DNA from: an uncultured Candidatus Saccharibacteria bacterium
Lineage (GTDB): Bacteria > Patescibacteriota > WWE3 > UBA101185 > UBA10185
NCBI GenBank assembly: GCA_964490125.1
Contig: CAZBAJ010000006.1
Coordinates: forward strand, 1 to 60,144
Length of the DNA stretch: 60,144 nucleotides
Direction of reading: 5' to 3'
The translations under genes were made by a program, and so were the position numbers. Below are positions 1 to 60,144 of the stretch, one piece after another. Under the pieces are notes generated by a model that saw nothing but the letters and a program-made list of their open reading frames with translations, made no database searches and was not told the DNA's origin. Each line of letters opens with the position of its first letter. Position 1 is the stretch's first letter.

Positions 1-2
1 TA

Positions 3-3000
3 ACCATTACTCCCGCGTCAAATTTAATTATAAACAATGGTAGCGTTGGGATAGGAAACACCTCGCCGTCGTACGCACTTGATGTTGCTGGAACTGGTAA
101 TTTTACTGGTGACCTCCGCTTAACCGGAGCATTTTACGATACTTCCGCTTCTGCAGGTACTTCTGGTCAGTATCTTAAGTCCACCGCAACTGGAACTGCT
201 TGGGCAACACTTACCCCGGGTTCAGAGACCTTACCAACTGGTACAGAGGGTCAAACACTTTATTATAATGCCAACACCAGTCTGTGGACAGCCAGCTCCT
301 CATTATTTTATGACGATGTTACCAGTAGATTGGGTGTAGGCACCACGGCACCCGCCTACAAACTTGATGTCAACGGAGACATTAGGATAGCCTCGGGAAG
401 TAAGCTAATTGGCGCAACGCAAAGTTTTATTGACACCAACCGCCACGGCTTTTTAAACCAAACAGAAACCTCCATGTCGTTTGACGGTACAAAAATCTTT
501 ACATTAGCTGACGCCGGTTCTGGTTGGTCTTACTATCGCTCGGGAATTAAATACACAATAACTGGAAACAAAACCATTGACTTAACGACGGTTGATAATC
601 CTTTAGTTGACGGGACAACATACTATATTTATATTGACTCAACAACAGGAGCGTTGTCTGCCGCCAGCTCGTCCTGGACGCTAAATGATACAAAGGTTCC
701 TGTTGCCACAGTGCTTTGGAATAATACTTTAACGCCCAAATATCAGTTGGCAGAAGAAAGACACACGGTTCTAATTGACAGAAGGACACATTACTGGCAA
801 CACTTTTTGGTTGGCGCAAAAGCGGTAGTTGCTGGTGCAATTGACCCGGCGTCGTACGCGCTAAATACCGACACTAATGTGTCCAAAACCTTTTCCATTG
901 CGCAAACCACCTTTGCCGACGAAGACTTGGTGCAAACCTTGTCTGCGTTACCAGATCCCAACGGAACTGCAGAAGACTATGTGGTTTTTTATAGGACAGG
1001 AGCTTCTACTTGGGCTTGGAAAAACTCTAATATGCCTTTTGTTTACAATGTGGGCAACACTAACGACAGAATTCAGTACGACAATAACGGCACCATGACG
1101 GATTCTATCGCAAATCGTTGGTATAACTCTTATGTTTTATTCACCAATTTTCAGGGATCCGCAAGATATGTAGTTATTCCGGGGAGAAATGTCTTTACCT
1201 CTTTAGCCAACGCCCAAGCAGAAGCCCCTTCATCTTTTTCCTTTGCCGGTTTTCCGGTTCAAGAGGCCCAAATTGCCTACAGAATCACCTGGACAACAAC
1301 CAATTCAACTTCTCAAGGAAAATGCCGTTTGGCAGCAACTCCACAGTCAATTAACTTGTCTGCCATATCTACCGTTAGCTCCGGTTCCAGCGTAGATCAT
1401 AATAGTTTAGCAGGACTGCAAGGAGGCGCCTCAAATGAGTACTACCACCTGACCTCTGCTCAACAACTAGGTTTAACAACTGTTGGTGCTGGGTATGTTC
1501 CTTATGCTACATCAGAAGGCGTTTTGGGAAATTCTAGTATTTTTGAAACCGGAGGTAGCATTGGTATAGGCACCACATCGCCTGGAGAAAAGTTAGAAAT
1601 CGTTGGCAACCTTAAGTTCTCCGGCACGGATCCAAACGTGTCAACCACCACAGGTTTTGATTTTGACTTGGGCGACTCCGCAGGGTCATACAACTTTGAC
1701 ATTAGAAACTCCGGCGATGTCAATTTACTTTCCATAAACAGTTTAGGTGGACTAATTTTGGACGGAACAACGGGTTCCAGCGGAGTATTTAACTTTGCGC
1801 CAACTACCACAACCGACGCCTTTACTATAAATAAATCAGGCGCGGGTACGGGTGCGGTCTTTAGGGTAAATGACGCCGGGGCAGGGGACATTTCACCTTT
1901 TATTATTACCAGTACAGGTCTTGTGGGAATTGGAACTACAGCTCCCGGGAACCTTTTGGAAATTGTAGGTACCTCCAACCACTTGTCGCTAACCTATGAT
2001 GCCGACAATTACAATGTATTTAGCGTAGCTAGCGACGGCACTTTGTCGCACATTAATAACGGCACCACTGTGGCAACTTACAGCGAGTCCACCATTAATT
2101 TTAATGTCCCGTCCAGCTTTAATGTGGTGGGTGATGTTAACATGGCATACAACCTTGTAATGGAAAATCCGGTAAGTTCTGCTATTTCTTTTGCGGGGGC
2201 GGGGACTGTTGCAACTACAAGTCCAACTGATAATCTTAATTTAACCCTTTCTGCCGCTAATTTGGGGACGGTTTTTGTGGACGACACCTTAACGCTGTCC
2301 GGTGTTATCCAACCCGCAACGGATTCAACAAGCGCTATAAAATTCCAAAGCGCTTTGGGTGCAAACATTTTAAGTATTGACACCACAAACGGGTGGGTGG
2401 GAGTGGGGACAACAAGTCCCACAGCCAAACTAACCATCGCCCGTGATTTCACTGGTTCCGGGGTAACAGGTTACGGATTTAATGTCATAGCTACAGATTC
2501 CACAAACAACGCTAACACAGATTACGGAGTTTATAGTTCTTTGGCGCTAACCGGCAATGCCGCCAAAACAGGCGTGGGACTTTATTCGTCCCTGTCAACC
2601 GCGTCTACAACGGCAGACACGCTAATTGGTGCAGATATTACTACCTCTACTTCCGGTATTATCACAACAGGAACTAGAAGTATTTATGGAATAAGAAGTC
2701 AGCCCGCCTCTACGGGTGCCTCTACTGGCGGGACCACCAATGTGTATGGCGGTTATTTTAAAGCCGGGGGAACAGTAGGCACGGGCGGAACCATAAATTC
2801 CTACGGACTCTATGTTGCTAACGGGACCATGAACACTACAGGTACAACCAAGAACATTGGCCTATATGTAGAAAGTCCAACAGGAGCAACCACTAATTAC
2901 GCTGCCATTTTTGCTGGCGGTAATGTTGGTATAGGTACCGCCACACCACTGGCTTTGTTAGATGTTAACGGGGTAGGAGCTTTTGGACTAGGAACAGTAA

Positions 3001-4484
3001 GCGCGCCAGGTATAGCCTTTAGGACAGATTTGGATACCGGTCTTTGGTCTTCTGGCGACAACACTTTGAATTTATCGACTGGGGCAACAGAAGCTATGCG
3101 GATTTCCAGCGCAGGATTTGTGGGCATAGGTACCACGGCTCCAACCTATCCGCTTTCCGTAGGAGGGGATAGCGCCCTCATTGCTAACGACACCGGTAAC
3201 CTAACCATTACCCCTGCGTCAAACCTAATAATAAGTAGCGGTAGTATTGGAGTGGGTACAACCGCGCCGGGCGCAAAGTTAGAGGTAGTTGGCGGGGAGG
3301 TTAGGGTAGCAACCTTGGCAAGTGCCAACTACTATGTTTGTGTAGACGCAAATGGCGAGTTATTTGAAAGCGCCACCGCCTGTGCCGGCTCCGATATTAG
3401 GTTAAAGGAAAATATTAATCCGTTTGCCTCGGCGCTTGAGGGTGTAATGGCCCTTAACCCCATCACTTTTAATTGGAAGAATAAGCAAGAATCTGGTTCA
3501 CAGTTAGAAGTTGGTTTTATTGCGCAGGAGATGGAAAAAATTTTCCCTCAAGTCGTGCGCACTAATCCGGATGGCTTTAAGGGAATAAAGTACGATGTTT
3601 TCTCCGCGGTGCTTACCAAAGCCATTCAGGAACAAGAACTTAAAATTTCAGGAATGGACGACTTTATGATGCAAACTAACCAAACTTTGGAGGCTCTGTC
3701 TACCACCCAAGAGGAAAATTCAAGGCAAATTGCCCAAATTCAATCTTTGTTGGATGTATTGGGAATCCAAGACCCGTCCCAGTCAAGCGAGTCGTCAGAG
3801 TCCTCACAGTCCGTCGGACTTGCTGGCATCCTAAATGTCAATCTGCTAAACAGTCTACAAACTATGTATGACAATATTGTCCAGCTAGTAGAGGCTTTAG
3901 GACTTAAACAGGTGGATGGGGAGCTTGTAGTAGAAAGCCCCATGACCGTTTTAGGTGACGCAAGTTTTGCGGATGTTAATATTTCTGGCGATTTAATGGT
4001 CGGACTGCTAGAAGTAAATTCTTTGGAGAACTCTATAAATGTAATTGGACCTTCCTGTGTTGGCACAGCAAGTGAAGAAGACAAAGCGACATTAAACGAC
4101 GAGATATGTAAATCACAGACAATATATTTGCAAAAGAACCTAGCTGGAAACATTAACATGTTTAACGGCGCAATTGTATTTAGTCCTAATGGAAACATTA
4201 CCGCGGGAGAAATTGACGCTAAAAAACTCGTTGCCCAGGTATATGGAATAAATAGCATCGGTCAAAGCGTAGGGGAGGGGGTCATTCCTGCCGGGGAAAC
4301 CAATATCGTTATCACCTCGTCAACTGCCCAAAGCAATTATAAAGTGTTTGTAACGGCAACCTCTAACACGGGGGGCGTGGAACTGTTTGTTAAAGAAAAA
4401 TCGCAAGGGGATTTTGTGGTCGCGCTTTCTGGAATCTCCGCCACGGATATAAAGTTTGACTGGTGGGTTGTTCGAGTAGATTAA
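3..4484 (+). CDS. Giant repeat-rich surface/tail-fibre-like protein with C-terminal peptidase S74 intramolecular chaperone domain; 5' end lies outside the window
   Basis: The frame of ORF 330..4484 is open back to position 3. Many VGIGTTxP repeats; S74 motif SDIRLKENI...LNPITFNWK...VGFIAQEME, followed by a coiled coil. Confidence 0.85.
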   Translation, partial: TITPASNLIINNGSVGIGNTSPSYALDVAGTGNFTGDLRLTGAFYDTSASAGTSGQYLKSTATGTAWATLTPGSETLPTGTEGQTLYYNANTSLWTASSSLFYDDVTSRLGVGTTAPAYKLDVNGDIRIASGSKLIGATQSFIDTNRHGFLNQTETSMSFDGTKIFTLADAGSGWSYYRSGIKYTITGNKTIDLTTVDNPLVDGTTYYIYIDSTTGALSAASSSWTLNDTKVPVATVLWNNTLTPKYQLAEERHTVLIDRRTHYWQHFLVGAKAVVAGAIDPASYALNTDTNVSKTFSIAQTTFADEDLVQTLSALPDPNGTAEDYVVFYRTGASTWAWKNSNMPFVYNVGNTNDRIQYDNNGTMTDSIANRWYNSYVLFTNFQGSARYVVIPGRNVFTSLANAQAEAPSSFSFAGFPVQEAQIAYRITWTTTNSTSQGKCRLAATPQSINLSAISTVSSGSSVDHNSLAGLQGGASNEYYHLTSAQQLGLTTVGAGYVPYATSEGVLGNSSIFETGGSIGIGTTSPGEKLEIVGNLKFSGTDPNVSTTTGFDFDLGDSAGSYNFDIRNSGDVNLLSINSLGGLILDGTTGSSGVFNFAPTTTTDAFTINKSGAGTGAVFRVNDAGAGDISPFIITSTGLVGIGTTAPGNLLEIVGTSNHLSLTYDADNYNVFSVASDGTLSHINNGTTVATYSESTINFNVPSSFNVVGDVNMAYNLVMENPVSSAISFAGAGTVATTSPTDNLNLTLSAANLGTVFVDDTLTLSGVIQPATDSTSAIKFQSALGANILSIDTTNGWVGVGTTSPTAKLTIARDFTGSGVTGYGFNVIATDSTNNANTDYGVYSSLALTGNAAKTGVGLYSSLSTASTTADTLIGADITTSTSGIITTGTRSIYGIRSQPASTGASTGGTTNVYGGYFKAGGTVGTGGTINSYGLYVANGTMNTTGTTKNIGLYVESPTGATTNYAAIFAGGNVGIGTATPLALLDVNGVGAFGLGTVSAPGIAFRTDLDTGLWSSGDNTLNLSTGATEAMRISSAGFVGIGTTAPTYPLSVGGDSALIANDTGNLTITPASNLIISSGSIGVGTTAPGAKLEVVGGEVRVATLASANYYVCVDANGELFESATACAGSDIRLKENINPFASALEGVMALNPITFNWKNKQESGSQLEVGFIAQEMEKIFPQVVRTNPDGFKGIKYDVFSAVLTKAIQEQELKISGMDDFMMQTNQTLEALSTTQEENSRQIAQIQSLLDVLGIQDPSQSSESSESSQSVGLAGILNVNLLNSLQTMYDNIVQLVEALGLKQVDGELVVESPMTVLGDASFADVNISGDLMVGLLEVNSLENSINVIGPSCVGTASEEDKATLNDEICKSQTIYLQKNLAGNINMFNGAIVFSPNGNITAGEIDAKKLVAQVYGINSIGQSVGEGVIPAGETNIVITSSTAQSNYKVFVTATSNTGGVELFVKEKSQGDFVVALSGISATDIKFDWWVVRVD

Positions 4485-4512
4485 TTTCTATGTATGTATA
4501 ATTATATGTATT

Positions 4513-4695
4513 ATGGATAAAATAATCTTGACTAAAGGTGGCACCCCATTTGCTACGCTAAAAGCCTCCAGAGAAGAAAAAAGAAAGCTACTTGCAAACT
4601 GCGCCGGTGCTTGGGCTAATACAGAGCTAGATAGCGATAAGTTTTGGGCTAAACCGTTGGTCAGAAAGTCCAAGAAGGCTATACCTAAATTATAA
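4513..4695 (+). CDS. Short antitoxin (Phd/YefM-like, N-terminally reduced)
   Basis: 60 aa with an IILTKGGTPFA motif; its stop overlaps the start of the downstream PIN gene. Confidence 0.6.
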   Translation: MDKIILTKGGTPFATLKASREEKRKLLANCAGAWANTELDSDKFWAKPLVRKSKKAIPKL

Positions 4696-5144
4696 TGCTA
4701 AACCCGTATCTACTAGATACATCTATTATAGTGATGTGCTTGCGCAACAAGCTCTCATTTGATCATCTTTTGTCGACTTATGGGGGTAGCGACATAACAT
4801 CGTCCATGGTGTGCCTGGCGGAGTTGTATAGCGGTGTTTTTAAGTCAGCAAGAAAAGAAGAAAACGAGCAAAAAGTGCTGGAGTTTTTTAGTGGACTAGA
4901 TGAAGTCTTTGGATTAGATGTTACGGTTGTTAAAAAGTTTGGGGAGATAAAAAATCAACTAGAAAAAGCAGGTAACAACATAGAGGACTTTGATCTTTTG
5001 ATAGCGGCCACTTGTCTAGCACATGGTTGCGTTTTGATTACATTAAATACTAAGCATTTTGAACGGGTTCCAAACCTAGCCACGGTTACGCCAAAGTTAC
5101 CATCTTTATCTTATGCACAAATGACGAGGTTTGGTAGGGTTTAA
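4695..5144 (+). CDS. vapC: VapC-family PIN ribonuclease toxin
   Basis: YLLDTSII, SSMVCLAELYSG, DFDLLIAATCL, LITLNTKHF motifs. Confidence 0.9.
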   Translation: MLNPYLLDTSIIVMCLRNKLSFDHLLSTYGGSDITSSMVCLAELYSGVFKSARKEENEQKVLEFFSGLDEVFGLDVTVVKKFGEIKNQLEKAGNNIEDFDLLIAATCLAHGCVLITLNTKHFERVPNLATVTPKLPSLSYAQMTRFGRV

Positions 5145-5184
5145 TAAAGTCTACTATAGTCTAACAAATTATAACAGCATCCGC

Positions 5185-5213
5185 TTTACATAGCCACAAT
5201 AATAGTGTAAGCT
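5185..5213 (+). promoter_or_regulatory. sigma70-like promoter of DGR target 1 (leaderless-type)
   Basis: TTTACA-17 nt-TAAGCT, ending 6 nt before ATG 5220. Confidence 0.55.
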
Positions 5214-5219
5214 AAAAAT

Positions 5220-6734
5220 ATGCCCGCTGGTAAAAAACTTGCCTTACTCACCTTACTAACAGCTTTTTCTTTAGCAACTTTCTGTGTCACAGCATTGGCA
5301 ATTAATACCAAGTTTAATGGCACGACGGGGAAGATACGGGCGATAGGGGAAACGGGGATGGTGGACAAAATAGGGGAGGTGGCAGGACTTGAAACCACCT
5401 CGATGGGTCAGGGCATTTTAGAAGACCAAGTGGCTTGGCAATATACCCAACAAACGCCAGATTACACCGCCTCTTTTGCCGTCACCCAGCAACAAACCAT
5501 AGTCAAACTCCAAAAAGCAAATTTTACGGCAATTTTTAGCCAAAATTTGCAAAACCCCACTCTCCAAAGGGTGTACGATAAGGACAGTCAAGATAATTAT
5601 GACAACCAAACCAATCAGACTGGTCAACTAGAAAAAATCCAAAAAACCCAACAAGTCCACCCAAAGTACATTTTTACCGATACTGTCACCAACACTCAAT
5701 ATGTCTACCACATAACGCCCCAAGGTCTAAAAGAAGACATTATTTTTTCAAGTCGGCCAACCGCGCTATTTTTACCGCTTACTGTGCAAGCGCCGGGTTT
5801 AATTATGCAGTTTGACGACGGGGGGAAGCCTGTTTTTTACGACTCTGCCATGCAGGAGCAATTCCATTTAGAAGCGCCTTGGGCAAAGGACGCTAAGGGT
5901 AGCCAAACCACCGCTTTGTTTTATGCCCAGGCAGAACCGTCAAAAGACCCTAGTGTTAATAACCTTTCTTTGGTATTAGATACCGCGTGGTTTGCCGACC
6001 CGGCTAGAGTCTACCCGGTAATAGTGGATCCCATTGTTTTTTTTAGGGGTATTAATTTGCGCGGGGTTAATGTTAACCGCATTCCTCCAACCACCTGTAC
6101 AGCTTATACCGGTTGCGGTGAGGGTTTTGATATTACCTGCGTTCACACTAAATATAACGGTGTGGCACCTGTGGCAAAAACCGTAATTTATAAAACAGTG
6201 CAATCAAATTTAACAGGTACCAATATGTGCTGGCTGGCTCAAAATTTAGGGGCTACAGATCAAGCAAGCTCTGCTACGGACAATGACGAAGACTCCGCCG
6301 GTTGGTACTTCCAGTTTAACCGCAAACAAGGGTTTAAACATACCACCACCAGAACTCCCGCCACCACTTGGATACCAAGCATAAGTGAAAGCGCAAATTG
6401 GGCGGATGCCCAAAACCCTTGCAAACTGGAACTGGGCACAGATTGGCGGTTGCCTACCTCCACGGAGTGGCAAACGGCTGACGCTAATGGTGAGGTTGGC
6501 GGATGGGATAATTATAACGAGACTTACGCGTCCCCCCTAAAACTCCATGCAACCGGCTACATCGATAGCTCCTCTGGAGCCCTCGCCAATCGCGGTAGCT
6601 TCGGCAGCTACTGGAGTAGTACCCAGCACTCTGCTACTAACGGGTACTACCTCAGCTTCGCCAGTGGCAACAGCAACCTGAGTGGCAACAGTAAGGCCCG
6701 CGGTTTTCCCGTCAGGTGCCTTAGGAATCTCTAA
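5220..6734 (+). CDS. DGR target protein 1: N-terminal signal/TM segment, shared scaffold domain, C-terminal FISUMP-like CLec domain containing VR1
   Basis: CWLAQNLGA...WRLPT...YWSST...PVRCL motifs; the last ~60 codons align to TR. Confidence 0.9.
   Translation: MPAGKKLALLTLLTAFSLATFCVTALAINTKFNGTTGKIRAIGETGMVDKIGEVAGLETTSMGQGILEDQVAWQYTQQTPDYTASFAVTQQQTIVKLQKANFTAIFSQNLQNPTLQRVYDKDSQDNYDNQTNQTGQLEKIQKTQQVHPKYIFTDTVTNTQYVYHITPQGLKEDIIFSSRPTALFLPLTVQAPGLIMQFDDGGKPVFYDSAMQEQFHLEAPWAKDAKGSQTTALFYAQAEPSKDPSVNNLSLVLDTAWFADPARVYPVIVDPIVFFRGINLRGVNVNRIPPTTCTAYTGCGEGFDITCVHTKYNGVAPVAKTVIYKTVQSNLTGTNMCWLAQNLGATDQASSATDNDEDSAGWYFQFNRKQGFKHTTTRTPATTWIPSISESANWADAQNPCKLELGTDWRLPTSTEWQTADANGEVGGWDNYNETYASPLKLHATGYIDSSSGALANRGSFGSYWSSTQHSATNGYYLSFASGNSNLSGNSKARGFPVRCLRNL
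6548..6722 (+). repeat. DGR variable repeat VR1
   Basis: Ungapped 175-bp alignment to TR 11761-11935: 15 mismatches at TR adenines plus 5 non-adenine mismatches confined to 6552-6598. Confidence 0.95.
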
Positions 6735-6806
6735 CATGGTTGGTAGCGTACCTCTTAGTCCCGCCAAAGGCGGGACCTTGATTTATTTGTCAATTTGACT
6801 ATTTTG
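6723..6806 (+). repeat. 84-bp tail after VR1 (IMH, stop codon, hairpin), identical to 10622-10705
   Basis: Base-for-base identity AGGAATCTCTAA...GACTATTTTG. Confidence 0.95.
6758..6776 (+). promoter_or_regulatory. DGR target-recognition hairpin after VR1
   Basis: GTCCCGCC-AAA-GGCGGGAC, perfect 8-bp stem 35 nt after the VR end; absent after TR. Confidence 0.85.
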
Positions 6807-6852
6807 AATTTTTTCTCTCCCCCCTTGAATTAGCCAACGGGCTTTAGAAGAG

Positions 6853-6928
6853 TGTAAGAGCGGAAGGCGTGTACCCCAAAATGCCAAAAATCAATGTTTA
6901 CAATTAAAATAAAACCCGCTTTTGGCGG
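6853..6928 (+). repeat. Direct repeat, left flank of NYN module
   Basis: 6853-6904 matches 7623-7674 at 49/52; similarity continues to 6928/7693 with a 5-nt indel. Confidence 0.9.
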
Positions 6929-6930
6929 AC
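6911..6930 (-). terminator. Probable intrinsic terminator of NYN gene
   Basis: Minus strand CCGC-CAAAA-GCGG-GTTTTATTTT immediately after the NYN stop. Confidence 0.5.
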
Positions 6931-6931
6931 T

Positions 6932-7537
6932 TTAAGGTGAGTATGACTTGACGACATCTGCATCGTCAATGAGTATATTTTTACTCGTGGTGTATATCAG
7001 ACCCTTGTTGGGAGAGCTCTTGAAACCCAGATATACCACTTGGATTCCTCGTGCAGTAGCTTCTTTAATAGCGGGCTGAAGGTCGGAATCAGAACTGCAG
7101 AGTATAACAGTGGTCACCGCTTTGTCGCAAGCCGCTAATACTAAATCTACAGCGATTTTCACATCCACACCTTTTTCATTAAAAACATAGTGTGGATTAT
7201 TAGCCGTTAATGCTTTGCCGACCGTACTGGCTCTAACACTACCGGAAATGATGTACTTGTAACCCTTTTTTTCCAAAGTAGTTTTTAAAATACGCTGGAT
7301 TTTAATTAACTCCATCGACTTGTTCTTAAATGCTGGATGGAGCTGGATTTTTGCAGAATAATACCTATGCTCTTTAATTTTATAGTTGGCTAAAACGGTG
7401 GTAAATAATTTTACGATATCGATATTCAAGATGGTTTTGCTTGATACTGTAATACCGGCACCTCTTAAAACGCCCGTTACTTTGTGTCTAAAATTTTCTC
7501 CGTCTATGAACAGGAAGTTTGTATTTGGTATGGTCAT
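6932..7537 (-). CDS. NYN/LabA-DUF88 (PIN-like) ribonuclease
   Basis: FIDGENF, EKGVDVKIAVDL, SSDSDLQPAI motifs. Confidence 0.9.
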   Translation of the reverse strand: MTIPNTNFLFIDGENFRHKVTGVLRGAGITVSSKTILNIDIVKLFTTVLANYKIKEHRYYSAKIQLHPAFKNKSMELIKIQRILKTTLEKKGYKYIISGSVRASTVGKALTANNPHYVFNEKGVDVKIAVDLVLAACDKAVTTVILCSSDSDLQPAIKEATARGIQVVYLGFKSSPNKGLIYTTSKNILIDDADVVKSYSP

Positions 7538-7544
7538 ATTACAT

Positions 7545-7584
7545 AAAACCCCGCCGAGCGTTAAGCATAGGCGGGGCGTTGATA
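7545..7584 (-). ncRNA. Putative short terminated leader/antitoxin RNA upstream of NYN
   Basis: Between the promoter and the ATG, minus strand CCCCGCC-14 nt-GGCGGGG followed by TTTT. Confidence 0.5.
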
Positions 7585-7589
7585 GCTAT

Positions 7590-7618
7590 CTTATATCCTA
7601 GTTTTATCTTAAAGTCAA
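7590..7618 (-). promoter_or_regulatory. sigma70 promoter of NYN module
   Basis: Minus strand TTGACT (7618-7613)-17 nt-TATAAG (7595-7590). Confidence 0.75.
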
Positions 7619-7622
7619 GTTT

Positions 7623-7693
7623 TGTAAGGGCGGAAGGTATGTACCCCAAAATGCCAAAAATCAATGTTTACAATCAAAACCCACTTTTGGAGG
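7623..7693 (+). repeat. Direct repeat, right flank of NYN module
   Basis: Copy of 6853-6928, period 770 bp. Confidence 0.9.
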
Positions 7694-10633
7694 TTTTTTG
7701 CTATACTTATGTTAATGCCTAAAGTCAAAATAAAATTTATAGGACTGGCAGTAGTAACTGCTTTAATTATTGCCTTGATGTTTGCGTTTGTAGGTGTAGG
7801 GCTTGGGCTAGTAGGTAAAAATTTGCCTTTTGCCCGGTTCAATACTATCTTTGGGTTTAAACAGGGCATTTTTGACGATCCAAGAAAAGATAAAAACCTT
7901 ACCACCGATCAAATAAATGCCTTGTCTCTCCTGTCGTCAAACTACTTACAAACAGAGGTTGTCTCCAGCGGTAATACAACAATAACCTTTGCCACCACAC
8001 AAGATGCCGTCCACACCCGCATTAAGGAACCTAACTTTGAGGGTCTATTTATAGAACCCATGAATCAGCCAAAAATGGAGGTTTTGGGAAGTCAGTCAGA
8101 AAATCAGGTGGACAATCGCGACGACAATCAAACGGACAAAAAATCAGTCAACCAGTATGTTTTTACGGACAGTCAAACGGGGACTAAATTTGTCTATACA
8201 CTAAAAGAAGACGAGTTGAAGCAGGACATTATATTGCCCCAAAGTCCTCAAGCCAGCCAGTTTACGGTTTATGTTGTAACAAAAGGTATGGAAGTTGATA
8301 TTGATCAAAAGGGCAGGGCGGTTTTTGCGGACGCGCAAGGGCTTGCGCGGTTTATTTTAATTGCGCCGTGGGCAAAAGACGCGGGCGGTAGTGAAACCAA
8401 AAAGCTTTCTTATAAACTAAACCAGGCAATTTTGTCGCAGGAAGACTTAGCAAGCAGTACGACTTTAGCGGATGGGGCGGGTGTCGCAACAAAAGCAACA
8501 AATATACCCAATACAGTTAAGGACGAGCAACTTGGCGGGGGATTTTCTAAATCGTTAGACACCCAAAATGTCCAAAAATTAGTGGCAGAAGGAAGTCAGC
8601 TGTTTAACCTTGAACTTGTGGTGGATGAAGAGTGGTTAAAAAGTCCACAAAGGGTTTATCCCATAACCATAGACCCCAGCGTGCAAATTGGTACACCGCT
8701 TAATTATTCCCAGCAGTCCAAATACTGTCCGCCCGGCAATACAGAAACAAATTGTGATGCGCTATACCAGCCCGCGCCACTAGCCGAGTATTATTTTGAC
8801 GACGCCACGGGTACTACAGTTAAGGACTCTACCGCCAACGGTTATACGGGCACTTTTACGGGTAGCGGAACCGGTGGTACTACATGGACACGCCAGGGCA
8901 AAATTAACTTTGCCGGGCTTTTTAACGGCACAGACGACTTTGTGGATGTAGGCACAGGTCCTACTGGCATAAAAAGCGTGGGTTTTTGGGTGTATCCCGC
9001 CACCACCACGGAATATTTTGTAGACTTAAACGGCTCCGCTTATATTTGGGCAAACGCGGGCACGCTAACGGCAACAGGCTTTACCAGCCCGACTGTTTAT
9101 ATTAACGGCGTTAAAGCAACAACCATTGAGGCAAACAAGTGGCAGTATGTTGCGGTAACTTCTGCCACCGCTGTGGACGCCACAGATTTAGATTTAGGAC
9201 GACTAGAAGGCACGGATTATTTTGCCGGCAGACTTGACCACGCAAGGTTTTATAACTATGTAAGGACGCCAGCGCAGGTAGCGTGGGATTTTAACGCCGG
9301 CGCGCCTGTAACTTGGTACAAATTTAATGAAAACACAGGTACTGCTATTGGCGACTGGGGCGTTGGGGGGGATGGTTACCGTGGTAATAACTTAACTTTA
9401 ACCGTGGGAGCCGGGGGAACTTATGATACCGCAACCCAAGTTTGGGCAAACGGCAATCCGGGTAAAATTGCCATCTCTATGGATTTAGACGGCACAGACG
9501 ACTACGCTTCTACCGCCAATGTGGCACTGCTTGCTTCCAATTCTACTACTTACACTAATTTATCTTGGGGGGCGTGGGTTAAACCTAGGATAACCGTTAC
9601 CCGTACAATAATCCATAAAAATAATGAGTTTAGGTTAAGGCTAACGGATGTTTCTGTGCCATCTTGTCAAATATACGCAAGTAGCGCATGGCAGACGGGG
9701 GCGGTTTCCGGTGGCGTAATTCCAACAAATTCATGGTCACACATATTATGCGCTTACGACGGGGCAAATATAAAAGTGTATGTTAACGGGGTCTTGCGTG
9801 GTACACAGCCGTTAACAAACGCGGTAACTTCTACCAGCGCTACTGCCATAAATGTAGGACGGGACAGCGGTGGTAGCGAGTATTTTAGTGGGGCAATTGA
9901 TGAGGCCCGCGTGTACTCATACGCGTTAACACCTATCCAAGCCAAAACTGCTAAAAACGATGGCATTGTAGCCTATGGGCGCGCCCCCGTTACCGCGGAA
10001 CTTCCACAAAGTTTTATTTGTGGCAAACCCATTACTGTTCAACATGTGGCTAGTAACGGCGTTGCCCCGGTAGATAAAACCGTAAGTTACGGTACAGTGC
10101 TTACGGGTATTGGCGGTACGGGTGACAAATGCTGGATTACCCAAAATTTAGGGGCTACTAACCAAGCAAGCACGGTTAGTGACGCTACGGAGGCGTCCGC
10201 AGGGTGGTACTGGCAGTTTAACCGCAAGCAGGGCTACAAGCACGACGGTACTACCAGAACACCAGCTACTGCCTGGAATGCCACCGAGGATAACACTTAT
10301 ACGGGCTGGGACCCGGCAAAAGATCCATGCGCTTTAGAATTAGGTGCGGGTTGGAGGTTACCCACTTCCGCGGAGTGGACTGTAGCAGATGTTCCGTGGA
10401 CAACTTGGCAAACTCCCGGGCCCTGGGATTTACCATTAAGAATTCATGCAGCCGGCTACCTCGATAGCTCCTCTGGAGCCCTTACCTATCGTGGTACCTT
10501 CGGCTCCTACTGGAGTAGTACCCAGTCCTCTGCTACTAACGGGTACCGCCTCCGCTTCGGCAGTGGCTACAGCACCCTGGATTTCTTCAGTAAGGCCAAC
10601 GGTTTGCCCGTCAGGTGCCTTAGGAATCTCTAA
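7664..10633 (+). CDS. DGR target protein 2: TM anchor, shared scaffold, LamG/ConA-like domains, C-terminal FISUMP-like CLec domain with VR2; true start probably ATG 7715
   Basis: LamG-like motifs (WQYVAVT, FAGRLDHARFYNY, WSHILCAYDG, FSGAIDEARVYSYAL); C-terminus aligns to TR; TATACT box 7 nt before ATG 7715. Confidence 0.9.
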   Translation: MFTIKTHFWRFFAILMLMPKVKIKFIGLAVVTALIIALMFAFVGVGLGLVGKNLPFARFNTIFGFKQGIFDDPRKDKNLTTDQINALSLLSSNYLQTEVVSSGNTTITFATTQDAVHTRIKEPNFEGLFIEPMNQPKMEVLGSQSENQVDNRDDNQTDKKSVNQYVFTDSQTGTKFVYTLKEDELKQDIILPQSPQASQFTVYVVTKGMEVDIDQKGRAVFADAQGLARFILIAPWAKDAGGSETKKLSYKLNQAILSQEDLASSTTLADGAGVATKATNIPNTVKDEQLGGGFSKSLDTQNVQKLVAEGSQLFNLELVVDEEWLKSPQRVYPITIDPSVQIGTPLNYSQQSKYCPPGNTETNCDALYQPAPLAEYYFDDATGTTVKDSTANGYTGTFTGSGTGGTTWTRQGKINFAGLFNGTDDFVDVGTGPTGIKSVGFWVYPATTTEYFVDLNGSAYIWANAGTLTATGFTSPTVYINGVKATTIEANKWQYVAVTSATAVDATDLDLGRLEGTDYFAGRLDHARFYNYVRTPAQVAWDFNAGAPVTWYKFNENTGTAIGDWGVGGDGYRGNNLTLTVGAGGTYDTATQVWANGNPGKIAISMDLDGTDDYASTANVALLASNSTTYTNLSWGAWVKPRITVTRTIIHKNNEFRLRLTDVSVPSCQIYASSAWQTGAVSGGVIPTNSWSHILCAYDGANIKVYVNGVLRGTQPLTNAVTSTSATAINVGRDSGGSEYFSGAIDEARVYSYALTPIQAKTAKNDGIVAYGRAPVTAELPQSFICGKPITVQHVASNGVAPVDKTVSYGTVLTGIGGTGDKCWITQNLGATNQASTVSDATEASAGWYWQFNRKQGYKHDGTTRTPATAWNATEDNTYTGWDPAKDPCALELGAGWRLPTSAEWTVADVPWTTWQTPGPWDLPLRIHAAGYLDSSSGALTYRGTFGSYWSSTQSSATNGYRLRFGSGYSTLDFFSKANGLPVRCLRNL
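10447..10621 (+). repeat. DGR variable repeat VR2
   Basis: Ungapped 175-bp alignment to TR: 21 mismatches at TR adenines (all in AAY codons) and one T>G. Confidence 0.97.
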
Positions 10634-10705
10634 CATGGTTGGTAGCGTACCTCTTAGTCCCGCCAAAGGCGGGACCTTGATTTATTTGTCAATTTGACTA
10701 TTTTG
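10622..10705 (+). repeat. 84-bp tail after VR2, identical to 6723-6806
   Basis: Base-for-base identity. Confidence 0.95.
10657..10675 (+). promoter_or_regulatory. DGR target-recognition hairpin after VR2
   Basis: GTCCCGCC-AAA-GGCGGGAC. Confidence 0.85.
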
Positions 10706-10768
10706 TTTTTTTCCCCTACAATGCCCGCGGTTAGAGATAAACGCTAGAGCTCGCGTAACCACGGTTAC
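10694..10768 (+). repeat. 75-bp direct repeat (promoter plus leader hairpin), left flank of DUF3800 module
   Basis: 73/75 identical to 11545-11619; contains TTGACT-17 nt-TACAAT and GTAACC-AC-GGTTAC. Confidence 0.92.
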
Positions 10769-10794
10769 ATTTAACTGATGCCCCAAAAGTCACC

Positions 10795-11445
10795 ATGGAA
10801 AATGCCACAAAACCTAAAAGAATTTATATATTCCTTGACGAATCCGGCACCCTTCCCGATCCCAAAGATACCGTAGTTATTGTTGCTGCGGTGGGAACAG
10901 TTCAACCACAGCAACTATCTAGGGTAACCACTAAGACCAGAAGCCACTTACAAAAAGGTAAAAATAAGTCATCGGAAATTAAATTTTATAATGCTGGGGA
11001 TAAAACTCGCATTACCTTTCTTAAAGAACTTATGGAAAAAGACATCCAACTGTTTACTTTAACTATTGAAAAGCCGGGTCAAAGTATACTCGATACACCA
11101 GAAAACTTTGCTCTTTTATGTTGGCTTCTTTTAGAAGAGTGTTTTTTATTTTACGGTCAAGAAAATTACGAGGTAGTTTTTGACAAACACTTTCACAAGA
11201 AAACAGACAGAGAGGTTTTTGATGCTGGGCTTATGGAGTTAATCGGTAGAAAGCTCTCTATCATCCATGCGGATAGTGTCAATGACACGCGGGTAAATAC
11301 TGCCGATATGGTGGCAGGTAGCATTCTATACTATAGAACCGGGAAAAATAAACAGTTTTACGAGATGATTAAAGAAAAAATTATTAGCGAAAAAGTTTTG
11401 CACTGGAAAGTGGCAAAGAAAAGTCTATTTAGGTACGGAAAGTAA
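10795..11445 (+). CDS. DUF3800 domain protein (putative nuclease)
   Basis: N-terminal IFLDESG and C-terminal DS...TADMVAGSI motifs. Confidence 0.8.
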   Translation: MENATKPKRIYIFLDESGTLPDPKDTVVIVAAVGTVQPQQLSRVTTKTRSHLQKGKNKSSEIKFYNAGDKTRITFLKELMEKDIQLFTLTIEKPGQSILDTPENFALLCWLLLEECFLFYGQENYEVVFDKHFHKKTDREVFDAGLMELIGRKLSIIHADSVNDTRVNTADMVAGSILYYRTGKNKQFYEMIKEKIISEKVLHWKVAKKSLFRYGK

Positions 11446-11492
11446 CAAAATCTCGTCGAACCGATGCAAGCATCCATCCAAACGAGATAAGT
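11446..11492 (-). ncRNA. Putative small structured RNA convergent on the DUF3800 gene
   Basis: ATCTCGT/ACGAGAT 7-bp stem (11450-11488) enclosing GATGC-AA-GCATC; T4 tract follows on the minus strand; own promoter upstream. Confidence 0.6.
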
Positions 11493-11498
11493 GTGATA

Positions 11499-11527
11499 AT
11501 TCTATCAAGTGGATACATTAAAGTCAA
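11499..11527 (-). promoter_or_regulatory. sigma70 promoter for the DUF3800-adjacent sRNA
   Basis: Minus strand TTGACT (11527-11522)-17 nt-TAGAAT (11504-11499). Confidence 0.75.
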
Positions 11528-11544
11528 ATTTTAGTCTACACTCC

Positions 11545-11619
11545 TTGACTATTTTGTTTTTTTCTCCTACAATGCCCGCGGTTATAGATAAACGCTAGAG
11601 CTCGCGTAACCACGGTTAC
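11545..11619 (+). repeat. 75-bp direct repeat, right flank of DUF3800; contains the promoter of the TR-avd-RT transcript
   Basis: TTGACT (11545)-17 nt-TACAAT (11568-11573); 73/75 identical to 10694-10768. Confidence 0.92.
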
Positions 11620-11760
11620 GCTTGGAGAGCGTGTTAGAGTGTGGTTACCCACCCCGCTTTAGCGGGGTTAAAAAAGAAGACTACGCGTCTGGAAACTTAC
11701 CCGTAGTCTCGCAAAATTTGGTGCAACAGCCAAACATTAGTGGTGACTTTAGCGCTAGGT

Positions 11761-11935
11761 TGCAGCCGGCTACCTCAATAGCTCCTCTGGAGCCCTTACC
11801 AATCGTGGTACCAACGGCAACTACTGGAGTAGTACCCAGAACTCTGCTACTAACGGGTACAACCTCAACTTCAACAGTGGCAACAGCAACCTGAATAACA
11901 ACAGTAAGGCCAACGGTTTTCCCGTCAGGTGCCTT
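11761..11935 (+). repeat. DGR template repeat TR
   Basis: 49 adenines and 15 AAY codons in the VR frame; in-frame TAG directly upstream (non-coding); 3' end GGAGACTCTAA differs from VR AGGAATCTCTAA (IMH*/IMH). Confidence 0.97.
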
Positions 11936-12020
11936 GGAGACTCTAAGTCTTTAGCCCCTGCCTCCTGTCCAAGTCCTACCAAATTCTGTCCACCAAAATA
12001 TTATTATTAACTAAAAGCTT

Positions 12021-12404
12021 ATGGCACTATATACAGCCTTACCCGTCTATAAAAGAACCTACCAACTATTAATGGAGCTAATTACCACCTGCGCGCTTTT
12101 GCCCAGGCTGTACAAGCATACTTTTGGTGAACGCATTCAGGAGGAAGCCATAGAAATGGTCCTTGATATTTACAAATCCAACTCTTCTTACAGCAAGGTG
12201 GACTATATTGGCAAAGCCCGTGAGCATGTAGAAACCTTGCGCCTGCTTATAAGGCTTTTGCACGACACCAAGAAGATCACCCAAAAGCGCATGATTTACC
12301 TAAATACTTATATAGAGGACATTAGTAAGCAGTTAACGGGTTGGCAAAAAAGTAGTGGGACTATAAAGCCGTCCGATTTACCGGACTCGTTATCTACAAA
12401 TTAA
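12021..12404 (+). CDS. avd: Avd-like four-helix-bundle DGR accessory protein
   Basis: LPVYK...LPRLYKHTFGERI...LRLLIRLL...SKQLTGW pattern; located between TR and RT. Confidence 0.88.
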   Translation: MALYTALPVYKRTYQLLMELITTCALLPRLYKHTFGERIQEEAIEMVLDIYKSNSSYSKVDYIGKAREHVETLRLLIRLLHDTKKITQKRMIYLNTYIEDISKQLTGWQKSSGTIKPSDLPDSLSTN

Positions 12405-12412
12405 GACCAAAT

Positions 12413-13800
12413 ATGTCAAATATCGACAGACATACCAATCTAACCAACCACGCCAACCATACGCATATGCCTAATATGCCTACTAACAAGTTTGCTAATA
12501 CACCTAATACATCCAATACATCCGATACACCCAATTCAACCGCTTCTGGAGATCCCGCGGATTCTCTCATAAACGATCTTTTTACCGCGTACTATTGCGC
12601 CCGCAAAAACAAACGCAACACTTTTAATCAGCTAAAGTTTGAGTACGACTATGAAAGTAATTTGTTTAAACTTTACCGGCTTATTTTAAGTCGTACCTAT
12701 AAACCCTTGCCGGAAATTGCTTTTATTGTAAATAAGCCCGTAAAGCGGGAAATTTTTGCCGCGGATTTTAGAGACAGAGTCGTCCACCACCTGATATTTA
12801 ATTGTTTAAACCCTATTTTAGAAAAGTATTTTATTAACGACTGTTATTCTTGTCGGATAGGGAAGGGGACCTCTTACGGAATTAAACGCGCAGTTAAGCA
12901 TATGCGGGCGTCATCAAATAATTATACGGAGGATTGCTATGTTCTAAAGTTGGATATTCAGGGTTATTTTATGAGTATAAATAAGACTATTTTGTATGGG
13001 GCGGTTAAGGGTTATTTGGCTAAAGAAAAGGCTAAAAGGGGTGTTTTACCGTTTGACGAGGATTTGGTGGACTTTTTGCTAAAGGTGATTATTTTTAACG
13101 ATCCCACCAAAAATTGCCGATTTAAGGGTTGGCCACAGGACTGGTGCGGTCTACCAAAGTCCAAGAGCTTGTTTTATGCCGAGCCATGTTGCGGTTTGCC
13201 TATTGGTAATTTAACCAGTCAGCTGTTTGGCAATGTTTATTTAACAGGGTTTGACCATTTTGTTAAGCGAAATTTAGCCATTAACTATTACGGTCGGTAT
13301 GTGGACGACTTTGTTTTAATGCATACGGACGAGCAGTATTTAAATTCGCTTATACCCGTAATGTCTAGTTTTTTAGTGTCGGTTTAAAACTTACCTTGCA
13401 TCCTCATAAGGTTTATTTTCAACATTATGCCAGAGGACTAAAGTTTTTAGGCGTTATTATTAAGCCTGGCAGAATTTATATTGGGTCACGGGTTAAGGGG
13501 AACTTTTACCTCGCTATTATGGAGCAAAATAGGGTTTTAGATCAGCCGGGTTTGTGTCGGATCGAGTTTTCCCGTCAAGAGGAGTTTTCTTCACAATCGT
13601 TAGTTTTTAAGCAACGCAAGGATTGTAACACGGTTAATGTTGTTGCTCCTTCCGTGACGGAAATAAAGGGTTTTATTAGCGTCATGAATTCTTACCTAGG
13701 GTTGATGAAACACTATCAAACCTATAAATTGTGTCGTAAGTTTGTGCTTAAAAACCTAGACCCCTGTTGGTGGGATTATGTTTACTTAAAACCTTTGTAA
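12413..13800 (+). pseudogene. DGR reverse transcriptase split by one -1 frameshift (ORFs 12413-13387 and 13369-13800 in the -1 frame); ~462 aa if joined
   Basis: RDRVVHH, LKLDIQGYF, GLPIGNLTSQLFGN and YVDD in the first ORF; LTLHPHK...GLKFLG and NSYLGLMKH in the second. Confidence 0.9.
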
Positions 13801-14022
13801 GAGTGGGATGCGTCTACCCCAGAACGAGATAACATTACCAAACCTCCAAAATATCCAGTAAAGTAACCTTTAACGATCTGCGCACACCGGCTGGATAGAT
13901 GTTGTAAGATTAAAACCCTACACTTCCCGTATTTAAGGTAGAAACCACAAAGAACCCTCTGCGGATCTTCTCTTGAATGTCCTTCGAGTCCTTATGCCGA
14001 TAACTCTTAGCTAGGGTCGTCT

Positions 14023-14900
14023 TAGATATTAATTAGATGCCACCTAAATAGAGGTAAAGTTTTGCAACTGATCTTTTGTTTATGCAGAAGAATAAAATAT
14101 GCCCCAAAGGGCACATATTTAAACGAACTAAGTCCCGTATTCCGTCAATTTAAGATTGTTACTAGAGCAAATAAAGTATGACAAATGCTTGTTAGTTCAC
14201 TTATAAAAATACGCGAACTATTTCCGTCCTGTAATAACAACAAAACTCACATAATGTTAAAAAATAAGTGAACTATTTTGGGAGCCTGGTTTTAAGGTTG
14301 TCAAGATAACCTAAAAACACAGACACATAAAAACATATTCAAACACCCAAACAAACATCTAAATACAAAAACCTCCACCCAGCCACCCAAGATAAACAAA
14401 CACTCATATAAATACATACATACATACATACATACATACATACATACATACATACATACATACATAAACAGACAGATTATTAGACGGGTAATAAATAAGT
14501 AAATACAAAAATACAAACTAACCCAAACACCCAACAGCATAAACAACAAAAACCAAAATTAAATTAGAAAACTAAAACACCAAAACTAAAACACCTAAAA
14601 ATATAACTATTACTGCCAATATTAAACACTCCACCGCCGTGACCGTGATAACAGCCACCGTAGCCTATGATATTTAAGAACTAGGGTAGTTCGTTAATTA
14701 TTTTAGAAAACTAGGTATTTGCTTTAACAACAGCTTAAAAATAGTTCGCAAATAAATATAACTGAACAATGTCACAAATGTCATACAGTTAACGCCGTAG
14801 TAAAAGCCTTAAATCTATAAAAAGCAGTTTATTGTTCGTTTAAATATAGGGTCTAAGACCTAATAAAAAAAGAACCTGCGACGACAAAAAATACTATAAT
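14023..14900 (-). repeat. Long non-coding repeat element, copy A (inverted relative to B and C)
   Basis: Both arms match 16393-17255 in reverse complement; 14-bp inverted repeat 14115-14128/14834-14847; seven TAGTTC/GAACTA boxes. Confidence 0.88.
14413..14464 (+). repeat. (TACA)13 microsatellite
   Basis: 13 perfect tetramer units counted. Confidence 0.97.
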
Positions 14901-14950
14901 ATCCAGCGCGAAGGGTATAACATGTAAGTTGATTTTGCTAAAATAACCCT

Positions 14951-16081
14951 ATGAACCTGTTTGTTATTATTACCTCTTATAAAGAGGAAGCGACCATAGG
15001 GAAGGCGGTTGAGCAGATTATTTGTCCAAATAGAGATTTGTGGTCGCAGTTAAGGCTTATAATAACTTCTCCAGATCAAGATACCTTAAAAAAGGCAGAA
15101 GAAGTATGTCAAACTTATGGATTTGTAAATTTCCAACTTTTACAAGATTTGGGTCAAGGGAAAGCTAGTGCCTTAAATTTAGCCGTGGAGACAATTACAA
15201 AGGTACACTCTATCAATCCCAAAGAAGATCTGCTAATCCTAACAGATGGTGATATGTACATAGCGGACGACGCTATAAACCATTTACTTAATAGCTTTAG
15301 TTCTGCTCAAAATCCAAGATCAGAACAAAATCCAAGCGTGTGCAAAAAACCGAAATCATTGACAAATACAGACAAAAGTATTTTTAATGTCGATACGGGT
15401 GACCAAGCTGACCCCAATGCCAAAATGTTAAGCGGGGTAGGGGGGCATCCGGTTTCTTTAGACAGCCGTACAACCATGTTTGGTTATTTTTCTCATTTAT
15501 TTTGTGAGGCGGCTCATAAAAGGCGATTACACAACGATTCATTGTTCTGTAATGTTAAGTCCGATAAGCATGATGACAATGCATACTTTGGCTCGCAGAA
15601 TTTTATCCCTATGAGCGGTTATTTATATGCTTTTAGTCTGGTTGACGGGCTTTTTCCCATACCGCCCCAAGTCCGTGCGGAGGATGCCTACATTTCCCAA
15701 AAACTTTTGTCGCTTGGTTATAGCTACGGTTACGCACCCAAAGCTTTGGCGTATGTAAAGTTCCCAAAAAATTTAAGCGACTGGTATAAACAAAAAACCC
15801 GCTCTTTGGGAGGAAATGTGCAGCTAAAGTCGCTAAGAGAGTCAACTAGCGATGTTTCTGCTTCAGTTGAGGACTCCATGAGATGTTTCAAAAGTCGCTC
15901 CATTTTGCAGGACTTGGAGATGGTGTTTTTTCCATTAACCTTTGCCAAAACCCCCAAAGAGTTTCTCTGGTCGTTACTCCTTTACCCTTTGCGTCTGTTT
16001 TTATGGTTAAAAATCTATTTTAACCACGCATTTAACCGCTATAAGTCTGGCATGTGGGAACGGATAGAAAGCTCCAAATAA
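14951..16081 (+). CDS. Glycosyltransferase family 2
   Basis: IITSYKEE, ILTDGD, AEDAYIS motifs. Confidence 0.85.
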   Translation: MNLFVIITSYKEEATIGKAVEQIICPNRDLWSQLRLIITSPDQDTLKKAEEVCQTYGFVNFQLLQDLGQGKASALNLAVETITKVHSINPKEDLLILTDGDMYIADDAINHLLNSFSSAQNPRSEQNPSVCKKPKSLTNTDKSIFNVDTGDQADPNAKMLSGVGGHPVSLDSRTTMFGYFSHLFCEAAHKRRLHNDSLFCNVKSDKHDDNAYFGSQNFIPMSGYLYAFSLVDGLFPIPPQVRAEDAYISQKLLSLGYSYGYAPKALAYVKFPKNLSDWYKQKTRSLGGNVQLKSLRESTSDVSASVEDSMRCFKSRSILQDLEMVFFPLTFAKTPKEFLWSLLLYPLRLFLWLKIYFNHAFNRYKSGMWERIESSK

Positions 16082-16084
16082 CTT

Positions 16085-16158
16085 TGGCAGAGGCGGAGAG
16101 AATCGGACTCCCACAAATGGTTTTGGAGACCATTGTACTACCATTATACGACGCCTCC
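16085..16158 (-). tRNA. trnW: tRNA-Trp (CCA)
   Basis: Cloverleaf with anticodon arm ATGGT-CTCCAAA-ACCAT and encoded CCA; atypical T-loop TCCGATT. Confidence 0.9.
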
Positions 16159-16162
16159 CCGA

Positions 16163-16336
16163 TTACTTTAATTTTTGTTTTTCTTTGTGTGCCGTGGTTT
16201 TTCTGCAAGTCCTGCAGTATTTTTTAAGTTCCAGTTTTTCTGCGTCGTTTATTTTGTTTTTAGAAGTCACATAGTTGGACGACTTACAGACACTGCATTG
16301 CAAACCTATTAGCACACGATTTGTCTTTTTAGCCAT
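16163..16336 (-). CDS. rpmG: 50S ribosomal protein L33 (Zn-binding form), 57 aa, missing from the ORF track
   Basis: MAKKTNRVLIGLQCSVCKSSNYVTSKN...LELKKYCRTCRKTTAHKEK; precedes trnW as usual. Confidence 0.95.
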   Translation of the reverse strand: MAKKTNRVLIGLQCSVCKSSNYVTSKNKINDAEKLELKKYCRTCRKTTAHKEKQKLK

Positions 16337-16392
16337 AACTACGCCAGTTTATCTTAAAAGACTCTGTTTTGCAACTTGTAGTCTTGTCGCAT

Positions 16393-17255
16393 TAGATAGT
16401 ATTGTTCGTCATCTTAGGTTCTTTTTGACTAGGTCATAGACCCCATATTTAAACGAACAATAAACTACTTTTATTAAATTTAAGGCTTTTACTACGGCGT
16501 AAACTTTATGACATTTGTAACATTGTTCGGTTATATTTTTTTTGCGAACTATTTTTAAGCTGTTGTTAAAGCGAATACCTAGTTTTCTAAAATAATTAGT
16601 GAACTACCCTAGTTCGTAAATATCACAGGCTACGGTGGCTATAATTACGGCTCTACAGGCATGCTTAACTTTCTTGGGTATTATTGTACAGTCTTGGTAA
16701 TAATAAGTTGTCTCGGTGTCTGGGTGCCTAAATGTGTTTGGATATGTATTTATTTAGGTTTTTGTTGTATTTGAGGGTTTCAGTAAGTACTCGTTTGTTT
16801 ATGTATTTAATTGTTATAGTAGCAATGTATTAATTTAAGTTTTGTTTGTACTGGGTGTTTGGGCAGAGATATTGCTATTTAGGTGTTTGAGTATGTATTT
16901 ATGTGTCAGCGTTTTTAAGTTGTATTGACAGCCTTAAAACTATACTCCCGACATAGTTCACTTATTTTTTAATGTCATGGGGATTTTGTTGTTATTGCAG
17001 GAAGGAAGTAGTTCGCGTATTTTAATAAGTGAACTAACGGATGATTGTCATACTTTATTTATTGTAGTAACAACTTTAGATTAACAAAACATGGCTATTA
17101 GTTCGTTTAAATACCTGCCTTTTGGGACATACTTTGTTCTTTTGCTTAAACAAAAGATCAGTTGCAAAACCTTACCCCTATTTAGGTGACAAATAATAGT
17201 ATCTAAAAAAGGCAGCTAAAAAAATGCCGTTTAGACGACATCAAATTAATATCTA
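16393..17255 (+). repeat. Long non-coding repeat element, copy B
   Basis: 13-bp perfect inverted repeat 16446-16458/17101-17113; outer 10/11 inverted repeat 16393-16403/17195-17205; seven TAGTTC/GAACTA boxes. Confidence 0.88.
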
Positions 17256-17406
17256 GCATGTCTCCAGTATTTCTGACGCGCCGGGTAGTGTTAAGAAGTC
17301 TGTGTAACCCTCCTTCTTCTTTTAGATAGCGCTTTTCCCAATATCATCCCGTTGCCAAGCCATGTACCTCATCGTTTTATCCGTTGAATTTAGGAGTAGG
17401 GTTAAA

Positions 17407-17625
17407 TCATTCTTCCAAGTCGTATACCGCTTCATAGTAAATTTTTGGAAATCTACCTTTTTTAATGACACGACCCTCGTCCAAAAGAATTTTTAGATAT
17501 TTATAGATAGAGGTTTTTCTGACCTTACTTAAGCGTTTTTGAATAGTAGACGCCCGTAGTTTTTGCGACTGTGAAATAATAAGATACAGATCCTCTTTGA
17601 CATATACACTCGCCTTTCTGCCCAT
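17407..17625 (-). CDS. Small basic winged-helix-like DNA-binding protein
   Basis: 72 aa, ...SIYKYLKILLDEGRVIKKG..PKIYY wing pattern; TATAAT 6 nt before ATG. Confidence 0.6.
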   Translation of the reverse strand: MGRKASVYVKEDLYLIISQSQKLRASTIQKRLSKVRKTSIYKYLKILLDEGRVIKKGRFPKIYYEAVYDLEE

Positions 17626-17925
17626 TTTTGTATTATATCGACAAAAAGATATTTTAAAAGACGGTAATCTCTATTTTTACAAGAATTTGCTGTTATAGCG
17701 GGGAAATTAGCACATTGTGTTTTTTACTGTCGTACTTGAACCCAGAACCCTTGTTCGTTTATTCAATACTCGATTCGACATTTTGTTGTCATCGCAAGTC
17801 AAAATTAGTTCGCAAATTTGAATAAGTGAATTAATAGGTATTTTTACCTTGTTTTTGCTTGTAACGGCGGGGCTGGGGACTCTACAAGCGTTTGATTGTT
17901 CGACTTACTTTAGGAAGTCCAATTG

Positions 17926-18001
17926 TGGAGCCCACTCGCGGAATCGAACCGCGGACCTACTCCTTACCATGGAGTTGCTCTGCCGGCTGAGCTAAGTGGG
18001 C
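17926..18001 (-). tRNA. trnT: tRNA-Thr (GGT)
   Basis: Cloverleaf, ACTCC-ATGGTAA-GGAGT, GTTCGATTC, CCA. Confidence 0.95.
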
Positions 18002-18014
18002 CCGTCAAACAAAC

Positions 18015-18095
18015 ACCAAATGGTGCCGAGGATGATCCGCCCTGGTGGGCGTGCTCTCCTCATCACCATTTGGATTACCAAATGGTGCCGAGGAT
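18015..18095. repeat. 19-bp direct repeat of the tRNA-Tyr 3' end (att-like)
   Basis: ACCAAATGGTGCCGAGGAT at 18015-18033 and 18077-18095. Confidence 0.8.
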
Positions 18096-18168
18096 AGGAT
18101 TCGAACCTATGAAGGCTTGCGCCAACAGATTTACAGTCTGCTCCGTTTGGCCACTTTGGTACCTCGGC
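18083..18168 (-). tRNA. trnY: tRNA-Tyr (GTA)
   Basis: Cloverleaf with long variable arm, GCAGA-CTGTAAA-TCTGT, CCA. Confidence 0.95.
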
Positions 18169-18174
18169 ATAATG

Positions 18175-18249
18175 TGGAGCCATCTCCGGGATTTGAACCC
18201 GGGACCCACGGTTTACAAAACCGTTGCTCTGCCGCTGAGCTAAGATGGC
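18175..18249 (-). tRNA. trnT: tRNA-Thr (TGT)
   Basis: Cloverleaf, ACGGT-TTTGTAA-ACCGT, CCA. Confidence 0.95.
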
Positions 18250-18493
18250 AGACTCCGTCCAAGATGGCGGATCCTGGGATGTTTCTTTGCCGTCCTCCCG
18301 CGTCGCTCCATTTACTAAACTGACCATGGAATTTTAGCATTTCTGCCGTGGGGTGTATATCCCAGGCATTAGATAGCATCGGTCGTCGTCATGTCAGGTT
18401 CCATTTGTTAGACATTAATTCAATGTCATCGAGATAGCCTTTACCTTCAGCCTGCTTGTCCAAAAACCAAATCTATGCTTAAATAGCCCAGTT

Positions 18494-18721
18494 ATGTCAA
18501 AAATATGCGACATTTGTGGAAAAGGGCGACTTAGAGGCAAGCTGGTGCCAAGACTTATTGGTAGGCGCGTTTCTCACAGGTCTACAACTTTTCAACAGGT
18601 TAATTTAAGAGAAAAGCGACTCGATTTGGGCGGTGGTCGCAAGGTTAAGGTTAAACTTTGCACTTCGTGCTTGTCATCCTTTAATAGAGCGCAAAAAGAA
18701 TTAGCCGATCAAACTAAATAA
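18494..18721 (+). CDS. rpmB: 50S ribosomal protein L28
   Basis: MSKICDICGK...VNL...KVKLCTSCL. Confidence 0.9.
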   Translation: MSKICDICGKGRLRGKLVPRLIGRRVSHRSTTFQQVNLREKRLDLGGGRKVKVKLCTSCLSSFNRAQKELADQTK

Positions 18722-19644
18722 CCGTTTTTAAACTGTTCCCATGTTAGAACCTTTCCACCTTCCAGTTGTATCTGTCTAATGCCAAGTCTGCCGTCCAGCG
18801 ATATCTGCGCCGAATATATTTTAGCGATTTTAGGCTTGTTCTCAAAGTCCTTAAGTTCTGTAAACCCCACTAATTTTTCCCGCGTATTCTGCATATCGCC
18901 CAAGGTCGTCCAGGCTATTGGCCACGGGTTAAATGCCCGCACCATAGCGTCAATCCTGTCAGCTGTTGCGCTCCAGTCAATTTTAGCGTCCTCCTTATAA
19001 ATATAAGTGTTTTTTGGGTGACTGGGTGAGTAGGTGTAGCTTGCCCGCGCTTCATCTTGTGGCGTCGGGGTTATTTTGCCGTCCAAGTAACTTTGTAGGA
19101 CGACTGGGAGATGTTCCGCCGATTTTTCAAAAAGCGTTTTGTAAAGCTCACCGGAAGTTTCTTTGCCATTAAGAGGGTAGGGGAGTTGATAGATTATTGG
19201 ACCTGTGTCCATCTTCCTTTCCATGACTTGGTAGGTTATCCCGGTTATCTTATCTCGATTTAAAATCGTAAATTGTGCCGGACTTGCCCCACGATATTTA
19301 GGTAAAAGTGAGAAGTGGATGTTCAGTACTTTCCGTGGGAAGATGTCCAGTATTTTTTGAGAAAGAAAATAACTAAAATCTACCACCAATCCAATTTCTG
19401 CATCTGAATATTTTATATACTCAATAATATTATCCTCGTCCTCCTTAAGGGACTTGTTTATGGTTACAAAATTTACCCCATTTTCTTTTGCCCAGCGTTT
19501 TACCTCCACCTCTTTGGGGGTCTGATGTCGACCGACTAAAACATCTTCTTTTGTCACACAAAGCACTAAATCAAAGTTAGCTTTTAGCGCCTCCAAAATG
19601 GGTACCGATCTGTCTGATGTCCCAAAAAATACCACTTTTGTCAT
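18709..19644 (-). CDS. fmt: Methionyl-tRNA formyltransferase
   Basis: VFFGT, LNIHFSLLPKYRGASP, MDTGPI, RAFNPWP. Confidence 0.95.
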   Translation of the reverse strand: MTKVVFFGTSDRSVPILEALKANFDLVLCVTKEDVLVGRHQTPKEVEVKRWAKENGVNFVTINKSLKEDEDNIIEYIKYSDAEIGLVVDFSYFLSQKILDIFPRKVLNIHFSLLPKYRGASPAQFTILNRDKITGITYQVMERKMDTGPIIYQLPYPLNGKETSGELYKTLFEKSAEHLPVVLQSYLDGKITPTPQDEARASYTYSPSHPKNTYIYKEDAKIDWSATADRIDAMVRAFNPWPIAWTTLGDMQNTREKLVGFTELKDFENKPKIAKIYSAQISLDGRLGIRQIQLEGGKVLTWEQFKNGYLV

Positions 19645-19664
19645 TGCGAGCGTAGCGAAGCAAC

Positions 19665-20279
19665 CTAGTCCGCTATTTTAGTTCCTTTCTCCAACTCGTC
19701 GCCTTTATACATTTTTCCCATTATTCTGGTATTAAAAGTTATGCCACCCAAATGGTCCATTTCATGCTGAATCACCCGCGCCAAAAACCCGCTTGCTGTA
19801 AGTCTTTGTTCGTCGCCCTGCAGATTTTGGTATTTTAGTTTGACTTTTTTAGCCCGCCACACTTTGCCGTACAAATCCGGAAAGCTAAGACAACCCTCCC
19901 AGTCCAATTCTTCTTCTTTAGACAGGCTGACAAATTTTGGGTTGACTAGAATATAGTCGCGGTTTTGGTTGGCGGAAAGTTTTTTGTTGTTGACATTTTT
20001 ACTGCCCGTAATCGATTGATTCAATTGAATGTCGTTTGACAAGCTATCCTGTCGATTGTTTTCCCCGTCCGCCTGCAAAACCGAAAAATCCCTGGCAATT
20101 AAAACGCGCACGGGTATGCCAACCTGAATGGCAGAAAGCCCCGCCGCTTCCGGATCCTTAAAGGAATTTACAGTGTCCAACATGTTTTGAACGAGCCCAT
20201 CAAGCTCTTTGCCTGGCACTGCTTTTTGGCTTTTTTGCCCTAACTGCGGATTGGGATAAGTAACAATATCTAAAACCAT
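19665..20279 (-). CDS. def: Peptide deformylase with internal low-complexity insertion
   Basis: GLSAIQVG, EGCLSFP, HEMDHL. Confidence 0.95.
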   Translation of the reverse strand: MVLDIVTYPNPQLGQKSQKAVPGKELDGLVQNMLDTVNSFKDPEAAGLSAIQVGIPVRVLIARDFSVLQADGENNRQDSLSNDIQLNQSITGSKNVNNKKLSANQNRDYILVNPKFVSLSKEEELDWEGCLSFPDLYGKVWRAKKVKLKYQNLQGDEQRLTASGFLARVIQHEMDHLGGITFNTRIMGKMYKGDELEKGTKIAD

Positions 20280-20386
20280 GTTGACATTATACTAGATATC
20301 GGCTAAGAAATGCCGACGAGTATAAAAAGCTTTACTGTGGGTAAAGGGTGTTACTAAAAACATCGGTGATAGAAAGTTGGGCGACT

Positions 20387-20530
20387 CTAATTTTCTTTAG
20401 CTGTTTTGTCGCCCTCACACTTTTTTGGCGTAAATTCCCGTCTAACAAGAAACATAAAAATCAGCAAAAAAATCGCAGTGAGACCTAAACCCCACAGCTG
20501 TCCAATAAGTTGTGCTTTTTCTGCTTCCAT
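20387..20530 (-). CDS. Small single-TM protein (47 aa), not in the ORF track
   Basis: MEAEKAQLIGQLWGLGLTAIFLLIFMFLVRREF..., hydrophobic core followed by basic residues. Confidence 0.45.
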   Translation of the reverse strand: MEAEKAQLIGQLWGLGLTAIFLLIFMFLVRREFTPKKCEGDKTAKEN

Positions 20531-20595
20531 GCTTTTTACTACCTCATTTTGTCTTGTTGTTACCAAATTTTCTTGTAAAACTAGAGAATTGCGGT

Positions 20596-20712
20596 CTAGC
20601 GCCTTTTGTAACCATCAACCATACGAGATAACAAGTAAGTTAGACCAGAAACGGCGATACAGCCCAATAAAACGCTTATCCGCAAGATATGCAGTTCAGA
20701 CAGTTGAGGCAT
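20596..20712 (-). CDS. Small single-TM protein (38 aa), not in the ORF track
   Basis: MPQLSELHILRISVLLGCIAVSGLTYLLSRMVDGYKRR; overlaps the upstream ORF stop. Confidence 0.4.
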   Translation of the reverse strand: MPQLSELHILRISVLLGCIAVSGLTYLLSRMVDGYKRR

Positions 20713-20908
20713 TTTTTCTCATCACCTCCTTTGCTTTTAGGGCAATCCTGAAATAAACATATCCCATAAAGAGATTATACAGCATCGAAAGTAACCCCTG
20801 TCCGTCGTAACTTTTGGCAAAAATGTTCCTAATAAGGGCAACGGCAAACCATCCAGAGGAGATATTAATAACAATGTTGTAAAAAGATTCTAAATAATCG
20901 CGTTTCAT
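20696..20908 (-). CDS. Small two-TM hypothetical protein
   Basis: 70 aa with two hydrophobic helices. Confidence 0.55.
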   Translation of the reverse strand: MKRDYLESFYNIVINISSGWFAVALIRNIFAKSYDGQGLLSMLYNLFMGYVYFRIALKAKEVMRKNASTV

Positions 20909-21012
20909 ATTTCTTTAATATCACCGAGTCGGAGGGTCGTCAATAACATGTATTCTAATCTCATTAGAGAATACTATCTTGACGGCGCGCAAAAGTAGTT
21001 TATTGTGCTTGC

Positions 21013-21678
21013 ATGGTGTTAAAAATTCCTTTTGAAGATTCGCGCTTTCCGGAGTCGGTCAAAAATTTTAAAAACCCGCCTCAAGTGTTGCATATTCTTT
21101 GTGACGACAAAGTAGGGCGGGATTTTGCGTGGCCAAAGCGCAGTTTGGCAGTGATTGGCAGTAGGACAATGAGTGACTACGGTAAAAAAGTGGTGTGGGA
21201 TTTTGTGCCACAGTTGGTTGACGCGGGGATCGCGGTGGTTTCCGGCTTGGCGGAAGGTGTGGATGAAGAAGCTCAACGGGCGGTTTTGCGTTGTAGCGGT
21301 GTAACAATCGGAGTTTTAGGTTTTGGGGTAAATAAACTTGGCGATTTTAGCAATAAAGAGCTGGGTGAGCAGGTAGTTAAGTCGCAAAAAGGCTTTTTGG
21401 TATCGGGGTTTGACCCTTTTATGTCAGCCTCTAAATGGACTTTTTTAGAGCGCAATAGGCTTATTGCCGGTTTGGCAGACGCACTTTTAGTAATTGAAGC
21501 TACCCAAAAAAGTGGATGTATGTCAACCGTGGAGGCAGCGTTGGAAATTGGCAAGGAGGTGTATGTGGTACCCGGTAGCATTTTTGACTACACTAGCATG
21601 GGGGCAAACGAGCTTATTAAACAGGGCGCTCATTTGGTAAATCGGGTTGAGGATGTTTTGTCCGACTTGCAATTTTGA
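21013..21678 (+). CDS. dprA: DNA processing protein DprA
   Basis: AVIGSR, VVSGLAEGVD, FLERNRLIAGL, VYVVPG; adjacent to topA. Confidence 0.92.
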   Translation: MVLKIPFEDSRFPESVKNFKNPPQVLHILCDDKVGRDFAWPKRSLAVIGSRTMSDYGKKVVWDFVPQLVDAGIAVVSGLAEGVDEEAQRAVLRCSGVTIGVLGFGVNKLGDFSNKELGEQVVKSQKGFLVSGFDPFMSASKWTFLERNRLIAGLADALLVIEATQKSGCMSTVEAALEIGKEVYVVPGSIFDYTSMGANELIKQGAHLVNRVEDVLSDLQF

Positions 21679-21699
21679 CAGGTGTGGTATTCTTTAACA

Positions 21700-24057
21700 A
21701 TGAATTTGGTAATTGTGGAGTCGCCTACCAAGGCAAAAACTTTGTCGACCATATTGGGTAAGGACTTTGTGGTAAGGGCGTCTATGGGGCATGTGCGCGA
21801 CTTACCTAAAAGCGGTTTGGGTGTGGATGTTGAGCACGACTTTGCCCCGGAATATATAGTTCCTGACAAAGCTAAAAAAACCATAACCGAGTTAAAAAAA
21901 TACTCTAAAGATGCTAACAAAGTTGTTTTGGCGACAGATCCGGATAGGGAAGGGGAGGCTATTGCCTGGCACTTAAAGGAGTTACTCAAATTAAAAGAGT
22001 CAAACTATGGTCGGGCGGTGTTTCATGAAATTACCAAAAGCGCGGTGCAGGAATCCTTTGAGCATCAGGGTAAAATTGACGACAATTTGGTGGACGCCCA
22101 GCAGGCCAGGCGCGTTTTGGACCGGCTAGTTGGATATAAACTTTCTCCATTGCTCTGGAAAAAAGTGCGGTTTGGACTTTCTGCCGGTAGGGTACAAAGT
22201 GTAGCGGTAAGAATTATTGTGGAGCGCGAGCGGGAACGACAAGCTTTTACACCAATAGAATATTGGTCGGTAGAAGGAAGTTTTTCTACCCAAGACTTTG
22301 GGACGGGTCCCCGCCAATCGGGGGTTCGGGCGTACGCCGAAGGCGGACTAGGGACCCGACCCGAGAGCGGGCAAGGCTCCACGCAGGAAAATATTTTCAC
22401 CGCCTCGTTAGTAGAAAAAGACGGTAAAAAGCTAGAAATCGGCAATAAATCCCAAGTTGACCAAATCGTTAGCGAATTAGAAAAGTCCAATTACCAAGTC
22501 GCCAAAATTACCCAAACCCAAAAGCAAAAACGCCCGTACCCACCATTAAAAACCTCAACCCTACAACAAAGCGCGTCCAACCTGTTTGGTTTTCCCGCCT
22601 ACAAAACCATGAAAGCTGCGCAAGCTCTGTTTGAAAAAGGTTTAATCACTTACCACAGAACAGACTCTCTAAATTTGTCGGCCCAGTTTATTGACGAGGT
22701 AAGAAAATATGTAGCCAAAAAGTTCTCTAAAGCCCATCTTCCGGAGTCGCCCAATTATTACAAAAATAGCTCCAAAAACGCGCAGGAAGCTCACGAAGCT
22801 ATAAGAGTGACAAATGTTGACACTATTCCTTCTAGCCCCCAGCTGTCGACCTTTAGTCCGGAAGAGCAAAAGGTCTACTATTTAATTTGGCGTCGCTCCA
22901 TAGAGTCTCAAATGGCGCCGGCGGTTTACGATGCTACCAGCGTGGATATTTTAAGCGACACGGGTTATGGTTTTAGGGCTACGGGTTCGGTAATTAAGTT
23001 TGACGGTTGGCTGGCACTTGCTAACTTGCCGTCCAAAGATAAAACAAAAAATGGCGACGCCGAGCAGGCAGGCGAAGAGTCTCAAAATGTGAGTGCTAAC
23101 GGAGATGTCGACGAAACCCAAAACCAACTCCCACAACTACAGGAGGGCGACAAATTACACTTGGAAAAACTAAATCCAGACCAGCATTTTACCCAACCAC
23201 CAGCCAGGTATACAGACGCTAGTTTAATTAAAGCGTTGGAGGAAATGGGCGTAGGTCGTCCGTCTACTTATGCGCCAACCATTCAAACCATTATTACGCG
23301 TGGTTATGTAGAAAAAGAGGCGCGGTACTTTAAACCCCAAGAAGTTTCATATGTTGTCATAGATTTACTTAAAAATCACTTTTCTAATATAGTCGACTAC
23401 GATTTTACCGCGCTAATGGAGGAACAATTGGACGAGGTAGCAGAAGGCAAGCTCAAGTGGCAACCCGTCATTAAAGAGTTTTACGAGCCGTTCGAAAAAG
23501 TCGTCCAACAAAAGGACAAAGAGTTAAAAAAGCAAGATATTACTTTTTTGGGCGACTCTGACGAGCTGTGTCCAAAGTGCGGAAAAAAACTTATGTTTAA
23601 ACTTGGTAAATACGGCAAATTTTTAAGTTGTTCGGACTACCCCAAATGTGATTTTGCCAAACCCATAGAGGAACAAATCACCTCAATTTTTGACGAAAAC
23701 GGCAAAGATATTACTCCGGCGGTAGAAAAAGTGGACTACGGTAAGTGCGAGCTGTGCGGGGAAGGGGAGTATGTTTTAAAACAGGGCAGGTTTGGCAAGT
23801 TTTTGGCGTGTAACAAGTATCCAGGATGCAAGTCAACCAAACCGTTTTTAATAAAAATTGGCGTAAAGTGTCCGGAGTGTAAGGAGGGCGACTTAGTCAC
23901 CCGCAAAGGTAAGGGTAGGACTTTTTATGGTTGTAGTCGCTATCCCGATTGCAAATATTCCACTTGGAAAAAGCCCGCCACCGACGCTCAGGCTGTAATT
24001 GAGATGCAACGCCCTAAGAAAAAGCGCGTTGGTAAAGAAAAGGAAACAAGCGCGTAA
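21700..24057 (+). CDS. topA: DNA topoisomerase I with C-terminal Zn ribbons
   Basis: LVIVESPTKAK, ATDPDREGEAI, SAGRVQS, GLITYHRTDS; start MNLVIVES at 21700. Confidence 0.97.
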   Translation: MNLVIVESPTKAKTLSTILGKDFVVRASMGHVRDLPKSGLGVDVEHDFAPEYIVPDKAKKTITELKKYSKDANKVVLATDPDREGEAIAWHLKELLKLKESNYGRAVFHEITKSAVQESFEHQGKIDDNLVDAQQARRVLDRLVGYKLSPLLWKKVRFGLSAGRVQSVAVRIIVERERERQAFTPIEYWSVEGSFSTQDFGTGPRQSGVRAYAEGGLGTRPESGQGSTQENIFTASLVEKDGKKLEIGNKSQVDQIVSELEKSNYQVAKITQTQKQKRPYPPLKTSTLQQSASNLFGFPAYKTMKAAQALFEKGLITYHRTDSLNLSAQFIDEVRKYVAKKFSKAHLPESPNYYKNSSKNAQEAHEAIRVTNVDTIPSSPQLSTFSPEEQKVYYLIWRRSIESQMAPAVYDATSVDILSDTGYGFRATGSVIKFDGWLALANLPSKDKTKNGDAEQAGEESQNVSANGDVDETQNQLPQLQEGDKLHLEKLNPDQHFTQPPARYTDASLIKALEEMGVGRPSTYAPTIQTIITRGYVEKEARYFKPQEVSYVVIDLLKNHFSNIVDYDFTALMEEQLDEVAEGKLKWQPVIKEFYEPFEKVVQQKDKELKKQDITFLGDSDELCPKCGKKLMFKLGKYGKFLSCSDYPKCDFAKPIEEQITSIFDENGKDITPAVEKVDYGKCELCGEGEYVLKQGRFGKFLACNKYPGCKSTKPFLIKIGVKCPECKEGDLVTRKGKGRTFYGCSRYPDCKYSTWKKPATDAQAVIEMQRPKKKRVGKEKETSA
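22300..22362. repeat. Palindromic element inserted in frame in topA
   Basis: GGGACGGGTCCC / GGGACCCGACCC inverted repeat (11/12) enclosing CGCC-GAA-GGCG. Confidence 0.7.
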
Positions 24058-24144
24058 TCATTAAAACGCAGAGTTTTAAAATACAAGGTTTAGTAATTTA
24101 ATTGTATTTACAAATAACTTACGATGTAGTATTTTGTCCTAGTT

Positions 24145-24636
24145 ATGGGGAAAAATAAGTTGCAAAGACCTAGCTGGGACGAGTATTTTTTAAACATCGC
24201 GGATCTAGTGTCCACAAGATCTACTTGCGACAGGTTGTTTGTGGGTGCAGTTTTAGTTAGAGATAGAATGATCCTTTCCACAGGCTACAATGGTGCTCCT
24301 AGGCATACCGATCAGTGTGATGAACAAGGTCATTACTTAAAAGACGGGCATTGTGTTAGAACGGTCCATGCGGAAGAAAATACGGTTGCTCAAGCTGCTT
24401 ACCATGGAATAAGTACTAAAGGTGCGACACTCTACACTAATTATTTTCCCTGTGAGCTGTGCGTAAGGTTACTAATAAACGCCGGCATACAAAAAATAGT
24501 TTACAGGATTATGTATTCAAATTTGGATGCAGAATTTTCTCTTAATATGCTGAAACAGGCGGGGGTAGAGATTTTAAAGTTGGGAGTTAAGGACAATGTC
24601 AGTTCTATCAAAAAAAGAAATTCTTCAAAAAATTAA
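24145..24636 (+). CDS. dCMP deaminase / ComEB family
   Basis: RSTC...VGAVLV, GYNG, HAEENT, PCELC. Confidence 0.9.
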   Translation: MGKNKLQRPSWDEYFLNIADLVSTRSTCDRLFVGAVLVRDRMILSTGYNGAPRHTDQCDEQGHYLKDGHCVRTVHAEENTVAQAAYHGISTKGATLYTNYFPCELCVRLLINAGIQKIVYRIMYSNLDAEFSLNMLKQAGVEILKLGVKDNVSSIKKRNSSKN

Positions 24637-25234
24637 ATCAAAACAGCTTCGTTTTACTCCAGCTCTGGACAGTTTTCAGCTTCGTATGCACTCTATAGAT
24701 TTGCGATTGGGTTTCAATTTTATGTTGCCAAAATCTTGGGATATTAACGACAAAGGTAGGATTGCTTTAAACATAGATTACCTAAACAGAACAGACAAAA
24801 AGTATTTTGATTCAATCAGACTCAAGCCATGTCAGTATTTTGAGATTCTGCCTCGTGAATTTGTTGTTGTCGAGACATTAGAGCGAGTTAAACTTCCTTT
24901 AGATGTTATGGCAGTTTTATACCCCAGATCCTCTGTCAACAGGAGAGGATTGTCTGTAGATATGAGTGGAATAATCGATGCGGGATATGAGGGAAGCTTG
25001 ATAATTCCGCTAAAAAACAATACCGGATCGCAAATAATCCGTGTTTACCCGGGTGAGAGATTTTGTCAATTGGTTTTTCATGCCCTGCAGACAAGCGTCG
25101 ACTTGCAGACTAGTAGGTACGCAAAGAAGAAGGCTTCTTCAGGTTCATTAAAGGAAAGTAGTGTTGACGAGGTTAAGTACATATCAGACGGTCTGTTGTC
25201 CCAACTTAAGTCCGAACATTCTCTAGCTTTTTGA
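24596..25234 (+). CDS. dcd: dCTP deaminase
   Basis: SIDLRLG, RSSVNRRGL, GIIDAGYEG, GERFCQLVF. Confidence 0.9.
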   Translation: MSVLSKKEILQKIKSKQLRFTPALDSFQLRMHSIDLRLGFNFMLPKSWDINDKGRIALNIDYLNRTDKKYFDSIRLKPCQYFEILPREFVVVETLERVKLPLDVMAVLYPRSSVNRRGLSVDMSGIIDAGYEGSLIIPLKNNTGSQIIRVYPGERFCQLVFHALQTSVDLQTSRYAKKKASSGSLKESSVDEVKYISDGLLSQLKSEHSLAF

Positions 25235-26084
25235 ACTGACTTAATGAAAAATCGTAGTCTCTTAGCCAATCGCCCTGTTTATTGTCGTTTTTGATATGTT
25301 TTAATGTAAATTCAACTTGTTTTTGAGCGGTTTCTAAAGCTAGAATGTATACCAGGTCAACATCAACCATATCGTTGCTGTATTTTTCCAAGACAGAGCA
25401 TGCGACATCTGTAAAACTTTCATTTGGCATGTAATTCCAGCAAAATACCGCAGTTCTTGCCAAGTCGTATTCTCTTGGTCCAATAGTTGCTAATTCAAAG
25501 TCCATAACCGCTACTAATTTGTCATACGACACCAGTACATTGTGCGGTGTTAAATCTCCGTGAAGAAGGACAGGCGATGTTAGCGGTTTGGTAACTGGCT
25601 TCATCACATTTTCGTTTTCCGTGTCCATTTGCATATTTAAGTTAGCCGGAATGTTTTTGACACTAAAAGCGTGGATTTTCTTTAGTAAGTCGACAATTTG
25701 TCCTAAAATGTCATACGACATGTTTAACGGGGCAAGACCAGAAATATAGTGCGACAACCTAATTATTTTGTCCTCAAATCGGCAAATATAGTCGCCATTT
25801 AGGTTCTTAATGTAGCGTGGGGTAGGTACGATGTCGCCCAACAAGTCAGAAAGCTCAATATCTTTTCTAACGCCAGCCTCCTTTTCCTCACTCCAGTCGG
25901 CAAGTTTTAATAAGTACTCTTTATCGTCGGACGACTTTAGATACATTGCCGTAGTGTGATAGCCCCAGGAAAGCACCTCCAAATATTTTATGTCGACTTG
26001 GTAGCTTTGATATACAAATTGCGTCAACTTGGTATGGTAATCTTTTAACCCCGCAATATATTTTTGTTCCGCGTCGTTTTGCAT
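25206..26084 (-). CDS. Aminoglycoside phosphotransferase / choline-kinase-like protein
   Basis: LHGDLTPHNVL and AVMDFE motifs. Confidence 0.8.
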   Translation of the reverse strand: MQNDAEQKYIAGLKDYHTKLTQFVYQSYQVDIKYLEVLSWGYHTTAMYLKSSDDKEYLLKLADWSEEKEAGVRKDIELSDLLGDIVPTPRYIKNLNGDYICRFEDKIIRLSHYISGLAPLNMSYDILGQIVDLLKKIHAFSVKNIPANLNMQMDTENENVMKPVTKPLTSPVLLHGDLTPHNVLVSYDKLVAVMDFELATIGPREYDLARTAVFCWNYMPNESFTDVACSVLEKYSNDMVDVDLVYILALETAQKQVEFTLKHIKNDNKQGDWLRDYDFSLSQFKKLENVRT

Positions 26085-26237
26085 GCTGACTTTATACCTT
26101 ACGCAATAGGTTATTACAATAGGGGAGTTTAATTATAAAGCAGTAAGATTTAGAAAAACAATCAGTCAATAGACTGCTGTTAGTAACAAGTAAATTCTAG
26201 CTGATGCAGTAAAGCTAGATTCTAATAGTAAAGGATA

Positions 26238-26266
26238 TTGACAAAAACAAAGTCAGGTGATATAAG
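26238..26266 (+). promoter_or_regulatory. sigma70 promoter of AbrB-PIN TA operon
   Basis: TTGACA-17 nt-TATAAG, 6 nt before ATG; AAGTCAG direct repeat overlaps it. Confidence 0.75.
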
Positions 26267-26272
26267 TCAGAC

Positions 26273-26548
26273 ATGCAAATATCAAAAATTTCGTCCAAAA
26301 ACCAAATAACTTTAACCAAAGATCTGTTGGACCACTTGTCTATAGGCGCTGGCGATAGAGTCTTAATTGATTTAGCCCCTGATAACGGGGCATTTTTGCG
26401 TCCAATCCACAGCGATCCCATAGAGTATATTGCAAAAAACGCAGAGCTTTTTGCAAAAAGACTACCCAAAAGTAAGAGGGGTGCAACCGACAGGCAAATT
26501 ATGGAGGCGACTCAAAAGATAGTAGCAAAGGAATTAGCAAATGGATGA
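26273..26548 (+). CDS. AbrB/MazE/SpoVT-family antitoxin
   Basis: SKISSKNQITLTKDLLDHLSIGAGDRV. Confidence 0.85.
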   Translation: MQISKISSKNQITLTKDLLDHLSIGAGDRVLIDLAPDNGAFLRPIHSDPIEYIAKNAELFAKRLPKSKRGATDRQIMEATQKIVAKELANG

Positions 26549-26951
26549 GTATTTTGTAGACAGCAATGTCATTATCCGTTTTGTGGTAAAAGACGACCCT
26601 ACTATGTATCAGGCGAGCAAAAAGTTTTTTACCCAAGTCAGAAACAAGGAAAAAAAGGGTTTAGTATCAATTTTGGTCTTTCAGGAAGTCGTCTGGGTTT
26701 TAAGTCATTACTACAAGCTAAAAAGAAAAGAAGTTGTGGACAGTTTACAGGAACTTATACTCCTTGAGAATATTTATATTTTTGACGCTAAAAAAGAGCA
26801 GATTTTAGATTTGCTTAAGTATTACGGTCAGTCCACTCTGGATTTGGTCGACATATACTTGCATTTAGAGGCAAAAAAAGTAAACGGTCAGATAATGTCT
26901 TTTGATGAACAGTTAATGCGGGTGGGAAACAATTTCCTGTCGACGGCTTGA
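26541..26951 (+). CDS. PIN-domain toxin
   Basis: FVDSNVIIRF, QEVVWVL, DLVD, MSFDE. Confidence 0.85.
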   Translation: MDEYFVDSNVIIRFVVKDDPTMYQASKKFFTQVRNKEKKGLVSILVFQEVVWVLSHYYKLKRKEVVDSLQELILLENIYIFDAKKEQILDLLKYYGQSTLDLVDIYLHLEAKKVNGQIMSFDEQLMRVGNNFLSTA

Positions 26952-26987
26952 TTACCCTATAAATTATGGTATTATGCTCTAGTCAAA

Positions 26988-28061
26988 ATGAACAATTACA
27001 AGTTTCCTACAGTTGAAGATCTTTTAGAGGCGGGCGTGCATTTTGGGCATTCTATTAACAAGTGGAATCCCAAAATGGAGCCTTACATTTACGCCGCCAA
27101 GCAGGGTGTGCATATTTTAGACTTGGATCAGACCCAAAAACTGCTTAAAGAGGCGGGGGAATATCTGTACGACATTGCCTCAAGAGGCGGGCAGATAATT
27201 TTTGTCTGTACCAAAAAACAAGTCGCCCAAATTGCCAAAGAGCAGGCTTTGCGGTGCGGAGCGTTGTACATGAATGAACGCTGGATTGGTGGGACAATTA
27301 CCAACTTTAGTATTATTAAAAAAAGTGTAGACAAACTTATTAGTTTAAGAAAAAAGCGCGACGCGGGGAATTTGTCTATGTTTACTAAAAAAGAGCGAAT
27401 TTTGATTGACCGCGAGATAGACAAGCTGGAAAAATATTTTGGCGGAGTTGTTGGACTAAAAGGGGAGCCTCAAGCTGTTTTTTTGGTTGACGCCAGGCGC
27501 GAACGCACGGCTATTAATGAGTGCAGGATTTTTGATGTGCCGGTTGTTGCTTTAGTGGACACTAATTCTGATCCTACAGGTATTTATAAACTTATTCCAG
27601 GTAATGACGACGCGGCAAAATCGGTGGGTAAGGTGTTTTCTGTAATTGCGGACTGTATTGAAGCAGGTTATAAAGAGTTTGAGAAAAATAAGGCTGTCGA
27701 CAAGGCTAAACGGGGAGAGGGGGCTACCGCCAGTGGACTCAAGCAGTCCGGATCAGAGGCGGAAAGGTTGACGGATGCAGGTGTGGGTATTGATGCTAAT
27801 GTTGATGTGGTCTCCGATATTCCTGAAGAGCTACTTGATTCTGCCGAAGTGGAGGTTGTTAAGGAGGTAGCGGGGTCAAAGGGCGTAAAGGGTGGGGGAA
27901 AAGCCGGTAAAGCGCAGAAGAAAGTTGGTGAAATTGAGGACGATGAGGTAGAAGAAAGTGCAGATAAAGCGTCGGAAAAAATAGTAAAAAGACCAGCTAA
28001 AGAAAAATCCGCAGGGTCAGTAGAGAAATCGCCCAAGAAAGTCAAAAAGGAGGAAAAATGA
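26988..28061 (+). CDS. rpsB: 30S ribosomal protein S2 with long charged C-terminal tail
   Basis: LLEAGVHFGH, RWIGGTITNF, DTNSDP, PGNDDA. Confidence 0.97.
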   Translation: MNNYKFPTVEDLLEAGVHFGHSINKWNPKMEPYIYAAKQGVHILDLDQTQKLLKEAGEYLYDIASRGGQIIFVCTKKQVAQIAKEQALRCGALYMNERWIGGTITNFSIIKKSVDKLISLRKKRDAGNLSMFTKKERILIDREIDKLEKYFGGVVGLKGEPQAVFLVDARRERTAINECRIFDVPVVALVDTNSDPTGIYKLIPGNDDAAKSVGKVFSVIADCIEAGYKEFEKNKAVDKAKRGEGATASGLKQSGSEAERLTDAGVGIDANVDVVSDIPEELLDSAEVEVVKEVAGSKGVKGGGKAGKAQKKVGEIEDDEVEESADKASEKIVKRPAKEKSAGSVEKSPKKVKKEEK

Positions 28062-28513
28062 GTATAGATATTGAAATGATAAAAAAACTTAGAGAGCAAA
28101 CCGGTGCAGGCGTCATGGATGCCAAAAAAGTGTTGGAAGAAACCGCCGGTGATTTTGAAAAAGCCGTTAAAATTTTAATGGAAAAAGGTTTGGCAAAAAT
28201 AGAGAAAAGAGCTGACAAATCCGCCGGAGAGGGTTTGGTGTTTTCGTATATCCACTCTGGCGCTAAGGTAGGTAGTTTGCTAATGCTTGGTTGTGAGACT
28301 GACTTTGTGGCAAAAACCGAGGAATTTCAAAAGCTGGGTAAGGAGATTGCCATGCAGGTAGCCACCGAGGATTATGTGGACACCCAAGCTTTAATGGACG
28401 CAGAATATGTCCGTGATGCCGGTAAAAAGATTAAGGATTTGATAGGGGAAACGGTAGCCAAGTTGGGTGAAAAAATCGAAATCCGTGCTTTTACCCGGTA
28501 TTCCATAAAATAA
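28058..28513 (+). CDS. tsf: Elongation factor Ts (short form)
   Basis: IKKLREQTGAGVMDAKK, CETDFVA. Confidence 0.95.
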   Translation: MSIDIEMIKKLREQTGAGVMDAKKVLEETAGDFEKAVKILMEKGLAKIEKRADKSAGEGLVFSYIHSGAKVGSLLMLGCETDFVAKTEEFQKLGKEIAMQVATEDYVDTQALMDAEYVRDAGKKIKDLIGETVAKLGEKIEIRAFTRYSIK

Positions 28514-28549
28514 TTAATCGCTGGTAATAGCACAGTCAGAGAACGCAAC

Positions 28550-28573
28550 AAAAAAGCCCGCGTTTGCGAGCTT
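28550..28573 (-). terminator. Hairpin/terminator in the tsf-frr gap
   Basis: Minus strand AAGCTCGC-AAAC-GCGGGCTT followed by a T tract. Confidence 0.5.
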
Positions 28574-28720
28574 ATTTGCCTTGGGGAAAAGCCGATTAAG
28601 GCTCCTCTTTGTCCGAGAATATATGAATGCTATCACACACTCTATAAATACAAATATGACAAAGTATGTGGTTAAATTAGTCTTGTTTTCTAGCTACTTT
28701 CCAAGTACAATGTCGTCAAC

Positions 28721-29269
28721 ATGGTTTTTAAAGAACTTAATCAAAAACTTACACTTTCCCTAGAATTTTTTGTGGCGGAACTTACTAAAATCCGCACTGG
28801 GCGGGCATCAAGCGCGTTGGTAGAAAATTTGGAGGTGGAAGCGTACGGAAGTCGCATGAAGATTAAAGAGCTTGGATCAATTGCCGTGCCGGAGCCTCAA
28901 ACTATTGTAATTTCCCCGTGGGATAAGTCGCTCTTAAAAGAGGTGGACAAAGCTTTGCGGGAAAGCTCTTTAGGCGTAAACCCGGTTGTGGGGGGCGACA
29001 GTATTAAAGTGCCAATCCCTGCGCTTACAGAGGAGCGACGCAAAGAGATGGTAAAAGTGGCGGGGGCAAAGTTGGAGGAGTGTAAAAACTCTATGCGGAA
29101 TTTGCGCCAGGATGCCATGAAGCAGGTTGACAAGGCTTTTGCGGACAAAGAAATAGGCGAGGACGACAAGTTTAATCAGCGGGAAGAGGTTGAGGCTATT
29201 GTTAAAGACTATGTGGACCGGGCGGAGAAGGCTTTGGAAACTAAAAAAGAAGAAATATTAAGGGTTTAG
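28721..29269 (+). CDS. frr: Ribosome recycling factor
   Basis: IRTGRA, PALTEERRKEMVK, RNLRQDA. Confidence 0.96.
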   Translation: MVFKELNQKLTLSLEFFVAELTKIRTGRASSALVENLEVEAYGSRMKIKELGSIAVPEPQTIVISPWDKSLLKEVDKALRESSLGVNPVVGGDSIKVPIPALTEERRKEMVKVAGAKLEECKNSMRNLRQDAMKQVDKAFADKEIGEDDKFNQREEVEAIVKDYVDRAEKALETKKEEILRV

Positions 29270-29332
29270 GATCTTACTTGGTTTTAAGGTGGTTTAGGGC
29301 ATTAAACACTTCTGCCAAACCTCCAAAACATT

Positions 29333-30469
29333 ATGATTGCACTTATTGTTTTTATTCTAATACTTTCCGTTTTGGTGTTAATTCACGAGTTTGGGCATTT
29401 TTTTGTAGCAAGAAAGATGGGCGTTCGTGTGGAGGAGTTTGGCTACGGTATCCCGCCCCGAATTTGGGGTAAAAAAATAGGTGAAACACTTTATTCTATT
29501 AACGCCTTGCCTTTTGGAGGTTTTGTTAAGCTGGCGGGGGAGGACGAGCATATGTCGGTTGACAAGGCAGATGCGGGGAATTACGCCAATAAAAGCCCGT
29601 GGCAACGCCTGGCGATTCTGCTTGCGGGTGTAAGTATGAACCTGCTTTTGGCTGTGGCAGTTTTTTACGCCTTTTTTGCTATTAATAACTTTACTACTTC
29701 CAGTCTGCCTCTTTTGTACGATTATGACTTTAAATTTGGAAAAGTGATTAAAAATAATACGGTGGTTTTTGGTTTTGAGGACGGTTCTTCTGCGCAAAAA
29801 GCTGGTGTGGAATTGGGCGAGTCTATTCAGGAAATTAACGGAACGCGCGTGTTTAATGTCTACGATGTAAGGTATCAAATTAAGGACAAGGGTGGACAGG
29901 AAATTTGGGTAAAACTTTTGGACACTAAGAAGATTAAGCCTTCTTTTAGAGAGGTCAAGATTGTACCAACAAATGACTCAAGCGGTGCAGGATTTTTGGG
30001 TGTGGCTTTAGCAACTTCGGTAAACATTGACTATGGTGGTGGTTTGGTTGACAAACTTACTGCTGGTTTTAAACACGCCTTTAATGTCCTGGCGTATTCT
30101 ATGTCCACTTTTTCTCAGCTTATCAGCACATCCGTAGCACAAAAAAGTATGGAACCTGTTTCTGCCGGAGTTTCTGGTCCTGTGGGAATTTTTTCCGTGG
30201 TTGGCGTGATTTTAAACTATAAGGGGATCAATGCGGTTCTTGGACTTTTGGACTTTACGGCCATTCTTTCTTTGTCGCTTGCTTTTATGAATTTGCTGCC
30301 CATACCGGCTTTGGATGGGGGTAGGGCAGTGTTTGTAGTTTTAGAGGGCGTAACCCGCAAAAAAATAAGCCCAGCGTTTGAGGCAGGTATTCATAAATGG
30401 GGCATGGTAGGTTTATTGGCACTAACCTTTGTTATTACGGCAAAAGACATTGTTAACCTGCGTCTTTAG
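29333..30469 (+). CDS. rseP: RseP/RIP site-2 metalloprotease with PDZ
   Basis: HEFGHF, NALPFGGFVKL, NLLPIPALDGG. Confidence 0.93.
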   Translation: MIALIVFILILSVLVLIHEFGHFFVARKMGVRVEEFGYGIPPRIWGKKIGETLYSINALPFGGFVKLAGEDEHMSVDKADAGNYANKSPWQRLAILLAGVSMNLLLAVAVFYAFFAINNFTTSSLPLLYDYDFKFGKVIKNNTVVFGFEDGSSAQKAGVELGESIQEINGTRVFNVYDVRYQIKDKGGQEIWVKLLDTKKIKPSFREVKIVPTNDSSGAGFLGVALATSVNIDYGGGLVDKLTAGFKHAFNVLAYSMSTFSQLISTSVAQKSMEPVSAGVSGPVGIFSVVGVILNYKGINAVLGLLDFTAILSLSLAFMNLLPIPALDGGRAVFVVLEGVTRKKISPAFEAGIHKWGMVGLLALTFVITAKDIVNLRL

Positions 30470-30501
30470 TCACTCTAAAATTCAGATTCCAAAGTCCGCG
30501 G

Positions 30502-30547
30502 ATGTTTAAACATAACTCTTGACCTATGTTTAAACATTTGGTATAAA
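30502..30547 (+). promoter_or_regulatory. TA promoter with two palindromic operators
   Basis: TTGACC (30519)-17 nt-TATAAA; ATGTTTAAACAT at 30502-30513 and 30526-30537. Confidence 0.75.
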
Positions 30548-30553
30548 ATAACT

Positions 30554-30925
30554 ATGCCACAGTTACAAACCGCCTTCGCCATTGGAAACAGTGTTGCCGT
30601 AACTATACCTAAAAGACTGGGTGTTTTGCCGGGTTTTAGATATAGAAATGTTCCGTCAAAAGGTAAAAGAATAGTTTATGAACCCGTAGAGGAGGGGTTT
30701 GCTACCGCTAGGAGTGTCTCTACAAAAGGATCCGATAAAGCCGTTTTCCAATCTTCAAGCGAGTCTTCCCTTAGGAGAAGCGCAACCAAGTCGAAAAACG
30801 AGCAGTACAAACAATACTTAGAGTATTACAAGGCGCGCGCTGGTGCAATAAAGCTCAATATGACGACAAAAGAATTTATGAAAATTAAAAAATACTGCCA
30901 CGATCATTTTTATGAAGAAGGATAA
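30554..30925 (+). CDS. AbrB/MazE-family antitoxin
   Basis: FAIGNSVAVTIPKRLG. Confidence 0.75.
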   Translation: MPQLQTAFAIGNSVAVTIPKRLGVLPGFRYRNVPSKGKRIVYEPVEEGFATARSVSTKGSDKAVFQSSSESSLRRSATKSKNEQYKQYLEYYKARAGAIKLNMTTKEFMKIKKYCHDHFYEEG

Positions 30926-31364
30926 CAATTCTGTACTTTTGGACAGTAGTTTCATTATTTCCAATCAGATAGTGAATGATTCCTTTAACGATAGGACAAT
31001 TGAGTTATTGGCGGAATTCAGGATTGCAGGGCGATCTTGTTTAGTTGTACCTTTGATTATAGATGAATTTCTTTACATAATCGCCAGGAATTTGCGTGAG
31101 GTGCTTCCACCAAATCATCCTAAAGAAGTTACAAAAAGATTAACTATAGTGACAAATATACTACTCTCGACTAGGAACATAGTTTTTGTTAGTCCAAAAT
31201 ATACAAAAACTGATATGTTAGAAATTCCTAATATTATGTCAAAGTACGACTTAAGACCCCGCGATGCGATGATTGTTAAAAATATGGAGAAGCTGGGCAT
31301 AACGGACATTGTTACATTTGACTCCGATTTTGATAGGGTTAAAGGTATAAATGTGATAAAGTAG
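30912..31364 (+). CDS. PIN-domain toxin
   Basis: LLDSSFII, IIDEFLY, LRPRDAMI, IVTFDSDFDRV. Confidence 0.88.
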   Translation: MKKDNNSVLLDSSFIISNQIVNDSFNDRTIELLAEFRIAGRSCLVVPLIIDEFLYIIARNLREVLPPNHPKEVTKRLTIVTNILLSTRNIVFVSPKYTKTDMLEIPNIMSKYDLRPRDAMIVKNMEKLGITDIVTFDSDFDRVKGINVIK

Positions 31365-31372
31365 CTACAATT

Positions 31373-32797
31373 ATGGCTAAGAAGTTTATTCCAAAAAAGT
31401 CTGACAACATTTCCGATTGGTATAACGCTGTAGTCTTGCAGGCGGAACTCGCGGATTACGGTCCTTCTAAAGGTACGATGATTATCCGCCCTTACGGTTA
31501 TAGAATTTGGGAATTAGTTCGGCAAGCTCTAGACGCAAAGATAAAAGCCAAAGGTGTTGACAACGCCTATTTTCCTTTATTTATTCCCGAATCGTTTTTA
31601 AAAAAGGAAAAAGAACATGTGGAGGGTTTTGCGCCGGAACTTGCCGTTGTAACTATAGGTGGGGGGAAAGAATTGGAAGAGCCACTTATTGTACGACCCA
31701 CCAGTGAAACAATTATGTACGATGCATACTCTAAATGGATTTCTTCTTGGCGCGATCTTCCCATGCTTATAAACCAGTGGAATAATGTTGTGCGGTGGGA
31801 GAAGAGAACCTATATGTTCTTAAGGACTACCGAGTTTTTATGGCAGGAGGGACATACTGCTCACGCTACCCACGATGAGGCTTGGGAAATGGTTCTTTGG
31901 GCAATGGACGCCTATCAGGAGGTTTACAGTGATTTTTTTGCTATGTCTGGCTATAAAGGCATAAAGTCTGACGCAGAAAAATTTGCCGGAGCAGGTCAAA
32001 CCGTTTCCTTTGAATCCTTAATGCCGGACGGAAAGGCTTTGCAAAGTTGCACTTCCCATGATTTGGGGCAGAATTTTGCCAAAGTATTTGATATTAAATT
32101 TCAGGACAAAGACGGAGAGCTAAAGTATGTGTGGCAGACTAGCTGGGGTTTTTCCACTCGGTCAATTGGGGGGTTAATCCTTGCCCACGGCGATGACAAT
32201 GGTTTGTGTTTGCCACCAAAAATAGCGCCACATCAAGTTGTCATTCTGCCTGTAAAATCACAAGAAAATTTGTTAGCAAAAAGTAGAGAGCTGGTTAATT
32301 TGCTGACTGGTACGGGTATAAGGGTACTTCTGGATGATCGGGAGGATGAGACTTTGGGTTACAAAATTAATAAATGGGAATTAAAAGGCGTACCTGTAAG
32401 ATTGGAGTTGGGTGATAGGGAGGTCAAGGAAAACTGCGCGACCTTAATTAGACGGGATACCAGTGAAAAAGTTAATTTGCCGATAGCAAATTTAGCAACT
32501 GGAATTTTAGATCTTTTGCAAACAATCCAAAGTGATATGTTAAGAAAGTCCGACAGATTTTTGCAGGATAATACCCACCTTGTTGACGATTACAGCGACT
32601 TTAAAGCCGTAATGGAGGGTTCAAGGGGGTTTATCAAGGCGTTTTGGTGTGGCAGTTCCGAATGTGAGTCCAAGATAAAAGCCGAAACAAAAGCCACAAC
32701 CAGATGTAGACTTTTGGACGAGAAAGAAGAAGTGGGCAAGTGTGTTTATTGTGGCGGGCAGTCTAACCACCGTTGGATTTTCGGTCAGTCATATTAA
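31373..32797 (+). CDS. proS: Prolyl-tRNA synthetase (archaeal/eukaryote-like type)
   Basis: VRPTSET, FLRTTEFLWQEGHT, SHDLGQNF, C-terminal Zn motif. Confidence 0.96.
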   Translation: MAKKFIPKKSDNISDWYNAVVLQAELADYGPSKGTMIIRPYGYRIWELVRQALDAKIKAKGVDNAYFPLFIPESFLKKEKEHVEGFAPELAVVTIGGGKELEEPLIVRPTSETIMYDAYSKWISSWRDLPMLINQWNNVVRWEKRTYMFLRTTEFLWQEGHTAHATHDEAWEMVLWAMDAYQEVYSDFFAMSGYKGIKSDAEKFAGAGQTVSFESLMPDGKALQSCTSHDLGQNFAKVFDIKFQDKDGELKYVWQTSWGFSTRSIGGLILAHGDDNGLCLPPKIAPHQVVILPVKSQENLLAKSRELVNLLTGTGIRVLLDDREDETLGYKINKWELKGVPVRLELGDREVKENCATLIRRDTSEKVNLPIANLATGILDLLQTIQSDMLRKSDRFLQDNTHLVDDYSDFKAVMEGSRGFIKAFWCGSSECESKIKAETKATTRCRLLDEKEEVGKCVYCGGQSNHRWIFGQSY

Positions 32798-32836
32798 TTT
32801 TTGTAATATCCCAAAAGTGGGTTTAGAATACAAAGT

Positions 32837-33217
32837 ATGTACGATAAAAATTGTTCAATTCGCGATAGCGATTGTTTATTCTGTAAAATAGTGGCGGGGG
32901 AAGAGCCTTGTCAAAAGGTTTTAGAAACAGATGACTTTTTAGTCATAAAAAACAAGTACCCAAAAGCCCCTGTGCATGTATTGGTGGTAGACAAAAAGCA
33001 CCATATGAAAAAAGATACAATCTATGGTTCGTTCTCCAAGTCGCCAAATAATTACTGGGACAGGATGTTTGAGGCAATATTTGGTACAATAACCAAACTT
33101 GGTTTAGATAAGACCGGCTATAAGTTGGTTAACAACGGGGCGGGGTACAATCACTTTGAACATGAGCATTTTCACATTTTAGGTGGTTCCAAAGATGAAC
33201 CGGGTGGCAGTACCTAA
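32837..33217 (+). CDS. HIT family protein
   Basis: DCLFCKI, PKAPVHVLV, HEHFHILGG. Confidence 0.88.
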   Translation: MYDKNCSIRDSDCLFCKIVAGEEPCQKVLETDDFLVIKNKYPKAPVHVLVVDKKHHMKKDTIYGSFSKSPNNYWDRMFEAIFGTITKLGLDKTGYKLVNNGAGYNHFEHEHFHILGGSKDEPGGST

Positions 33218-33261
33218 ATAAGTCAATTATAAGTTTGACACTGAAACGGAGGTGTTTTTTA

Positions 33262-33453
33262 GTGGTCAGAATAAAAGTAAGAAACAACGAGTCGCTTGAG
33301 CAAGCTTTAAGGCGGTTTAACAGGGATGTTTTGCGCGACGGAATTCTAAAAGAATTAAAAGAGCGGGAACATTACACCAAGCCTAGCGAGTGGAAGCGTC
33401 TTAAAAACAAAGAAAAAGCCAGAAAAATATTTTTTGACAGACAGAGGGCATAA
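33262..33453 (+). CDS. rpsU: 30S ribosomal protein S21
   Basis: VRNNESLEQALRRF...EHYTKPSE; GTG start after GGAGG. Confidence 0.92.
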   Translation: MVRIKVRNNESLEQALRRFNRDVLRDGILKELKEREHYTKPSEWKRLKNKEKARKIFFDRQRA

Positions 33454-33746
33454 TGTATATTGGTGTTTCTCTGGTCGACAATAAGACGATTAAGGCATTG
33501 AATAAAAAGCATCTGGGGCGGGATTACGCCACAGATGTTTTGTCGTTTAATTATGATGAGGGGGAATATTTAGGCGATGTGGTTGTATCAACGGAGAAGG
33601 CTAAGGAGCAAGCAAAAAGTTACGGGAACACTTACGAACAAGAAATTGCCGAGCTGGTTGCCCATGGGGTTTTACATTTAATGGGCGTTCATCACAAAGG
33701 AGACGATCATGAAGTTACTAGTAGGTCTAGGAAATCCCGGAGATAA
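33453..33746 (+). CDS. ybeY: rRNA maturation RNase YbeY (short)
   Basis: LNKKHLGRDYATDVLSF, LGDVVV, HGVLHLMG. Confidence 0.88.
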   Translation: MYIGVSLVDNKTIKALNKKHLGRDYATDVLSFNYDEGEYLGDVVVSTEKAKEQAKSYGNTYEQEIAELVAHGVLHLMGVHHKGDDHEVTSRSRKSRR

Positions 33747-34248
33747 ATATAGAAATAACAGGCATAACGCTGGGTTCATTGTTTTGGACGCTTTTGCGCA
33801 GTCAAAAGGACTGTCTTGGTCCGTCAATAAAAAGATTTTGTCGGAAATTAGCATGTCAAAGGATAATGGTTTGATCTTGTTAAAGCCTCATACCTTTATG
33901 AACGAGTCCGGTGACGCTGTAGCAAGGGCGCTCCCGTACTTTAGCATCCAGCCGTCCGATTTGATAGTCATCCACGATGATGTTGATTTGGAGCCTTTGC
34001 AGTTTAAAATTTCCCGTAATTCCTCCTCGGCGGGGCATCACGGGGTGCAAGATATTATAGACAAGCTAGGTACGCAGGACTTCACCAGACTTCGGGTAGG
34101 AATTGGTCGACCTGTGGTTACGGTTGACGGGGCGACACGCACGGTTTTTGATGTAGAAAAGTATGTTCTGCAGGATTTTACCGACCCCCAGCTAGAAGTC
34201 GTAAAAAAACAGGGTTGCGAGTATCTTTTATCCTCACTTAAAGTTTAG
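33709..34248 (+). CDS. pth: Peptidyl-tRNA hydrolase
   Basis: LLVGLGNPG, RHNAGF, FMNESG, VIHDDVD, RLRVGIGRP. Confidence 0.96.
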   Translation: MKLLVGLGNPGDKYRNNRHNAGFIVLDAFAQSKGLSWSVNKKILSEISMSKDNGLILLKPHTFMNESGDAVARALPYFSIQPSDLIVIHDDVDLEPLQFKISRNSSSAGHHGVQDIIDKLGTQDFTRLRVGIGRPVVTVDGATRTVFDVEKYVLQDFTDPQLEVVKKQGCEYLLSSLKV

Positions 34249-34284
34249 TGGATTTTTTGTCCGCAAGCTTTATCTTTAGTAGGC

Positions 34285-35994
34285 ATGTACTACACAAAAT
34301 ACCGACCACAAACATTTGCGGAAATTCAGCGACCCAACGAGATTGCCGACTCTTTACTTCAACAGATTAAAACCGGCAAAACCGTGCATGCTTACCTATT
34401 TACCGGTCCAAGGGGAGTAGGTAAAACCACCATGGCGCGTCTGTTAGCAAAGGCGGTAAATTGTACCCAATTAACCAAAGAAGGCGATGTGTGCGGAGAA
34501 TGCGAGTTTTGCCTGGGGGTGCAAAATGGGAGTCTTTTGGACCTTGTAGAAATCGATGCGGCATCAAATAGGGGAATTGACGACATTAGAGATTTGCGGG
34601 AAAAAGTCAAACTGCTACCGGCGCAGGGCAAGAAAAAAGTCTACATTATTGACGAAGTCCATATGCTCACCAACGAGGCATTTAATGCCCTCCTTAAAAC
34701 CTTAGAGGAGCCACCAAAACACGCGGTTTTTATTTTATGTACCACGGAGTTCCATAAAGTGCCAGAAACTATTAAATCGCGGTGCCAGGTTTTTAAATTT
34801 AGGCGACCGACAAAGGGTCAGATTGTGGAAAAACTTAAGCGGATTGCAACTACAGAGTCCGCTATGGAAAAAATTGCCGAAGAGGAATTTGACCGCGTGG
34901 CGACTTTGGCAGGTGGGGCATTTAGAGACGCGGAAACCATTTTGCAACAGTTTATTGAGGGTGGTCGTGGGGGAGAGAGCGGTGTTGGCGGTACGGCGGG
35001 AGGTTACGGCGATTTTATTGTCGGACTGCAGAATAACAATCCTAAAAAGTCGCTACAAGTTATTTGCGACAATTTTGACGCTGGTGCGGACTTGGCAGTT
35101 TGGACGGACGGACTTTTGCGCTATTTGCGAGACGCCCTGTACTTAAAAATGGGCTTTACAGACGATTTTTTTGCTTTAAGTGACGACGAACTGGTTCAAA
35201 GAAAATCCGTTGCGCAGGGAGTTTCGCAGGCTTGGTTGGTTAGTGCTGTGGAGATTTTTAACCAAGCGCAAAACGATTTAAAGTCGTACTCCATTCAACA
35301 GTTAGCGCTAGAGGTTGCAGTTGCCAAATTAACTATGGGCGACAATTTGGGACAGGTTACAAACGACAGACCTGTTACCCCACAAAAGTCCGATTCCAAT
35401 CAACCGGCTGGTGATAGAAAACCTTTTGAGGGTAGTAAAAAGGGAGAACAATCAACCGAGCAGGTTGGTCAAGACAGGACTAAGGAGACTAAAGATGTCC
35501 AGAATGTTAAGAAAGTCGAATCCAAGGAAGTTCCGGTGATGGAGGAGGCGTCAGCCACTGAAGATAAAGGCTCGCCAGAAATTCAACAAGCCCAACCAAA
35601 GACAATTCAAACCTGCGTTGCTCTAGAAATTGTAGAAAATCGCTGGCGGGAGGTAGTTTCCCAAGTCACAAAGATAAATAATTCCGTAGGGGCGTTGGTT
35701 AAGTCCGGCAAGCCCGTGCAAGTGGAGGAAAATAGCGTGGTTCTAGAGGTGTCGTATAAATTTCACAAAGAGCGACTTGAAAGCTCCGCCAATAAAAAAT
35801 TGGTGGAAAAAGTGTTGGAGGAGATTTTTGGCGACAAGCTGGGGTTTAGATGCACAGTCTGCCAGAGGATAGAGGTAAAAAAAGAAGGCGAGGTTGGCGA
35901 TTTAACGGATTTAAATATTAGAATTCCGCAAGACATGGTAATTACGGGCAAAACTGTGGTAACGGATGTGTTTGACGGCGGGCTCCCGCTTTAA
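34285..35994 (+). CDS. dnaX: DNA polymerase III gamma/tau
   Basis: KYRPQTF, GPRGVGKTT, EIDAASNRGIDD, IIDEVHML, SRCQ. Confidence 0.96.
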   Translation: MYYTKYRPQTFAEIQRPNEIADSLLQQIKTGKTVHAYLFTGPRGVGKTTMARLLAKAVNCTQLTKEGDVCGECEFCLGVQNGSLLDLVEIDAASNRGIDDIRDLREKVKLLPAQGKKKVYIIDEVHMLTNEAFNALLKTLEEPPKHAVFILCTTEFHKVPETIKSRCQVFKFRRPTKGQIVEKLKRIATTESAMEKIAEEEFDRVATLAGGAFRDAETILQQFIEGGRGGESGVGGTAGGYGDFIVGLQNNNPKKSLQVICDNFDAGADLAVWTDGLLRYLRDALYLKMGFTDDFFALSDDELVQRKSVAQGVSQAWLVSAVEIFNQAQNDLKSYSIQQLALEVAVAKLTMGDNLGQVTNDRPVTPQKSDSNQPAGDRKPFEGSKKGEQSTEQVGQDRTKETKDVQNVKKVESKEVPVMEEASATEDKGSPEIQQAQPKTIQTCVALEIVENRWREVVSQVTKINNSVGALVKSGKPVQVEENSVVLEVSYKFHKERLESSANKKLVEKVLEEIFGDKLGFRCTVCQRIEVKKEGEVGDLTDLNIRIPQDMVITGKTVVTDVFDGGLPL

Positions 35995-36000
35995 CCGACT

Positions 36001-36657
36001 ATGATTCCACGACCAATTCAAAGGTTAATAGACGACTTTAAGAAACTGCCAGGTATTGGACCTAAAACTGCCCAGCGATTAGCGTTTTACATTTTGCGTA
36101 TGCCAGCAACAGAAGTGGAAAAGTTCTCCCAAAATCTGACTAGGGCTAAGAGTGATGTAACAATGTGTTCGGTTTGCAAGAATATAGATGAGGCAGATCC
36201 GTGTAGTTTGTGTACAGATAATACCCGACAGGAGAATTTATTGGCTGTAGTTTCTACCCCCCTGGATTTAATTTCTATGGAGCGGGCTGGGTTTAAGGGC
36301 AAGTATCATGTTTTGCACGGAGTAATAGATCCGCTCAACGGTGTTGGACCGGAGGAGCTGTTTATTGACGATTTAGTCAGAAGGATTGAAAATTTCTTTA
36401 ATACAGGTGTGGTAAAAGATAGTTTAGAAAGCAGTGTTAGCGAGAATTCGTCAACTCTAGAAGTTTTACTTGCTCTGTCAACAAGTTTAGAAGGGGAGTC
36501 CACAGCGCTTTATATCCAAAAACTTTTGCGGGATAGATTTCCTCTCGACAAGATAAAGATTACCCGATTAGCTCGCGGTCTCCCCGTAGGTGGGGATGTA
36601 GAGTACGCCGATGAAATTACGCTATCGAAAGCTTTGGAGGGTCGTGTATTGCTTTAA
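36001..36657 (+). CDS. recR: Recombination protein RecR
   Basis: LPGIGPKTAQRLAF, C4 Zn finger, EGESTA, GLPVGGDVEY. Confidence 0.96.
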   Translation: MIPRPIQRLIDDFKKLPGIGPKTAQRLAFYILRMPATEVEKFSQNLTRAKSDVTMCSVCKNIDEADPCSLCTDNTRQENLLAVVSTPLDLISMERAGFKGKYHVLHGVIDPLNGVGPEELFIDDLVRRIENFFNTGVVKDSLESSVSENSSTLEVLLALSTSLEGESTALYIQKLLRDRFPLDKIKITRLARGLPVGGDVEYADEITLSKALEGRVLL

Positions 36658-36697
36658 GTTGCCAAAAATCCAATTTTGTATCACAATATAGTCCGTT

Positions 36698-38095
36698 ATG
36701 GCACTGCAACTTTATAACTCGCTCTCCAAACAAGTCCAAGATTTTAACTCACTTGAACCAGACACGGTAAAAATTTACACCTGCGGACCTACGGTTTACT
36801 CCTATACTACTATCGGCAATTTTAGAACCTACACACTTTCCGATTTCCTTGTTAGGACGCTAAAATTCAACAGCTACACCGTCAAACATATTATGAATCT
36901 TACGGATGTGGGGCATTTGTTGGGCGACAATTTAGGCGACGCGGATACGGGCGAGGACAGGCTGGAAGTGTCGGCCCAAAAAGAGGGTAAAAGCGTAAAA
37001 GAAATTGTAAGTTTTTATACCCAGCAATTTATGGTCGACTATGAAAAGCTAAACCTGACCAAGCCAGAAAAATTTACCCCGGCTACCCAATACATAAAAG
37101 AGCAAATTGACTTGGTAAGACGGCTTAAAGAAAAGGGTTTTACTTATACCATTGACGACGGCGTGTATTTTGACACCTCCAAATTTAAGGATTACGGTCA
37201 TCTTTCCGGCAACACGGAGGAAAGTGTAAAGGAAGGCGCCAGAGTGGAGCCAAATCCGCAAAAAAAACACCCGCAGGATTTTGCTTTATGGAAGCTTTCT
37301 CCTGCCTATTCAACCCGCTGGCAGGAGTGGGATTCTCCTTGGGGTAAGGGTTTTCCTGGTTGGCATCTGGAATGTTCCGCTATGATTTTTAAGGAATTAG
37401 GTGAGCAAATTGATGTTCATGTGGGCGGGGAAGACCTAAAAATGATCCATCACCAAAACGAGATTGCGCAGGCGGAGGCGGTTACGGGCAAAAAATTTGT
37501 TCAGTATTGGATTCATGGGGCTTTTTTGCAGGTTGACGGGGGGAGAATGGGCAAAAGCTTGGGCAACGCCTATACGCTTTCCGATTTGGAGTCAAAAAAG
37601 TTCCTTCCAATGTCGCTTAGATATTTGTACATGACAGGTCACTACCGCAAACCGCTAAATTTTACCTGGGAAGCCCTTACCAGTGCGCAAAACTCTCTAA
37701 AAAAGCTGTACGAGGCTATGGCATCATACAATATTTCTAAGGACTCGCGGGGTTTGGTGTCGGACGACTTTGTGCAAAAGTTTAACCGGGCGATAAGTGA
37801 CGATTTAAATATGCCAAAAGCCCTCTCCGTGGCTTGGGATGTGGTTAAAAGCGAGCTGGATGAAGATATTAAAGTGGCAACGCTACTAAAGTTTGACGAG
37901 GTTTTAGGCTTGGGGTTTGACGAATTAGTGGGTTTTGAGGTTCCCAAAGAGGTTGACGATTTAGCCCGCACGCGATGGGAATATAAAAAGGTTGGTATTT
38001 GGGACAAGGCGGACTTTATTCGTCGCCAAATTGACGAGATGGGTTTTACGGTGGACGACTCGCCGACGGGGTATAGGGTGAAGAAGAAGTTTTAA
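36698..38095 (+). CDS. cysS: Cysteinyl-tRNA synthetase
   Basis: YTCGPTVY, TIGN, GFPGWHLECSAM, HHQNEIAQ, RMGKS. Confidence 0.96.
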   Translation: MALQLYNSLSKQVQDFNSLEPDTVKIYTCGPTVYSYTTIGNFRTYTLSDFLVRTLKFNSYTVKHIMNLTDVGHLLGDNLGDADTGEDRLEVSAQKEGKSVKEIVSFYTQQFMVDYEKLNLTKPEKFTPATQYIKEQIDLVRRLKEKGFTYTIDDGVYFDTSKFKDYGHLSGNTEESVKEGARVEPNPQKKHPQDFALWKLSPAYSTRWQEWDSPWGKGFPGWHLECSAMIFKELGEQIDVHVGGEDLKMIHHQNEIAQAEAVTGKKFVQYWIHGAFLQVDGGRMGKSLGNAYTLSDLESKKFLPMSLRYLYMTGHYRKPLNFTWEALTSAQNSLKKLYEAMASYNISKDSRGLVSDDFVQKFNRAISDDLNMPKALSVAWDVVKSELDEDIKVATLLKFDEVLGLGFDELVGFEVPKEVDDLARTRWEYKKVGIWDKADFIRRQIDEMGFTVDDSPTGYRVKKKF

Positions 38096-38343
38096 AGCTA
38101 GCGGTTTTCATTTGTACTGCATCTGCAATCTCGTCTGGGTAATGATTACGCGTAATCTTAGGTAACGATAACCGTCATAGAGTTGCTCTAGAAGCATATT
38201 CCCGCTATTGCATTTAGGTAATGAATAATGGGAATGATTTTATGTTGCCAAGTCTAGTTTTTAATGTATTGCAATTGAATTGCATTTGCAATCTAAACGC
38301 AATACGATCAAATTTCCCTCCCCAGGAGATGTAAAGGAATATT

Positions 38344-39039
38344 TTGCCTAAATCCTCTATAATTCCGTCCATGTTAGATAAAAAACCTCAAATGCCAAAG
38401 CTGGTTTGGGTAGGTATCGGTATTAATTTTATGTTGGACGACCCTTGTTACAAGGAGTTTTTCCAACTAAACCGCTTTTTAGTTGACAACCGTGGAAGTA
38501 CCTTCGTATTTAATGCCGTAACTAACCAGCCCCACCTCAACCTTTACGATGCTGATGTTCCTCGTGACAATCTTGCCGATATCAAAGTCGCGCTCCAACA
38601 AGTCGCACAGACAGCCAAGCCTTTTATATTTCAGTTGGACAAGTTTGATTGTTTTGACTTTGGGACAATTTTTGCTTCCTGTGTTCAGACGGAGGAATTG
38701 AGCCGGCTAGAAAAAGTAATCGTTGAGAGTATAACAAGCTTTAGGGATGGTTGCAGAACAGAGTACTACTGGAAACCCGGGAGGAAGTATACCCAAGCTC
38801 AAATTGAAAATAGGGCAAAATACGGAAATCCTTTTGTTTTGGACACATTTTTGCCACACATTACCGTTGGGTTTATAAAAGCAGGTAAGCAAAGACTTAA
38901 TGACATTATTGACGAGGTAGGACACAAATTTTCCGTCAAGCAGTTTGAATGTAATCGGTTGGATTTAGTTGTCCACGATGAGTTCGGAAAACTTATAAGT
39001 CAAAGCAGATTTAAATTTGTACAGGGGGATGGGCTGTGA
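38344..39039 (+). CDS. 2H phosphoesterase (2'-5' RNA ligase-like) superfamily protein
   Basis: Two Hx(T/N) motifs: PHLNL and PHITV. Confidence 0.65.
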   Translation: MPKSSIIPSMLDKKPQMPKLVWVGIGINFMLDDPCYKEFFQLNRFLVDNRGSTFVFNAVTNQPHLNLYDADVPRDNLADIKVALQQVAQTAKPFIFQLDKFDCFDFGTIFASCVQTEELSRLEKVIVESITSFRDGCRTEYYWKPGRKYTQAQIENRAKYGNPFVLDTFLPHITVGFIKAGKQRLNDIIDEVGHKFSVKQFECNRLDLVVHDEFGKLISQSRFKFVQGDGL

Positions 39040-40148
39040 ATTTAAGTTTAGGGATCATTGGACTTCCTAATGTCGGCAAGTCTACTTTGTTTAACGCGCT
39101 GTTAAAAAAACAGGCGGCGTTGGTTGCTAATTATCCTTTTGCTACCATTGAGCCAAATGTGGGTGTGGTAGATGTTCCGGACGAACGGTTGCAGGGGCTT
39201 GTAGAAGTCGTCCAAAACGATTTTGGACAGAGAGTGGGGGATAGGGAAGTGCCTCAAAAAATTATTCCCGCCACGGTTAAGTTTTATGACATTGCGGGCC
39301 TGGTTAAGGGCGCGCACAAAGGTGAGGGTTTGGGCAATGAATTTTTGGGACACATTAGAGAGGTTGACGCTTTGGTGCATGTTCTGCGCGACTTTGCGGA
39401 TGACAATATAATCCGTTCTGGCGCGGTAAATCCGGTGGAGGACAAAGAGACAATCGAGACGGAGCTTGTATTGGCGGACATTTCTATTCTGGATAGAATA
39501 TTGCGTAACGCCAAGGACGAAGCCAGGTCAAGAACCGCGGAGGCACTTTTGCGGGTGGAAGTATTAGAAAACTTGCGCCAAATTTTGGATCAAGGGAAAC
39601 CTGCCAGAGGTGTCGAGTTGTCACAAAAAGAGCAGGACGCCATAAGAGGAATCAATTTACTCACCAGAAAACCTATGATTTATGTCTACAATGTGGCGGA
39701 AGAGGATTTGAGTAAATTAATGTTACAAGATAATGCATTAGGCTTTAAAGACAGCGTATACATAAGTGCCAAGATTGAGTCGGAAATTTGTTCATTACCT
39801 TTGGAGGAGCAGGAGGAGTATCTAAAATCCTTGGGAATGCAAGAACCCGGCTTAAATAGATTAATAAACTTGGGTTACAAGGTTTTGGGTTTGCAAAGTT
39901 TTCTTACCGCCGGTCCAAAAGAGGTTAGAGCCTGGACAGTAAGGCAAGAAGCCAAAGCCCCGGAGGCTGCGGGCGTAATTCACACCGATTTTGAGCGAGG
40001 TTTTATAGGCGCGGATATTATTTCTTATGTCGACCTGATGAAGGTAAAAAGCTTTAAGAAAGCCAAGGAACAGGGTCTTATTAGACTAGAGGGGCGTAAC
40101 TACAGCATGCAGGACGGGGATGTGGTTGAATTTAGGTTTAATGTCTGA
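39036..40148 (+). CDS. ychF: Ribosome-binding ATPase YchF
   Basis: GLPNVGKSTLFNAL, NYPFATIEPN, DIAGLVKG, IHTDFERGFI. Confidence 0.97.
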   Translation: MNLSLGIIGLPNVGKSTLFNALLKKQAALVANYPFATIEPNVGVVDVPDERLQGLVEVVQNDFGQRVGDREVPQKIIPATVKFYDIAGLVKGAHKGEGLGNEFLGHIREVDALVHVLRDFADDNIIRSGAVNPVEDKETIETELVLADISILDRILRNAKDEARSRTAEALLRVEVLENLRQILDQGKPARGVELSQKEQDAIRGINLLTRKPMIYVYNVAEEDLSKLMLQDNALGFKDSVYISAKIESEICSLPLEEQEEYLKSLGMQEPGLNRLINLGYKVLGLQSFLTAGPKEVRAWTVRQEAKAPEAAGVIHTDFERGFIGADIISYVDLMKVKSFKKAKEQGLIRLEGRNYSMQDGDVVEFRFNV

Positions 40149-40324
40149 TAATATAGCCCGTTACTTGGGCAAATTCTATTCAGATTAGAGACAACTATCT
40201 AGACTAAATCTGAAATTTGTGCCATAGTGTCTGTGCCATTCGGGAGCAAGGTATATAGTCAATCAACGACTGCGCTGTGGCGTCACACTTCCCGTTCGGC
40301 GTTTTAAAAAGTCAAAAATAAACT

Positions 40325-40648
40325 ATGAAAAGATACGAAACAATGTTAATAGCCAAGGGCAAGTTGAGTGAGGAAAGCGCTAGAAGCCTTTCTAATTCAA
40401 CCAAAGATTTACTAGCCACCAGTGGTGCCAGAGTGTTAAACAGCAATTTTTGGGGTAAGCGTAAATTTGCCTACGAGATAAAGGGCGCAACGGAGGGTTG
40501 GTACGATGTCATTCAGTTTGAAGCCGAAGAACCTGTTATTTCCAAATTGAAGCAAAAACTTAACATTGTTGACGACCTTGTTAGGTACATAGTAATTATT
40601 TTGGCTGATGAGCCTGTAAATGGAGGAAAAAATGGCAAGAAGTCTTAA
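40325..40648 (+). CDS. rpsF: 30S ribosomal protein S6
   Basis: RYETMLI, WGKRKFAYEI, LVRYIV; rpsF-ssb-rpsR order. Confidence 0.93.
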   Translation: MKRYETMLIAKGKLSEESARSLSNSTKDLLATSGARVLNSNFWGKRKFAYEIKGATEGWYDVIQFEAEEPVISKLKQKLNIVDDLVRYIVIILADEPVNGGKNGKKS

Positions 40649-41099
40649 TAAGGTTATTCTTATTGGTAATTTAACAAGGGATGTGGACTTAAAGTACACG
40701 CCTCAAAGTACGCCTATAGCAGCTTTTGGTTTGGCGACAAATAGGCAGTGGAAGGTCGACAATCAAGTCAAGGAAGCCACAGAGTTTCATAACATTGTGG
40801 CGTGGAATAAACTGGCAGAGCTTTGCAACCAACTTTTGGTTAAAGGTTCCAGGGTGTATGTAGAGGGTAGGATTCAGAATAGGGATTGGGTTGATCAAAC
40901 CGGCAACAAGCACTATAGAACAGAAATCGTTATTGACGAAATGATTTATTTGGGTGGTAAGTCAAAATCCGGTGCATCGCTTGATGAAGTTGCAGGAAGT
41001 AGTCAAATAGATTCTGCTCCAGCCCCAACCGCTTCCGATGACCTAACGGATCTAAATATTGACGATGTTTTAGCTCAAGATTCTGTAGAGGATAAGTAA
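40632..41099 (+). CDS. ssb: Single-stranded DNA-binding protein
   Basis: LNKVILIGNLTRD, KGSRVYVEGRI. Confidence 0.95.
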   Translation: MARSLNKVILIGNLTRDVDLKYTPQSTPIAAFGLATNRQWKVDNQVKEATEFHNIVAWNKLAELCNQLLVKGSRVYVEGRIQNRDWVDQTGNKHYRTEIVIDEMIYLGGKSKSGASLDEVAGSSQIDSAPAPTASDDLTDLNIDDVLAQDSVEDK

Positions 41100-41101
41100 T
41101 T

Positions 41102-41308
41102 ATGGCAATGTCAACCGACAAAAAACTAGTAAGCGTGCCTGACTACAAAGAACCTTTAGCGTTAAAAAGGTTTATTACCGATCGTGGAAAGCTCCTGCCC
41201 ATAAAAAAGACAGGTCTTACGGCAAAAATGCAAAAAGAAGTTGCCCGCCAGGTTAAGCGGGCGCGCTTTATGGCACTTTTGCCGTACACGGATAGACACG
41301 CTTTGTAG
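41102..41308 (+). CDS. rpsR: 30S ribosomal protein S18
   Basis: DYKEPLALKRFITDRGK, KRARFMALLPY. Confidence 0.94.
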   Translation: MAMSTDKKLVSVPDYKEPLALKRFITDRGKLLPIKKTGLTAKMQKEVARQVKRARFMALLPYTDRHAL

Positions 41309-41330
41309 GGTGTGGTTTAATCTTTGGGTT

Positions 41331-42566
41331 ATGAACTCCGCATTCAAAAAATTTCAGCTTGGGTTGTTTGTGTTGCTTTTTGCAGGTTCTACTTTTTTTG
41401 GCGGACTATACTTGGGTAAACGGGGTTATCAGGTTGACATCAAAAGAAATCCTCCAAAAGTCGAGTTTATAAATAAAGCGCCAGATGCACAAAAAGTAGA
41501 CTTCTCGCTTTTTTGGCAGGCTTGGGATCAAGTATCAGCCGACTATTTAAACAGACCCGTTGATCCTAAAAAAATGTTGTATGGGGCAATTAGCGGGATG
41601 GTGGAGTCTTTAGGCGATCCGTACACCTCGTTTTTGCCACCAGATGTCAATAAGGTTGTGACAAATTCTCTAAACGGTTCTTACGAAGGCGTCGGTATGG
41701 AACTGGGGATTAAAGATGGTCAGTTAATAGTGGTGGCGCCTTTGGACGGTTCACCGGCAAAGTCGGCAGGCATTATGGCGGGCGACAAGATTTTGGAGAT
41801 TGAAGGCGTTAGTACCGCCGGCATAACCGTAACAGAGGCGGTGTCAAAAATCCGTGGCGAGGCAGGGACGCTTTCCACATTAAGAATTCAGCGCGACCTT
41901 ATAGAACCGTTTATTAAAACCGTCAAACGGGAAAAAATAACAGTAGCTAGTGTGACTTGGGAAGACAAAGGACAAGGTACCGCCTACATTAGGGTTAGTA
42001 GGTTTGGTGCGGATACTAACGGTGATTGGGATAATGTGGTAAAAGAAGTTAATGTTAAAATGCGTGAGCTGGACTCCATCGTTTTGGATTTACGAGGAAA
42101 CCCGGGCGGGTATTTACAGTCGGCAGTACATATTGCCAGCGATTTTTATACCAGTAAGCCCGTGTTATACGAGGAAACCGCGCTGGGAGAGCAGTTGCCG
42201 TTTAACGCTCAAGGAACGCCGGATTTTGCCAGGATTCCGGTTTTTATTTTAATCGACGGGGGTAGCGCGTCGGCAAGTGAGATACTTGCCTCCGCGCTCA
42301 AAGAAAATATTGACGCAGTGCTTGTAGGTCAGCAATCCTTTGGTAAAGGCACGATTCAGGACGCCAAAGAATTTAAGGATGGCTCCGGGCTGCACATTAC
42401 CATTGCCAAGTGGCTCACAAGTCAAAAAAAGTGGGTGGGCGACAAAGGTGAGAACGGCAAAATCGGTTTGGCGCCGGACGAAGTAGTGGAAATTACCACG
42501 GATGATATTAACGCCCAAAAGGACCCCCAGCTGGACAAAGTGTTAGAGTTAGCATCAAAGTACTAG
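41331..42566 (+). CDS. C-terminal processing peptidase S41
   Basis: LGDPYTSF, PDZ, LDLRGNPGG, SASASEI, FGKGTIQ. Confidence 0.92.
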   Translation: MNSAFKKFQLGLFVLLFAGSTFFGGLYLGKRGYQVDIKRNPPKVEFINKAPDAQKVDFSLFWQAWDQVSADYLNRPVDPKKMLYGAISGMVESLGDPYTSFLPPDVNKVVTNSLNGSYEGVGMELGIKDGQLIVVAPLDGSPAKSAGIMAGDKILEIEGVSTAGITVTEAVSKIRGEAGTLSTLRIQRDLIEPFIKTVKREKITVASVTWEDKGQGTAYIRVSRFGADTNGDWDNVVKEVNVKMRELDSIVLDLRGNPGGYLQSAVHIASDFYTSKPVLYEETALGEQLPFNAQGTPDFARIPVFILIDGGSASASEILASALKENIDAVLVGQQSFGKGTIQDAKEFKDGSGLHITIAKWLTSQKKWVGDKGENGKIGLAPDEVVEITTDDINAQKDPQLDKVLELASKY

Positions 42567-42674
42567 ATTTTGTTAAAGTACACGATGATAAGTAAGTCGT
42601 AGTTTCTAAGTCAGTCCTAAGTTTGGTTGCTGCAGTATTGGAAGGAGTCTTGCGCATAGGTGTAAAATATAACC

Positions 42675-43859
42675 ATGTCAGATATATCACAAGAACAGAA
42701 GTCAACCAAAAAAGTTAGCGGAATTCTGTATTTCGTTTTGTTCGTCCTTATTATTCTTTTAGCGGGCGACATTTTTGGTTCTCACAGGGCGCGCATTGGC
42801 AATTCTCTAATCCAAAAGTGGCATCAAATCCAACAAAAATTGGGGCTTAATCTTAAAGTCGACCAAAAACAGCCATACAGCCAAAATTTTGTCACGCAGG
42901 AGGTTGTGCAGGAGGAGTCGCAAGTAATTAATGTGGTGGACAAAGTTTCGCCCGCGGTGGTTTCTGTGGTGGTAAAAACTGTGGATTTTGACTATTTTAG
43001 TGGTCCAACTACTGATGAATCGGGTATTGGTACGGGCTTTATTGTGGACGCGGGTGGGCTTATAGTTACTAACAGTCATGTGGTTGACAATGTAAACGGG
43101 GAATATTCCGTGGTGCTTAAAGACGGCACCAATTACGAAGTGGACAAAATTCATTTGGATCAGCAGAACGACCTAGCGATTTTAGAAGTTACGGCGCGGG
43201 ATTTGCCGGTTGTAGAACTTGGCGACTCTGATAAATTAAAAATAGGGCAAAAAGCTATTGCTATAGGCAACGCGCTTGGACAGTTTCAAAATACCGTTAC
43301 GGTTGGGGTGGTTTCCGGCATCGGTAGGAGCATTACGGCAGGTAACGGGTTTGGTTTAGACACCAAAACTTACGAAAGTGTTATCCAAACCGACGCAGCA
43401 ATTAATCCAGGCAATTCGGGCGGTCCTTTGTTAAATATTGCGGGACAGGTTATTGGTATAAATGTGGCAACTTCTAGTGGAGCCGACAATATTTCCTTTG
43501 CCATTCCTGTCAACCAACTAAAACCCGTGCTGGAAGGTTTTGTTAAAGAGGGTCGCATTGTAAAGCCCTATCTTGGCGTGTCGTACACTATGATTAGTAA
43601 GGAAATTGCAACAATTAGGCGACTACCAGAAGGTGCGTTTGTGTCCCGTGTTGCCAAGGATACGCCCGCGGACAAAGCCGGTTTGCAACGGGGCGACATT
43701 ATAACTAAATTCAACGGCAAAGATTTAAATGTAGGGCATTCGCTAAGTCAGGCAATATCTAAGCAAAAAGTGGGCGACGAGGTTACTTTGACGATTGATA
43801 GAAGCGGAAAAACCCAGGAACTAAAAGCCACTTTGGCGGAGATGCCACAGGAATTGTAA
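42675..43859 (+). CDS. HtrA/DegP-like serine protease with PDZ
   Basis: GTGFIV, TNSHVV, QTDAAINPGNSGGPL. Confidence 0.93.
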   Translation: MSDISQEQKSTKKVSGILYFVLFVLIILLAGDIFGSHRARIGNSLIQKWHQIQQKLGLNLKVDQKQPYSQNFVTQEVVQEESQVINVVDKVSPAVVSVVVKTVDFDYFSGPTTDESGIGTGFIVDAGGLIVTNSHVVDNVNGEYSVVLKDGTNYEVDKIHLDQQNDLAILEVTARDLPVVELGDSDKLKIGQKAIAIGNALGQFQNTVTVGVVSGIGRSITAGNGFGLDTKTYESVIQTDAAINPGNSGGPLLNIAGQVIGINVATSSGADNISFAIPVNQLKPVLEGFVKEGRIVKPYLGVSYTMISKEIATIRRLPEGAFVSRVAKDTPADKAGLQRGDIITKFNGKDLNVGHSLSQAISKQKVGDEVTLTIDRSGKTQELKATLAEMPQEL

Positions 43860-43863
43860 GGAC

Positions 43864-44013
43864 ATGCTAAGAAGATCTCCAAGCGTAAAACTAACGCCTG
43901 AAAAAATCCTTAAGGGTCAAAAAGCCCTAGGGGAAATCAATGTAATTAACCGTGGCAAATCCAAATTGGATGATCAAACTATACTTGATTGGATCAGAGA
44001 GGGTAGGAGATGA
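43864..44013 (+). CDS. 49-aa hypothetical protein coupled to prfA, not in the ORF track
   Basis: [49 protein letters not shown]; ATGA overlap with the prfA start. Confidence 0.5.
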
Positions 44014-44987
44014 GTGGCATAAACCCAAAAGATCAGCTTAGCGGACAGTTGGATAGATTAAACCGCCAAGTTGAGGAAATTACTACTCAACAAAAACAAG
44101 AAGCGGACAACCAGCTAAAAGCCATGTTCGACGAGGAGGTTGACACACTTAAAAAGGAAATTTCCGCGTTAGAAGAATCCTTAAAGGTTATGGCGGGGGA
44201 TTATTCTGCAGGCGCCCAGCATGATGATCAAGCGGGTGGGGCAGGGGAGGTCAGCCCAAATATCGCCATTTTAGAAGTACGACCGGGTACGGGCGGAGAT
44301 GAAGCGTCACTCTTTGCCGGGGAATTATTTGAAATGTATACCAGGTACGCTGAAAAATCCGGCTGGAAAACAGAAATTATTAACATGACAGAGGGTAACG
44401 CTGGTGGGGTTAAGTTGGCCACAGCGGAGTTAAAAGGTTCAAACGCCTACGCGCTACTTAAAAACGAATCAGGCGTACATAGGGTTCAGCGCGTGCCTGT
44501 AACGGAGGCTGGTGGACGGATTCACACTTCCACGGCAACAGTTGCTGTTCTTCCAGTTGTCACAAAAGTAGAAATAGAAATTAAGCCGGACGACTTGAAA
44601 TGGGATTTTTTTAGAGCGGGCGGACACGGCGGGCAAAATGTCAACAAAGTCTCTACAGCAGTACGACTCACACATATTCCCACAGGGATTGTAATTGAGT
44701 GCCAGGAAGAGCGATTTCAAGGGAAAAACCGCGAGAAGGCCCTGTCAATATTAAAATCCAGACTTTACACCGAGATGCAGGAACAGCAAGTAGGGTCAAT
44801 TTCACAAATACGAGCCTCGCAAGTGGGTACAGGCGACAGGGTGGAGAAAATCCGCACCTATAACTTTCCGCAGGACAGGGTAACCGATCATCGTGTTAAA
44901 GAATCTTGGCACAATATCCCGTCAATTTTAGCAGGCAACATAGATGACATACTTAGTCATATTGACAGTAAAGAGTCCAGCAACTAA
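44010..44987 (+). CDS. prfA: Peptide chain release factor 1
   Basis: [52 protein letters not shown]. Confidence 0.95.
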
Positions 44988-44999
44988 TATTCTTTCAAC

Positions 45000-45482
45000 A
45001 TGAATACAGATTACGAAGAACGCATGAAAAGAATAGAGAGAATTCTTGACCAAGTTGCTAACGAACACGGTAGTTTGGCAAATAACTTGGGGGATGTTGC
45101 AGAAGAAGCTTTTTATAGCGGGTTAGAAAACACCAAACAATTGGGTTCTCAAAAATTTACCTCTATTGCTAGAAATGTTAGGGATTTTGATGGACATGAG
45201 TACGACATTGTGCTTAGAAACGGCACGACTGTTGCAGTGGTAGAGGTAAAGCATAAAGTCCATCCAAATGATGTAAGGGAATTGATGGAAAAAACTATCC
45301 CCGCGTTTAGAAAATCGTATCCGCAGTATAAGGATCACAAAATATATGGCGGACTAGCGGGACTTTCTTTTCCAACCGACGCTAGGCTTGACGCGGAAAA
45401 GCAGGGACTTTTTGTACTAGCCCAGAATGGAAGGTCTGTTAAGGTGGCAAATTCGGCTGGGTTTAAGCCCAAGGTATTGTAA
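45000..45482 (+). CDS. PD-(D/E)XK nuclease-fold hypothetical protein
   Basis: EYDIV...AVVEVK motif after an N-terminal helix. Confidence 0.6.
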   Translation: MNTDYEERMKRIERILDQVANEHGSLANNLGDVAEEAFYSGLENTKQLGSQKFTSIARNVRDFDGHEYDIVLRNGTTVAVVEVKHKVHPNDVRELMEKTIPAFRKSYPQYKDHKIYGGLAGLSFPTDARLDAEKQGLFVLAQNGRSVKVANSAGFKPKVL

Positions 45483-45500
45483 TTTCAACTGAAATAGGCG

Positions 45501-45770
45501 TTATGTAGTTGCTAGACCAACTCTACTCCTTGTCGGATTTACAACAGTGGTGGGATTTTTGCGTAGTAATTTTGGTATAGATAAACAGCTCGCTAATCCA
45601 GCCAATTTGGCTTTTGAGGAGATTTCGGATTTATTCGGCTTATAACTCATGTTTACATACTCAAACTCATCTAAATAATCGGCAACACTATGAGTATCCC
45701 AAAAGGCGACCTCTTCGTTGTAAGTCATAAATTTTGGTATTTTGCTAATTTTTGTACCCTTATTTTTCAT
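45501..45770 (-). CDS. Orphan CopG/BrnA-like antitoxin, C-terminus apparently degenerate
   Basis: KIPKF..NEEVAFWDTHSVADY motif. Confidence 0.6.
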   Translation of the reverse strand: MKNKGTKISKIPKFMTYNEEVAFWDTHSVADYLDEFEYVNMSYKPNKSEISSKAKLAGLASCLSIPKLLRKNPTTVVNPTRSRVGLATT

Positions 45771-45823
45771 GGCGTTTACTAAATGTAATACAAACTTAAC
45801 TGCTTTACAACAAAGGATGGGGT

Positions 45824-46783
45824 TTACAGTATCGCGACTTGAAAGTCTTGTTTAAATCTTTTTTGCGCCTCGGTAAAATAATCCGGGTTATTAGCTTTTT
45901 CATCGTAAACAAAACCAGTTTTGGCTTTTAATATTCGTTTATAATCCTCTATGGCAGTGGCTTCTTTGTAAGAGTTGAGGATTAACTCTCTACCAAAAAG
46001 ATATCTTTCTCTAACATCTCCTCCAAAACCCATGTTTTCGGCAATTTCGGCGGTCATCTCATACATCCACAGAAAGCATAAAGCATAACCTGGGTTTTTG
46101 CTTACCGTTACAGCCTCAAAACTGCCATGGTCGTAACCATCGGCTAGTATTTCTACAGGTTTGGTAGCGCTGGCCGATTGTAAATTTGCAATAAAGACGG
46201 TCGATTCAGTCATTTGGGGGTTTGTTTGGAGCATTAAGCCGAGCCTTTCGTCTGCCTCTGGTAAGCCTTCTATATCTAAAATTAAATACTCATCTTTAGT
46301 TTTGTCGACGGTTGTAAGAAGTAAAGATAGTTCAGCCATAAATGGATGGATTAGTTCGTGTCCGTAAAACCTTTCTTTGTCTGCATCACAGGAGAAAGAT
46401 GCGCCTAGTTTAATAAAGAACGCTTTAACTCTAGCGCCTGAATCTTCAAGCAAATCGATGTCACCTTCTGACCATTCCACCCATGGCGCTGGATCAAAAT
46501 CCTCTCTGCTACTTTTTCCAATAAACCGTGTAGTGTAGAATCGTGGTTCACAAAATACAACTCGTTGTTTCAGTCTAGAGTCGGGAAAAAGCTCGCTAAT
46601 GCGGTCTAGCACCGTATCAATTTCAGTCATCTTGGCGTCTATCTCGGTTCTGATATCCTTGTTACATACCGTTGGGATGTAATACTTTACTCTTTTGGAC
46701 TCTTTTAGTTCAAAATCTAGCCCCTCGATATTAACTATTGTAGTTGATACTTTTGATTCGTCTTGGGTTTTGTTTGCACACAT
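45824..46783 (-). CDS. Hypothetical protein with HExxH motif
   Basis: 319-aa ORF, YGHELIHP. Confidence 0.6.
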   Translation of the reverse strand: MCANKTQDESKVSTTIVNIEGLDFELKESKRVKYYIPTVCNKDIRTEIDAKMTEIDTVLDRISELFPDSRLKQRVVFCEPRFYTTRFIGKSSREDFDPAPWVEWSEGDIDLLEDSGARVKAFFIKLGASFSCDADKERFYGHELIHPFMAELSLLLTTVDKTKDEYLILDIEGLPEADERLGLMLQTNPQMTESTVFIANLQSASATKPVEILADGYDHGSFEAVTVSKNPGYALCFLWMYEMTAEIAENMGFGGDVRERYLFGRELILNSYKEATAIEDYKRILKAKTGFVYDEKANNPDYFTEAQKRFKQDFQVAIL

Positions 46784-47088
46784 TACATGTTTCTCAAGTC
46801 TTTAAGAGTTATAGGTCCCTTTTTCTCCGCTACCTTTTTTGCCTCTTTTTTGGCTTTAGAGGCTTTTGTTGCGACACCGCTTTCTTGGGCAATCTTTAGC
46901 TTTTTGGCAAATTTGTCAATTTGACCCTCTGTGTCAATGTATCTCTTTTGCCCGGTATAAAAAGGGTGACAAGCGGAGCAAATTTCCACCTGAATGTCTT
47001 TTTTGGTCGACATGGTCGTAAAACTATTCCCGCACGCGCAGGTTATTACAGCGTCGCTATAAATTTGAGGATGAATGCCTTTTTTCAT
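46783..47088 (-). CDS. rpmE: 50S ribosomal protein L31
   Basis: MKKGIHP, CACG, CSACHPFYTG. Confidence 0.96.
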   Translation of the reverse strand: MKKGIHPQIYSDAVITCACGNSFTTMSTKKDIQVEICSACHPFYTGQKRYIDTEGQIDKFAKKLKIAQESGVATKASKAKKEAKKVAEKKGPITLKDLRNM

Positions 47089-47103
47089 GACCGCGTTATT
47101 GTA

Positions 47104-48102
47104 TCAACTCTTTTTGCGTTCCGCAACCACAATGCCTACCACTATTATTGCCGAGCCTAGCAAAATGTCCTTGGTAGGCAGTTCGCCCAAAATTAAGAAG
47201 GCGACGGGTAGGGTAAAAATAGGGGAGATATAGGAGAAAATTACCGTGTCAGTGACTTTTAGGTATTTTAGCGACCATTCAAAAAGGTTGTAAGCGACTA
47301 TTGAGGATAGAAGCGACATGTACAGGAGTCCCAGCCAGCTAGCGGTTGATAGGTTCAGGATGCTAAAACCGCTGGAGCCGATTTTTCCCATAGACTCCAG
47401 AAGGTAAAACGGTAACATAGCTACAAGTCCGACATAAAAGGAAACTCCGGTAATAAGTTGCGAACTATATTTTTTGCGGGGAATCGGGATGCCAAAAAAT
47501 TTAGCGACCTCGTTAACCTTGTGTGAGTTTTCACCTCTTATGCGCTTTGACCATAAAACATGCGCTGTCCAAATTAGGTTATATATGACAATTAAGGTAT
47601 TGCCTATAATTCGGGCGTTCCTGGAGGCAGTGGGAGCAGATGAGTCTAAAATTGGTCCAATTGCTAAAACCAAAGTTCCTAGTGAGGTAATAATTAGTCC
47701 AACTTTAATGTTTTTGTTGATTTTATCATTAAAAAAATAATGACCCGCTCCCACCATAAGCAGGGGGGCGATAATTCCTATTACAGCTACTTCCAAAGAC
47801 GAGGTGTAATTTAGTCCATAAAATAATAAAATTAAACTTGCCTGACCCAACAGACCAGAAAGCGCTAGTCCTGGAAAGTCGTGCAGACTAATATTTTGTC
47901 GTCTAAGTTCCATATATAAAAAGGGAAAAATCACCAAACACACAATAAGAAACCGGTAAAACAAAAAGGAAAAAGGGGGAATGTAATCCAGCGTGTACTT
48001 AATAATTGGCGGGGCAAAGCCCCAAATGGCAGTTGCGCCTAGCATAGCCAAAAGCGCGTAATATTCCATATTTTTAGGGCGACTGGGCAGTCGGTTATGC
48101 AT
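47104..48102 (-). CDS. DMT/EamA family transporter
   Basis: About 10 TM helices in two EamA halves. Confidence 0.85.
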   Translation of the reverse strand: MHNRLPSRPKNMEYYALLAMLGATAIWGFAPPIIKYTLDYIPPFSFLFYRFLIVCLVIFPFLYMELRRQNISLHDFPGLALSGLLGQASLILLFYGLNYTSSLEVAVIGIIAPLLMVGAGHYFFNDKINKNIKVGLIITSLGTLVLAIGPILDSSAPTASRNARIIGNTLIVIYNLIWTAHVLWSKRIRGENSHKVNEVAKFFGIPIPRKKYSSQLITGVSFYVGLVAMLPFYLLESMGKIGSSGFSILNLSTASWLGLLYMSLLSSIVAYNLFEWSLKYLKVTDTVIFSYISPIFTLPVAFLILGELPTKDILLGSAIIVVGIVVAERKKS

Positions 48103-48126
48103 TAGTTTATGGTATCATACTGACAT

Positions 48127-48774
48127 ATGGAAATAACATACTTTGGTCACTCGTGTTTTAAGCTTAAAACAAAAGATGTCACTTTGGTTATAGACCCTTT
48201 TGACCCGGCAAAAATGGGTGTTAAATTGCCAAAACTTGAGGCGGACGCGGTGTTAATCACGCACGACCATCTTGATCATAATTTTAAGGACGGGGTAACT
48301 GGCTATCGTTTGGTAATTGATGGACCAGGGGAATACGAGCTTGGTGGAGTGACCATCTTTGGTATTGCTACCAAGCACGACGACAAAGACGGTAAAGAGC
48401 GGGGTGCAAACACTATGTACTATATAGAAACGGCAGGAGAGTCGGTGTTGCATTGTGGCGACTTGGGGCATTTGCTGGACGAGCCTGCGTTGGAAAAATT
48501 TGGTCAGGTTACCGCCCTCTTAATTCCGGTAGGCGGGGTTTATACGCTGGATGCGGAAAAAGCGTCAAAAGTAATTTCCAGCATCGAGCCTTCTTATGTC
48601 GTCCCCATGCACTATAAAATGGCAGGTTCTAAATTGCAGGATATCGACACCCTAGAAAAGTTTTTGGACGAAATGGGCATAGAAAACGGGAATGTTAAAA
48701 AATCGGCGACGCTACGGATTTCCGAGGCAGATAATGAGAACGAAACGCAAGTTATTGTGTTGGAACAGCAATAA
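48127..48774 (+). CDS. Metallo-beta-lactamase-fold hydrolase
   Basis: GHSCF, ITHDHLDH, HCGDLG, VPMHY. Confidence 0.88.
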   Translation: MEITYFGHSCFKLKTKDVTLVIDPFDPAKMGVKLPKLEADAVLITHDHLDHNFKDGVTGYRLVIDGPGEYELGGVTIFGIATKHDDKDGKERGANTMYYIETAGESVLHCGDLGHLLDEPALEKFGQVTALLIPVGGVYTLDAEKASKVISSIEPSYVVPMHYKMAGSKLQDIDTLEKFLDEMGIENGNVKKSATLRISEADNENETQVIVLEQQ

Positions 48775-48807
48775 TCTTGCAACCAGTGTTATTGTTAGCA
48801 AAAAATT

Positions 48808-51444
48808 ATGTCAAATAAAACCAGTCAACTAAGCTCTAATTCTACCGCCCAACGCAATTTAATTCCGCCACATGATTTAGACGCGGAAAAGTCCGTTTTG
48901 GGGGCAGTGCTTATTAGCGAAGATGCGCTTATTAAGGTGGTGGAAACTCTAAAGTCAGAACATTTTTATAAAAGCGCGCACGCCAGCATTTACGAGGCGG
49001 TGCTAAATCTGTATGAAAAACGCCAGCCTATAGACCTTATTACCTTGCCGGAGGAACTTAAAAAGCATAAGTTGCTTACGGAAATTGGCGGACTTTCTTA
49101 TCTTACGGAGTTGGTCAATTTTGTGCCCACCGCGTCAAATGTGGAATTTTACGCCAAAATTATTGTAGACAATGCTTTGCGACGGAGTTTAATTACCGCT
49201 AGTGCCAAAATAAATGAAATGGCGTTTGACAAAAGTGAGGTGGAAGGCTTGTTGGACGAGGCAGAGCAGGAAATTTACGCGGTTTCGCAAGACAGGTTGC
49301 ATCAGGATTTTGTGCCGATTTCTGACACTTTACAAATAACTTTTGAGCGACTTGATGAGTTAAGCAAAACCAAGGGCGCGCTGCGGGGCGTACCCACAGG
49401 TTTAAAAGGTGTGGACAGGATGCTTTCTGGTTTCCAGCGGGAAAACTTAATAATTTTGGCAGCGCGCCCGTCTGTTGGTAAGTCGTCCTTTGCTATTAAC
49501 TGCGCCCAGTATGCCGCTACTACCCATAAAAAATCAGTCGGCATATTTTCTCTAGAGATGGGTAGGGAACAGTTGGTGGACAGGATGATTTCCGCGCAGG
49601 GCGACATTGACAACTGGCGGATAACAACAGGAAATTTGCACGAGGAGGACTTTGAAAAATACGGCATTGCGGCGGGGGAGCTAGCAGAAGCGCCTATTTA
49701 CATTGACGATACGCCGGGCATTGGCATTTTAGAACTTCGCACCAAAGCTCGTCGCCTTCACATGGACAAAAAAATCGACTTGGTTATTGTGGACTACTTA
49801 CAGTTGATTCACGGTCGTACTACAGAAAGTCGCACCCAAGAAGTATCAGAAATTTCCCAGGCGTTAAAAAATTTGGCAAGAGAGCTAAAAATTCCCGTTT
49901 TGGCTCTGTCACAATTGTCCCGCGCGGTAGAAATTAGGGGAGGGGATAAACGCCCGCAACTAAGCGACCTTCGTGATTCGGGATGTTTGCTGGGCGACAC
50001 TTTAATAACCCTTGCCGACTCCGGAAAACGGATACCTATTAAGGATCTGGTCGGCAAACGCGACTTTGATATCCTTGCGGTGGACGACGATTTTAAGTTA
50101 AAGCCCGCAAAGGCATCAAGAGTATTTTCAAGCGGTAAAAAACAAGTTTATAGGCTAACGACTGTTTCGGGAAAACAAATCACTGCCTCCGCTAATCACC
50201 CCTTTTTAACTTTGGCGGGTTGGGTAAGGCTGGATGGGTTAAAAATAGGGGATGCCGTTGCCACGCCGAATTATATTCAAATTCAAGGGCTAGTCGGTAC
50301 ATTAAATGACAACAAATTAATTTTATTAGCCCATCTTTTGGGTGACGGGTGCTTTGTAGAAAGGCAACCTTTACACTACACAAATTCAGAGATGGAATTA
50401 ATCAACATAGTAAAAGACGCGGCACGCGTGGAATTTAATATCGAGCCGCGGATTGTACCGCAGGAGAGTTGGTTTCATTTATACCTTAGTGCAAAGGAAA
50501 AATTAACGCATAATAAAAGAAACCCTATTGTAAAATGGTTGGACGAGGAAATGGGCATTTATGGACTACATTCTTATGAGAAATTTGTTCCTGATGCTGT
50601 TTTTGCCCTACCTCCAGATAAAATCGCTCTGTTTCTTAAACATCTTTGGGCTACAGATGGTTGCATCTACACTTCAAAAACAGCTAAATCCACTCATTCT
50701 GCAACTGCTCATTATTCTACCAACAGCATAAAGTTAGCAAGAGGCGTCTCACATCTACTGTTACGGTTGGGGATTATAAGTACAATTCAAGCAGGTCATA
50801 AAAAGGGTTACAAAGATGTTTATATGGTTACTATTCAAGATAAGGACAATTTAGAAAGATTTTTAACTAAAGTAGGCTGTACTGGTACCAAAGCTACAAA
50901 GGTAAAAGAAGCTCTAGCTATACTGGTCGACATAAAAGGAAACCCCAACAACAATATAATTCCAAAGTCTGTCTGGTCGTACATTAAACGGGTATCCAAA
51001 GAAAAAGGCTTTACAACAAGATCTTTTGCCGAGGAGCTGGGTATTAAATACAACGGAACCGCAATATACAATAACGGGATAGGTAGAGAGCGACTATTAA
51101 AGATCGCAAAAATTTTGAAGGACGATTACCTTACCAACCTTGCTACATCGGATGTTTATTGGGATAAAGTTAAATCCATAGAAAAGCTAGGATTGGAAGA
51201 AGTATACGACATGACGGTGCCGGGAATGGTTAACTTTGTAGCAAACGACATTCTTGTACACAACAGTATCGAACAGGATGCGGATGTTGTCATGTTTTTA
51301 TTTAGACCAAACGAGGAAGACCGCATAAATCACAAGTTACTAATCGCCAAACATAGAAACGGTCCCACCGGGGAAATCGACCTTTTCTTTAAGGCCGACA
51401 GAACGCGTTTTTTTGAAGCCGAGACTAAAATTAAGGACAAGTGA
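48808..51444 (+). CDS. dnaB: Replicative helicase DnaB containing an intein
   Basis: PPHDLDAE, AARPSVGKS, IVDYLQL, LSQLSR, SDLRDSG|...|SIEQDAD. Confidence 0.97.
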   Translation: MSNKTSQLSSNSTAQRNLIPPHDLDAEKSVLGAVLISEDALIKVVETLKSEHFYKSAHASIYEAVLNLYEKRQPIDLITLPEELKKHKLLTEIGGLSYLTELVNFVPTASNVEFYAKIIVDNALRRSLITASAKINEMAFDKSEVEGLLDEAEQEIYAVSQDRLHQDFVPISDTLQITFERLDELSKTKGALRGVPTGLKGVDRMLSGFQRENLIILAARPSVGKSSFAINCAQYAATTHKKSVGIFSLEMGREQLVDRMISAQGDIDNWRITTGNLHEEDFEKYGIAAGELAEAPIYIDDTPGIGILELRTKARRLHMDKKIDLVIVDYLQLIHGRTTESRTQEVSEISQALKNLARELKIPVLALSQLSRAVEIRGGDKRPQLSDLRDSGCLLGDTLITLADSGKRIPIKDLVGKRDFDILAVDDDFKLKPAKASRVFSSGKKQVYRLTTVSGKQITASANHPFLTLAGWVRLDGLKIGDAVATPNYIQIQGLVGTLNDNKLILLAHLLGDGCFVERQPLHYTNSEMELINIVKDAARVEFNIEPRIVPQESWFHLYLSAKEKLTHNKRNPIVKWLDEEMGIYGLHSYEKFVPDAVFALPPDKIALFLKHLWATDGCIYTSKTAKSTHSATAHYSTNSIKLARGVSHLLLRLGIISTIQAGHKKGYKDVYMVTIQDKDNLERFLTKVGCTGTKATKVKEALAILVDIKGNPNNNIIPKSVWSYIKRVSKEKGFTTRSFAEELGIKYNGTAIYNNGIGRERLLKIAKILKDDYLTNLATSDVYWDKVKSIEKLGLEEVYDMTVPGMVNFVANDILVHNSIEQDADVVMFLFRPNEEDRINHKLLIAKHRNGPTGEIDLFFKADRTRFFEAETKIKDK
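49984..51264 (+). mobile_element. 427-aa intein with LAGLIDADG homing endonuclease
   Basis: Starts CLLGDT, ends VANDILVHN before S; LAHLLGDG and HLWATDG blocks. Confidence 0.95.
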
Positions 51445-51460
51445 TATAATCCCCAAGTAA

Positions 51461-51546
51461 GCCGTGGTGGCGGAATGGCATACGCGGTGGTCTCAAAAAC
51501 CACTGGAGGCAACTCTGTGTGGGTTCGACTCCCACCCACGGCACCA
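51461..51546 (+). tRNA. trnL: tRNA-Leu (CAA)
   Basis: GTGGT-CTCAAAA-ACCAC, long variable arm, A73, CCA. Confidence 0.94.
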
Positions 51547-51548
51547 AA

Positions 51549-52350
51549 TTATGGTTGTAATTCTAAAGCTTTTTGATACCAATAAGCTAAATCTCCTTGA
51601 CTAGAAGCCCAACGATAGAATTCTGCCACCGCCCAGTTCTGAAAGTAAGTTACATCCGTAAGCCCATATTTAGTTTTAACCTCGTCAAGCCATACATAAA
51701 GATCCTTTTCGCCACTTTCTAAAGTTTCAAAATCCAGTACGACTCCCTCTGGCGGTTGTAAGTCATCCCAGAGTTTGGGATCTAATGGACCTGCCAAAGC
51801 TTCAGAAATGGTCCAGCTTTGATCGGCTCTAAAATCCGGTTCCCCGTTTGAATCGAGTATGTACAAATTAAAGGCGGGGTGTGTAGGTTCGTGCAGTACT
51901 GCCCTGATTGTTGCAGGATTATCTAGACCTTGCTCAAGAAAATAGTCTGTGTTTAAGTAACAGGTGCAGACGTTGCATTGTGCGGGCGGGATCGGCTTTA
52001 TACCTAAATCACCGTAATATTCCAGCATCGTTGCCTGATCGCCAACAAAAATCAGTATTGGTTGGGTTTTTGCACCTGTAACTTGCTCGATTTTATTAAG
52101 CGTGGGTTCGGCTAAATTGCCCACAAATTCTAAAAAACGGGGATCTCCTATAACAACACAATGTTCTAGCTTTAATGTTTCGCAACTCTCTCTCCAAGAA
52201 GTGTGAAAAGAATTTTATATCCTGTTCACGGTAGAATCCATCTGGTTTTTGACCGGGAAACATGCCCTGTAGCCTTACCTCATCGGCATTTCCCGCCGTT
52301 TCAAGAAGTCGTTTTAGACCTTCGTCCATTTGCTGTTTTTCGTCTGACAT
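51549..52350 (-). pseudogene. Hypothetical HExxH protein split into two overlapping ORFs
   Basis: ORFs 52096-52362 and 51549-52124 overlap in different frames across a (CT)4 tract; HEPTH motif in the second. Confidence 0.45.
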
Positions 52351-52414
52351 AATATGTCGCAATTATACAATAATAGAGGTTGCCAGTGTAATTTGGTGTT
52401 ATAATTCCGTAAAC

Positions 52415-52969
52415 ATGATCGCATCCGACCTTAAAACAGGAAAAGTGTTTAAAGAAAATAACGCGCCGTTTTTGGTGGTTAAGTACGAGCATGTTAAATC
52501 CGCTAGAGGTGGGGCGGCGGTTAAGGTGATTGCCAAAAATCTGATTTCCGGTTCCGTTTTGGAAAAAGGCTATAAAGCAGGGGATTCCGTGGAAGAAGCC
52601 GATGTTTACAGAAAAAATGCGCAGTACCTTTATAAAGACTCGGCGGGATATAATTTTATGGATCCCCAGTCGTACGACCAATTTAGTATAGACGAGTCCA
52701 CCATAGAGTCCGAGGGCAAGTATTTAAAAGACGGCATGAATGTTGTGGTAGTTTATTTTGAGGACAAGCCTATTTCCATAGAACTTCCTAACTCGCTGGT
52801 TTTTGAAGTTGCCTATACCGAGCCTGGTTTTAAAGGTAATACGGTTTCTAATGTCTACAAAGATGCAGAGCTGGATAACGGCATGAAGGTAAAAGTACCC
52901 ATGTTTATTAAAATAGGGGAAAAGGTTAAGATTGACACTAGGACGGGGGACTACTTGTCTAAAGCCTAG
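52415..52969 (+). CDS. efp: Elongation factor P
   Basis: MIASDLKTG, HVKSARGGA, TEPGFKGNT, VPMFIKIGE. Confidence 0.95.
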   Translation: MIASDLKTGKVFKENNAPFLVVKYEHVKSARGGAAVKVIAKNLISGSVLEKGYKAGDSVEEADVYRKNAQYLYKDSAGYNFMDPQSYDQFSIDESTIESEGKYLKDGMNVVVVYFEDKPISIELPNSLVFEVAYTEPGFKGNTVSNVYKDAELDNGMKVKVPMFIKIGEKVKIDTRTGDYLSKA

Positions 52970-53043
52970 GTTAGTAAGTATTGGCAGAAGCATATTCAGA
53001 GCGATTGTATTGATTGGATAAATAGAAAGTAGCGATAAATAGA

Positions 53044-53081
53044 CATAAGAAATTACTGTGAAGCGTAATTTCGTTGGCTAT
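53044..53081. repeat. REP-like palindromic repeat, copy 1
   Basis: GAAATTAC-TGTGAAGC-GTAATTTC-GTTGGCTAT. Confidence 0.75.
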
Positions 53082-53119
53082 TTATCGCGATGGTTGCTTG
53101 TAATAATTGACTAAAGCGA

Positions 53120-53170
53120 CCCCATAGCCATAAAAAGTTACTGCGAAGTGTAACTTTGTTGGCTATGGGG
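53120..53170. repeat. REP-like palindromic repeat, copy 2
   Basis: CCCCATAGCCA/TGGCTATGGGG outer stem; AAAGTTAC/GTAACTTT inner stem. Confidence 0.8.
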
Positions 53171-53183
53171 AGCGTTACTTAAG

Positions 53184-53813
53184 ATGCTTAACACTACGGT
53201 TCACTCACTTGTAATAGCCATAACAACCCTCACCGGTCTATACAGCTTTTGGTCGTCCTGCAAAAAAGACGGCTTTGACCAAGAAAAAGCCCTTGATTTA
53301 GTTATTTTAGGACTTTTGGGAGGCGGGGCGATTGGCGTAGTAACAGGAATAATTATATCCTGGGCAGTTGTGGTAAATTTTGCCAATATAAACCCGTTTA
53401 GCGTGCTTTTTGGATTTGTGGGCACAGTCTCTTTTGTCGTCCTAAAATGGAAGTGGTCTCTGTACCGTGTTTTAGATAATTTAGCCGTTGCGCTTACCCT
53501 TTTGGCAGGTTTTTGGTTACTTACTCAAAACCTAGTCGGTCAATTTAAACCCATTTATCTTATCGCGTCGCTTTTACTTTTTGTCATTTACGCTTTGCTC
53601 CAAAAATACCGTCTGCTAGTCCTAAAATCGGGGTTTACTTTTTGCCTTACCTGCGGGGTTTTTTGCCTAGCCAGCGCCCTGTCGTCGCCCAAATTTGTCA
53701 ACTTGATATTTATTGGACTTTTGTTTACACTTATCTTGACCGTATTAATTTTTAGGGTGAGGAGTTTATATGGCAGAACTAAAAAAAATGGTAGTACCCC
53801 CGTTAATGCTTAG
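53184..53813 (+). CDS. Lgt-like membrane protein (reduced)
   Basis: Multi-TM; ALDLVILGLLGG and YRVLDNLAVA resemble prolipoprotein diacylglyceryl transferase. Confidence 0.5.
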   Translation: MLNTTVHSLVIAITTLTGLYSFWSSCKKDGFDQEKALDLVILGLLGGGAIGVVTGIIISWAVVVNFANINPFSVLFGFVGTVSFVVLKWKWSLYRVLDNLAVALTLLAGFWLLTQNLVGQFKPIYLIASLLLFVIYALLQKYRLLVLKSGFTFCLTCGVFCLASALSSPKFVNLIFIGLLFTLILTVLIFRVRSLYGRTKKNGSTPVNA

Positions 53814-54138
53814 AGATTTAGTTTTACGACTTTGGAAGCGAAGCAAAGAGCTTAAAAAAGAAGAAGAGCTAGTTAAGCAGTCCGACCCGTTATTGCAAGA
53901 GGAAAGTGCCGACAGATCAGAATCAGCAGAAAGTACTGCCGTGGATGTGGAAAAAAATATTCATGACGCCAGACTTAATTTAATTCAAGGTGCTAGGTTG
54001 GAGATTAGAAAGGCTTTGGCTAAGGTACGGATTGGTACTTACGGCATTTGCGAAGTATGCAAAAAGCCTATTGATTTAGCCAGACTTAAGGCTTTTCCTC
54101 AAGCGACAAAATGCTTTGATTGTGCCAAAAAGGACTAG
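53770..54138 (+). CDS. TraR/DksA C4 zinc-finger protein
   Basis: IRKALAKV..GTYGICEVCKKPIDLARLKAFPQATKCFDC. Confidence 0.9.
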   Translation: MAELKKMVVPPLMLRDLVLRLWKRSKELKKEEELVKQSDPLLQEESADRSESAESTAVDVEKNIHDARLNLIQGARLEIRKALAKVRIGTYGICEVCKKPIDLARLKAFPQATKCFDCAKKD

Positions 54139-54186
54139 TCGCTTAAGGCTGTTTTGGTAGTTTAGGTAAGGTTTGGACAGAATAAA

Positions 54187-54567
54187 GTGGATATGAACAA
54201 AGTTTTACTAATAGAGGACGAAAAAGATATAAGAAGCGTTTATGCGGAATATTTGCGCGACAGTGGCTACGAGGTTTTAGAGGCGCCAGATGGGGTTATC
54301 GGTTTAAAAAAGGCTTTGGAGGAGGCTTGGGATGTTATGCTTTTGGATATAATGCTCCCAGGTGAGGATGGTTTGCAGTTACTAAAAAAACTTAAGGTCA
54401 CGGAGACGGTAAAAGACAGGCCGGTTATTGCCCTTACTAATTTAAATATCGACTCGGTAATTAATGAGATGTTTGATTACGGTGCGGACGGCTTCTTGGT
54501 AAAATCGGAGATTACGCCCGACAAGATTGTGAGTGAGATAGAGGCGGTGTTGCAAAAATACTCTTAA
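54187..54567 (+). CDS. Single-domain response regulator
   Basis: LLIEDE, LLDIMLP, IALTN, LVKS. Confidence 0.9.
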   Translation: MDMNKVLLIEDEKDIRSVYAEYLRDSGYEVLEAPDGVIGLKKALEEAWDVMLLDIMLPGEDGLQLLKKLKVTETVKDRPVIALTNLNIDSVINEMFDYGADGFLVKSEITPDKIVSEIEAVLQKYS

Positions 54568-54576
54568 TGTATTGCT

Positions 54577-55296
54577 TTGGCTATGGACATTCCAATTATA
54601 TTTGAAGATGACTTTTTGCTAGTTATTGATAAGCCTGTTGGTATAAGTGTGACGGAAGAAGAGGGGGGCTTTGTGACGGGTTTGCGGTCGGAAAAAAGTG
54701 AGACGGTTAAGGACTGGGTAAAGCATAGGTACAAATTTGTGGATTGTGTGGGCGGACACGAAGACCAGTTTGAACAAAGATTTGGTATTGTACATCGGTT
54801 GGATAAAGAAACTTCCGGTGTGTTGTTGGTTGCCAAAACTAAAGAGGTTTTTGACTATTTAAAAGGGCTTTTTAAGTATAGAAGAATTCACAAAGAGTAC
54901 CAAGCTTTAGTTTACCGAATTATTACGGACGGCAGATTTGAGATTTCTGCTCCCGTTGGAAGAGATAAAGATAGCGGTACGGCTTTTAATGTGGACGAGG
55001 GGGGTAGGCAGTCCACTACAGAATTTAAGGTTGTTAAGAGAATTCAGATTCCGTTTCCGTCAACCTACCTATTTGCTTATCCTAAAACAGGTCGCACACA
55101 CCAGATTAGAGTCCATCTTAAAGCCTTTGGTCACCCGGTAGTAAATGATCACAAATATGCCTCAAGGATATTTTTAGAGTCGTCCAAAAACTTCTCAACC
55201 AGAATGATGTTACACGCCAAAAGCATTGATTTTACTGATTGGGACGGCAAGAAACGGCTTTTTGCGTCGTCCATAAATCTTACTGACTTTTTTTAG
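54577..55296 (+). CDS. RluA-family pseudouridine synthase
   Basis: VIDKPVG, VHRLDKETSG, TGRTHQIRVH. Confidence 0.93.
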   Translation: MAMDIPIIFEDDFLLVIDKPVGISVTEEEGGFVTGLRSEKSETVKDWVKHRYKFVDCVGGHEDQFEQRFGIVHRLDKETSGVLLVAKTKEVFDYLKGLFKYRRIHKEYQALVYRIITDGRFEISAPVGRDKDSGTAFNVDEGGRQSTTEFKVVKRIQIPFPSTYLFAYPKTGRTHQIRVHLKAFGHPVVNDHKYASRIFLESSKNFSTRMMLHAKSIDFTDWDGKKRLFASSINLTDFF

Positions 55297-55340
55297 AAAT
55301 AGGTCTTCACAAATTTTATAGAGTGTGATAGAAGTTATAT

Positions 55341-56351
55341 GTGCGTAAGAGTACTGCCCAAAAGAGAAAAATACGCTCTTTGTATGTCAAAAGGCGAAAT
55401 AAAAAGGTTAAAGCTACTTTATTGGTAGGAATTTCACTAGGACTTTTGGGACTATTTTTCCTCGGCAAGTCAATTGTTGCTCCCGCAGTTTCTGCTTATA
55501 GTGCTGGCTCCAGCGACCTTAAAGACAAAGATATTTACTCAACATTATTGGTAGAAAAAGATGACGCCGATTTTGTTAAAACAGCAAAAATCTTAATTTT
55601 TCAAAAGAAAGATGCCAAATTATACTCAATTAACATTCCCGTTGATTTAAAAATAGACTTACCTGGTAGGTTTGGCGAGGAAGAATACCAAAAAATCCTT
55701 AAGCTGGCGGAGACAACGGGTGAAGTCGGTAAGAGCGAGGAATTACTTATAGAAGCAACAAAAAAAGTACTCAAAATTAATGTCGACCGCTATATTATAA
55801 CTACCAAAGACTCGCTGGATCTAATTAACGGGGCTATTTTTAAAAAAGAGTTTGGACTACTTGCGCCTTGGGAAACTACTAACCTTATTAAAAATTCACA
55901 ACTTAATTTTACCGGTGGGGAATTATTGGATATGGTTATGTTTGCTCGCGGATTAACCGATCGGGATATAAGTTACATTGACTTAAATCAGGTAGCGGAT
56001 TTAGGATTAAAGTTGCGCGACATTACGCTTAGTGGCGCAATGGCAAGGGAAAGCCTGGGTGTGGTGGTGTTAAACGGTACAGGTAAGCCCGATGTAGCCA
56101 AAGAGGCTTCCCAAGTTTTTCAGAACATGGGGGCAAGAATTTCCCTCACTGCCAATGCGGAAAACGAGTATGAAAAAAGCTATTTGATAACGGACGATCC
56201 CTTAAGTGCCACCGCAAGATATATTAAAAGTTACTATCCCAACATAAATATTGTTAATACCGCATCCGCGTCATCTTTAGGGGAGGACCTGTTGGACAGG
56301 GGAGACATTTGCGTAATTGTGGGTTTTGACATTTTGGCACAGCAGGAATAA
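55341..56351 (+). CDS. LCP/LytR C-terminal-domain membrane protein
   Basis: N-terminal TM; VVVLNGTGKPDVA...DICVIVGFD. Confidence 0.75.
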   Translation: MRKSTAQKRKIRSLYVKRRNKKVKATLLVGISLGLLGLFFLGKSIVAPAVSAYSAGSSDLKDKDIYSTLLVEKDDADFVKTAKILIFQKKDAKLYSINIPVDLKIDLPGRFGEEEYQKILKLAETTGEVGKSEELLIEATKKVLKINVDRYIITTKDSLDLINGAIFKKEFGLLAPWETTNLIKNSQLNFTGGELLDMVMFARGLTDRDISYIDLNQVADLGLKLRDITLSGAMARESLGVVVLNGTGKPDVAKEASQVFQNMGARISLTANAENEYEKSYLITDDPLSATARYIKSYYPNINIVNTASASSLGEDLLDRGDICVIVGFDILAQQE

Positions 56352-56412
56352 ACTTTTATAAGTCTCTCCTTTCTAACCCTTAATATTTTGGCGCGTGACT
56401 GGTTTGTTAAGC

Positions 56413-56453
56413 TAGCCATAAGAAGTTACTGTGAAGCTTAACTTCGTTGGCTA
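56413..56453. repeat. REP-like palindromic repeat, copy 3
   Basis: TAGCCA/TGGCTA outer stem; GAAGTTA/TAACTTC inner stem. Confidence 0.8.
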
Positions 56454-56477
56454 TGGTGAGCGTCGTAAAACAAAGTT

Positions 56478-59400
56478 ATGTTATATGTAGTCCTTATAAT
56501 AATTGCGCTGGCAGTAGCTGGAAGATTCCTCGCAAAGAGGTTTAAAAAGTCGTACAAAACCTTAAACTTTGTTGCCGACCGTGTCATTTTTGAAATAAAA
56601 GTCCCCAAAATTACGGACGAAGAAGCTACATTTAAGACCGCAGCTATGGCAATGGAAAGCTTTTTTGCTTCACTTCACGGACTTTTAAAGTCCAAAGGTG
56701 AGGACGACGAGTATTTTAGCTTTGAGGTAATTTCCAAGCCAGGTTTGGGTATTAAGTTTTATGTGGTGTGTTCAGAAAAATCGTCAAACTTTGTGGAAGG
56801 TCAAATTTACGCCAATTATCCCTCGTCGCAGGTTGTTAAGGTGGACGACAATTTTGAGGATTTTTCCAAGGACAGCTACTGGGAAATGGCGCAACTAGAA
56901 GAAATAAAAAACCATATTTTTCCGCTAAAAACTTATGTGGACTTGGAGCTGGACAGCATGTCGTCGGTGACTTCGGCCATGTCGCAGTTGGTGGACGGGG
57001 AAGTGGTGGCTTTTCAACTTTTAACAAAACCTGTGGGCGACATTTGGCAAAAAGAAGGTAACGATTATGTAGCCATAATGAAAACGGGCAAAAATCCTCA
57101 AGAACGCAGTGGCGAGCCAAATTTAATTGTTTTGGTGTTGACGGAGTTTTGGAGTATTTTAGTTAGAATTTTAACAGAATCAGCCAGAATTTTTGGTGGT
57201 TCCGACAGTGGGGAAGGCGACCGCGGAATTAAAACTTCCGCGCCTGCGCCCAAACTAACCATTGTTCAAGAAATGGAAGTTAATTCCATAGAAAATAAAA
57301 TGGCAAAAATGGGTTTTACGGCGCAGGCGCGCTTTTTAGTGTCAGCCAAAACGCCTGATCGGGCAAAGCACAATATGCGCTCGGCAGTAGCCTCCATGAA
57401 TCAGTTTTCCACTACCAATTTAAATAGTTTGGTCGTTGGCCAAACGCTAACGGGTGTAGATGCCTACAATAACTTTGTCGACAGGACTTTTGATGAAGCG
57501 CGTGCCTATGTCTTAAATGTGGAAGAGTTAGGATCTTTATATCATCTGCCGTCCCAAAAAGTAGAAACTCCCAACATCGGCTGGTCGTACTCCAGAAAAA
57601 CCGAACCTCCCGCGGGTCTGCCCACCCAAAACTGCACCTACATTGCTGATACGGTCTTTAGAGATCAAAAAGTTCGCTTTGGACTTGATAACGGCGACGA
57701 CCGCTTGCGTCACATGTATGTTATTGGCAAATCCGGTACAGGCAAGTCCACCATTTTTGAAAACATGATTTCCCAGGATATTGCAAACGGCTTTGGCGTT
57801 GGTGTTTTGGATCCACATGGTGAAACAATAGACAAAGTATTAGACCGCATTCCGTCAAACCGCGTGGATGATGTTATCTATTTTGACCCGTCCGACACCG
57901 AAAGTCCCGTAGGTCTTAATCTTTTAGAAATGACCGACTTGTCGCAAAAAAACCTTATGGCCTCCGCGCTAGTGTCGGCCATTAAACACCATTTTGACTA
58001 TTCTTGGGGTCCCAGGCTTGAATACTTATTAAATTATGCCATTCTAACCCTCCTGGAGGTCCAAGGCACCACTATGTTAGGTATCACGCGACTTATGGAG
58101 GACGACAACTACCGCAACTTTATTTTGCACAATGTTAAGGATCCTGTGGTTTTAAAATTTTGGGACACCGAATTTAAAAACATGAAGAACAATCCCCGCC
58201 TTATTACAGAAGCCGTTGCGCCTATTCAAAACAAAGTCAACCGGTTTCTTGCGTCGTCCACTATTAGGAACATTTTGGGTCAGCGCAAGTCCACTATTGA
58301 CATTGAAGATGCCATGAATAACGGCAAAATTCTGCTTATGAACCTTTCTAAAGGCAAAATAGGGGAGGATAATGCGGACTTGTTGGGGGCGCTCCTTGTT
58401 TCCAGAATCCAGTTTTTTGCCTTACAGCGGGCTAATATCCCATCCAGCGAGCGGAGGCCGTTCTATTTATATGTGGACGAATTTCAAAATTTTGCGACGG
58501 GTAGTTTTGAGTCTATTCTGTCCGAGTCGCGCAAGTATGGGCTTGGACTTTATTTAACCCACCAATACACTGCCCAACTTCCGGAGGAACTGCTAAAAGC
58601 CGTTTTAGGCAATGTCGGCACAATTATTGCCTTTGCCTTAGGTACGCCGGATGCCAAGGCTTTGCAAGGTGAATTTGCGCCGTACTTCACTGACACGGAC
58701 ATTATTTCTTTAGAGCGATTTCATGTCTATATGAAACTTATGATGGACGGGATGACCTCGCTGCCGTTTTCTGCCAAAATTTTGCGCCCGTGGGTGGAGG
58801 AGGAGTGCATTGTGCCAAAGTCAGACAACAAGCAGTGGGTTTTAGAGCTTAGCCGCCAAAAGTTTGGGGTGGACAAGCTTGCGGTGGAGGACAAGGTAAG
58901 AAAATGGGTGGACACCCCGTTTGACAAGGGGATGGCCATTTCTTACGACGCCAAAGGTGGAATAAATAATTACGCGGGACAGAATACGGCTCAAAAGCCG
59001 CAGGTTCAGCAACCCGTAACCCCACCAAAACAGGTTACGACGATATCACAACTATCGCGACCGTTAACCTCGACAGAACAAATTGCTCCAGCACAAACTA
59101 CCCCTGTGGCGATACAACCCCAACCCCAAAACCAACCCTCACGATTGGTAACCCCGCCAAAGCAAAACATCCAGACACCAGCACAATCCCAAACACCCCA
59201 ACCGATTGTCGAAAAAAACCCAAAGGATCTAGTTACTTCACATCACACCTTATCAAAGGAACAATCACAAGAACCGGTACAGAAACAATCGCCAGAACGA
59301 ATCAAAATCGATGTTCCAAGTCAGCCGATGATAAACCCAGCCAGCATTATCGACCGAGGTATTTTCGACGGGATAAACATGACGACAAAAGACGGCAAGA

Positions 59401-59771
59401 ATTATTCCGTCCAACCAAATTACGCGGCAAAAAGTGAGCTGGTGTTTGGTGACGAGTTGGAGATGTATAAAGAAGGGGAGAACGACAGGTTTAGACAGGC
59501 GATAAAAGTTCCAAGAAAAGATATTGAAGGAACTTTGCAAAAGAACGACAAAGGACTGTGGGGACTTCTAGCCACGGACGGGAGATTTTATCCAGTTTCC
59601 CAAACCGCCGTGGAATTTAACGAGTTTCAACCAGGTCAGCACATGTACGGTATTCTCCCTGCTAATATCGACTTTCCGCCTTTTTGTACTTTAGCGCTAA
59701 AAAAATATCGTAAGGAATTGCAAAAGCAGAAAGAACTCCAAAAACTCAAAACCGATCAAAGTTTACGCTGA
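56478..59771 (+). CDS. VirD4/TrwB-like (HerA-type) ATPase with P/Q-rich linker and extra C-terminal domain
   Basis: RHMYVIGKSGTGKS, LYVDEFQNF, SESRKYGL. Confidence 0.85.
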   Translation: MLYVVLIIIALAVAGRFLAKRFKKSYKTLNFVADRVIFEIKVPKITDEEATFKTAAMAMESFFASLHGLLKSKGEDDEYFSFEVISKPGLGIKFYVVCSEKSSNFVEGQIYANYPSSQVVKVDDNFEDFSKDSYWEMAQLEEIKNHIFPLKTYVDLELDSMSSVTSAMSQLVDGEVVAFQLLTKPVGDIWQKEGNDYVAIMKTGKNPQERSGEPNLIVLVLTEFWSILVRILTESARIFGGSDSGEGDRGIKTSAPAPKLTIVQEMEVNSIENKMAKMGFTAQARFLVSAKTPDRAKHNMRSAVASMNQFSTTNLNSLVVGQTLTGVDAYNNFVDRTFDEARAYVLNVEELGSLYHLPSQKVETPNIGWSYSRKTEPPAGLPTQNCTYIADTVFRDQKVRFGLDNGDDRLRHMYVIGKSGTGKSTIFENMISQDIANGFGVGVLDPHGETIDKVLDRIPSNRVDDVIYFDPSDTESPVGLNLLEMTDLSQKNLMASALVSAIKHHFDYSWGPRLEYLLNYAILTLLEVQGTTMLGITRLMEDDNYRNFILHNVKDPVVLKFWDTEFKNMKNNPRLITEAVAPIQNKVNRFLASSTIRNILGQRKSTIDIEDAMNNGKILLMNLSKGKIGEDNADLLGALLVSRIQFFALQRANIPSSERRPFYLYVDEFQNFATGSFESILSESRKYGLGLYLTHQYTAQLPEELLKAVLGNVGTIIAFALGTPDAKALQGEFAPYFTDTDIISLERFHVYMKLMMDGMTSLPFSAKILRPWVEEECIVPKSDNKQWVLELSRQKFGVDKLAVEDKVRKWVDTPFDKGMAISYDAKGGINNYAGQNTAQKPQVQQPVTPPKQVTTISQLSRPLTSTEQIAPAQTTPVAIQPQPQNQPSRLVTPPKQNIQTPAQSQTPQPIVEKNPKDLVTSHHTLSKEQSQEPVQKQSPERIKIDVPSQPMINPASIIDRGIFDGINMTTKDGKNYSVQPNYAAKSELVFGDELEMYKEGENDRFRQAIKVPRKDIEGTLQKNDKGLWGLLATDGRFYPVSQTAVEFNEFQPGQHMYGILPANIDFPPFCTLALKKYRKELQKQKELQKLKTDQSLR

Positions 59772-59981
59772 TTACTTGTGATAATATAGCTCTAACGCCT
59801 CATTTAAATTGCTTAACGCGTTTTTTCTAGTTTTACCAAAGCTGGCAACATCCACATCAAGGCATTGGGATACAAAGTAACGCCCTTCTTTCCAAATTGA
59901 GAACTGGTGGTGTTTTCTAGGGTTTTGTTTTTCCATTCCTTTATTCTACTACGACGCGGATTTTAACAGAAGTCAGCGCAT

Positions 59982-60144
59982 TAGATAGTATTTTATTGTC
60001 ATCGTAGATTCTTTTTTGGTAAGGCCACAGACCCTATATTTAAACGAACAATAAACTACTTTTATTAAATTTAAGGCTTTTGCTACAGGGTTAACTGTAT
60101 GACATTTGTGACATTGTTCAGTTATATTTATTTGCGAACTATTT
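59982..60144 (+). repeat. Long non-coding repeat element, copy C (cut by the window end)
   Basis: Matches the left arm of copy B; 22-bp ATATTTAAACGAACAATAAACT is identical in A, B and C. Confidence 0.88.

Follow-up and report, generated by a model that had tools for sequence, protein, structure and literature searches.

A chromosomal two-target diversity-generating retroelement of Patescibacteria with a conserved frame break in its reverse transcriptase gene

The locus described here is a genuine diversity-generating retroelement (DGR) in the chromosome of a member of the Patescibacteria (CPR), with two anchored surface proteins as its targets; its identity as a DGR is virtually certain. Its reverse transcriptase (RT) gene is broken into two reading frames, both of which are under purifying selection, and the pattern of conservation makes recoding the probable way in which the RT is expressed. 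The account that best fits the locus as a whole, and that is quite likely to be correct, is that of a chromosomal CPR DGR whose RT is completed by a -1 change of frame. More tentatively, a small clade of Patescibacteria may make its DGR RT only by way of a conserved, programmed -1 ribosomal frameshift at U_UUU_UUA, between palm and thumb. As a DGR the element is ordinary in kind: two-target, DUF1566-type and CPR DGRs have all been documented before.

Architecture of the retroelement

The window--that is, the entire 60,144-nucleotide stretch of DNA that was analysed--contains a three-copy repeat (6538-6818, 10437-10717 and 11751-12031), which was recovered independently and which corresponds to two variable repeats (VRs) and one template repeat (TR). 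The element is cellular and chromosomal, and its parts are laid out as target 1 with VR1, target 2 with VR2, and then promoter, leader, TR, avd and RT, as follows:

5220..6734, + strand: target gene 1 (504 aa), with an N-terminal hydrophobic anchor or signal, an N-terminal domain shared with target 2 and a predicted C-terminal FISUMP/DUF1566 (C-type-lectin-like) domain
6548..6722, + strand: VR1 (VR_A)
6723..6806, + strand: 3' flank of VR1, with an IMH-like region, stop codon, hairpin (6758-6776), T-rich tail and TTGACT box
7664..10633, + strand: target gene 2 (989 aa, the longest ORF), with a TM anchor, the shared N-terminal domain, a Laminin_G_3 insert and a predicted C-terminal FISUMP-like domain
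10447..10621, + strand: VR2 (VR_B)
10622..10705, + strand: 3' flank of VR2, identical to that of VR1, with its hairpin at 10657-10675
11545..11573, + strand: promoter-like TTGACT-17-TACAAT upstream of TR
11574..11760, + strand: leader that the TR transcript is predicted to carry; some of it is conserved in the relative L003
11761..11935, + strand: TR, 175 nt, with 49 adenines and 15 AAY codons in the target frame
11936..12020, + strand: TR-avd spacer, in which the window, L001, L002 and L003 all have the blocks GCCTTGGAGACTCTA and CCTGCCTCCTGTCCA without change
12021..12404, + strand: avd (127 aa)
12413..13387, + strand: zero-frame part of the RT gene (324 aa), encoding fingers and palm, with IGNLTSQ and YVDD
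13369..13375, + strand: T_TTT_TTA heptamer, placed in the zero frame as X_XXY_YYZ; the same in L002 and L003
13375..13800, + strand: -1 frame part of the RT gene (141 aa), encoding the LHPxK block and thumb; conserved in L002 and L003

The mismatches between the repeats are strongly concentrated at adenines of TR. VR2 differs from TR at 22 positions, 21 of which are TR adenines, the other being a T>G at 11920; VR1 differs at 20 positions, 15 of them adenines (hypergeometric P = 1e-12 and 4e-6, respectively). The five remaining VR1 mismatches are, in TR coordinates, G>A at 11765, C>A at 11774, T>C at 11797, T>C at 11806 and C>G at 11811, and because of them VR1 may not have been fully rewritten in recent times. 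Nearly all TR adenines (47/49) occupy codon positions 1 or 2 of the target frame, as does every adenine substitution in the VRs, which constitute the last ~59 codons of the target ORFs (stops at 6734 and 10633). The mismatch counts, and the adenine and AAY content of TR, reproduce exactly those of an initial annotation made from the sequence alone, which treated the non-adenine sites of VR1 as unexplained; three of the five match the TR allele of the relative L002.

Directly 3' of VR1 and VR2 lie 84 identical nucleotides, which bear out the earlier statement that both VRs are followed by the same hairpin. This hairpin, GTCCCGCC-AAA-GGCGGGAC, has an 8-bp stem with 7 GC pairs and also scores as a terminator; the sequence 3' of TR cannot form a hairpin of the VR type, and a comparable hairpin is found 3' of the VR of L003. 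In phage DGRs the hairpin has a 7-10 bp stem and a 4-nt GRNA loop and is located 4-34 bp from the VR (PMC3240598); the hairpin here lies 35 nt from the VR end, and its three-nucleotide AAA loop does not match that consensus. By analogy with BPP-1, the TR-avd spacer is a candidate IMH*/priming region. The promoter-like site belongs to the second copy of a 75-nt repeat, whose first copy is at 10694-10768, and a homologous promoter precedes TR in L003; within the leader, compensatory changes preserve the pairing of a stem-loop at 11651-11668.

The product of avd matches the bAvd family (PF22296) at 48.8 bits (cut-off 40), and NF033474 (DivGenRetAVD) with E = 2.6e-17 at 63 bits, which is below the cut-off of 80. 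The RT gene as a whole spans 12413-13800, and its product matches RVT_1 at 31.2 bits (cut-off 29.6). When the two frames are merged, the best solved relative is the BPP-1 bRT (8ub7; E = 4.5e-27), in an alignment that crosses the junction. The YxDD box reads YVDD, and motif 4, IGNLTSQ, fits [LIV]GxxxSQ, in which the SQ is the hallmark of DGR RTs (PMC3521204). Together with the adenine-specific mismatches and bAvd, this motif upholds the initial assignment of the locus as a two-target DGR with paralogous CLec-type targets, and the gene order TR-avd-RT is likewise as first described. The remote VRs for which a search had been recommended were sought on both strands of the 60-kb window, and no further VR-like copy was detected.

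That no retroelement is at work, and that the three repeats are merely duplicated paralogues kept alike by gene conversion, is next to impossible. The two targets are indeed paralogous and do share their 84-nt flank, as such a history would have it, but the mismatches are confined to adenines, as judged from the copy that does not code (P = 1e-12), which speaks against it; moreover, this non-coding copy adjoins avd and a DGR-type RT, and L003 displays the same architecture and adenine bias. The adenine-specific asymmetry effectively refutes conversion without a retroelement.

Diversified proteins and proposed mechanism

The two targets share 53% identity over their C-terminal 250 aa and 27% over the N-terminal domain, with the Laminin_G_3 insert as an extra element of target 2; the true start of the latter is probably the ATG at 7709 or 7715, because the repeat at 7623-7679 is non-coding in its other copy. 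Each target carries just one hydrophobic segment, at its N-terminal end, as would fit a signal or anchor sequence. The diversified domain matches Lcl_C, Fib_succ_major and TIGR02145, in every case below the curated Pfam/NCBIfam cut-offs. An AlphaFold (AF2) model of this domain has a pLDDT of 95.5, and in Foldseek searches it matches phage FISUMP proteins (E = 1e-5), the C-terminal domain of Legionella Lcl (E = 4e-3) and C-type lectin-like proteins, with TM-scores of only 0.3-0.4. Judged by this model, the domain is FISUMP/DUF1566-like with a C-type-lectin-like fold, which agrees with the description of the targets as paralogous, membrane-anchored CLec proteins. No relatives of target 1 above ~60% identity are on record. 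The suggestion that the targets serve in host attachment would fit a CPR host.

These features suggest a mechanism in which the start of transcription, the priming, the role of the hairpin, the manner of recoding and the biological ligand are all putative. A transcript from the promoter-like site would carry the leader, TR, spacer, avd and RT; a complex of Avd and RT would reverse-transcribe TR, misincorporating opposite adenines; and, with the common 84-nt flank and its IMH-like sequence and GC hairpin as a guide, the cDNA would take the place of the 3' terminus of one or the other target gene. In all, 49 adenine positions, among them those of as many as 15 AAY codons, could thereby be randomised in the C-terminal domains of the two paralogous, N-terminally anchored extracytoplasmic proteins, whose ligand specificity would probably be varied. 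Full-length RT would require a -1 frame move at T_TTT_TTA, the likeliest route being ribosomal -1 slippage, to give ...SSFL-SVGLKLTLHPHK..., and the insertion of one U by slippage in the T tract would have an equal effect on the frame. In either case the frame change would probably keep the dosage of RT low.

The frame break in the reverse transcriptase gene

In place of the uninterrupted RT ORF used as a criterion for DGRs, a reading frame broken at 13369-13387 is found; the initial annotation makes no mention of this break. The two frames overlap only at 13369-13385, which is where the heptamer sits, and the zero frame ends in a TAA stop at 13385-13387, three codons past it. Over the 3' part of the gene the -1 frame is free of stops, of which the other two have 13 and 11. 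Both AGTTTTTTA and the change of frame are the same in L002 (96% RT amino acid identity) and L003 (78%), which come from independent assemblies and have diverged flanks; the comparison covers two independent lineages. Aligned with unsplit relatives of ~60% identity, the -1 product shows no indels and retains a conserved F-L.

Both halves of the RT are under purifying selection. Between the window and L003, dN/dS is 0.14 over the N-terminal part (dS 1.33); the C-terminal part remains open for 141 and 151 codons, which none of 5000 shuffles did, and dN is 0.22-0.35 in its conserved blocks, with dS saturated. Between the window and L002, dN/dS for the RT is 0.17 and 0.26. It is the conservation of the break, taken together with this selection, that leads it to be read as recoding rather than loss. 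Ribosomal -1 frameshifting in particular is a possibility advanced with some reserve. The 65 nt just past the heptamer fold no more stably than shuffled sequences (z = +0.15, +1.74 and +0.44), and for a 105-nt stretch z is -1.69; no SD-like element upstream of the heptamer is shared among the relatives; and the AT-rich window contains 18 copies of TTTTTTA on its + strand.

The history of homing bears on the same question. L003 has a VR of its own, all ten of whose mismatches to TR are at adenines, and at the 12 non-adenine sites where the TRs of the two lineages differ, the VRs of each lineage match their own TR (12/12). Since the VRs thus track their own TR, homing would postdate the split of the lineages and hence the frameshift they share; by this comparison, homing very probably continued after the frameshift arose. 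Only one other contig, L013, covers VR1, and it is identical over the first ~116 nt; scans of metagenomes with an A-to-N pattern of TR gave no match.

Other readings of the break have to be set against this evidence. One that is less likely but still carries weight makes the T tract a length switch, with full-length RT produced only from T7 templates. These would arise either in a minority of cells, by phase variation through slipped-strand events in DNA, or by the addition of one U by RNA polymerase. Seven Ts would restore the RT frame, no stimulatory RNA structure follows the heptamer, the RT is clearly still under selection, and homopolymers are indel hot spots, which could explain a site common to two lineages; all three independent assemblies nonetheless have six Ts, and the T7 product, ...SSFFSVGLK..., would put Phe in place of the Leu of the F-L conserved in all unsplit relatives, a Leu that the -1 ribosomal product keeps. 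Six Ts are, besides, short for efficient slippage of either DNA or transcription. It is very improbable that the RT consists of two separately translated polypeptides, fingers-palm (324 aa) and a reinitiated thumb (about 134 aa). Gene callers do give two ORFs in all three contigs, but the first possible starts of the second ORF differ in place (TTG 13396 in the window and TTG 1815 in L003), are not preceded by SD-like sequences, and would leave out residues (LKLTLHPHK; LHPRKIYFQHYQKGL) that lie ahead of them in the -1 frame and are conserved there.

Somewhat less far-fetched, though still quite improbable, is the view that the DGR is a decaying relic, its RT a pseudogene created by a 1-nt deletion and its VR/TR pattern a fossil. 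The broken ORF, the five non-adenine mismatches of VR1 and its identity in L013 are as this view would have them, and frameshifted DGR RTs elsewhere have been taken for recent inactivations (PMC3521204). What it leaves unaccounted for is a break common to lineages whose RT dS exceeds 1.3, with both halves nevertheless open and dN/dS at about 0.14-0.26; the same base would need to have been deleted recently and independently in both. Nor does a fossil agree with VRs that follow their own diverged TR with mismatches at adenine sites only, or with a VR2 that has a single non-adenine mismatch. Expression of the RT by recoding is thus retained as the probable reading; a second RT may, in addition, be present elsewhere in the genome.

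Significance and comparison with known systems

The locus adds one more well-resolved case in which lectin-like surface proteins of CPR bacteria are subject to targeted hypermutation. These bacteria presumably live attached to other cells, a way of life to which variability in ligand binding is plausibly central. Should the break be one at which recoding takes place, the mutagenic enzyme would have a throttle built into its own gene, with recoding setting the dose of that enzyme and so the rate at which surface proteins are hypermutated. DGRs whose RT is broken are discarded as inactive by surveys and annotation pipelines; in that event, some of those catalogued as 'dead' might deserve re-examination. 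In the literature searched, frameshifted DGR RTs are treated as dead, and neither recoding-dependent expression of a DGR RT nor, in the relevant sense, any pairing of a diversity-generating retroelement with a programmed ribosomal frameshift was found. With one promoter, leader, TR, avd and RT, and two targets with identical recognition flanks, the locus also lends itself as a compact system in which to test TR-first DGR RNAs.

Programmed -1 ribosomal frameshifting at X_XXY_YYZ sites is known from HIV-1 gag-pol (U_UUU_UUA), from bacterial dnaX and from IS elements. The RT site has the identical heptamer to gag-pol, in the correct zero-frame register and conserved across diverged relatives, and here too a polymerase is completed from the downstream frame; unlike at such sites, neither a downstream hairpin or pseudoknot nor a conserved upstream SD-like stimulator was detected.

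Among DGRs, that of Legionella pneumophila diversifies LdtA, and category d / CLec2 targets carry DUF1566, DUF823 or Fib_succ_major signatures (Wu et al. 2018, PMC5758913). The present element likewise has Avd and RT, adenine-specific mutagenesis, and a VR at the C-terminus of a surface-anchored protein with weak, mixed DUF1566 and Fib_succ_major matches. It differs in having an N-terminal hydrophobic anchor in a CPR cell rather than an outer-membrane lipoprotein, two cassette targets, the order TR-avd-RT and an RT split by a -1 frameshift. The prototype, BPP-1, has the order mtd-VR, avd, TR, brt and a GC-rich 8-bp hairpin after VR and not TR (Guo et al. 2011, PMC3240598). Its bRT is the closest solved RT; both elements have an Avd homologue and a VR that forms the 3' terminus of the target gene, and a possible counterpart of the GC-rich 8-bp hairpin follows the VRs here but not TR. 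In the present case, however, the element is cellular rather than phage-borne, the target is of FISUMP type rather than Mtd, TR precedes avd, the hairpin has a 3-nt AAA loop in place of GAAA and stands 35 nt from the VR end, and the RT needs a change of frame.

DGRs of CPR and DPANN are known from work cited as ref. 23 in PMC5758913, and clade 2 of DGRs is restricted to CPR (Roux et al. 2021, PMC8144416). In contrast to these, the nearest unsplit RT relatives of the present element (~60% identity), like most relatives of its target domain, come from Bacteroidota and Omnitrophota MAGs and not from CPR, which suggests that it may belong to a mixed-phylum DGR clade. In its Patescibacteria host, its chromosomal location, its predicted surface-protein targets and its non-adenine substitutions--which have been reported as frequent in CPR DGRs--it resembles the CPR/DPANN elements.

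Adenine-specific variation at a locus on a CPR chromosome

Within a CPR genome, the locus forms a genuine and canonical DGR with two targets of the DUF1566/FISUMP class. Its components are as follows:

5220-6734 (+), target gene 1, ending in VR1 (6548-6722)
7664-10633 (+), target gene 2, ending in VR2 (10447-10621)
11761-11935, template repeat (TR)
12021-12404, avd
12413-13800, reverse transcriptase (RT) gene, split between two frames

An assumption-free repeat search returned a single family of three copies (6538-6818, 10437-10717 and 11751-12031), which align without gaps. Within the TR bounds adopted here (175 nt) there are 49 adenines and, when TR is read in the target frame, 15 AAY codons. 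VR2 differs from TR at 22 positions, 21 of which are TR adenines (the remaining difference is T>G at 11920), and VR1 differs at 20 positions, 15 of which are adenines and five of which are not (G>A at 11765, C>A at 11774, T>C at 11797, T>C at 11806 and C>G at 11811); the hypergeometric probability of such enrichment at TR adenines is 1e-12 for VR2 and 4e-6 for VR1. All of the adenine substitutions, and 47 of the 49 TR adenines, fall at the first or second codon position, and in each VR the amino acid is altered at 15 of 59 codons. No further VR-like copy was found on either strand of the 60-kb window.

The ORF at 12021-12404 matches bAvd with a score above the Pfam cut-off and matches NCBIfam DivGenRetAVD with E = 2.6e-17, which is below that model's cut-off. 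The ORF at 12413-13387 matches RVT_1 and contains both IGNLTSQ and YVDD, an SQ dipeptide in motif 4 being the hallmark of DGR RTs (PMC3521204); when the two RT frames are joined, the closest solved structure is that of the Bordetella phage bRT (8ub7, E = 4.5e-27). The initial annotation had described a two-target DGR, and this is borne out by the adenine-specific mismatches, the bAvd match and the IGNLTSQ-bearing RT; its mismatch counts for both VRs are reproduced exactly by the gap-free alignment, and a recount of TR adenines and AAY codons gave identical numbers. The nearest unsplit RT relatives (about 60% identity; contigs L004-L008 and L010) and many relatives of the target domain (P0002-P0120) belong to Bacteroidota and Omnitrophota MAGs, an affinity that hints at transfer of this type of DGR across phyla.

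The window belongs to the chromosome of a CPR bacterium rather than to a phage. Its genes include fmt, def, dprA, topA, rpsB, proS, dnaX, cysS, ychF, a release factor, dnaB, efp, tRNAs and rpmG; among named relatives, TopA is closest to entries labeled 'Patescibacteria group bacterium' (73-76% identity) and next closest to candidate division WWE3 (56-59%), and an Rfam scan of the window returned tRNAs only. Just upstream of the DGR, 330-4484 encodes a 1384-residue protein in which GIGTTAP-like motifs recur and which has a tail-fibre-like Peptidase_S74 intramolecular-chaperone domain; next come a small ORF and a PIN-domain gene (4513-5144) that together resemble a toxin-antitoxin pair. Downstream, the RT gene is separated from a glycosyltransferase gene by about 1.1 kb of non-coding, A/C-rich sequence (13801-14905) containing an (ATAC)n microsatellite at about 14408-14466; this stretch is absent from L002, a contig with the same split RT, where 80 nt separate the two genes. 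Inverted repeats (14792-14897 and 16396-16500; stretches of 79 and 31 nt that are 90% and 84% complementary) lie on either side of a 1.5-kb segment that carries the glycosyltransferase gene, tRNA-Trp and rpmG and could be invertible or formerly mobile. Elsewhere, the gene for the DnaB replicative helicase (48808-51444) is interrupted by an intein with a LAGLIDADG homing-endonuclease domain.

Target proteins, VR flanks and the TR transcript

As the initial annotation had proposed, the two targets are paralogues, sharing 53% identity over their C-terminal 250 or so residues and 27% over an N-terminal domain; target 2 has an additional Laminin_G_3 region. In each, the sole strongly hydrophobic segment is N-terminal, consistent with a signal or anchor sequence and an otherwise extracellular protein. 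A protein search found no relative of target 1 above about 60% identity. The C-terminal domain, like many of its homologues, gives sub-threshold matches to Lcl_C (DUF1566) and to Fib_succ_major/TIGR02145, a mixed, weak signature of the kind that marks the 'category d' (CLec2) DGR targets of Wu et al., with Legionella LdtA as their type example (PMC5758913). An AlphaFold model of this domain based on a 121-homologue alignment (pLDDT 95.5), which replaced one based on 35 sequences (pLDDT 47.6), most closely matches phage FISUMP proteins (E = 1e-5), DUF1566 proteins and the C-terminal domain of Legionella Lcl (E = 4e-3), as well as a series of C-type lectin-like proteins, with TM-scores of just 0.3-0.4 for the best matches; a sequence-profile search of the PDB gave a single marginal match, again to Lcl (E = 0.06). 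Hence the variable domain can be assigned with good confidence to the FISUMP/DUF1566 family and with moderate confidence to the C-type-lectin-like fold class.

The 84 nt on the 3' side of VR1 and of VR2 are identical, despite the divergence of the coding regions upstream, and comprise the last five codons, the stop codon, a hairpin (GTCCCGCC-AAA-GGCGGGAC, the common hairpin already noted in the initial annotation) and a T-rich tail. The sequence 3' of TR cannot form this hairpin, and L003 (another contig with the same split RT) has a comparable one, GTCCGCC-GTA-GGCGGAC, downstream of its VR. Phage DGR hairpins, which are required for homing, have GC stems of 7-10 bp and 4-nt GRNA loops and lie 4-34 bp past the VR (PMC3240598). 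The stem found here fits this description; because its 3-nt loop and 35-nt distance are at or beyond these limits, and because the element is also predicted as an intrinsic terminator, a role in homing is putative, by analogy with the phage elements.

A promoter-like site, TTGACT-17-TACAAT, occurs at 11545-11573. In the TR leader, which is conserved in parts, a stem-loop (11651-11668; 231-250 in L003) followed by an A run is maintained by compensatory changes between lineages and may form part of a functional DGR RNA in TR-first elements. Within the TR-avd spacer, two blocks are unchanged across four contigs; these blocks and the conserved parts of the leader are candidates, by analogy with BPP-1, for RNA elements that position Avd-RT. 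The promoter-like site and the start of the leader lie within a 75-nt direct repeat (10694-10768 and 11545-11619; 97% identical) that encloses a DUF3800 gene (10795-11445). In L003 this gene is absent and the homologous promoter sits directly between the VR hairpin and the TR leader, so that the DUF3800 gene appears as a cassette placed by a duplication within the promoter/leader region. The same single-gene cassette pattern is seen between the target genes, where a 57-nt direct repeat (6853-6909 and 7623-7679; 93% identical) encloses an NYN-domain gene (6932-7537, -) and, with its second copy, supplies the region upstream of target 2.

The frame change in the RT gene

The zero frame of the RT gene ends at a TAA (13385-13387), and the remaining 141 codons lie in the -1 frame, which is closed upstream by a TAG (13366-13368); the two frames therefore overlap only at 13369-13385. 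This overlap starts with T_TTT_TTA in the X_XXY_YYZ register. The identical AGTTTTTTA and the same frame change occur, within diverged flanking sequence, in L002 (1570-1590; Logan assembly of SRR8925812, 96% RT identity) and in L003 (1744-1764; NCBI GCA_023261265.1, 78% RT identity). The product of a -1 shift, ...SSFL-SVGLKLTLHPHK..., aligns without indels to the unsplit relatives of about 60% identity (e.g., ...SNFL-FSNLNLVLHPKK... in L004), preserving the conserved F-L, and the alignment to bRT continues into the -1 part.

For the N part, comparison of the window with L003 gives dN/dS = 0.14 (dS = 1.33). The C part is open over 141 and 151 codons, respectively, with no stops versus 6-13 in each other frame, and remained open in none of 5000 shuffles; dN over its conserved blocks is 0.22-0.35, with dS saturated. 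The corresponding dN/dS values against L002 are 0.17 (N part) and 0.26 (C part). Judged from these comparisons, both halves are under purifying selection; the open C part and the low dN/dS of both halves argue against an RT that has been dead since before the lineages split. A contig search for additional split RTs returned only relatives of about 40-62% identity. One of these, L008 (a Bacteroidetes MAG, 62% identity, 2363-2450), is broken at another site (LIP*, followed by the -1 frame) and has YVDN in place of YVDD; this probably reflects decay or assembly error, unrelated to the heptamer. Among 1.8 billion representative sequences queried with the C-terminal part for further split RTs, many short proteins begin at the junction; on protein sequence alone these look no different from fragments at contig ends.

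Retention of the conserved Leu, the exact register and the presence of T6 in all three assemblies favour restoration of the RT frame by ribosomal -1 slippage, which would be unstimulated and low-level: no stimulatory structure was found 3' of the heptamer (z = +0.15, +1.74 and +0.44 over the adjoining 65 nt; -1.69 over 105 nt), nor was an SD-like element common to the contigs found upstream of it. The release-factor gene at 44010 was inspected for the classical prfB +1 site, which would have pointed to recoding in this organism; no such site was seen. No description of recoding in a DGR RT was found in the literature searched. A live rival to ribosomal slippage is that the T tract itself slips by one base, in DNA or in RNA, which would likewise restore the frame. 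That the RT instead consists of two separately translated pieces is unlikely, since conserved residues lie ahead of every possible restart codon.

Homing history and relation to known DGRs

L003 starts with the final 98 nt of a VR, which mismatches the L003 TR at ten positions, every one an adenine (P = 2e-6). Over these positions the window and L003 TRs differ at 17 of 98, 12 of which lack an A in either TR, and at all 12 the L003 VR has the L003 base and both window VRs have the window base, which argues that each lineage, once separate, went on rewriting its VRs from its own TR. On the most parsimonious view, this homing would also postdate the origin of the shared RT frameshift.

The window and L002 TR alleles differ at five positions. 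Three of the five non-adenine mismatches of VR1 (11797 C, 11806 C and 11811 G) are exactly the L002 allele, and VR2, along with the two 3' positions in VR1, has the window allele; the 'errors' of VR1 are thus mostly a record of TR history. The most recent template for the 5' part of VR1 would have been an L002-type TR, unless that part came in from such a strain, and the 3' part of VR1, like VR2 over its full length, appears to reflect the present TR; as an outgroup, L003 is too diverged to polarize these alleles. The mosaic is consistent with partial-length rewriting or recombination and fits the variable 5' boundary of homing in multi-target DGRs (PMC5758913); the mismatches at 11765 and 11774, at the extreme 5' end, may lie outside the converted tract. 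Scans of metagenome DNA for VR variants, using A-to-N patterns from TR, gave no match, nor did exact look-ups of the neighbouring NYN and DUF3800 genes for contigs from other samples. A look-up with the PIN gene yielded L013 (SRR11845628), the only other contig covering VR1, which spans just the 5' two-thirds of it and, being identical over the first 116 nt or so, is probably from the same population.

About 13% of DGRs are two-target cassettes, and DGRs of CPR bacteria are well documented (PMC5758913; PMC8144416). Frameshifted DGR RTs have been treated in published surveys as recent inactivations (PMC3521204); the conserved frame change described here, apparently tolerated or exploited, is the sole feature of this locus that a specialist would not expect.

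Follow-up and report, generated by a model that had tools for sequence, protein, structure and literature searches.

The window analysed here, a stretch of 60,144 nucleotides, contains a DGR whose components lie on the plus strand in the order target 1 with VR1, target 2 with VR2, TR, bAvd and RT. Target gene 1 (positions 5220–6734) encodes a protein with an Lcl_C/Fib_succ_major carboxy-terminus, as assigned by Pfam, and includes VR1 (6548–6734). It is followed by a 3' flank (6735–6818) with a hairpin (6758–6776) and the sequence TTGACTATTTTG (6795–6806); this flank has no -10 box, and 72 nt of it are identical to the flank of VR2. Target gene 2 (7709–10633, using the recorded start at 7709) combines, again according to Pfam, a Laminin_G_3 domain with a Fib_succ_major carboxy-terminus. 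It contains VR2 (10447–10633) and is followed by a 3' flank (10634–10693), whose hairpin (10657–10675) has a homologue in the related locus L053. The remaining part of the DGR leader, which is structured (z-score -2.7), and the TR (11761–11946) together occupy positions 11620–11946. Downstream are the bAvd accessory gene (12021–12404; Pfam bAvd, E = 1e-12) and the reverse transcriptase gene (12413–13800; RVT_1), which is 60–78% identical to many DGR RTs and consists of two frames joined by a -1 shift. This frameshift, at T_TTT_TTA (13369–13375), is conserved and would add a new layer of DGR regulation.

Compared with the TR, VR1 has 16 mismatches at TR adenines and five non-adenine mismatches, the latter within the 5' 50 nt, while VR2 has 22 at TR adenines, one elsewhere and two more right at the 3' end, where the VR diverges from the TR. 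The adenine-directed mismatch pattern of a DGR is therefore present; a DGR-type RT and Avd adjoin the TR, and GC-rich hairpins are located downstream of both VR1 and VR2. Internal duplications comprise the terminal ~660 nt of both targets, the 72-nt VR flanks and three copies of TTGACTATTTTG. The locus is probably a functional DGR with two targets, carried by the chromosome of a Patescibacteria (Microgenomates-like) bacterium, a judgement that covers the explanation given below as a whole.

Two genes inside this locus are not DGR components. The first, located between the two targets on the minus strand (6932–7537), encodes a NYN/LabA-like protein of 201 amino acids (Pfam NYN, PF01936, E = 4e-15) with the acidic motifs FIDGEN, GVDVKIAVD and SSDSD, and has more than 2000 homologues, mostly in Microgenomates. 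Its promoter (TTGACT-17-TATAAG, minus strand, 7619 to 7591) has the same hexamers as that of the homologue in L034, with another spacer. Between promoter and open reading frame there is a leader (7544–7586, minus strand), formed by a hairpin (7548–7577; -18.4 kcal/mol, z-score -1.8) and a U-run (7544–7547) directly before the ATG. The hairpin is kept in L034, in L035, where two C-G pairs have changed to U-A in a compensatory manner, and in L054, even though the NYN gene of the latter is only 31% identical. Homology between the window and L034, whose NYN protein is 75% identical, starts at the -10 box and ends close to the stop codon, while the L035 gene adjoins a restriction-modification methylase.

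The second gene is part of a module at 10782–11533 (plus strand), delimited by homology to L041 and made up of a short 5'UTR, an open reading frame for 216 amino acids (10795–11445, plus strand) and a convergent small-RNA gene; the module has no promoter of its own for the protein gene. The protein matches Pfam DUF3800 (PF12686) with an E-value of 5e-5 and 24.6 bits, for a curated gathering cut-off of 21, and has 359 homologues, mostly in Microgenomates. Its AlphaFold model (pLDDT 91.6) gives RNase HII/H2 as top Foldseek hits (E = 6e-6, TM 0.5–0.57), and nine residues are invariant when 33 homologues are compared: D15, E16, E61, D100, D130, H132, D138, H158 and D171. The first two form the amino-terminal DE motif, and the predicted fold is of the RNase H type. 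The small RNA (11446–11492, minus strand) folds into a hairpin (11450–11488; -18.2 kcal/mol, z-score -4.5) followed by a U-run (11446–11449), so that its 3' end is located at the DUF3800 stop codon. It is preceded by a promoter (TTGACT-17-TAGAAT, matching at 10 of 12 positions; minus strand, 11527 to 11499), with counterparts in L041 (TTGACA-17-TAAAAT), L042 (TTGACA-18-TATAAT) and L048 (TTGACA-17-TATAAT). The RNA is 88–90% identical to those of L041 and L042, the coding sequences being 84% and 63% identical, respectively. Promoter, 16-bp hairpin and U-run are kept in the window, L041 and L042, in which the 16-pair consensus stem contains one compensatory pair. None of the Rfam DUF3800 motif models matches at gathering threshold, nor at E-values of up to 10 over positions 6700–12100, so the RNA would be a further, undescribed motif.

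Both genes are therefore nuclease-like, as the original prediction had stated, and at the right edge of each cassette there is indeed a minus-strand promoter of the form TTGACT-17-TAnAAn followed by a hairpin and a T-run. Loose matches to this promoter occur 21 times in the 60-kb window, and a hairpin and T-run follow only these two. The 10-mer TTGACTTTAA, common to both right edges, has two matches and is not significant alone (9 of 100 shuffles reach two). The arrangement of the RNAs, supposed to be the same in both cassettes, turned out to differ: in the NYN cassette the hairpin, placed between promoter and reading frame, belongs to a sense 5' leader and is not an antisense RNA, while the DUF3800 RNA is convergent and antisense. 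Covariation was assessed on three sequences for each RNA element. Rfam searches at gathering and permissive thresholds gave no relevant match for either, PDB sequence searches with both proteins gave none, and PADLOC yielded weak matches only (HEC-09/NYN and DUF3800_VII). Regulation of DGR RNA had been among the predicted functions; that it takes place by pairing with the small RNAs was rejected, since duplexes predicted between each small RNA and the DGR leader and TR, the leader in the first D4 copy (see below) or the target 2 5'UTR are no better than those of shuffled sequences.

Each of the two genes lies between long direct repeats. The pair around the DUF3800 gene, D4 (10694–10768 and 11545–11619), is 75 nt long with 97% identity and a period of 851 (blastn E = 5e-31). 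D4 is the promoter of the DGR's TR plus the first 46 nt of the leader. Copy 1 (plus strand) consists of a TTGACT-17-TACAAT promoter (10694–10722) and the 46 nt of leader; it is now upstream of DUF3800, and of the leader stem GTAACCAC/GTGGTTAC it has the 5' arm alone. Copy 2 (plus strand) supplies the TR-avd-RT unit with its promoter and the beginning of its leader, and is divergent from the DUF3800 small-RNA promoter, 17 nt away. A DGR-mediated origin of D4, by RNA or cDNA, was rejected because D4 contains the untranscribed -35 and -10 boxes.

The pair around the NYN gene, D5, aligns 6853–6928 with 7623–7693 (76 columns, 85.5% identity, one 5-nt indel, period 770, E = 4e-19), with an ungapped core of 57 nt at 93%. 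Copy 1 (6853–6930, plus strand) borders the NYN cassette on the left, and its 3' end (6910–6934, read on the minus strand) is the NYN terminator hairpin, the stem of which is completed by two substitutions relative to copy 2 (CCCAC..GGAGG to CCCGC..GGCGG). Copy 2 (7623–7697, plus strand) corresponds to the sequence upstream of target 2, GGAGG ribosome-binding site included, and stands back to back with the NYN promoter. A promoter search of D5 gave just a weak ATGCCA-18-TAAAAT match, in copy 1. A third, partial D5-like copy (13796–13821, plus strand), identical to copy 1 at 21 of 26 positions, is located at the RT stop codon, where a strain-specific segment of 1122 nt starts. D4 and D5 are mutually unrelated, each being a copy of local DGR sequence. 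Divergence between copies is 3% for D4 versus ~15% for D5, which indicates two separate events of different age. The predicted bracketing by long repeats and the independence of the insertions are thus both borne out, as is the lack of an integrase or transposase, neither of which is present between 4.4 and 16 kb or among the scanned neighbours.

The most informative relative is L053, whose RT is 78% identical. Its order is VR, hairpin, a TTGACA-16-TACAAT promoter, a leader that is unbroken across the D4 end, TR, avd and RT, and its homology to the window starts exactly at 11545. Removing the insert and one repeat copy from the window recreates the L053 order exactly, including the leader stem that is halved in D4 copy 1. 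Judged from its sequence, L053 shows the site of the DUF3800 cassette in its empty state, as had been looked for, and is the only single-copy relative without an insert found for either cassette; for the NYN cassette, the DGR relatives compared yielded no empty site, none of them being informative on this point. The single copy in L053 could equally well have been left by a precise deletion between two repeats. The closest DUF3800 homologue, L041 (84%), is located outside any DGR, and blastn aligns it at 82.7% over 753 nt to window positions 10782–11533, that is, to within 12–13 nt of the repeat edges (the segment between the repeats is 10769–11544). By such comparisons, both cassettes appear as discrete gene-plus-RNA units that occur elsewhere too.

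Both genes belong to large Microgenomates families that are mostly outside DGRs. DUF3800 genes typically adjoin giant genes for LamG surface proteins, as in L042–47, L048–50 and L051. In L048/L050, from Roizmanbacteria, the DUF3800 gene lies between direct repeats of ~150 nt (74% identical), one being the 5' portion of the coding sequence of the downstream LamG/DUF2341 gene, the other the carboxy-terminus of an upstream 107-residue open reading frame. This brings the cases with long duplications to three, two in the window and L048; the expectation that such duplications would flank the cassettes at other loci holds there, while the homologous modules in L041, L034, L035 and L054 turned out to have no repeats at their flanks. 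RT-based scans of genome and metagenome collections gave relatives of at most 71% identity, of Bacteroidota type, which have another accessory reading frame, neither of the two genes and no promoter duplication, and so are outgroups rather than empty sites. Together with L053, they agree with the proposal that an ancestral DGR layout gained the two genes secondarily. The Bacteroidota accessory reading frame (~167 amino acids) was considered as a diverged DUF3800 and rejected (blastp E > 0.6). L056 (RT 62% identical) has a different DGR architecture, without the cassettes. In cluster look-ups at 90% identity or more, NYN, DUF3800 and both targets are without a sister copy; as the targets are missing too, the absence of the cassettes there is uninformative. 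The sister-strain contigs L052 and L055 stop within the TR or D4 and are likewise uninformative on the presence of the cassettes.

Both genes are real secondary insertions; their families are widespread in the phylum and are not DGR-specific. The explanation that we consider probable is that two small gene modules, common in the phylum, invaded DGR control regions separately and are bracketed by the resulting duplications. The non-coding control regions of the DGR would have been invaded at different times by self-contained modules: the first consisting of a LabA/NYN RNase-like gene, a promoter of its own and a terminator-like hairpin in the 5' leader, the second of a DUF3800 gene, with its predicted RNase H2-like fold, and a convergent, strongly conserved antisense RNA gene of ~50 nt at its 3' end. 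Each would have come to lie directly downstream of a DGR control region, bracketed by the ~75-nt duplication of that region. For the DUF3800 module, the left D4 copy would now drive the nuclease gene, while the right copy would keep TR-avd-RT expressed; for the NYN module, the duplicated piece would be the upstream region of target 2, its left copy having been remodelled into the NYN terminator. Duplication-bearing copies would have persisted, since in them the downstream DGR unit still has its promoter.

The promoters presumably fire and the RNAs are presumably made, each controlling its own nuclease, with the NYN leader as a possible attenuator and the DUF3800 RNA as a possible cis-antisense regulator or bound partner. 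The modules may act for themselves, as RNA-controlled nucleases of a defence or addiction type, and not for the DGR. The duplications may have arisen through recombination or repair, by wide staggered breaks and fill-in, by template switching or by Campbell-type integration of a circle carrying one repeat copy, probably with no module-encoded recombinase involved.

An ordinary segmental rearrangement, in which the genes merely ended up between paralogous copies of DGR control regions and no cassette-specific process took part, is unlikely. Duplications such as those of the target ends, the VR flanks and TTGACTATTTTG do abound at the locus; the upstream copy in L048 could be a truncated paralogue, and a 37-nt repeat in L042 is the modules' own promoter rather than target sequence. 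Furthermore, DUF3800 habitually follows LamG genes and target 2 is a LamG protein, so DUF3800 may predate the grafting of the VR module. Nevertheless, the repeat edges lie within 3–13 nt of the ends of units conserved in L041 and L034, both duplications are of ~75 nt and directly at the insert, and the exact return to the L053 order, leader stem included, likewise speaks against this reading.

A wider reading sees in the two modules a class of recombinase-less mobile cassettes in candidate-phyla-radiation bacteria, DUF3800-plus-RNA and NYN-plus-leader, with target duplications of 75–150 nt; we put it forward as a tentative and rather doubtful possibility. Such cassettes would insert at gene ends, or directly behind active promoters, in DGR loci and in those for hypervariable surface proteins, perhaps through breaks linked to R-loops or RNase H or by circle integration via one repeat copy. 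They would gain a host promoter while leaving the host gene unsilenced, and clean excision could follow at a later stage.

It is improbable that the two proteins are co-opted DGR accessory factors, with DUF3800 stripping TR RNA from the cDNA:RNA hybrid, NYN processing DGR RNA and the promoter duplication serving to co-regulate DUF3800 with TR RNA. To our knowledge, DGR RTs have no RNase H domain, and D4 copy 1 gives DUF3800, with its RNase HII/H2-like predicted fold, the promoter of the TR RNA and the first 46 nt of its leader. NYN-type genes adjoin three of the five related DGR RT loci with visible flanks (the window, L034 and L054), which is above chance and could reflect a functional link with the DGR. 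Type VII retrons also pair or fuse an RT with DUF3800 (PMC7736814). Against co-option, L053 has no DUF3800 between VR and TR, relatives with 70% identity have a different accessory reading frame and neither gene, and the closest DUF3800 homologues are outside DGRs, adjoining LamG or S74 genes; the NYN gene, for its part, runs antisense to the DGR from a promoter of its own, and the small RNAs have no complementarity to DGR RNA.

Finally, mis-joining of metagenome contigs, creating the 75-nt repeats and inserts, is highly improbable: the window is a MAG contig in a repeat-rich locus, and the sister-strain contigs L052 (96.5%) and L055 (100%) break inside the TR or D4, but the copies differ at 2 and ~11 positions and are therefore not collapsed, reading frames, promoters and terminators are intact over all junctions, and the independent Logan unitig L055 is 100% identical from 11590 onward, starting 30 nt inside D4 copy 2, exactly k-1 for a graph of k = 31 at a true repeat.

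If separate invasion by the two modules is correct, DGR control regions act as hot spots for the settlement of unrelated nuclease modules, which duplicate the promoter of the DGR. This matters for DGR annotation, since not every gene inside a DGR is then an accessory factor, and bears on the evolution of DGR loci in reduced genomes. For the long-unexplained pairs of DUF3800 and small RNAs, the locus offers a compact, well-delimited example, with a defined promoter, a 16-bp hairpin better conserved than the protein and a before-and-after comparison, in which the role of the RNA with the RNase H2-like protein is directly testable. Should flanking duplications of 75–150 nt prove general, they would point to an insertion route outside the known classes of mobile elements.

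Among the known systems, insertion sequences, MITEs and integron cassettes resemble the modules in being discrete units found in various contexts, with flanking target repeats and stacked in one locus. Insertion sequences, however, make target duplications of 2–15 nt, compared with 75–150 nt here (75–76 nt in the window), and the cassettes have neither a transposase nor inverted repeats at their ends. Nor do they have an integrase or a shared recombination site like integron cassettes, D4 and D5 being unrelated.

The modules share with type I and III toxin-antitoxin systems the combination of a potentially harmful nuclease-type protein with a small RNA, and the original prediction had likened them to such pairs; neither cassette fits the definition of either type. 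In txpA/RatA-type loci a convergent antisense RNA overlaps the 3' end of the mRNA, as does the DUF3800 RNA. Type I toxins, in contrast, are short, membrane-active hydrophobic peptides (less than ~60 amino acids), while the proteins here are predicted soluble enzymes of 201 and 216 amino acids, and an antisense RNA is present at DUF3800 only. In type III systems the antitoxin consists of tandem RNA repeats cut by the toxin, while no tandem repeats are present in or beside either cassette and the NYN leader is a single hairpin.

Small genes between DGR components are also known as DGR accessory genes (avd, HRDC, MSL and CH1; Wu et al. 2018, PMC5758913), and the slot between VR and TR contains an accessory reading frame in the Bacteroidota relatives too. 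The known accessory classes include neither NYN nor DUF3800, and the two genes are not conserved across the RT lineage. An RNase H2-like DUF3800 beside an RT is likewise found in type VII retrons, and DUF3800 linked to these or to Cas12a2/a3 occurs beside a reverse transcriptase or an RNA-guided effector in defence-type contexts (PMC7736814, PMC10910872, PMC13594972). In the window, by contrast, the RT is that of a DGR, whose nearest DGR relatives have no DUF3800, while the nearest DUF3800 genes have no RT nearby.

The closest parallel is with the DUF3800-I to -XI motifs. DUF3800, described as RNase H2-like (PMC7736814, PMC10910872), is associated with small RNAs of 11 mutually unrelated motifs, which occur in both orientations and often have terminators (Weinberg 2017, PMC5737381), so that the pairing with a small RNA is already in the literature. 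As in those motifs, the window has a structured RNA beside a DUF3800 gene, on the opposite strand, with a Rho-independent-terminator-like hairpin and better conserved than the protein gene. What sets the window apart is an arrangement undescribed for the motifs: its gene-RNA pair behaves like an insert, flanked on both sides by long duplicated copies of the host promoter.

The window is a chromosomal stretch from a Microgenomates-like member of the Patescibacteria, with fmt, def, dprA, topA, rpsB and tRNA genes as neighbours. The diversity-generating retroelement (DGR) occupies 5.2–13.8 kb on the plus strand. Target 1 (5220–6734, +) contains the variable repeat VR1 (6548–6734); target 2 (7709–10633, +), a Laminin_G_3 protein with a Fib_succ_major carboxy-terminus, contains VR2 (10447–10633). 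These are followed by the template repeat (TR, 11761–11946, +), bAvd (12021–12404, +) and the reverse transcriptase (RT, 12413–13800, +). VR2 differs from the TR by 22 mismatches at TR adenines and one elsewhere, plus two at the extreme 3' end, the VR/TR divergence point. In VR1, 16 mismatches fall at adenines; five further differences, not at adenines, lie within the first 50 nt (region 6548–6600), as if rewriting persisted only in the 3' part of this repeat. Judged by this pattern of mismatches, the DGR looks active, at least on VR2. An identical 72-nt flank with the usual GC hairpin follows each VR (6735–6806 and 10634–10705, 100% identity), whereas the coding sequence immediately 5' of the VRs reaches only about 73%, which suggests strong constraint or gene conversion acting on the flank. 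Directly upstream of target 1 (4513–5144), a 60-residue open reading frame (ORF) overlaps with the 5' end of a gene for a PIN-domain protein (Pfam E 8e-14); the two look like a VapBC-type toxin-antitoxin pair and are kept in sister strains (clusters with Logan members).

Two further genes lie inside the element, each between long direct repeats, as originally observed: a NYN gene (6932–7537, −) between the copies of repeat D5 and a DUF3800 gene (10795–11445, +) between those of D4. The D4 copies (10694–10768 and 11545–11619) are 75 nt long and 97% identical (blastn E 5e-31). The D5 copies (6853–6928 and 7623–7693) align over 76 columns with 85.5% identity and one 5-nt indel (blastn E 4e-19), with an ungapped core of 57 nt at 93%. 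D4 contains a plus-strand sigma-70-type promoter (TTGACT-17-TACAAT, 10/12) and 46 nt of transcript. Its second copy is the promoter of the TR-avd-RT unit, as it stands in front of a structured leader running into the TR. The end of D4 falls within a stem of this leader (GTAACCAC...GTGGTTAC), of which copy 2 has both arms and copy 1, located 3' of the VR2 hairpin and now 5' of the DUF3800 gene, only the 5' arm. The second D5 copy immediately precedes target 2 and contains the GGAGG ribosome-binding site of that gene. In the first copy, two substitutions complete a hairpin, which on the minus strand is the predicted terminator of the NYN gene. An independent unitig from a sister strain (L055) matches the window at 100% from 11590 onward and stops k-1 nt into D4, as a genuine repeat predicts.

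Both proteins are nuclease-like, as had been proposed. The first belongs to the NYN/LabA family (Pfam E 4e-15) and retains the acidic motifs. The second, with 24.6 bits against a Pfam cut-off of 21, belongs to DUF3800, and its AlphaFold model (pLDDT 91.6) matches RNase HII of archaea and human RNase H2A (E 6e-6, TM 0.5–0.57). Residues D15, E16, E61, D100, D130, H132, D138, H158 and D171 are invariant in 33 DUF3800 homologues. The nearest homologues of both genes are found in Daviesbacteria, Roizmanbacteria, Shapirobacteria and their kin. DUF3800 homologues adjoin giant LamG/DUF2341 proteins in three groups of related loci (L042–47, L048–50 and L051), and target 2 is likewise a LamG protein. 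NYN-type genes stand beside the RT in the window and in two related loci (L034 and L054); that of a third (L035, 56% identical) is near a restriction-modification methylase. No recombinase gene is present in or near the element, in agreement with the reported lack of integrases and transposases.

The right edge of each insert carries the minus-strand promoter originally noted, followed by a hairpin and a T-run: TTGACT-17-TATAAG for the NYN gene (7619→7591) and TTGACT-17-TAGAAT for the predicted DUF3800 small RNA (11527→11499). Among the 21 loose promoter matches across the window, these two alone have such a hairpin and T-run downstream. Both stand back to back with the plus-strand DGR repeat, at a distance of 3 nt (NYN) and 17 nt (DUF3800). 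The convergent promoter of the DUF3800 RNA is conserved in three related loci (L041, L042 and L048), and its hairpin is 88–90% identical where the coding regions are 84% and 63% identical. The consensus stem has 16 pairs, one of them compensatory, and no Rfam model matches this RNA. The NYN hairpin is on the sense strand, between promoter and start codon, an arrangement shared with L034 and L035, the latter with U-A in place of two C-G pairs, and extending to the NYN gene of L054, which is only 31% identical. Given this position and its recurrence, the NYN hairpin looks like a terminator-type leader (attenuator) rather than an antisense RNA.

A DGR with an RT 78% identical to ours (L053, GCA_023261265.1) contains, in order, the VR end, the hairpin GTCCGCCGTAGGCGGAC, a promoter (TTGACA-16-TACAAT), leader, TR, avd and RT. 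Its leader is continuous through the point matching the end of D4, and its homology to the window starts exactly at 11545. Deleting 10769–11619 from the window recreates the L053 layout; the DUF3800 cassette and one D4 copy are therefore an addition, although L053 could also have arisen by clean loss through inter-repeat recombination. The anticipated empty site thus exists for the DUF3800 cassette; neither an excised nor an empty form was seen in near-identical strains. In more distant, Bacteroidota-type DGRs (RT 70% identical), the slot between VR and TR holds an unrelated accessory ORF of about 167 residues, without NYN gene, DUF3800 gene or promoter duplication. A conserved ORF of about 160–210 residues without Pfam match occupies this slot in all of the Bacteroidota loci L001–L004 and L009–L012, and may be an MSL-type or undescribed accessory gene. 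One of them (L011, 2908–4220) has an additional 163-residue ORF between accessory gene and TR, flanked by arrays of a roughly 50-nt repeat (core CGTCCCGTAGGGACGCAATATCGGTAG), among them a direct repeat of 222 nt (period 931); this is a further case, of a different kind, in which long direct repeats enclose a gene within a DGR.

The nearest DUF3800 homologue (L041, 84% amino acid identity) is located outside any DGR, preceded by a Peptidase_S74-type giant protein and followed by a zinc-ribbon ORF. Its nucleotide homology corresponds to 10782–11533 of the window, where the inter-repeat segment is 10769–11544. The match with the nearest NYN homologue (L034, 75%) starts at the −10 box and ends close to the stop codon, with the TTGACT −35 box in common. 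In that contig (ENA ERZ25038516 NODE_42246), 12 nt separate the NYN promoter from an upstream 28-nt fragment (27–54) with 93% identity to the part of the RT that encodes CGLPIGNLT, and the 3' end of a complete RT gene is found across the NYN gene; these non-collinear pieces suggest a past rearrangement around it. A long duplication recurs at another DUF3800 locus: the gene of Roizmanbacteria (L048/L050) is enclosed by direct repeats of about 150 nt, 74% identical, which correspond to the part of the downstream LamG/DUF2341 gene that encodes the amino-terminus and to the carboxy-terminus of an upstream 107-residue ORF. L041, L034, L035 and L054 have no flanking repeats. In Daviesbacteria (L042–47), two giant LamG genes enclose a NYN gene and an adjacent DUF3800 gene, both of which have a convergent promoter-hairpin-T-run unit at their 3' side; the promoters of the two modules are direct repeats of 37 nt (period 838 in L042, 4881–5755). 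Also in L042 (4021–4136), the last 24 nt of the giant LamG gene, including the stop codon, are duplicated 92 nt downstream, enclosing a hairpin-rich insert of about 68 nt.

The RT of the window is in two frames. The 0-frame stops at a TAA (13385–13387, ...SSFLVSV*), while the −1 frame is open from 13369 and carries on with the conserved motif ...GLKLTLHPHKVYFQHY.... In a comparison that took in L034, L052, L053, L054, L056 and L057, the heptamer T_TTT_TTA (X_XXY_YYZ) at the junction (13369–13387 region) is kept in frame in five sequences, the RT amino-terminal parts of which are, where measurable, 70–96% identical to that of the window's RT, making this a candidate programmed −1 frameshift. 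A literature search found no report of one in a DGR RT. The RT is a single continuous ORF in the Bacteroidota relatives and is split nearby, without the heptamer, in L056 and L057. Between the RT stop and a glycosyltransferase gene (GT2) is a non-coding, AT-rich segment of 1122 nt (13792–14913) with an (ACAT)n run at about 14408–14470, opened by a third, partial D5-like copy (13796–13821, 21/26 identical). A sister contig (L052, 96.5% identical) has 45 nt in its place, and in L054 the same junction holds a NYN-like gene with promoter-hairpin leader; the locus thus has a third variable site here. The right end of this strain-specific 1.1-kb segment is one of three copies of an intergenic repeat of about 90 nt (14815–14911, −; 16384–16480, +; 59969–60065, +; about 83% column identity), a candidate promoter region or miniature mobile element.

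The modules are likely to be secondary insertions: self-contained nuclease and RNA units, of families common in Microgenomates, that would have entered DGR control regions. The repeat divergence (3% versus about 15%) points to two separate events, as had been proposed. Each would have copied roughly 75 nt of promoter or leader sequence, leaving the downstream DGR unit with its promoter. The DUF3800 gene, without a promoter of its own in L041, L048 and L051, would have gained one on insertion. The duplication might have arisen by widely staggered breaks with fill-in, by replication template switching, or by homologous recombination integrating a circle with one repeat copy; the genome encodes DprA, consistent with DNA uptake. 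The duplications would permit clean excision. Plausibly, the modules may act as RNA-controlled defence or addiction-type nucleases. That they serve the DGR is unlikely, and the suggested regulation of DGR RNA finds no support in base pairing: predicted pairing of either RNA with the DGR leader/TR or the 5'UTR of target 2 is no better than that of shuffled controls.

The original observation is confirmed and its interpretation, judged on few informative relatives, partly supported. The RNA elements are conserved, and that of DUF3800 is convergent; the NYN leader has sense orientation, and neither unit has the features that define type I or type III toxin-antitoxin systems. Those of IS elements and integron cassettes are likewise absent, and the known DGR accessory genes (PMC5758913) include neither NYN nor DUF3800. 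DUF3800 proteins have also been recruited by type VII retrons and by Cas12a2/a3 loci (PMC7736814, PMC10910872, PMC13594972). Small structured RNAs, often with terminators, have been described next to DUF3800 genes in both orientations (DUF3800-I to -XI; PMC5737381). With its conserved convergent RNA beside DUF3800, our unit matches this association and is a new member of this functionally unexplained class. What appears to be new is the occurrence of such units as inserts that duplicate 75–150 nt of promoter-proximal target and accumulate in DGR and surface-protein loci.

What the first reader, a model, noticed from the sequence alone, without database searches (positions are those of the whole stretch)
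10694..11619. DUF3800 gene has captured a duplicate of the DGR-RNA promoter and leader
Seen: the 75-bp repeat (73/75) contains TTGACT-17-TACAAT plus the first ~40 transcribed nucleotides with the GTAACC/GGTTAC hairpin; one copy drives DUF3800 and the other drives TR-avd-RT. Inference: DUF3800 is co-regulated with the retrohoming machinery, and its mRNA begins with the same 5' structure as the DGR RNA.
Basis: partly seen in the sequence, partly recalled or inferred. Interest (0 to 1): 0.65.

Follow-up and report, generated by a model that had tools for sequence, protein, structure and literature searches.

The report
Promoter duplication flanking inserted DUF3800 cassette
A small gene cassette (an RNase H-like DUF3800 gene plus its own antisense small RNA) has landed inside a diversity-generating retroelement of a Patescibacteria (CPR) bacterium and is flanked by two copies of 75 bp of that element's promoter, so one copy probably drives the newcomer while the other still serves the retroelement; similar flanking duplications surround this cassette in about half of the other genomes checked.

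Summary
Window 10694-10768 and 11545-11619 are a 75-nt direct repeat (73/75). It carries TTGACT-17-TACAAT plus about 40 nt downstream. Assembly graphs of eight public runs also support two copies.

Three related DGR loci without an intervening gene (L038, L039, L040) show that copy 2 and its downstream sequence are the native DGR promoter and leader. Copy 1 is the duplicate. It sits 26 nt upstream of a DUF3800 ORF that has no promoter of its own.

Two claims fail:
- The conserved leader structure spans 11592-11632, past the repeat end, so copy 1 holds only half of it.
- The link is not DGR-specific. In 12 of 25 Patescibacteria DUF3800 loci the gene is bracketed by locus-specific 24-81-nt direct repeats (up to 146 nt when extended). 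These usually copy the 5' end of the neighbouring gene. None of the 25 GTDB loci has an RT nearby.

The inserted unit is about 750 bp. It holds a promoterless RNase H2-like DUF3800 gene and a convergent ~50-nt structured sRNA with its own promoter and terminator; that sRNA is absent from Rfam. The neighbouring NYN gene has the same kind of flanks.

Best reading: an insertion scar that doubles as promoter capture. Promoter activity and the duplication mechanism remain untested.

The parts
10694..10768 (+). Repeat copy 1: duplicated DGR promoter (-35 at 10694-10699, -10 at 10717-10722) plus about 40 nt of truncated leader. It is fused on its left to the VR-downstream hairpin module. Presumed promoter of DUF3800.
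11545..11619 (+). Repeat copy 2: native DGR promoter (-35 at 11545-11550, -10 at 11568-11573) plus the first about 40 nt of the DGR leader.
   Evidence: Homologous to the L038, L039 and L040 promoters; TTGAC and TACAAT are invariant across the four
10783..11531 (.). Inserted cassette, defined by the limits of DNA homology to the closest relative L001, which lies in an unrelated context.
   Evidence: alignment
10795..11445 (+). DUF3800 ORF, 216 aa, RNase H2-like fold, with no promoter of its own.
   Evidence: Pfam PF12686 at 24.6 bits against a cut-off of 21. AF2 model pLDDT 91.4. Best PDB hits are RNase HII/H2, E = 5e-6. Invariant D15, E16, E61, D100, D130, D171
11444..11492 (-). Convergent small RNA of about 50 nt. 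It has a 7-bp outer stem (11450-11456 with 11482-11488), a conserved internal loop UGGAUGG/GGUUC, a 4-bp inner hairpin and a U-rich tail. It ends at the DUF3800 stop codon.
   Evidence: fold z = -2.56
11499..11527 (-). Promoter of the sRNA: TTGACT-17-TAGAAT with an extended -10 TG.
   Evidence: the same promoter is conserved in the other loci
11580..11760 (+). DGR 5' leader upstream of TR. The first conserved structure is at 11592-11632; a 37-nt block within it is identical in L038.
11761..11935 (+). Template repeat (TR).
   Evidence: 22 of 23 TR/VR1 mismatches fall at TR adenines
10447..10621 (+). Variable repeat VR1 at the 3' end of target gene 7664-10633 (Laminin_G_3 plus a Fib_succ_major-type C-terminus).
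10657..10675 (+). GC-rich hairpin GTCCCGCCAAAGGCGGGAC followed by a T-rich tract. It is terminator-like and/or the DGR VR-downstream hairpin. An identical copy lies at 6758-6776 behind VR2.
12021..12404 (+). avd (bAvd family).
12413..13800 (+). DGR reverse transcriptase, read in two frames joined at T_TTT_TTA (13369-13375).
6853..7700 (.). Parallel case. The NYN nuclease gene (6932-7537, minus strand) has its own TTGACT-17-TATAAG promoter (7617-7589). It is bracketed by direct repeats 6853-6909 and 7623-7679 (57 nt, 93%, extending further with an indel). These repeats copy the 5'UTR, ATG and first codons of target gene 7664.
5220..6734 (+). Second DGR target paralogue, with VR2 at about 6548-6722 and the same 3' hairpin module.

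Best explanation
The 75-bp repeat is the pair of flanking duplications around an inserted cassette of about 750 bp. The cassette holds a promoterless DUF3800 (RNase H2-like) gene and a convergently transcribed structured sRNA of about 50 nt with its own promoter and terminator. It sits in the promoter-proximal leader of a Patescibacteria DGR.

The ancestral order was: target gene with VR, hairpin, TTGAC(A/T)-17-TACAAT, structured leader, TR, avd, RT. After the insertion, the downstream copy (11545-11619) remains the DGR's own promoter and leader start. The upstream copy (10694-10768) is a duplicate that keeps the whole sigma-70-type promoter. It now lies 26 nt in front of DUF3800, so it most likely transcribes that gene. 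The 40 nt of leader it carries is a truncated passenger.

Shown here:
- the repeat itself and its presence in many samples;
- relatives with the uninterrupted site;
- the limits and content of the cassette;
- the same kind of locus-specific flanking duplication at many other DUF3800 loci and at NYN genes;
- continued A-directed VR diversification in strains that carry the insertion.

Inferred:
- that both promoter copies fire;
- how the duplication arose. Candidates are homology-facilitated or Campbell-type recombination of a cassette that carries a piece of the target's 5' end, or fill-in of widely staggered breaks;
- what DUF3800 and its sRNA do. A selfish or defence-type nuclease with an antisense RNA partner is the leading guess.
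For: (1) Repeat and copy number.

(2) Uninterrupted sites. L040 and L039 run VR, hairpin, CTTGATTTATTT..CAATTTGACAATTTTG..TACAAT, leader, TR with nothing inserted. L038 is the same with about 55 extra nt. L038 4209-4610 aligns to window 11545-11966 at 75.6%.

(3) Cassette limits. The closest DUF3800 (L001, 84% aa) shares DNA homology only from about 10783 to 11531. It lies between unrelated genes and has no repeat.

(4) Generality. In 12 of 25 DUF3800 loci the gene is bracketed by locus-specific direct repeats: 24-81 nt at 86-100% identity (94-100% in ten loci) as scored, and 146 nt in three copies (69-100% to the reference copy) in L017 when extended. Among other genes of similar size in the same loci the rate is 24 of 172. 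For repeats of 50 nt or more it is 7 of 25 against 6 of 172 (Fisher p = 2e-4). Three of those six controls are themselves DUF3800 or NYN genes.

(5) What is duplicated. The repeats contain the start codon or 5' end of the neighbouring gene: L002 LamG, L017 atpG, L019 MazG-like, L029 MTAP. In L022 the repeat lies immediately upstream of the start of an IVS/Avd-like gene.

(6) L017 has two DUF3800 cassettes in tandem at the same atpG codon-35 site. The three copies of the first 35 codons differ only synonymously.

(7) No own promoter. The distance from the upstream repeat to the ATG is -1 to 26 nt in six loci. In loci without flanking repeats the ORF abuts or overlaps the upstream gene.

(8) The promoter hexamers are invariant in four DGR lineages while the spacer varies.

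(9) The DGR still works with the insertion. 22 of 23 TR/VR1 mismatches fall at TR adenines. 13 of 14 VR differences between the window and strain X4, which also carries DUF3800, fall at TR-A positions.

(10) The sRNA. Pairing is 81.9% on the minus strand against 74.3% on the plus strand, and 0 of 500 shuffles reach the observed covariation. Model R1 finds it exactly once per locus, including 4 loci not used to build it.
Against: - There are no transcript 5' ends for either promoter. The only RNA-type runs give one low-depth contig over TR and one ambiguous contig over 10713-10863.
- No recognised transposase, integrase or terminal inverted repeats lie in the cassette, and no empty-site or excised form was seen among strains of this species. 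Mobility is therefore inferred from comparison, not observed.
- About half of the DUF3800 loci show no flanking repeat, including the DUF3800-V-type cassette of L040.
- DUF3800-type genes recur in this DGR clade. Window, L038 and L040 represent two independent events with different subfamilies and positions. This leaves room for a functional tie to these loci.
Confidence: 0.72

Rival explanations
1. Adaptive recruitment. DUF3800 is a working DGR accessory, for example an RNase H that removes the TR-RNA from the cDNA. The promoter duplication was selected to co-express it with TR-avd-RT, and the shared 5' leader is bound by the same factors.
For: - RNase H2-like fold.
- Retron type VII pairs or fuses an RT with DUF3800 (PMC7736814). 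A weak PADLOC match to DUF3800_VII was found.
- DGR RTs lack an RNase H domain (background knowledge).
- Three related DGR loci (window, L038, L040) all have a DUF3800-type gene within about 1 kb of the target gene.
- The promoters are nearly identical.
Against: - 0 of 25 GTDB loci of this DUF3800 family have an RT or Avd within 10 kb.
- The DUF3800 genes in L038 and L040 belong to another subfamily, carry another RNA (Rfam DUF3800-V) and occupy another position, upstream of the target.
- Similar duplications of unrelated 5' ends flank DUF3800 at atpG, MTAP, MazG-like and LamG genes.
- Copy 1 lacks the 3' half of the conserved leader structure.
- DUF3800 is also frequent beside LamG genes that have no DGR.
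Confidence: 0.15
2. The repeat is above all a recombination substrate. The cassette moves as a circle or a linear fragment that carries a stretch of the target's 5' end. It enters by Campbell-type or homology-facilitated illegitimate recombination and leaves by repeat-by-repeat recombination. Promoter capture would then be incidental. This rival concerns the origin of the repeat and overlaps with the best explanation.
For: - Repeat lengths of 24-146 nt are in the range used by RecA-type recombination (background knowledge).
- The repeats are patchy and long in L026 (about 180 nt) and L035 (about 210 nt).
- In L017 and L029 the two copies differ by synonymous changes or a different start region, as expected if one copy came from another lineage's functional gene.
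- The cassette ends are not sharply defined.
- ComEA/ComEC competence genes occur in these genomes.
Against: - No circular or excised junction and no empty-site contig was seen in 8 runs.
- In the window the copies are 97% alike and give no donor/recipient signal.
- This model does not explain how the first cassette-plus-homology unit arose.
Confidence: 0.3
3. The conserved palindrome GTAACCACGGTTAC is a DNA operator. It was duplicated so that one repressor controls both units.
For: The palindrome is perfect, lies at about +27 to +40 in both copies, and sits within a 37-nt block identical in L038.
Against: In L039 the changes are C-to-U on one arm only. These keep G-U pairing in RNA but break the DNA symmetry. 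L040 has one mismatch. The flanking outer stem shows a compensatory change (ACGCU/AGCGU against AAGCU/AGCUU). Both observations point to an RNA structure on the + strand. No regulator gene was identified nearby.
Confidence: 0.05
4. Assembly artefact: a single promoter was mis-assembled as two.
For: Short repeats near TR/VR repeats are a classic source of mis-joins.
Against: - Two diagnostic mismatches distinguish the copies.
- Independent unitig graphs in 8 runs show doubled depth on the shared stretch and unique contigs on all four flanks.
- X2 has a single contig spanning 10853-11840.
Confidence: 0.01

Closest known systems
DUF3800-associated RNA motifs (DUF3800-I to -XI; Weinberg et al. 2017, PMC5737381; Rfam DUF3800-I..X)
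   Same: A conserved structured small RNA lies next to a DUF3800 gene, on the opposite strand, and ends in a Rho-independent-terminator-like stem plus U-run. L038 and L040 carry a true Rfam DUF3800-V RNA in the same convergent layout.
   Different: The RNA here (outer stem, UGGAUGG/GGUUC internal loop, 4-bp hairpin; about 50 nt) matches no Rfam 15 family at E up to 10. In the text read here that paper does not mention flanking duplications or mobility of the gene-RNA unit, and it says the authors had no specific functional hypothesis.
Retron type VII (RT plus DUF3800, fused or adjacent; Mestre et al. 2020, PMC7736814)
   Same: An RNase H2-like DUF3800 protein is encoded beside a bacterial reverse transcriptase.
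   Different: Here the RT is a DGR RT with TR, VR and Avd, not a retron. The pairing is not conserved across the DUF3800 family. The gene arrived as a separate cassette with its own sRNA.
Target-site duplications and promoter capture by insertion sequences and transposons
   Same: Direct repeats of target sequence flank an insert, relatives show the single-copy site, and the insert's expression depends on a host promoter.
   Different: The repeats are 24-146 nt, variable and sometimes patchy, against 2-15 nt of fixed length for known IS or transposon families (background knowledge). There are no terminal inverted repeats and no recognised transposase.
Integrative elements that carry a replacement end of their target gene (att duplications at tRNA genes); Campbell-type or homology-facilitated integration
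   Same: Long direct repeats flank the insert, the interrupted gene or unit stays intact because its end is duplicated, and the copies can differ as donor and recipient alleles do (L017, L029).
   Different: No integrase is present. Many different targets are used. The 5' ends or promoters of genes are duplicated rather than tRNA 3' ends.
Bordetella phage BPP-1-type DGR (mtd-VR, IMH, downstream hairpin, avd, TR, brt)
   Same: TR/VR with adenine-specific differences, Avd, RT, and a GC hairpin shortly after VR (comparison from background knowledge).
   Different: The order is target, TR, avd, RT, with a conserved structured leader of about 180 nt upstream of TR. There are two target paralogues. 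The RT needs a -1 frameshift. A foreign cassette splits VR from TR.

Membership tests
Diversity-generating retroelement (context of the repeat) | TR/VR pair whose differences fall at TR adenines | tested here: met
   22 of 23 mismatches (VR1) and 16 of 21 (VR2) within 11761-11935 are at TR-A
Diversity-generating retroelement (context of the repeat) | Reverse transcriptase and Avd accessory gene adjacent to TR | tested here: met
   RVT_1 and bAvd Pfam hits. Thousands of RT homologues were found; among the near relatives whose contigs were fetched (L008, L010/L011, L039-L041) an Avd gene lies beside the RT
Sigma-70-type promoter (both repeat copies) | -35 and -10 hexamers close to consensus with a 17-nt spacer | tested here: met
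   TTGACT-17-TACAAT, 10 of 12, in both copies. The hexamers are invariant in L038, L039 and L040 while the spacer varies
Sigma-70-type promoter (both repeat copies) | Transcription start mapped downstream | not testable with these tools
   Only two RNA-type runs hold fragments, as contigs without 5' ends
Transposon/IS target-site duplication | Direct repeats flank the insert, and the sequence is single-copy at the uninterrupted site in relatives | tested here: met
   (L038, L039, L040)
Transposon/IS target-site duplication | Short fixed-length duplication, defined element ends (TIRs) and an element-encoded transposase | tested here: not met
   Repeat lengths of 24-146 nt vary by locus, the ends are not conserved, and no transposase domain is present
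DUF3800 (PF12686), RNase H-like | Pfam match above the gathering score; N-terminal DE motif | tested here: met
   24.6 bits against 21. D15 and E16 are invariant in 28 sequences
DUF3800 (PF12686), RNase H-like | RNase H2-like fold | tested here: met
   AF2 model pLDDT 91.4. The top 13 PDB hits are RNase HII/H2, E = 5e-6 to 9e-4, TM about 0.5
DUF3800 (PF12686), RNase H-like | Nuclease activity | not testable with these tools
Rfam DUF3800-I..X RNA families | Covariance-model match at or near the gathering score | tested here: not met
   No DUF3800-family hit in window 10400-14000 at E up to 10, nor in L001, L013, L014, L028, L033 or L034 at E up to 1. The same search does find DUF3800-V in L038 and L040
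DUF3800-associated structured sRNA (as a kind) | Conserved structure with covariation next to DUF3800 genes, with its own promoter and terminator | tested here: met
Type I/III toxin-antitoxin module | Toxic protein neutralised by an adjacent antisense or structured RNA | not tested
   Only the layout (convergent sRNA overlapping or abutting the 3' end of a nuclease-like ORF) fits. Toxicity is unknown
Integron gene cassette | attC site and a nearby integron integrase | tested here: not met
   No integrase and no attC-like imperfect inverted repeat at the cassette ends

The most novel reading that the evidence does not exclude
DUF3800-plus-sRNA modules (and the similar NYN modules) are a so-far undescribed class of small mobile cassettes in Patescibacteria. 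Their RNase H-like or PIN-like nuclease, possibly directed by the partner sRNA or by R-loops at transcription start regions, would open the 5' ends of transcription units. Insertion would leave 25-150-bp target duplications, handing the promoterless nuclease gene a host promoter while keeping the host gene intact. In DGR loci the RNase H2-like enzyme may also act on the RT's RNA:cDNA products.
Probability: 0.15. Interest if true: 0.85.

Novelty: new variant of a known kind. Interest (0 to 1): 0.62.

Why it matters
For DGR biology:
- The comparison pins down the native promoter and a conserved, structured leader of about 180 nt upstream of TR in a CPR DGR clade.
- The element appears to tolerate a foreign gene between VR and TR.

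For the puzzle of DUF3800 and its many associated RNAs, open since 2017:
- It offers a concrete, testable picture: a promoterless RNase H2-like gene with a convergent, self-terminating sRNA.
- This unit behaves like a cassette, sits at the 5' ends of genes, and is often bracketed by long locus-specific duplications.

If those duplications reflect the insertion mechanism, this would be an unusual way for genes to enter very small genomes without destroying the genes they land in. It would also give a simple sequence signature (a gene 5' end present twice around a small nuclease gene) for finding more such insertions.

Tried and rejected
- Rfam on the window (gathering) and on 10400-14000 (E up to 10): nothing for the repeat, the leader or the sRNA.
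- Folding of the shared 40 nt and of the copy-1 leader: not better than shuffles. The 'shared 5' structure' idea was dropped.
- RNA runs. Only X20 (one 251-nt contig over TR, 11701-11951) and X25 (ambiguous library, a contig at 10713-10863) hold fragments. Neither gives 5' ends.
- Search for an empty-site (851-nt skip) or excised form in 8 DNA runs: none.
- The apparent TR-to-VR 'joint' in X25 is a VR variant that aligns to TR, not a junction.
- The 20-mer scan of metagenomes gave one chance hit inside a coding region (L037) and one real relative (L038).
- Viral contigs hold no relative of this DUF3800 family.
- No flanking repeat was found around the DUF3800-V cassette of L040. The test on L038 is limited by the contig end.
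- The sRNA model R1 does not hit the NYN cassette, the second DUF3800 of L017, or L039-L041. The RNA is specific to this DUF3800 subfamily.
- The operator reading of the palindrome was rejected in favour of RNA pairing.
- The literature search found no paper linking DUF3800 or NYN to mobility in Patescibacteria, and none linking DUF3800 to DGRs.
Full report
**1. The observation**

The window contains a DGR, arranged as follows.
- A 989-aa Laminin_G_3 / Fib_succ_major-type target gene lies at 7664-10633, with VR1 at 10447-10621.
- TR lies at 11761-11935, followed by avd (12021-12404) and an RT (12413-13800).
- Within the TR/VR1 overlap, 22 of 23 differences fall at TR adenines.
- Between VR1 and TR sits a 216-aa DUF3800 ORF (10795-11445; Pfam 24.6 bits against a cut-off of 21).

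The reported repeat is real: 10694-10768 and 11545-11619, 75 nt, 73/75 identical. Each half occurs exactly twice in the window, and no shuffle matched. Both copies read TTGACT-17-TACAAT.

The duplication is not an assembly error. In eight public metagenome runs from at least five studies, the unitigs break at the repeat edges. The shared stretch carries about double depth, and unique contigs link every flank. In four of those runs position 11585 reads G, as in copy 1, so the copies are even more alike there.

**2. Which copy is native**

A 20-mer from the repeat found a related DGR in a JGI metagenome, L038 (RT 68%, Avd 57%, target 55-69% identical). RT homologues led to two more, L040 and L039.

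In L040 and L039 the order is VR, GC hairpin, CTTGATTTATTT..CAATTTGACAATTTTG...TACAAT, leader, TR, avd, RT. Nothing is inserted. L038 is the same with about 55 extra nt.

Window copy 2 and everything downstream of it aligns to these leaders (L038 4209-4610 against window 11545-11966, 75.6%). Window copy 1 is fused on its left to the VR-hairpin module, exactly as the single promoter is in L039 and L040.

So the ancestral locus had one promoter directly behind the VR hairpin. In the window lineage the stretch from TTGACT to GGTTAC is now present twice, around an insert. TTGAC and TACAAT are invariant in all four lineages while the spacer varies, which supports a real promoter.

**3. The leader**

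The four DGR leaders share a structure at window 11592-11632.
- A 5-bp outer stem reads ACGCU/AGCGU in the window and AAGCU/AGCUU in the other three, a compensatory change.
- It encloses the 7-bp hairpin GCGUAAC-CACG-GUUACGC. L039 keeps the pairing through G-U pairs.
- Further pairings reach up to TR.
- A 37-nt block is identical in the window and L038.

The repeat ends at 11619, inside the 3' arm of the hairpin. Copy 1 therefore has a 5-bp remnant and no outer stem, and its leader folds no better than shuffled sequence (z = 0.15 to 0.44). The claim that the DUF3800 mRNA starts with the same structure as the DGR RNA is not supported.

**4. What was inserted**

The closest DUF3800 homologue, L001 (84% aa), lies between unrelated genes. 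It shares DNA homology with the window only from about 10783 to 11531: from about 10 nt before the ATG to about 85 nt past the stop. It has no repeat.

The 3' tail holds a hairpin that is more conserved than the coding sequence. Across 24 loci it has this form: A-run, 7-bp stem, GAACC, 4-bp hairpin, CCATCCA, stem. About 50-60 nt further on lies a T/AGTCAA box. Read on the minus strand, this is:
- a TTGACA/T-17-TAtAAT promoter (window 11527-11499, TTGACT-17-TAGAAT with an extended -10);
- a short leader;
- a stem-loop with conserved internal-loop sequences UGGAUGG and GGUUC;
- a U-run.

In other words it is a small RNA gene of about 50 nt, convergent with DUF3800, that ends at or inside the DUF3800 stop region. 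The evidence for it is as follows.
- Pairing is 81.9% on the minus strand against 74.3% on the plus strand, with many G-U pairs.
- The inner stem is 99% paired, with GC/AU and UA/CG swaps.
- 0 of 500 shuffles reach the observed covariation, and slid controls score far lower.
- A covariance model (R1) finds it exactly once per locus, always at the DUF3800 3' end. This includes four loci not used to build the model.
- It matches no Rfam family.

By contrast, L038 and L040 carry a different DUF3800 subfamily with a genuine Rfam DUF3800-V RNA in the same convergent layout, just upstream of their DGR target gene.

The protein models with high confidence (pLDDT 91.4), and its best solved-structure matches are RNase HII/H2. 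This agrees with the literature.

**5. The flanking duplication is a general feature**

Each DUF3800 locus was tested for direct repeats between its upstream and downstream flanks.

| Set | Repeats of 24 nt or more | Repeats of 50 nt or more |
|---|---|---|
| DUF3800 genes | 12 of 25 | 7 of 25 |
| Other genes of 450-1500 nt in the same loci | 24 of 172 | 6 of 172 |

- The repeats as scored are 24-81 nt at 86-100% identity (94-100% in ten of the twelve loci). They are patchy out to about 180-210 nt in L026 and L035.
- The sequences differ from locus to locus, so they come from the target and not from the element.
- Fisher's test for repeats of 50 nt or more gives p = 2e-4.
- Three of the six control hits are themselves a second DUF3800 gene (L017, 137 nt), an NYN gene (L020) and the window's NYN gene.

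The repeats usually contain the 5' end of the adjacent gene:
- the first codons of a LamG giant gene (L002);
- a MazG-like gene (L019);
- MTAP (L029);
- atpG (L017);
- in L022, the sequence immediately upstream of an IVS/Avd-like gene.

DUF3800 follows the upstream copy by only -1 to 26 nt in six loci. It therefore inherits the host promoter and often the host start codon.

L017 is the clearest case. Its order is atpG(1-35), DUF3800a with sRNA, atpG(1-35), DUF3800b, intact atpG. The three copies of the first 35 codons differ only by synonymous changes, including AGT against TCT for serine.

In the window, the NYN gene (6932-7537, minus strand, own promoter) is bracketed by repeats of 57 nt or more. 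These copy the 5'UTR, ATG and first codons of target gene 7664. A VapC toxin gene lies just upstream, at 4695-5144.

**6. Is DUF3800 tied to the DGR?**

Against a tie:
- None of the 25 GTDB loci of this family has an RT or Avd within 10 kb.
- The flanks elsewhere have nothing to do with DGRs.

For a tie:
- Two independent DUF3800 arrivals occur in this DGR clade (window; L038/L040).
- DUF3800 often sits next to LamG-type genes (8 of about 28 loci).
- Both small nuclease cassettes of the 60-kb window lie inside the DGR locus.

The simplest reading is that these variable surface-protein loci tolerate or attract such cassettes. A functional use of an RNase H-like enzyme by the RT cannot be excluded, and retron type VII is a precedent.

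The DGR stayed active after the insertion. VR differences between the window and strain X4, which also carries the cassette, fall at TR-A positions in 13 of 14 cases.

**7. Mechanism**

Shown:
- a single promoter-plus-leader became two copies around a cassette of about 750 bp;
- the downstream copy is the native one;
- the upstream copy keeps a full promoter in front of a gene that lacks one.

Inferred:
- Both promoters fire.
- DUF3800 transcripts may also read through into copy 2 and TR, because the sRNA stem has no U-run on the + strand.

The origin of the duplication is open.
- The synonymous-only divergence in L017, the different start region in L029, the patchy long repeats and the fuzzy cassette ends all favour recombination. 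The cassette would carry a piece of the target's 5' end and enter by a Campbell-type or homology-facilitated illegitimate event.
- Widely staggered breaks filled in after insertion remain possible.
- No transposase, integrase or terminal inverted repeats are present.

**8. Verdict**

It is wrong about a shared RNA structure, and a DGR-specific partnership is unsupported.

The repeat is best seen as an insertion scar that also serves as a captured promoter. It is one instance of a recurrent and, as far as this literature search shows, undescribed behaviour of DUF3800/sRNA and NYN cassettes in Patescibacteria.

Noticed in passing
window 13369-13375 (RT gene 12413-13800); also L008, L009, L038, L039, L040, L041: The DGR RT is split between two frames at a classic -1 slippery heptamer, T_TTT_TTA. 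The 0 frame stops at 13387, after the YVDD motif. The -1 frame continues with ...SVGLKLTLHPHKVYFQHY... The heptamer and the frame change are conserved in relatives whose RT is 52-96% identical to the window's, while a Bacteroidota-like relative (L010) is in one frame without it. This suggests programmed -1 frameshifting (or slippage-based phase variation) in a clade of CPR DGR RTs.
   Followed up: partly
window 6853-7700: The NYN-domain nuclease gene (6932-7537, minus strand, own TTGACT-17-TATAAG promoter) is bracketed by direct repeats of 57 nt or more (93%). These copy the 5'UTR, ATG and first codons of DGR target gene 7664. The same kind of flank occurs around an NYN gene in L020 (50 nt).
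   Followed up: partly
window 11444-11527 (minus strand) and 28 related loci: A new DUF3800-associated small RNA of about 50 nt has its own promoter and terminator and is convergent with the DUF3800 ORF. It shows strong covariation and is absent from Rfam 15. It is found once per locus in every complete gene of this DUF3800 subfamily.
   Followed up: yes
window 5220-6734 and 6758-6806: A second DGR target paralogue carries VR2 (about 6548-6722) and an identical copy of the VR-downstream hairpin module, including TTGACTATTTTG. The -10 box is missing there, so no promoter follows it.
   Followed up: partly
window 4695-5144: A VapC (PIN) toxin gene lies directly upstream of the first DGR target. 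Together with NYN and DUF3800, this puts three small nuclease-type genes inside about 7 kb of the DGR locus.
   Followed up: no
window 13792-14913: A segment of about 1.1 kb between the RT and the glycosyltransferase gene is replaced by 45 nt in the 96-98% identical strain L008. It contains (ACAT)n-like low-complexity arrays at 14313-14530 and no convincing ORF.
   Followed up: partly
L017 12607-13798: An unannotated 331-aa ORF sits behind atpG. It is followed by a second copy of the atpG C-terminal codons (82-nt direct repeat). Long flanking duplications in these genomes are therefore not limited to 5' ends or to DUF3800 and NYN genes. An IS200-like gene in L016 has 46-nt flanks.
   Followed up: no
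L038 273-1044 and L040 5546-6314: Related DGR loci carry a different DUF3800 subfamily gene with a convergent Rfam DUF3800-V RNA immediately upstream of the DGR target gene.
   Followed up: partly
window 11637-11649 and 11740-11752; L038, L039, L040: The invariant AGAGUGUGGUU in the DGR leader is predicted to pair with the sequence just upstream of TR. This would close a domain of about 100 nt that contains two hairpins. Only four sequences were available, so support is thin.
   Followed up: partly

Follow-up and report, generated by a model that had tools for sequence, protein, structure and literature searches.

A clade-wide reading-frame break on a T_TTT_TTA heptamer in the reverse transcriptase of a diversity-generating retroelement, a likely built-in brake on mutagenesis

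The window analyzed here, a stretch of 60,144 nt whose positions are counted from its first letter, carries between positions 5220 and 13800 a complete two-target diversity-generating retroelement (DGR), made up of two target genes with their variable repeats (VR1 and VR2), a template repeat (TR), an accessory variability determinant (avd) and a reverse transcriptase (RT) gene, all on the plus strand. The main target gene (7664-10633; 989 aa from the first ATG, with the public gene call beginning at 7709) was taken from the ORF list and encodes LamG and Fib_succ_major-type domains (Pfam Laminin_G_3, 7.9e-31). Its 3' end is formed by VR1 (10447-10633), which is 87% identical to the TR (11761-11947). 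The second target gene (5220-6734, 504 aa), found in the ORF list and by blastn of the TR against the window, carries VR2 at its 3' end (6548-6734; 87.7% identity to the TR over 187 nt). The mismatches to the TR fall at TR adenines in 23 cases and at another base in one case for VR1 (core), and at TR adenines in 17 cases and at other bases in 5 cases for VR2; the TR/VR criterion of DGRs, namely differences mainly at TR adenines and VRs that end their ORFs, is met for both. A GC-rich hairpin, GTCCCGCC-AAA-GGCGGGAC, with an 8-bp stem containing 7 GC pairs, lies downstream of VR1 (10657-10675), and an exact copy of this target-recognition-type element follows VR2 (6758-6776), the 3' flanks of the two VRs being identical, hairpin GTCCCGCCAAAGGCGGGAC included.

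Between VR1 and the TR, a segment at 10694-11619 holds a DUF3800 gene (10795-11445; Pfam DUF3800) enclosed by two 75-nt direct repeats (10694-10768 and 11545-11619; family D3, 97% identity), each carrying a sigma70-like TTGACT-17-TACAAT (a 10/12 promoter-like match). The second copy may be positioned to drive TR-avd-RT, a possibility that we infer from sequence alone. The avd gene (12021-12404, 127 aa; Pfam bAvd, 1.1e-12, 48.8 bits against a cut-off of 40) lies next to the RT gene, as the DGR criteria require. The RT scores above the Pfam RVT_1 cut-off, has Bordetella bRT (8UB7) as its best solved relative (E = 3.4e-27), and meets the criterion for a DGR-type RT in having both IGNLTSQLF (the [IVL]GxxxSQ motif) and an intact YVDD (YxDD) at 13298-13309. 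The one requirement that it fails is that of an uninterrupted RT, which surveys use to score a DGR as functional: a stop codon occurs at 13385-13387, and motifs D and E and the thumb are encoded in the -1 frame.

Part A of the RT (12413-13387, 324 aa), delimited by the ORF list, Pfam RVT_1 and alignment to 8UB7, is read in frame 0, counting codons from the ATG at 12413; it contains the fingers and the palm through motif C (YVDD) and 26 further residues, and ends in ...MSSFLVSV. Part B (13375-13800, 141 codons from AGT at 13375 to the stop at 13798-13800) is in the -1 frame and contains motif D (GLKLTLHPHK, with the LHPHK core), motif E (FLG) and the thumb (NSYLG...YKL...WWDYVY), so that the break separates motif C from motif D inside the catalytic domain. 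At the junction, frame 0 reads AGT (13367-13369), TTT (13370-13372), TTA (13373-13375), GTG, TCG, GTT and TAA (13385-13387), and is translated up to this stop as ...YVDDFVLMHTDEQYLNSLIPVMSSFLVSV. The -1 frame, which has a TAG at 13366-13368 and is open from 13369 onwards, reads TTT TTT AGT GTC GGT TTA AAA... and gives FFSVGLKLTLHPHK...FLG...NSYLG. A crossover between the frames is possible only within 13369-13384, and this stretch contains the proposed -1 shift site, a slippery heptamer T_TTT_TTA (13369-13375) composed of a T6 tract (13369-13374) and a trailing A in the X_XXY_YYZ phase. The frame-0 TAA follows three codons past the heptamer and shares bases with TTA, a Leu codon of the -1 frame. 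Shifting by -1 on the heptamer would produce a protein of 462 aa, which aligns without gaps to intact homologs of 393-408 aa, keeps the family's Phe-Leu at the junction, and aligns to bRT continuously across it. A preliminary description of the site had claimed that the RT is split at an in-phase T_TTT_TTA with a -1 continuation, that the only crossover window begins with this heptamer in the correct phase, and that YVDD is intact. All three claims held, with the codon phase corrected by one base; the presence of two DGR targets and the clade-wide nature of the site had been missed.

In-phase X_XXY_YYZ heptamers make up ~1.5% of the codons in this RT gene, and the chance of finding one in a 5-codon stretch is estimated at roughly 5-7%, making the single-sequence case only mildly unlikely. 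Another potential shift site, an in-phase T_TTA_AAN 30 nt upstream, was rejected, as it occurs in intact relatives too and no frame change is linked to it. Reassignment of stop codons is irrelevant here, given that the stops in question are TAA or TAG and that another frame encodes the downstream motifs. No other gene in the window was found to be split at a homopolymer, the five other hits of this search being +1 offsets, among which the sites at 24610/24627 and 53781 were inspected and are ordinary gene junctions, and those at 30887 and 40627 were left uninspected.

The same break occurs in relatives. The proteins closest to the conceptual fusion end prematurely at this very point (P0001, 96% identical, on contig L001; P0069, 78%, on contig L002), a metagenome scan yielded L015, and a profile search with part A alone (A3) yielded L043-L046. 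In the profile search, the three best clusters (579-589 bits, all others scoring 489 or less) are all truncated, and four further truncated clusters (P0154-P0157; DNA in L043-L046) end in ...AFLVSVEV, ...AFLVSIEV or ...AFLMIVAV. Eight proteins from this search fall in the clade of the window, seven truncated at this spot and one, P0035, in frame with a T7 tract; other short hits that we inspected were not broken at the heptamer site. At the DNA level, 12/12 frameshifted assemblies carry an identical in-phase T6-A heptamer followed by a -1 continuation. These assemblies come from NCBI, JGI, ENA and Logan and their samples may overlap, so the 8 sequence lineages that they represent are the safer count.

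The sequences flanking the heptamer vary among the T6 lineages. The junction reads AGT TTT TTA GTG TCG GTT TAA in the window, L001, L041, L042 and L049; CGG AGT TTT TTA CTT ATA GGT TAG in L002, where the -1 frame goes on as TYRLELKLHPRK...; GAT TTT TTA GCG GTG ACT TAA in L015 and L047 (tblastn of L015 passing from frame 1 to frame 3); GCT TTT TTA GTG AGC ... TAG in L043, L045 and L046; and GCT TTT TTA ATG ATC ... TAG in L044. In L043-L046, 5 codons separate the heptamer from the TAG, and the -1 frame continues as SEHRGLEVHPNKVYFQHYTKGLLFLGVIIKP...SYLGFL. Throughout, the heptamer, its phase and the trailing A are invariant, and the frame-0 stop lies 3 to 5 codons past the heptamer in all frameshifted relatives. 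All six assemblies of the window lineage and both of the L015 lineage (L015 and L047) are T6. About 25 intact relatives lack the heptamer at the homologous codons, where intact relatives at 50-62% identity have AAC TTT CTA, AAC TTT CTG, GAC TTT TTG, AGG TAT TTA and the like. Given X-Phe-Leu and the codon usage of the clade, we estimate the chance of T_TTT_TTA at ~0.07 per independent lineage. Because all 12 frameshifted assemblies have the heptamer and the ~25 intact relatives do not, a coincidental heptamer is untenable. An exact look-up of the window's part A in other assemblies gave no match, and there were no VR variants from other samples to compare, the window's target protein being a singleton cluster.

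In a neighbor-joining (NJ) tree, a distance method on which the clade support rests, all T-tract loci formed one clade in 200/200 bootstraps, P0035 included. The T6 loci alone were monophyletic in 0/100 bootstraps, because the in-frame P0035 is nested among them. P0035, a protein of 415 aa encoded on contig L048 (SRR8371833), sits beside L044; at the junction L048 reads GCT TTT TTT AAT GAT CGT CGC GGT TTA, a T7 tract that places the two parts in frame. The two contigs share 93-94% nucleotide identity (dS about 0.33), and the surroundings of the site are identical but for T7 versus T6. T7 was thus seen in 1/13 assemblies and T6 in the rest, and neither T5 nor T8 was seen among the 13 assemblies of the clade. 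Parsimony and the monophyly of the clade make it likely that T6 is ancestral and T7 a derived, one-step repair, and the break probably had a single origin in the clade.

Indels in homopolymers are far more frequent than point substitutions. T7 must therefore arise often, yet it is rare, which argues that selection favours T6; the premise of this argument is general knowledge, and we have no rate data here. The rarity of the one-step T7 allele, together with the absence of T5 and T8, leads us to infer that T6-A is itself probably the selected state. If the argument from T7 rarity holds, the brake would be adaptive whichever level of slippage applies, whether ribosome, RNA polymerase or DNA.

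Both halves of the gene bear the mark of purifying selection. Part B is open in every frameshifted assembly, with no stop in 86-152 codons and no second lesion. In pairwise Nei-Gojobori estimates for the L043-L048 subclade (dS 0.32-0.88), part B had an omega of 0.08-0.21 and part A one of 0.09-0.28, as compared with 0.06-0.18 when RT genes without an interruption were divided at the corresponding point. Between the deep lineages, synonymous change has reached or nearly reached saturation (pS about 0.6-0.85), and the pN of part B is 0.23-0.33 versus 0.22-0.35 in intact relatives. The RT gene, including its out-of-frame half, is thus constrained as strongly as a normal DGR RT. A genuine pseudogene provides the contrast: the relative L007, whose -1 shift maps to the same position of the query and made it a candidate fourth case, was rejected as such because in its DNA the frame is broken elsewhere, 6 codons upstream, and YVDD is replaced by YVDN.

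The repeats themselves indicate that retrohoming went on in frameshifted lineages. L043 contains a whole DGR, whose VR (4969-5144) differs from its TR (5388-5563) at adenines only. The TRs of the window and L043 differ at 20 positions that are non-adenine in both, and at 19/20 of these the VR of either lineage carries the base found in its own TR. It is not credible that a TR and its VR acquired identical substitutions in parallel. TR-to-VR transfer therefore continued after the lineages split; homing later than the split is in turn later than the ancestral break. This timing assumes that the break is ancestral, for which the basis is parsimony, supported by the monophyly of the clade. It is likely, though inferred from sequence alone, that a working RT was supplied by the T6 allele or by rare variants arising from it.

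These results bear on the two readings offered in the preliminary description, a throttle on mutagenesis, either programmed or phase-variable, or else a simple 1-nt loss or sequencing error. The second is disfavoured, since independent assemblies from different pipelines and samples are all T6, and further evidence against it comes from the purifying selection on both halves and from the continued retrohoming. The suggested check of related RTs showed that the closest relatives share the break rather than being intact, disfavouring a recent pseudogene. The throttle reading is supported, with its ribosomal, transcriptional and DNA-level forms unresolved, and the in-frame T7 relative keeps its phase-variable part alive. 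The remaining claim, that there is no strong stimulatory hairpin, held in single-sequence folds and in RNAalifold.

We folded single sequences from three lineages, each taking in 75 nt to both sides of the site, and applied RNAalifold first to 4 lineages and then to 7; neither approach revealed a hairpin or pseudoknot 5-10 nt downstream of the heptamer, or one that is conserved. Fold z-scores around the site ranged from -0.8 to +1.2. A single consensus helix emerged, which is GU-rich and begins about 48 nt away. No conserved Shine-Dalgarno-like (GGAGG-like) motif occurs in the aligned upstream codons of the relatives. A stimulatory element is common at -1 sites but not obligatory, and without one the frameshift efficiency is probably low, which would be compatible with a brake; this is an inference made without efficiency data. 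A conserved restart codon for part B was likewise absent among the lineages inspected. The window lineage has a TTG at 13396, 9 nt past the frame-0 stop, and in L002, L015 and L043-L046 the first ATG, GTG or TTG of the -1 frame lies in or beyond FLG, such that a start there would delete motif D. It is unlikely that part B is translated on its own, and a realignment by one base on the T tract is therefore needed.

We consider it likely that the break, shared across the clade bar one repaired copy and kept by selection, is a built-in brake on mutagenesis rather than a dead gene or a sequencing error. Three functional readings, namely ribosomal frameshifting, transcriptional slippage and DNA phase variation, jointly have very strong support. 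In the first of these, non-shifting ribosomes would stop three codons past the heptamer, giving a truncated and presumably inactive RT without motif D, motif E and the thumb. A minority of ribosomes would slip back one base on U_UUU_UUA by tandem slippage, in which tRNA-Phe and tRNA-Leu re-pair on UUU_UUU, and would read on in the -1 frame to a full-length RT (...SSFL-SVGLKLTLHPHK...). The resulting scarcity of RT would throttle the adenine-directed hypermutation of the two target genes.

That full-length RT arises in this way, through low-level -1 ribosomal frameshifting that throttles hypermutation, seems to us as apt to prove right as wrong, and no protein, RNA or read-level data bear on it. 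It is an inference that the slippage occurs on the ribosome rather than on RNA polymerase or in DNA replication, that its efficiency is low, and that the benefit lies in limiting mutagenesis or RT toxicity. The criteria for a -1 frameshift site are met in respect of an in-phase heptamer at the sole crossover, a colinear transframe product, and a conserved site with both ORFs under purifying selection; the criterion of a stimulatory element is not met. U_UUU_UUA is an established -1 site in HIV-1, and in E. coli constructs it is shift-prone but much weaker than A_AAA_AAG (PMC5009743). What speaks against the ribosomal reading is the lack of a stimulator, the weakness of this shifter in E. coli, and the T7 relative, which shows that DNA tract changes take place; these could be the real switch.

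The foremost rival is phase variation at the DNA level, in which slipped-strand mispairing would interconvert T6 (RT off) and T7 (RT on), a sub-population running the DGR while most sampled consensus sequences are off. This remains possible: L048 is T7 and in frame, as opposed to the 93-94% identical L044, the restoring change is exactly a change of tract length, and a tract-based switch would also keep both gene halves under selection. Contingency tracts, however, are usually 8 nt or more, and here the tract is T6 and never longer than T7, so that the tract-length criterion is not met. Moreover, just one of the 13 assemblies is T7 and none T5 or T8, the window and L015 lineages are uniformly T6, and one tract change on a tree with saturated synonymous sites amounts to stability, not hypermutability. 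Every bout of homing would also require a T6 to T7 to T6 cycle within one lineage, and no other gene in the window was found split at a homopolymer. Transcriptional slippage, whereby RNA polymerase would add a U on the T6/A6 run and U7 mRNAs would encode a full-length RT (...SSFF-SVGLK...), accommodates the conservation, selection and homing data equally well and fits the missing mRNA stimulatory structure, and the T7 allele of L048 shows that the Phe-Phe version is tolerated. We nevertheless hold it to be unlikely, because a run of 6 is short against the about 9 A or T of productive bacterial cases (PMC5009743), leaving that criterion unmet, and because it requires neither the strict trailing A nor the X_XXY_YYZ phase, though common descent could explain both.

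The two remaining readings fare worse. A non-functional RT, whether a pseudogene, the product of repeated and independent inactivation from T7 to T6, or a mistake of assembly or sequencing, could draw on DGR surveys in which frameshifts or stops are reported to have inactivated many RTs whose VR/TR pairs remain clean (PMC3521204, PMC5758913), on L007, which is a real pseudogene, and on the 5 non-adenine mismatches in VR2. It is very unlikely in view of the 12 assemblies from four sources that agree on T6, the lack of a second lesion, the part B omega equal to that of intact RTs, the concerted TR-VR change after the lineage split, and the single origin of the clade. We also give little credence to a split RT, in which parts A and B would be translated separately, by restart or coupling, and would form a non-covalent active enzyme. 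Gene callers do annotate a separate part B, and the window has the TTG at 13396, but the lineages inspected do not share a restart codon, the break interrupts a continuous structural element of the palm, and the T7 allele fuses both parts.

One parallel is retroviral gag-pol as in HIV-1, which has the identical heptamer, needs a -1 shift for its RT, has non-shifting ribosomes stop soon after the site, and keeps the RT dose low (PMC5009743). There, however, the shift lies between gag and pol with the whole RT downstream, whereas the present shift falls inside the catalytic domain of the RT, after motif C and before motif D; Gag, read in frame 0, is functional, whereas frame 0 here yields a truncated RT; and HIV has a downstream stem-loop stimulator, of which none was found here, in a host that is bacterial. 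The orfA-orfB transposases of IS3/IS1-family elements and dnaX offer bacterial -1 shifts on X_XXY_YYZ with a brief overlap of frames, and in the IS elements the shift likewise limits the supply of a DNA-modifying enzyme that could do harm and belongs to a mobile or selfish-type element. These systems mostly use A_AAA_AAG, with Shine-Dalgarno-like and/or hairpin stimulators, as is generally known (see also PMC5009743), unlike the present site, at which none were found; and OrfA has a regulatory function of its own, whereas part A alone has no known role.

Homopolymers also set the frame in other known cases. In the herpesvirus thymidine kinase, a 'savior indel' in a G-run resembles the T6 break in that low-level frameshifting across a homopolymer indel gives just enough product, the unshifted product being useless (PMC5009743), but it is a recently selected drug-escape mutant, and the break described here is ancient, conserved in its clade and accompanied by saturated synonymous divergence. 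Phase-variable contingency genes share with this locus a coding homopolymer that sets the frame, and one relative is in frame with a +1 tract; they differ in that the tract here is only 6 nt and nearly invariant, with no T5 or T8. Comparable, too, are the 'inactivated' DGRs of the DiGReF set and of Wu et al. 2018, in which a frameshifted RT lies beside VR/TR pairs with almost only adenine mismatches (PMC3521204 Fig. 4C; PMC5758913). Such frameshifted RTs have been read as recent inactivation or sequencing error (PMC3521204) or discarded (PMC5758913), but the break analyzed here is clade-wide, falls on a slippery heptamer and is under selection. The full-text literature that we searched describes neither programmed frameshifting nor phase variation for the RT of a DGR.

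In a bolder reading, toward which we lean slightly to the side of doubt, a whole clade of DGRs, probably in small-genome uncultured bacteria, would use HIV-1's U_UUU_UUA signal inside the catalytic core of the RT as a selected brake that couples the hypermutation rate to the state of the translation machinery. Candidate-phyla-radiation bacteria are often without ribosomal protein bL9 (PMC9297842), and bL9 helps to hold the reading frame. If the hosts are such bacteria, stimulator-free shifting could conceivably be intrinsically higher in them. How cells control DGR activity is largely unknown, and the brake, if true, would be the first built-in expression brake described for a DGR. Some catalogued "inactive" DGRs would then be regulated rather than decayed, and a bacterial retroelement would join the RTs dosed by -1 frameshifting, with the heptamer of HIV. 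The T6, T7 and slip-dead alleles would in that case offer a simple handle on the cost-benefit balance of targeted hypermutation.

A single member of the clade, L048, a relative nested among the T6 frameshifted sequences, carries its RT in frame: at 1410-1530 it has T7 (GCT TTT TTT AAT), giving an RT of 415 aa with Phe-Phe at the junction, the proposed -1 shift site. Its neighbour L044 has T6. The junction is preceded, 30 nt upstream, by an additional in-phase heptamer, T_TTA_AAN, at 13338-13344 in the window and at approximately 1716 and 1629 in the frameshifted relatives L002 and L015, respectively, within the context TAT TTA AAN, which codes for Tyr/His-Leu-Asn/Lys. This heptamer was found in intact relatives too, and a slip at the window copy would meet a TAG at 13366; it is most likely incidental.

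The RT of L007, a relative from a Bacteroidetes MAG, provides a negative contrast to the clade with the conserved heptamer. In the region L007 2366-2470, motif C reads YVDN instead of YVDD, and a -1 break falls at CCC TAA, six codons before the position homologous to the window junction, with no slippery heptamer at the break. This RT is genuinely decayed. Frame changes at positions unrelated to the window junction were detected in two other relatives, one of +1 near residue 115 (L005 4176-4198) and one near the C-terminus (L016 ~4250-4460), and these may represent assembly errors or decay.

The window RT begins with a 50-residue N-terminal extension in which Asn, Thr, Pro and His are abundant (12413-12570). 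No such extension occurs in other lineages, and that of L001, another assembly of the window lineage, is distinguished from it by a 3-aa indel. In the L043-L048 subclade, part A carries insertions of variable length (up to ~50 aa) after motif 2a, and the C-terminal region of part B, which is without the WW.YVY tail, falls ~35-50 residues short of its length in the rest of the family.

The second target gene region of the DGR, together with its post-VR hairpin, spans 5220-6776, with VR2 at 6548-6734 and an exact second copy of the hairpin at 6758-6776. VR2 shows 5 mismatches with the TR at non-adenine positions, as compared with 1 in VR1; homing at VR2 is perhaps less recent, or these mismatches could instead stem from an error-prone RT. 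Between VR1 and TR, the window holds a DUF3800 gene bracketed by a pair of 75-nt direct repeats (10694-11619; 97% identity), both of which contain TTGACT-17-TACAAT. This arrangement resembles, as a tentative inference from the sequence, a promoter segment duplicated along with a gene insertion. The arrangement differs in L043, a T6 relative, where the DUF3800 gene occurs upstream of the target gene (L043 1546-2214).

Relative to L001, the window carries a non-coding insertion of ~1.12 kb (13792-14913), common to the same-lineage assemblies L041, L042 and L049, which starts within the final codons of RT part B, converting ...YLK-stop to ...YLKPL-stop. No ORF was found in the insertion, and comparison with Rfam gave no credible match. 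Its + strand is A/C-rich and includes (ATAC)12 at 14416-14465, and the segment at 14826-14897 is an inverted copy of 16396-16466 (83%). Elsewhere in the window, which offers no rRNA or other marker for identifying the host, a tRNA-Trp gene directly adjoins rpmG (L33), and there is also a Thr-Tyr-Thr tRNA cluster (16085-16336 and 17926-18249), both ordinary gene content.
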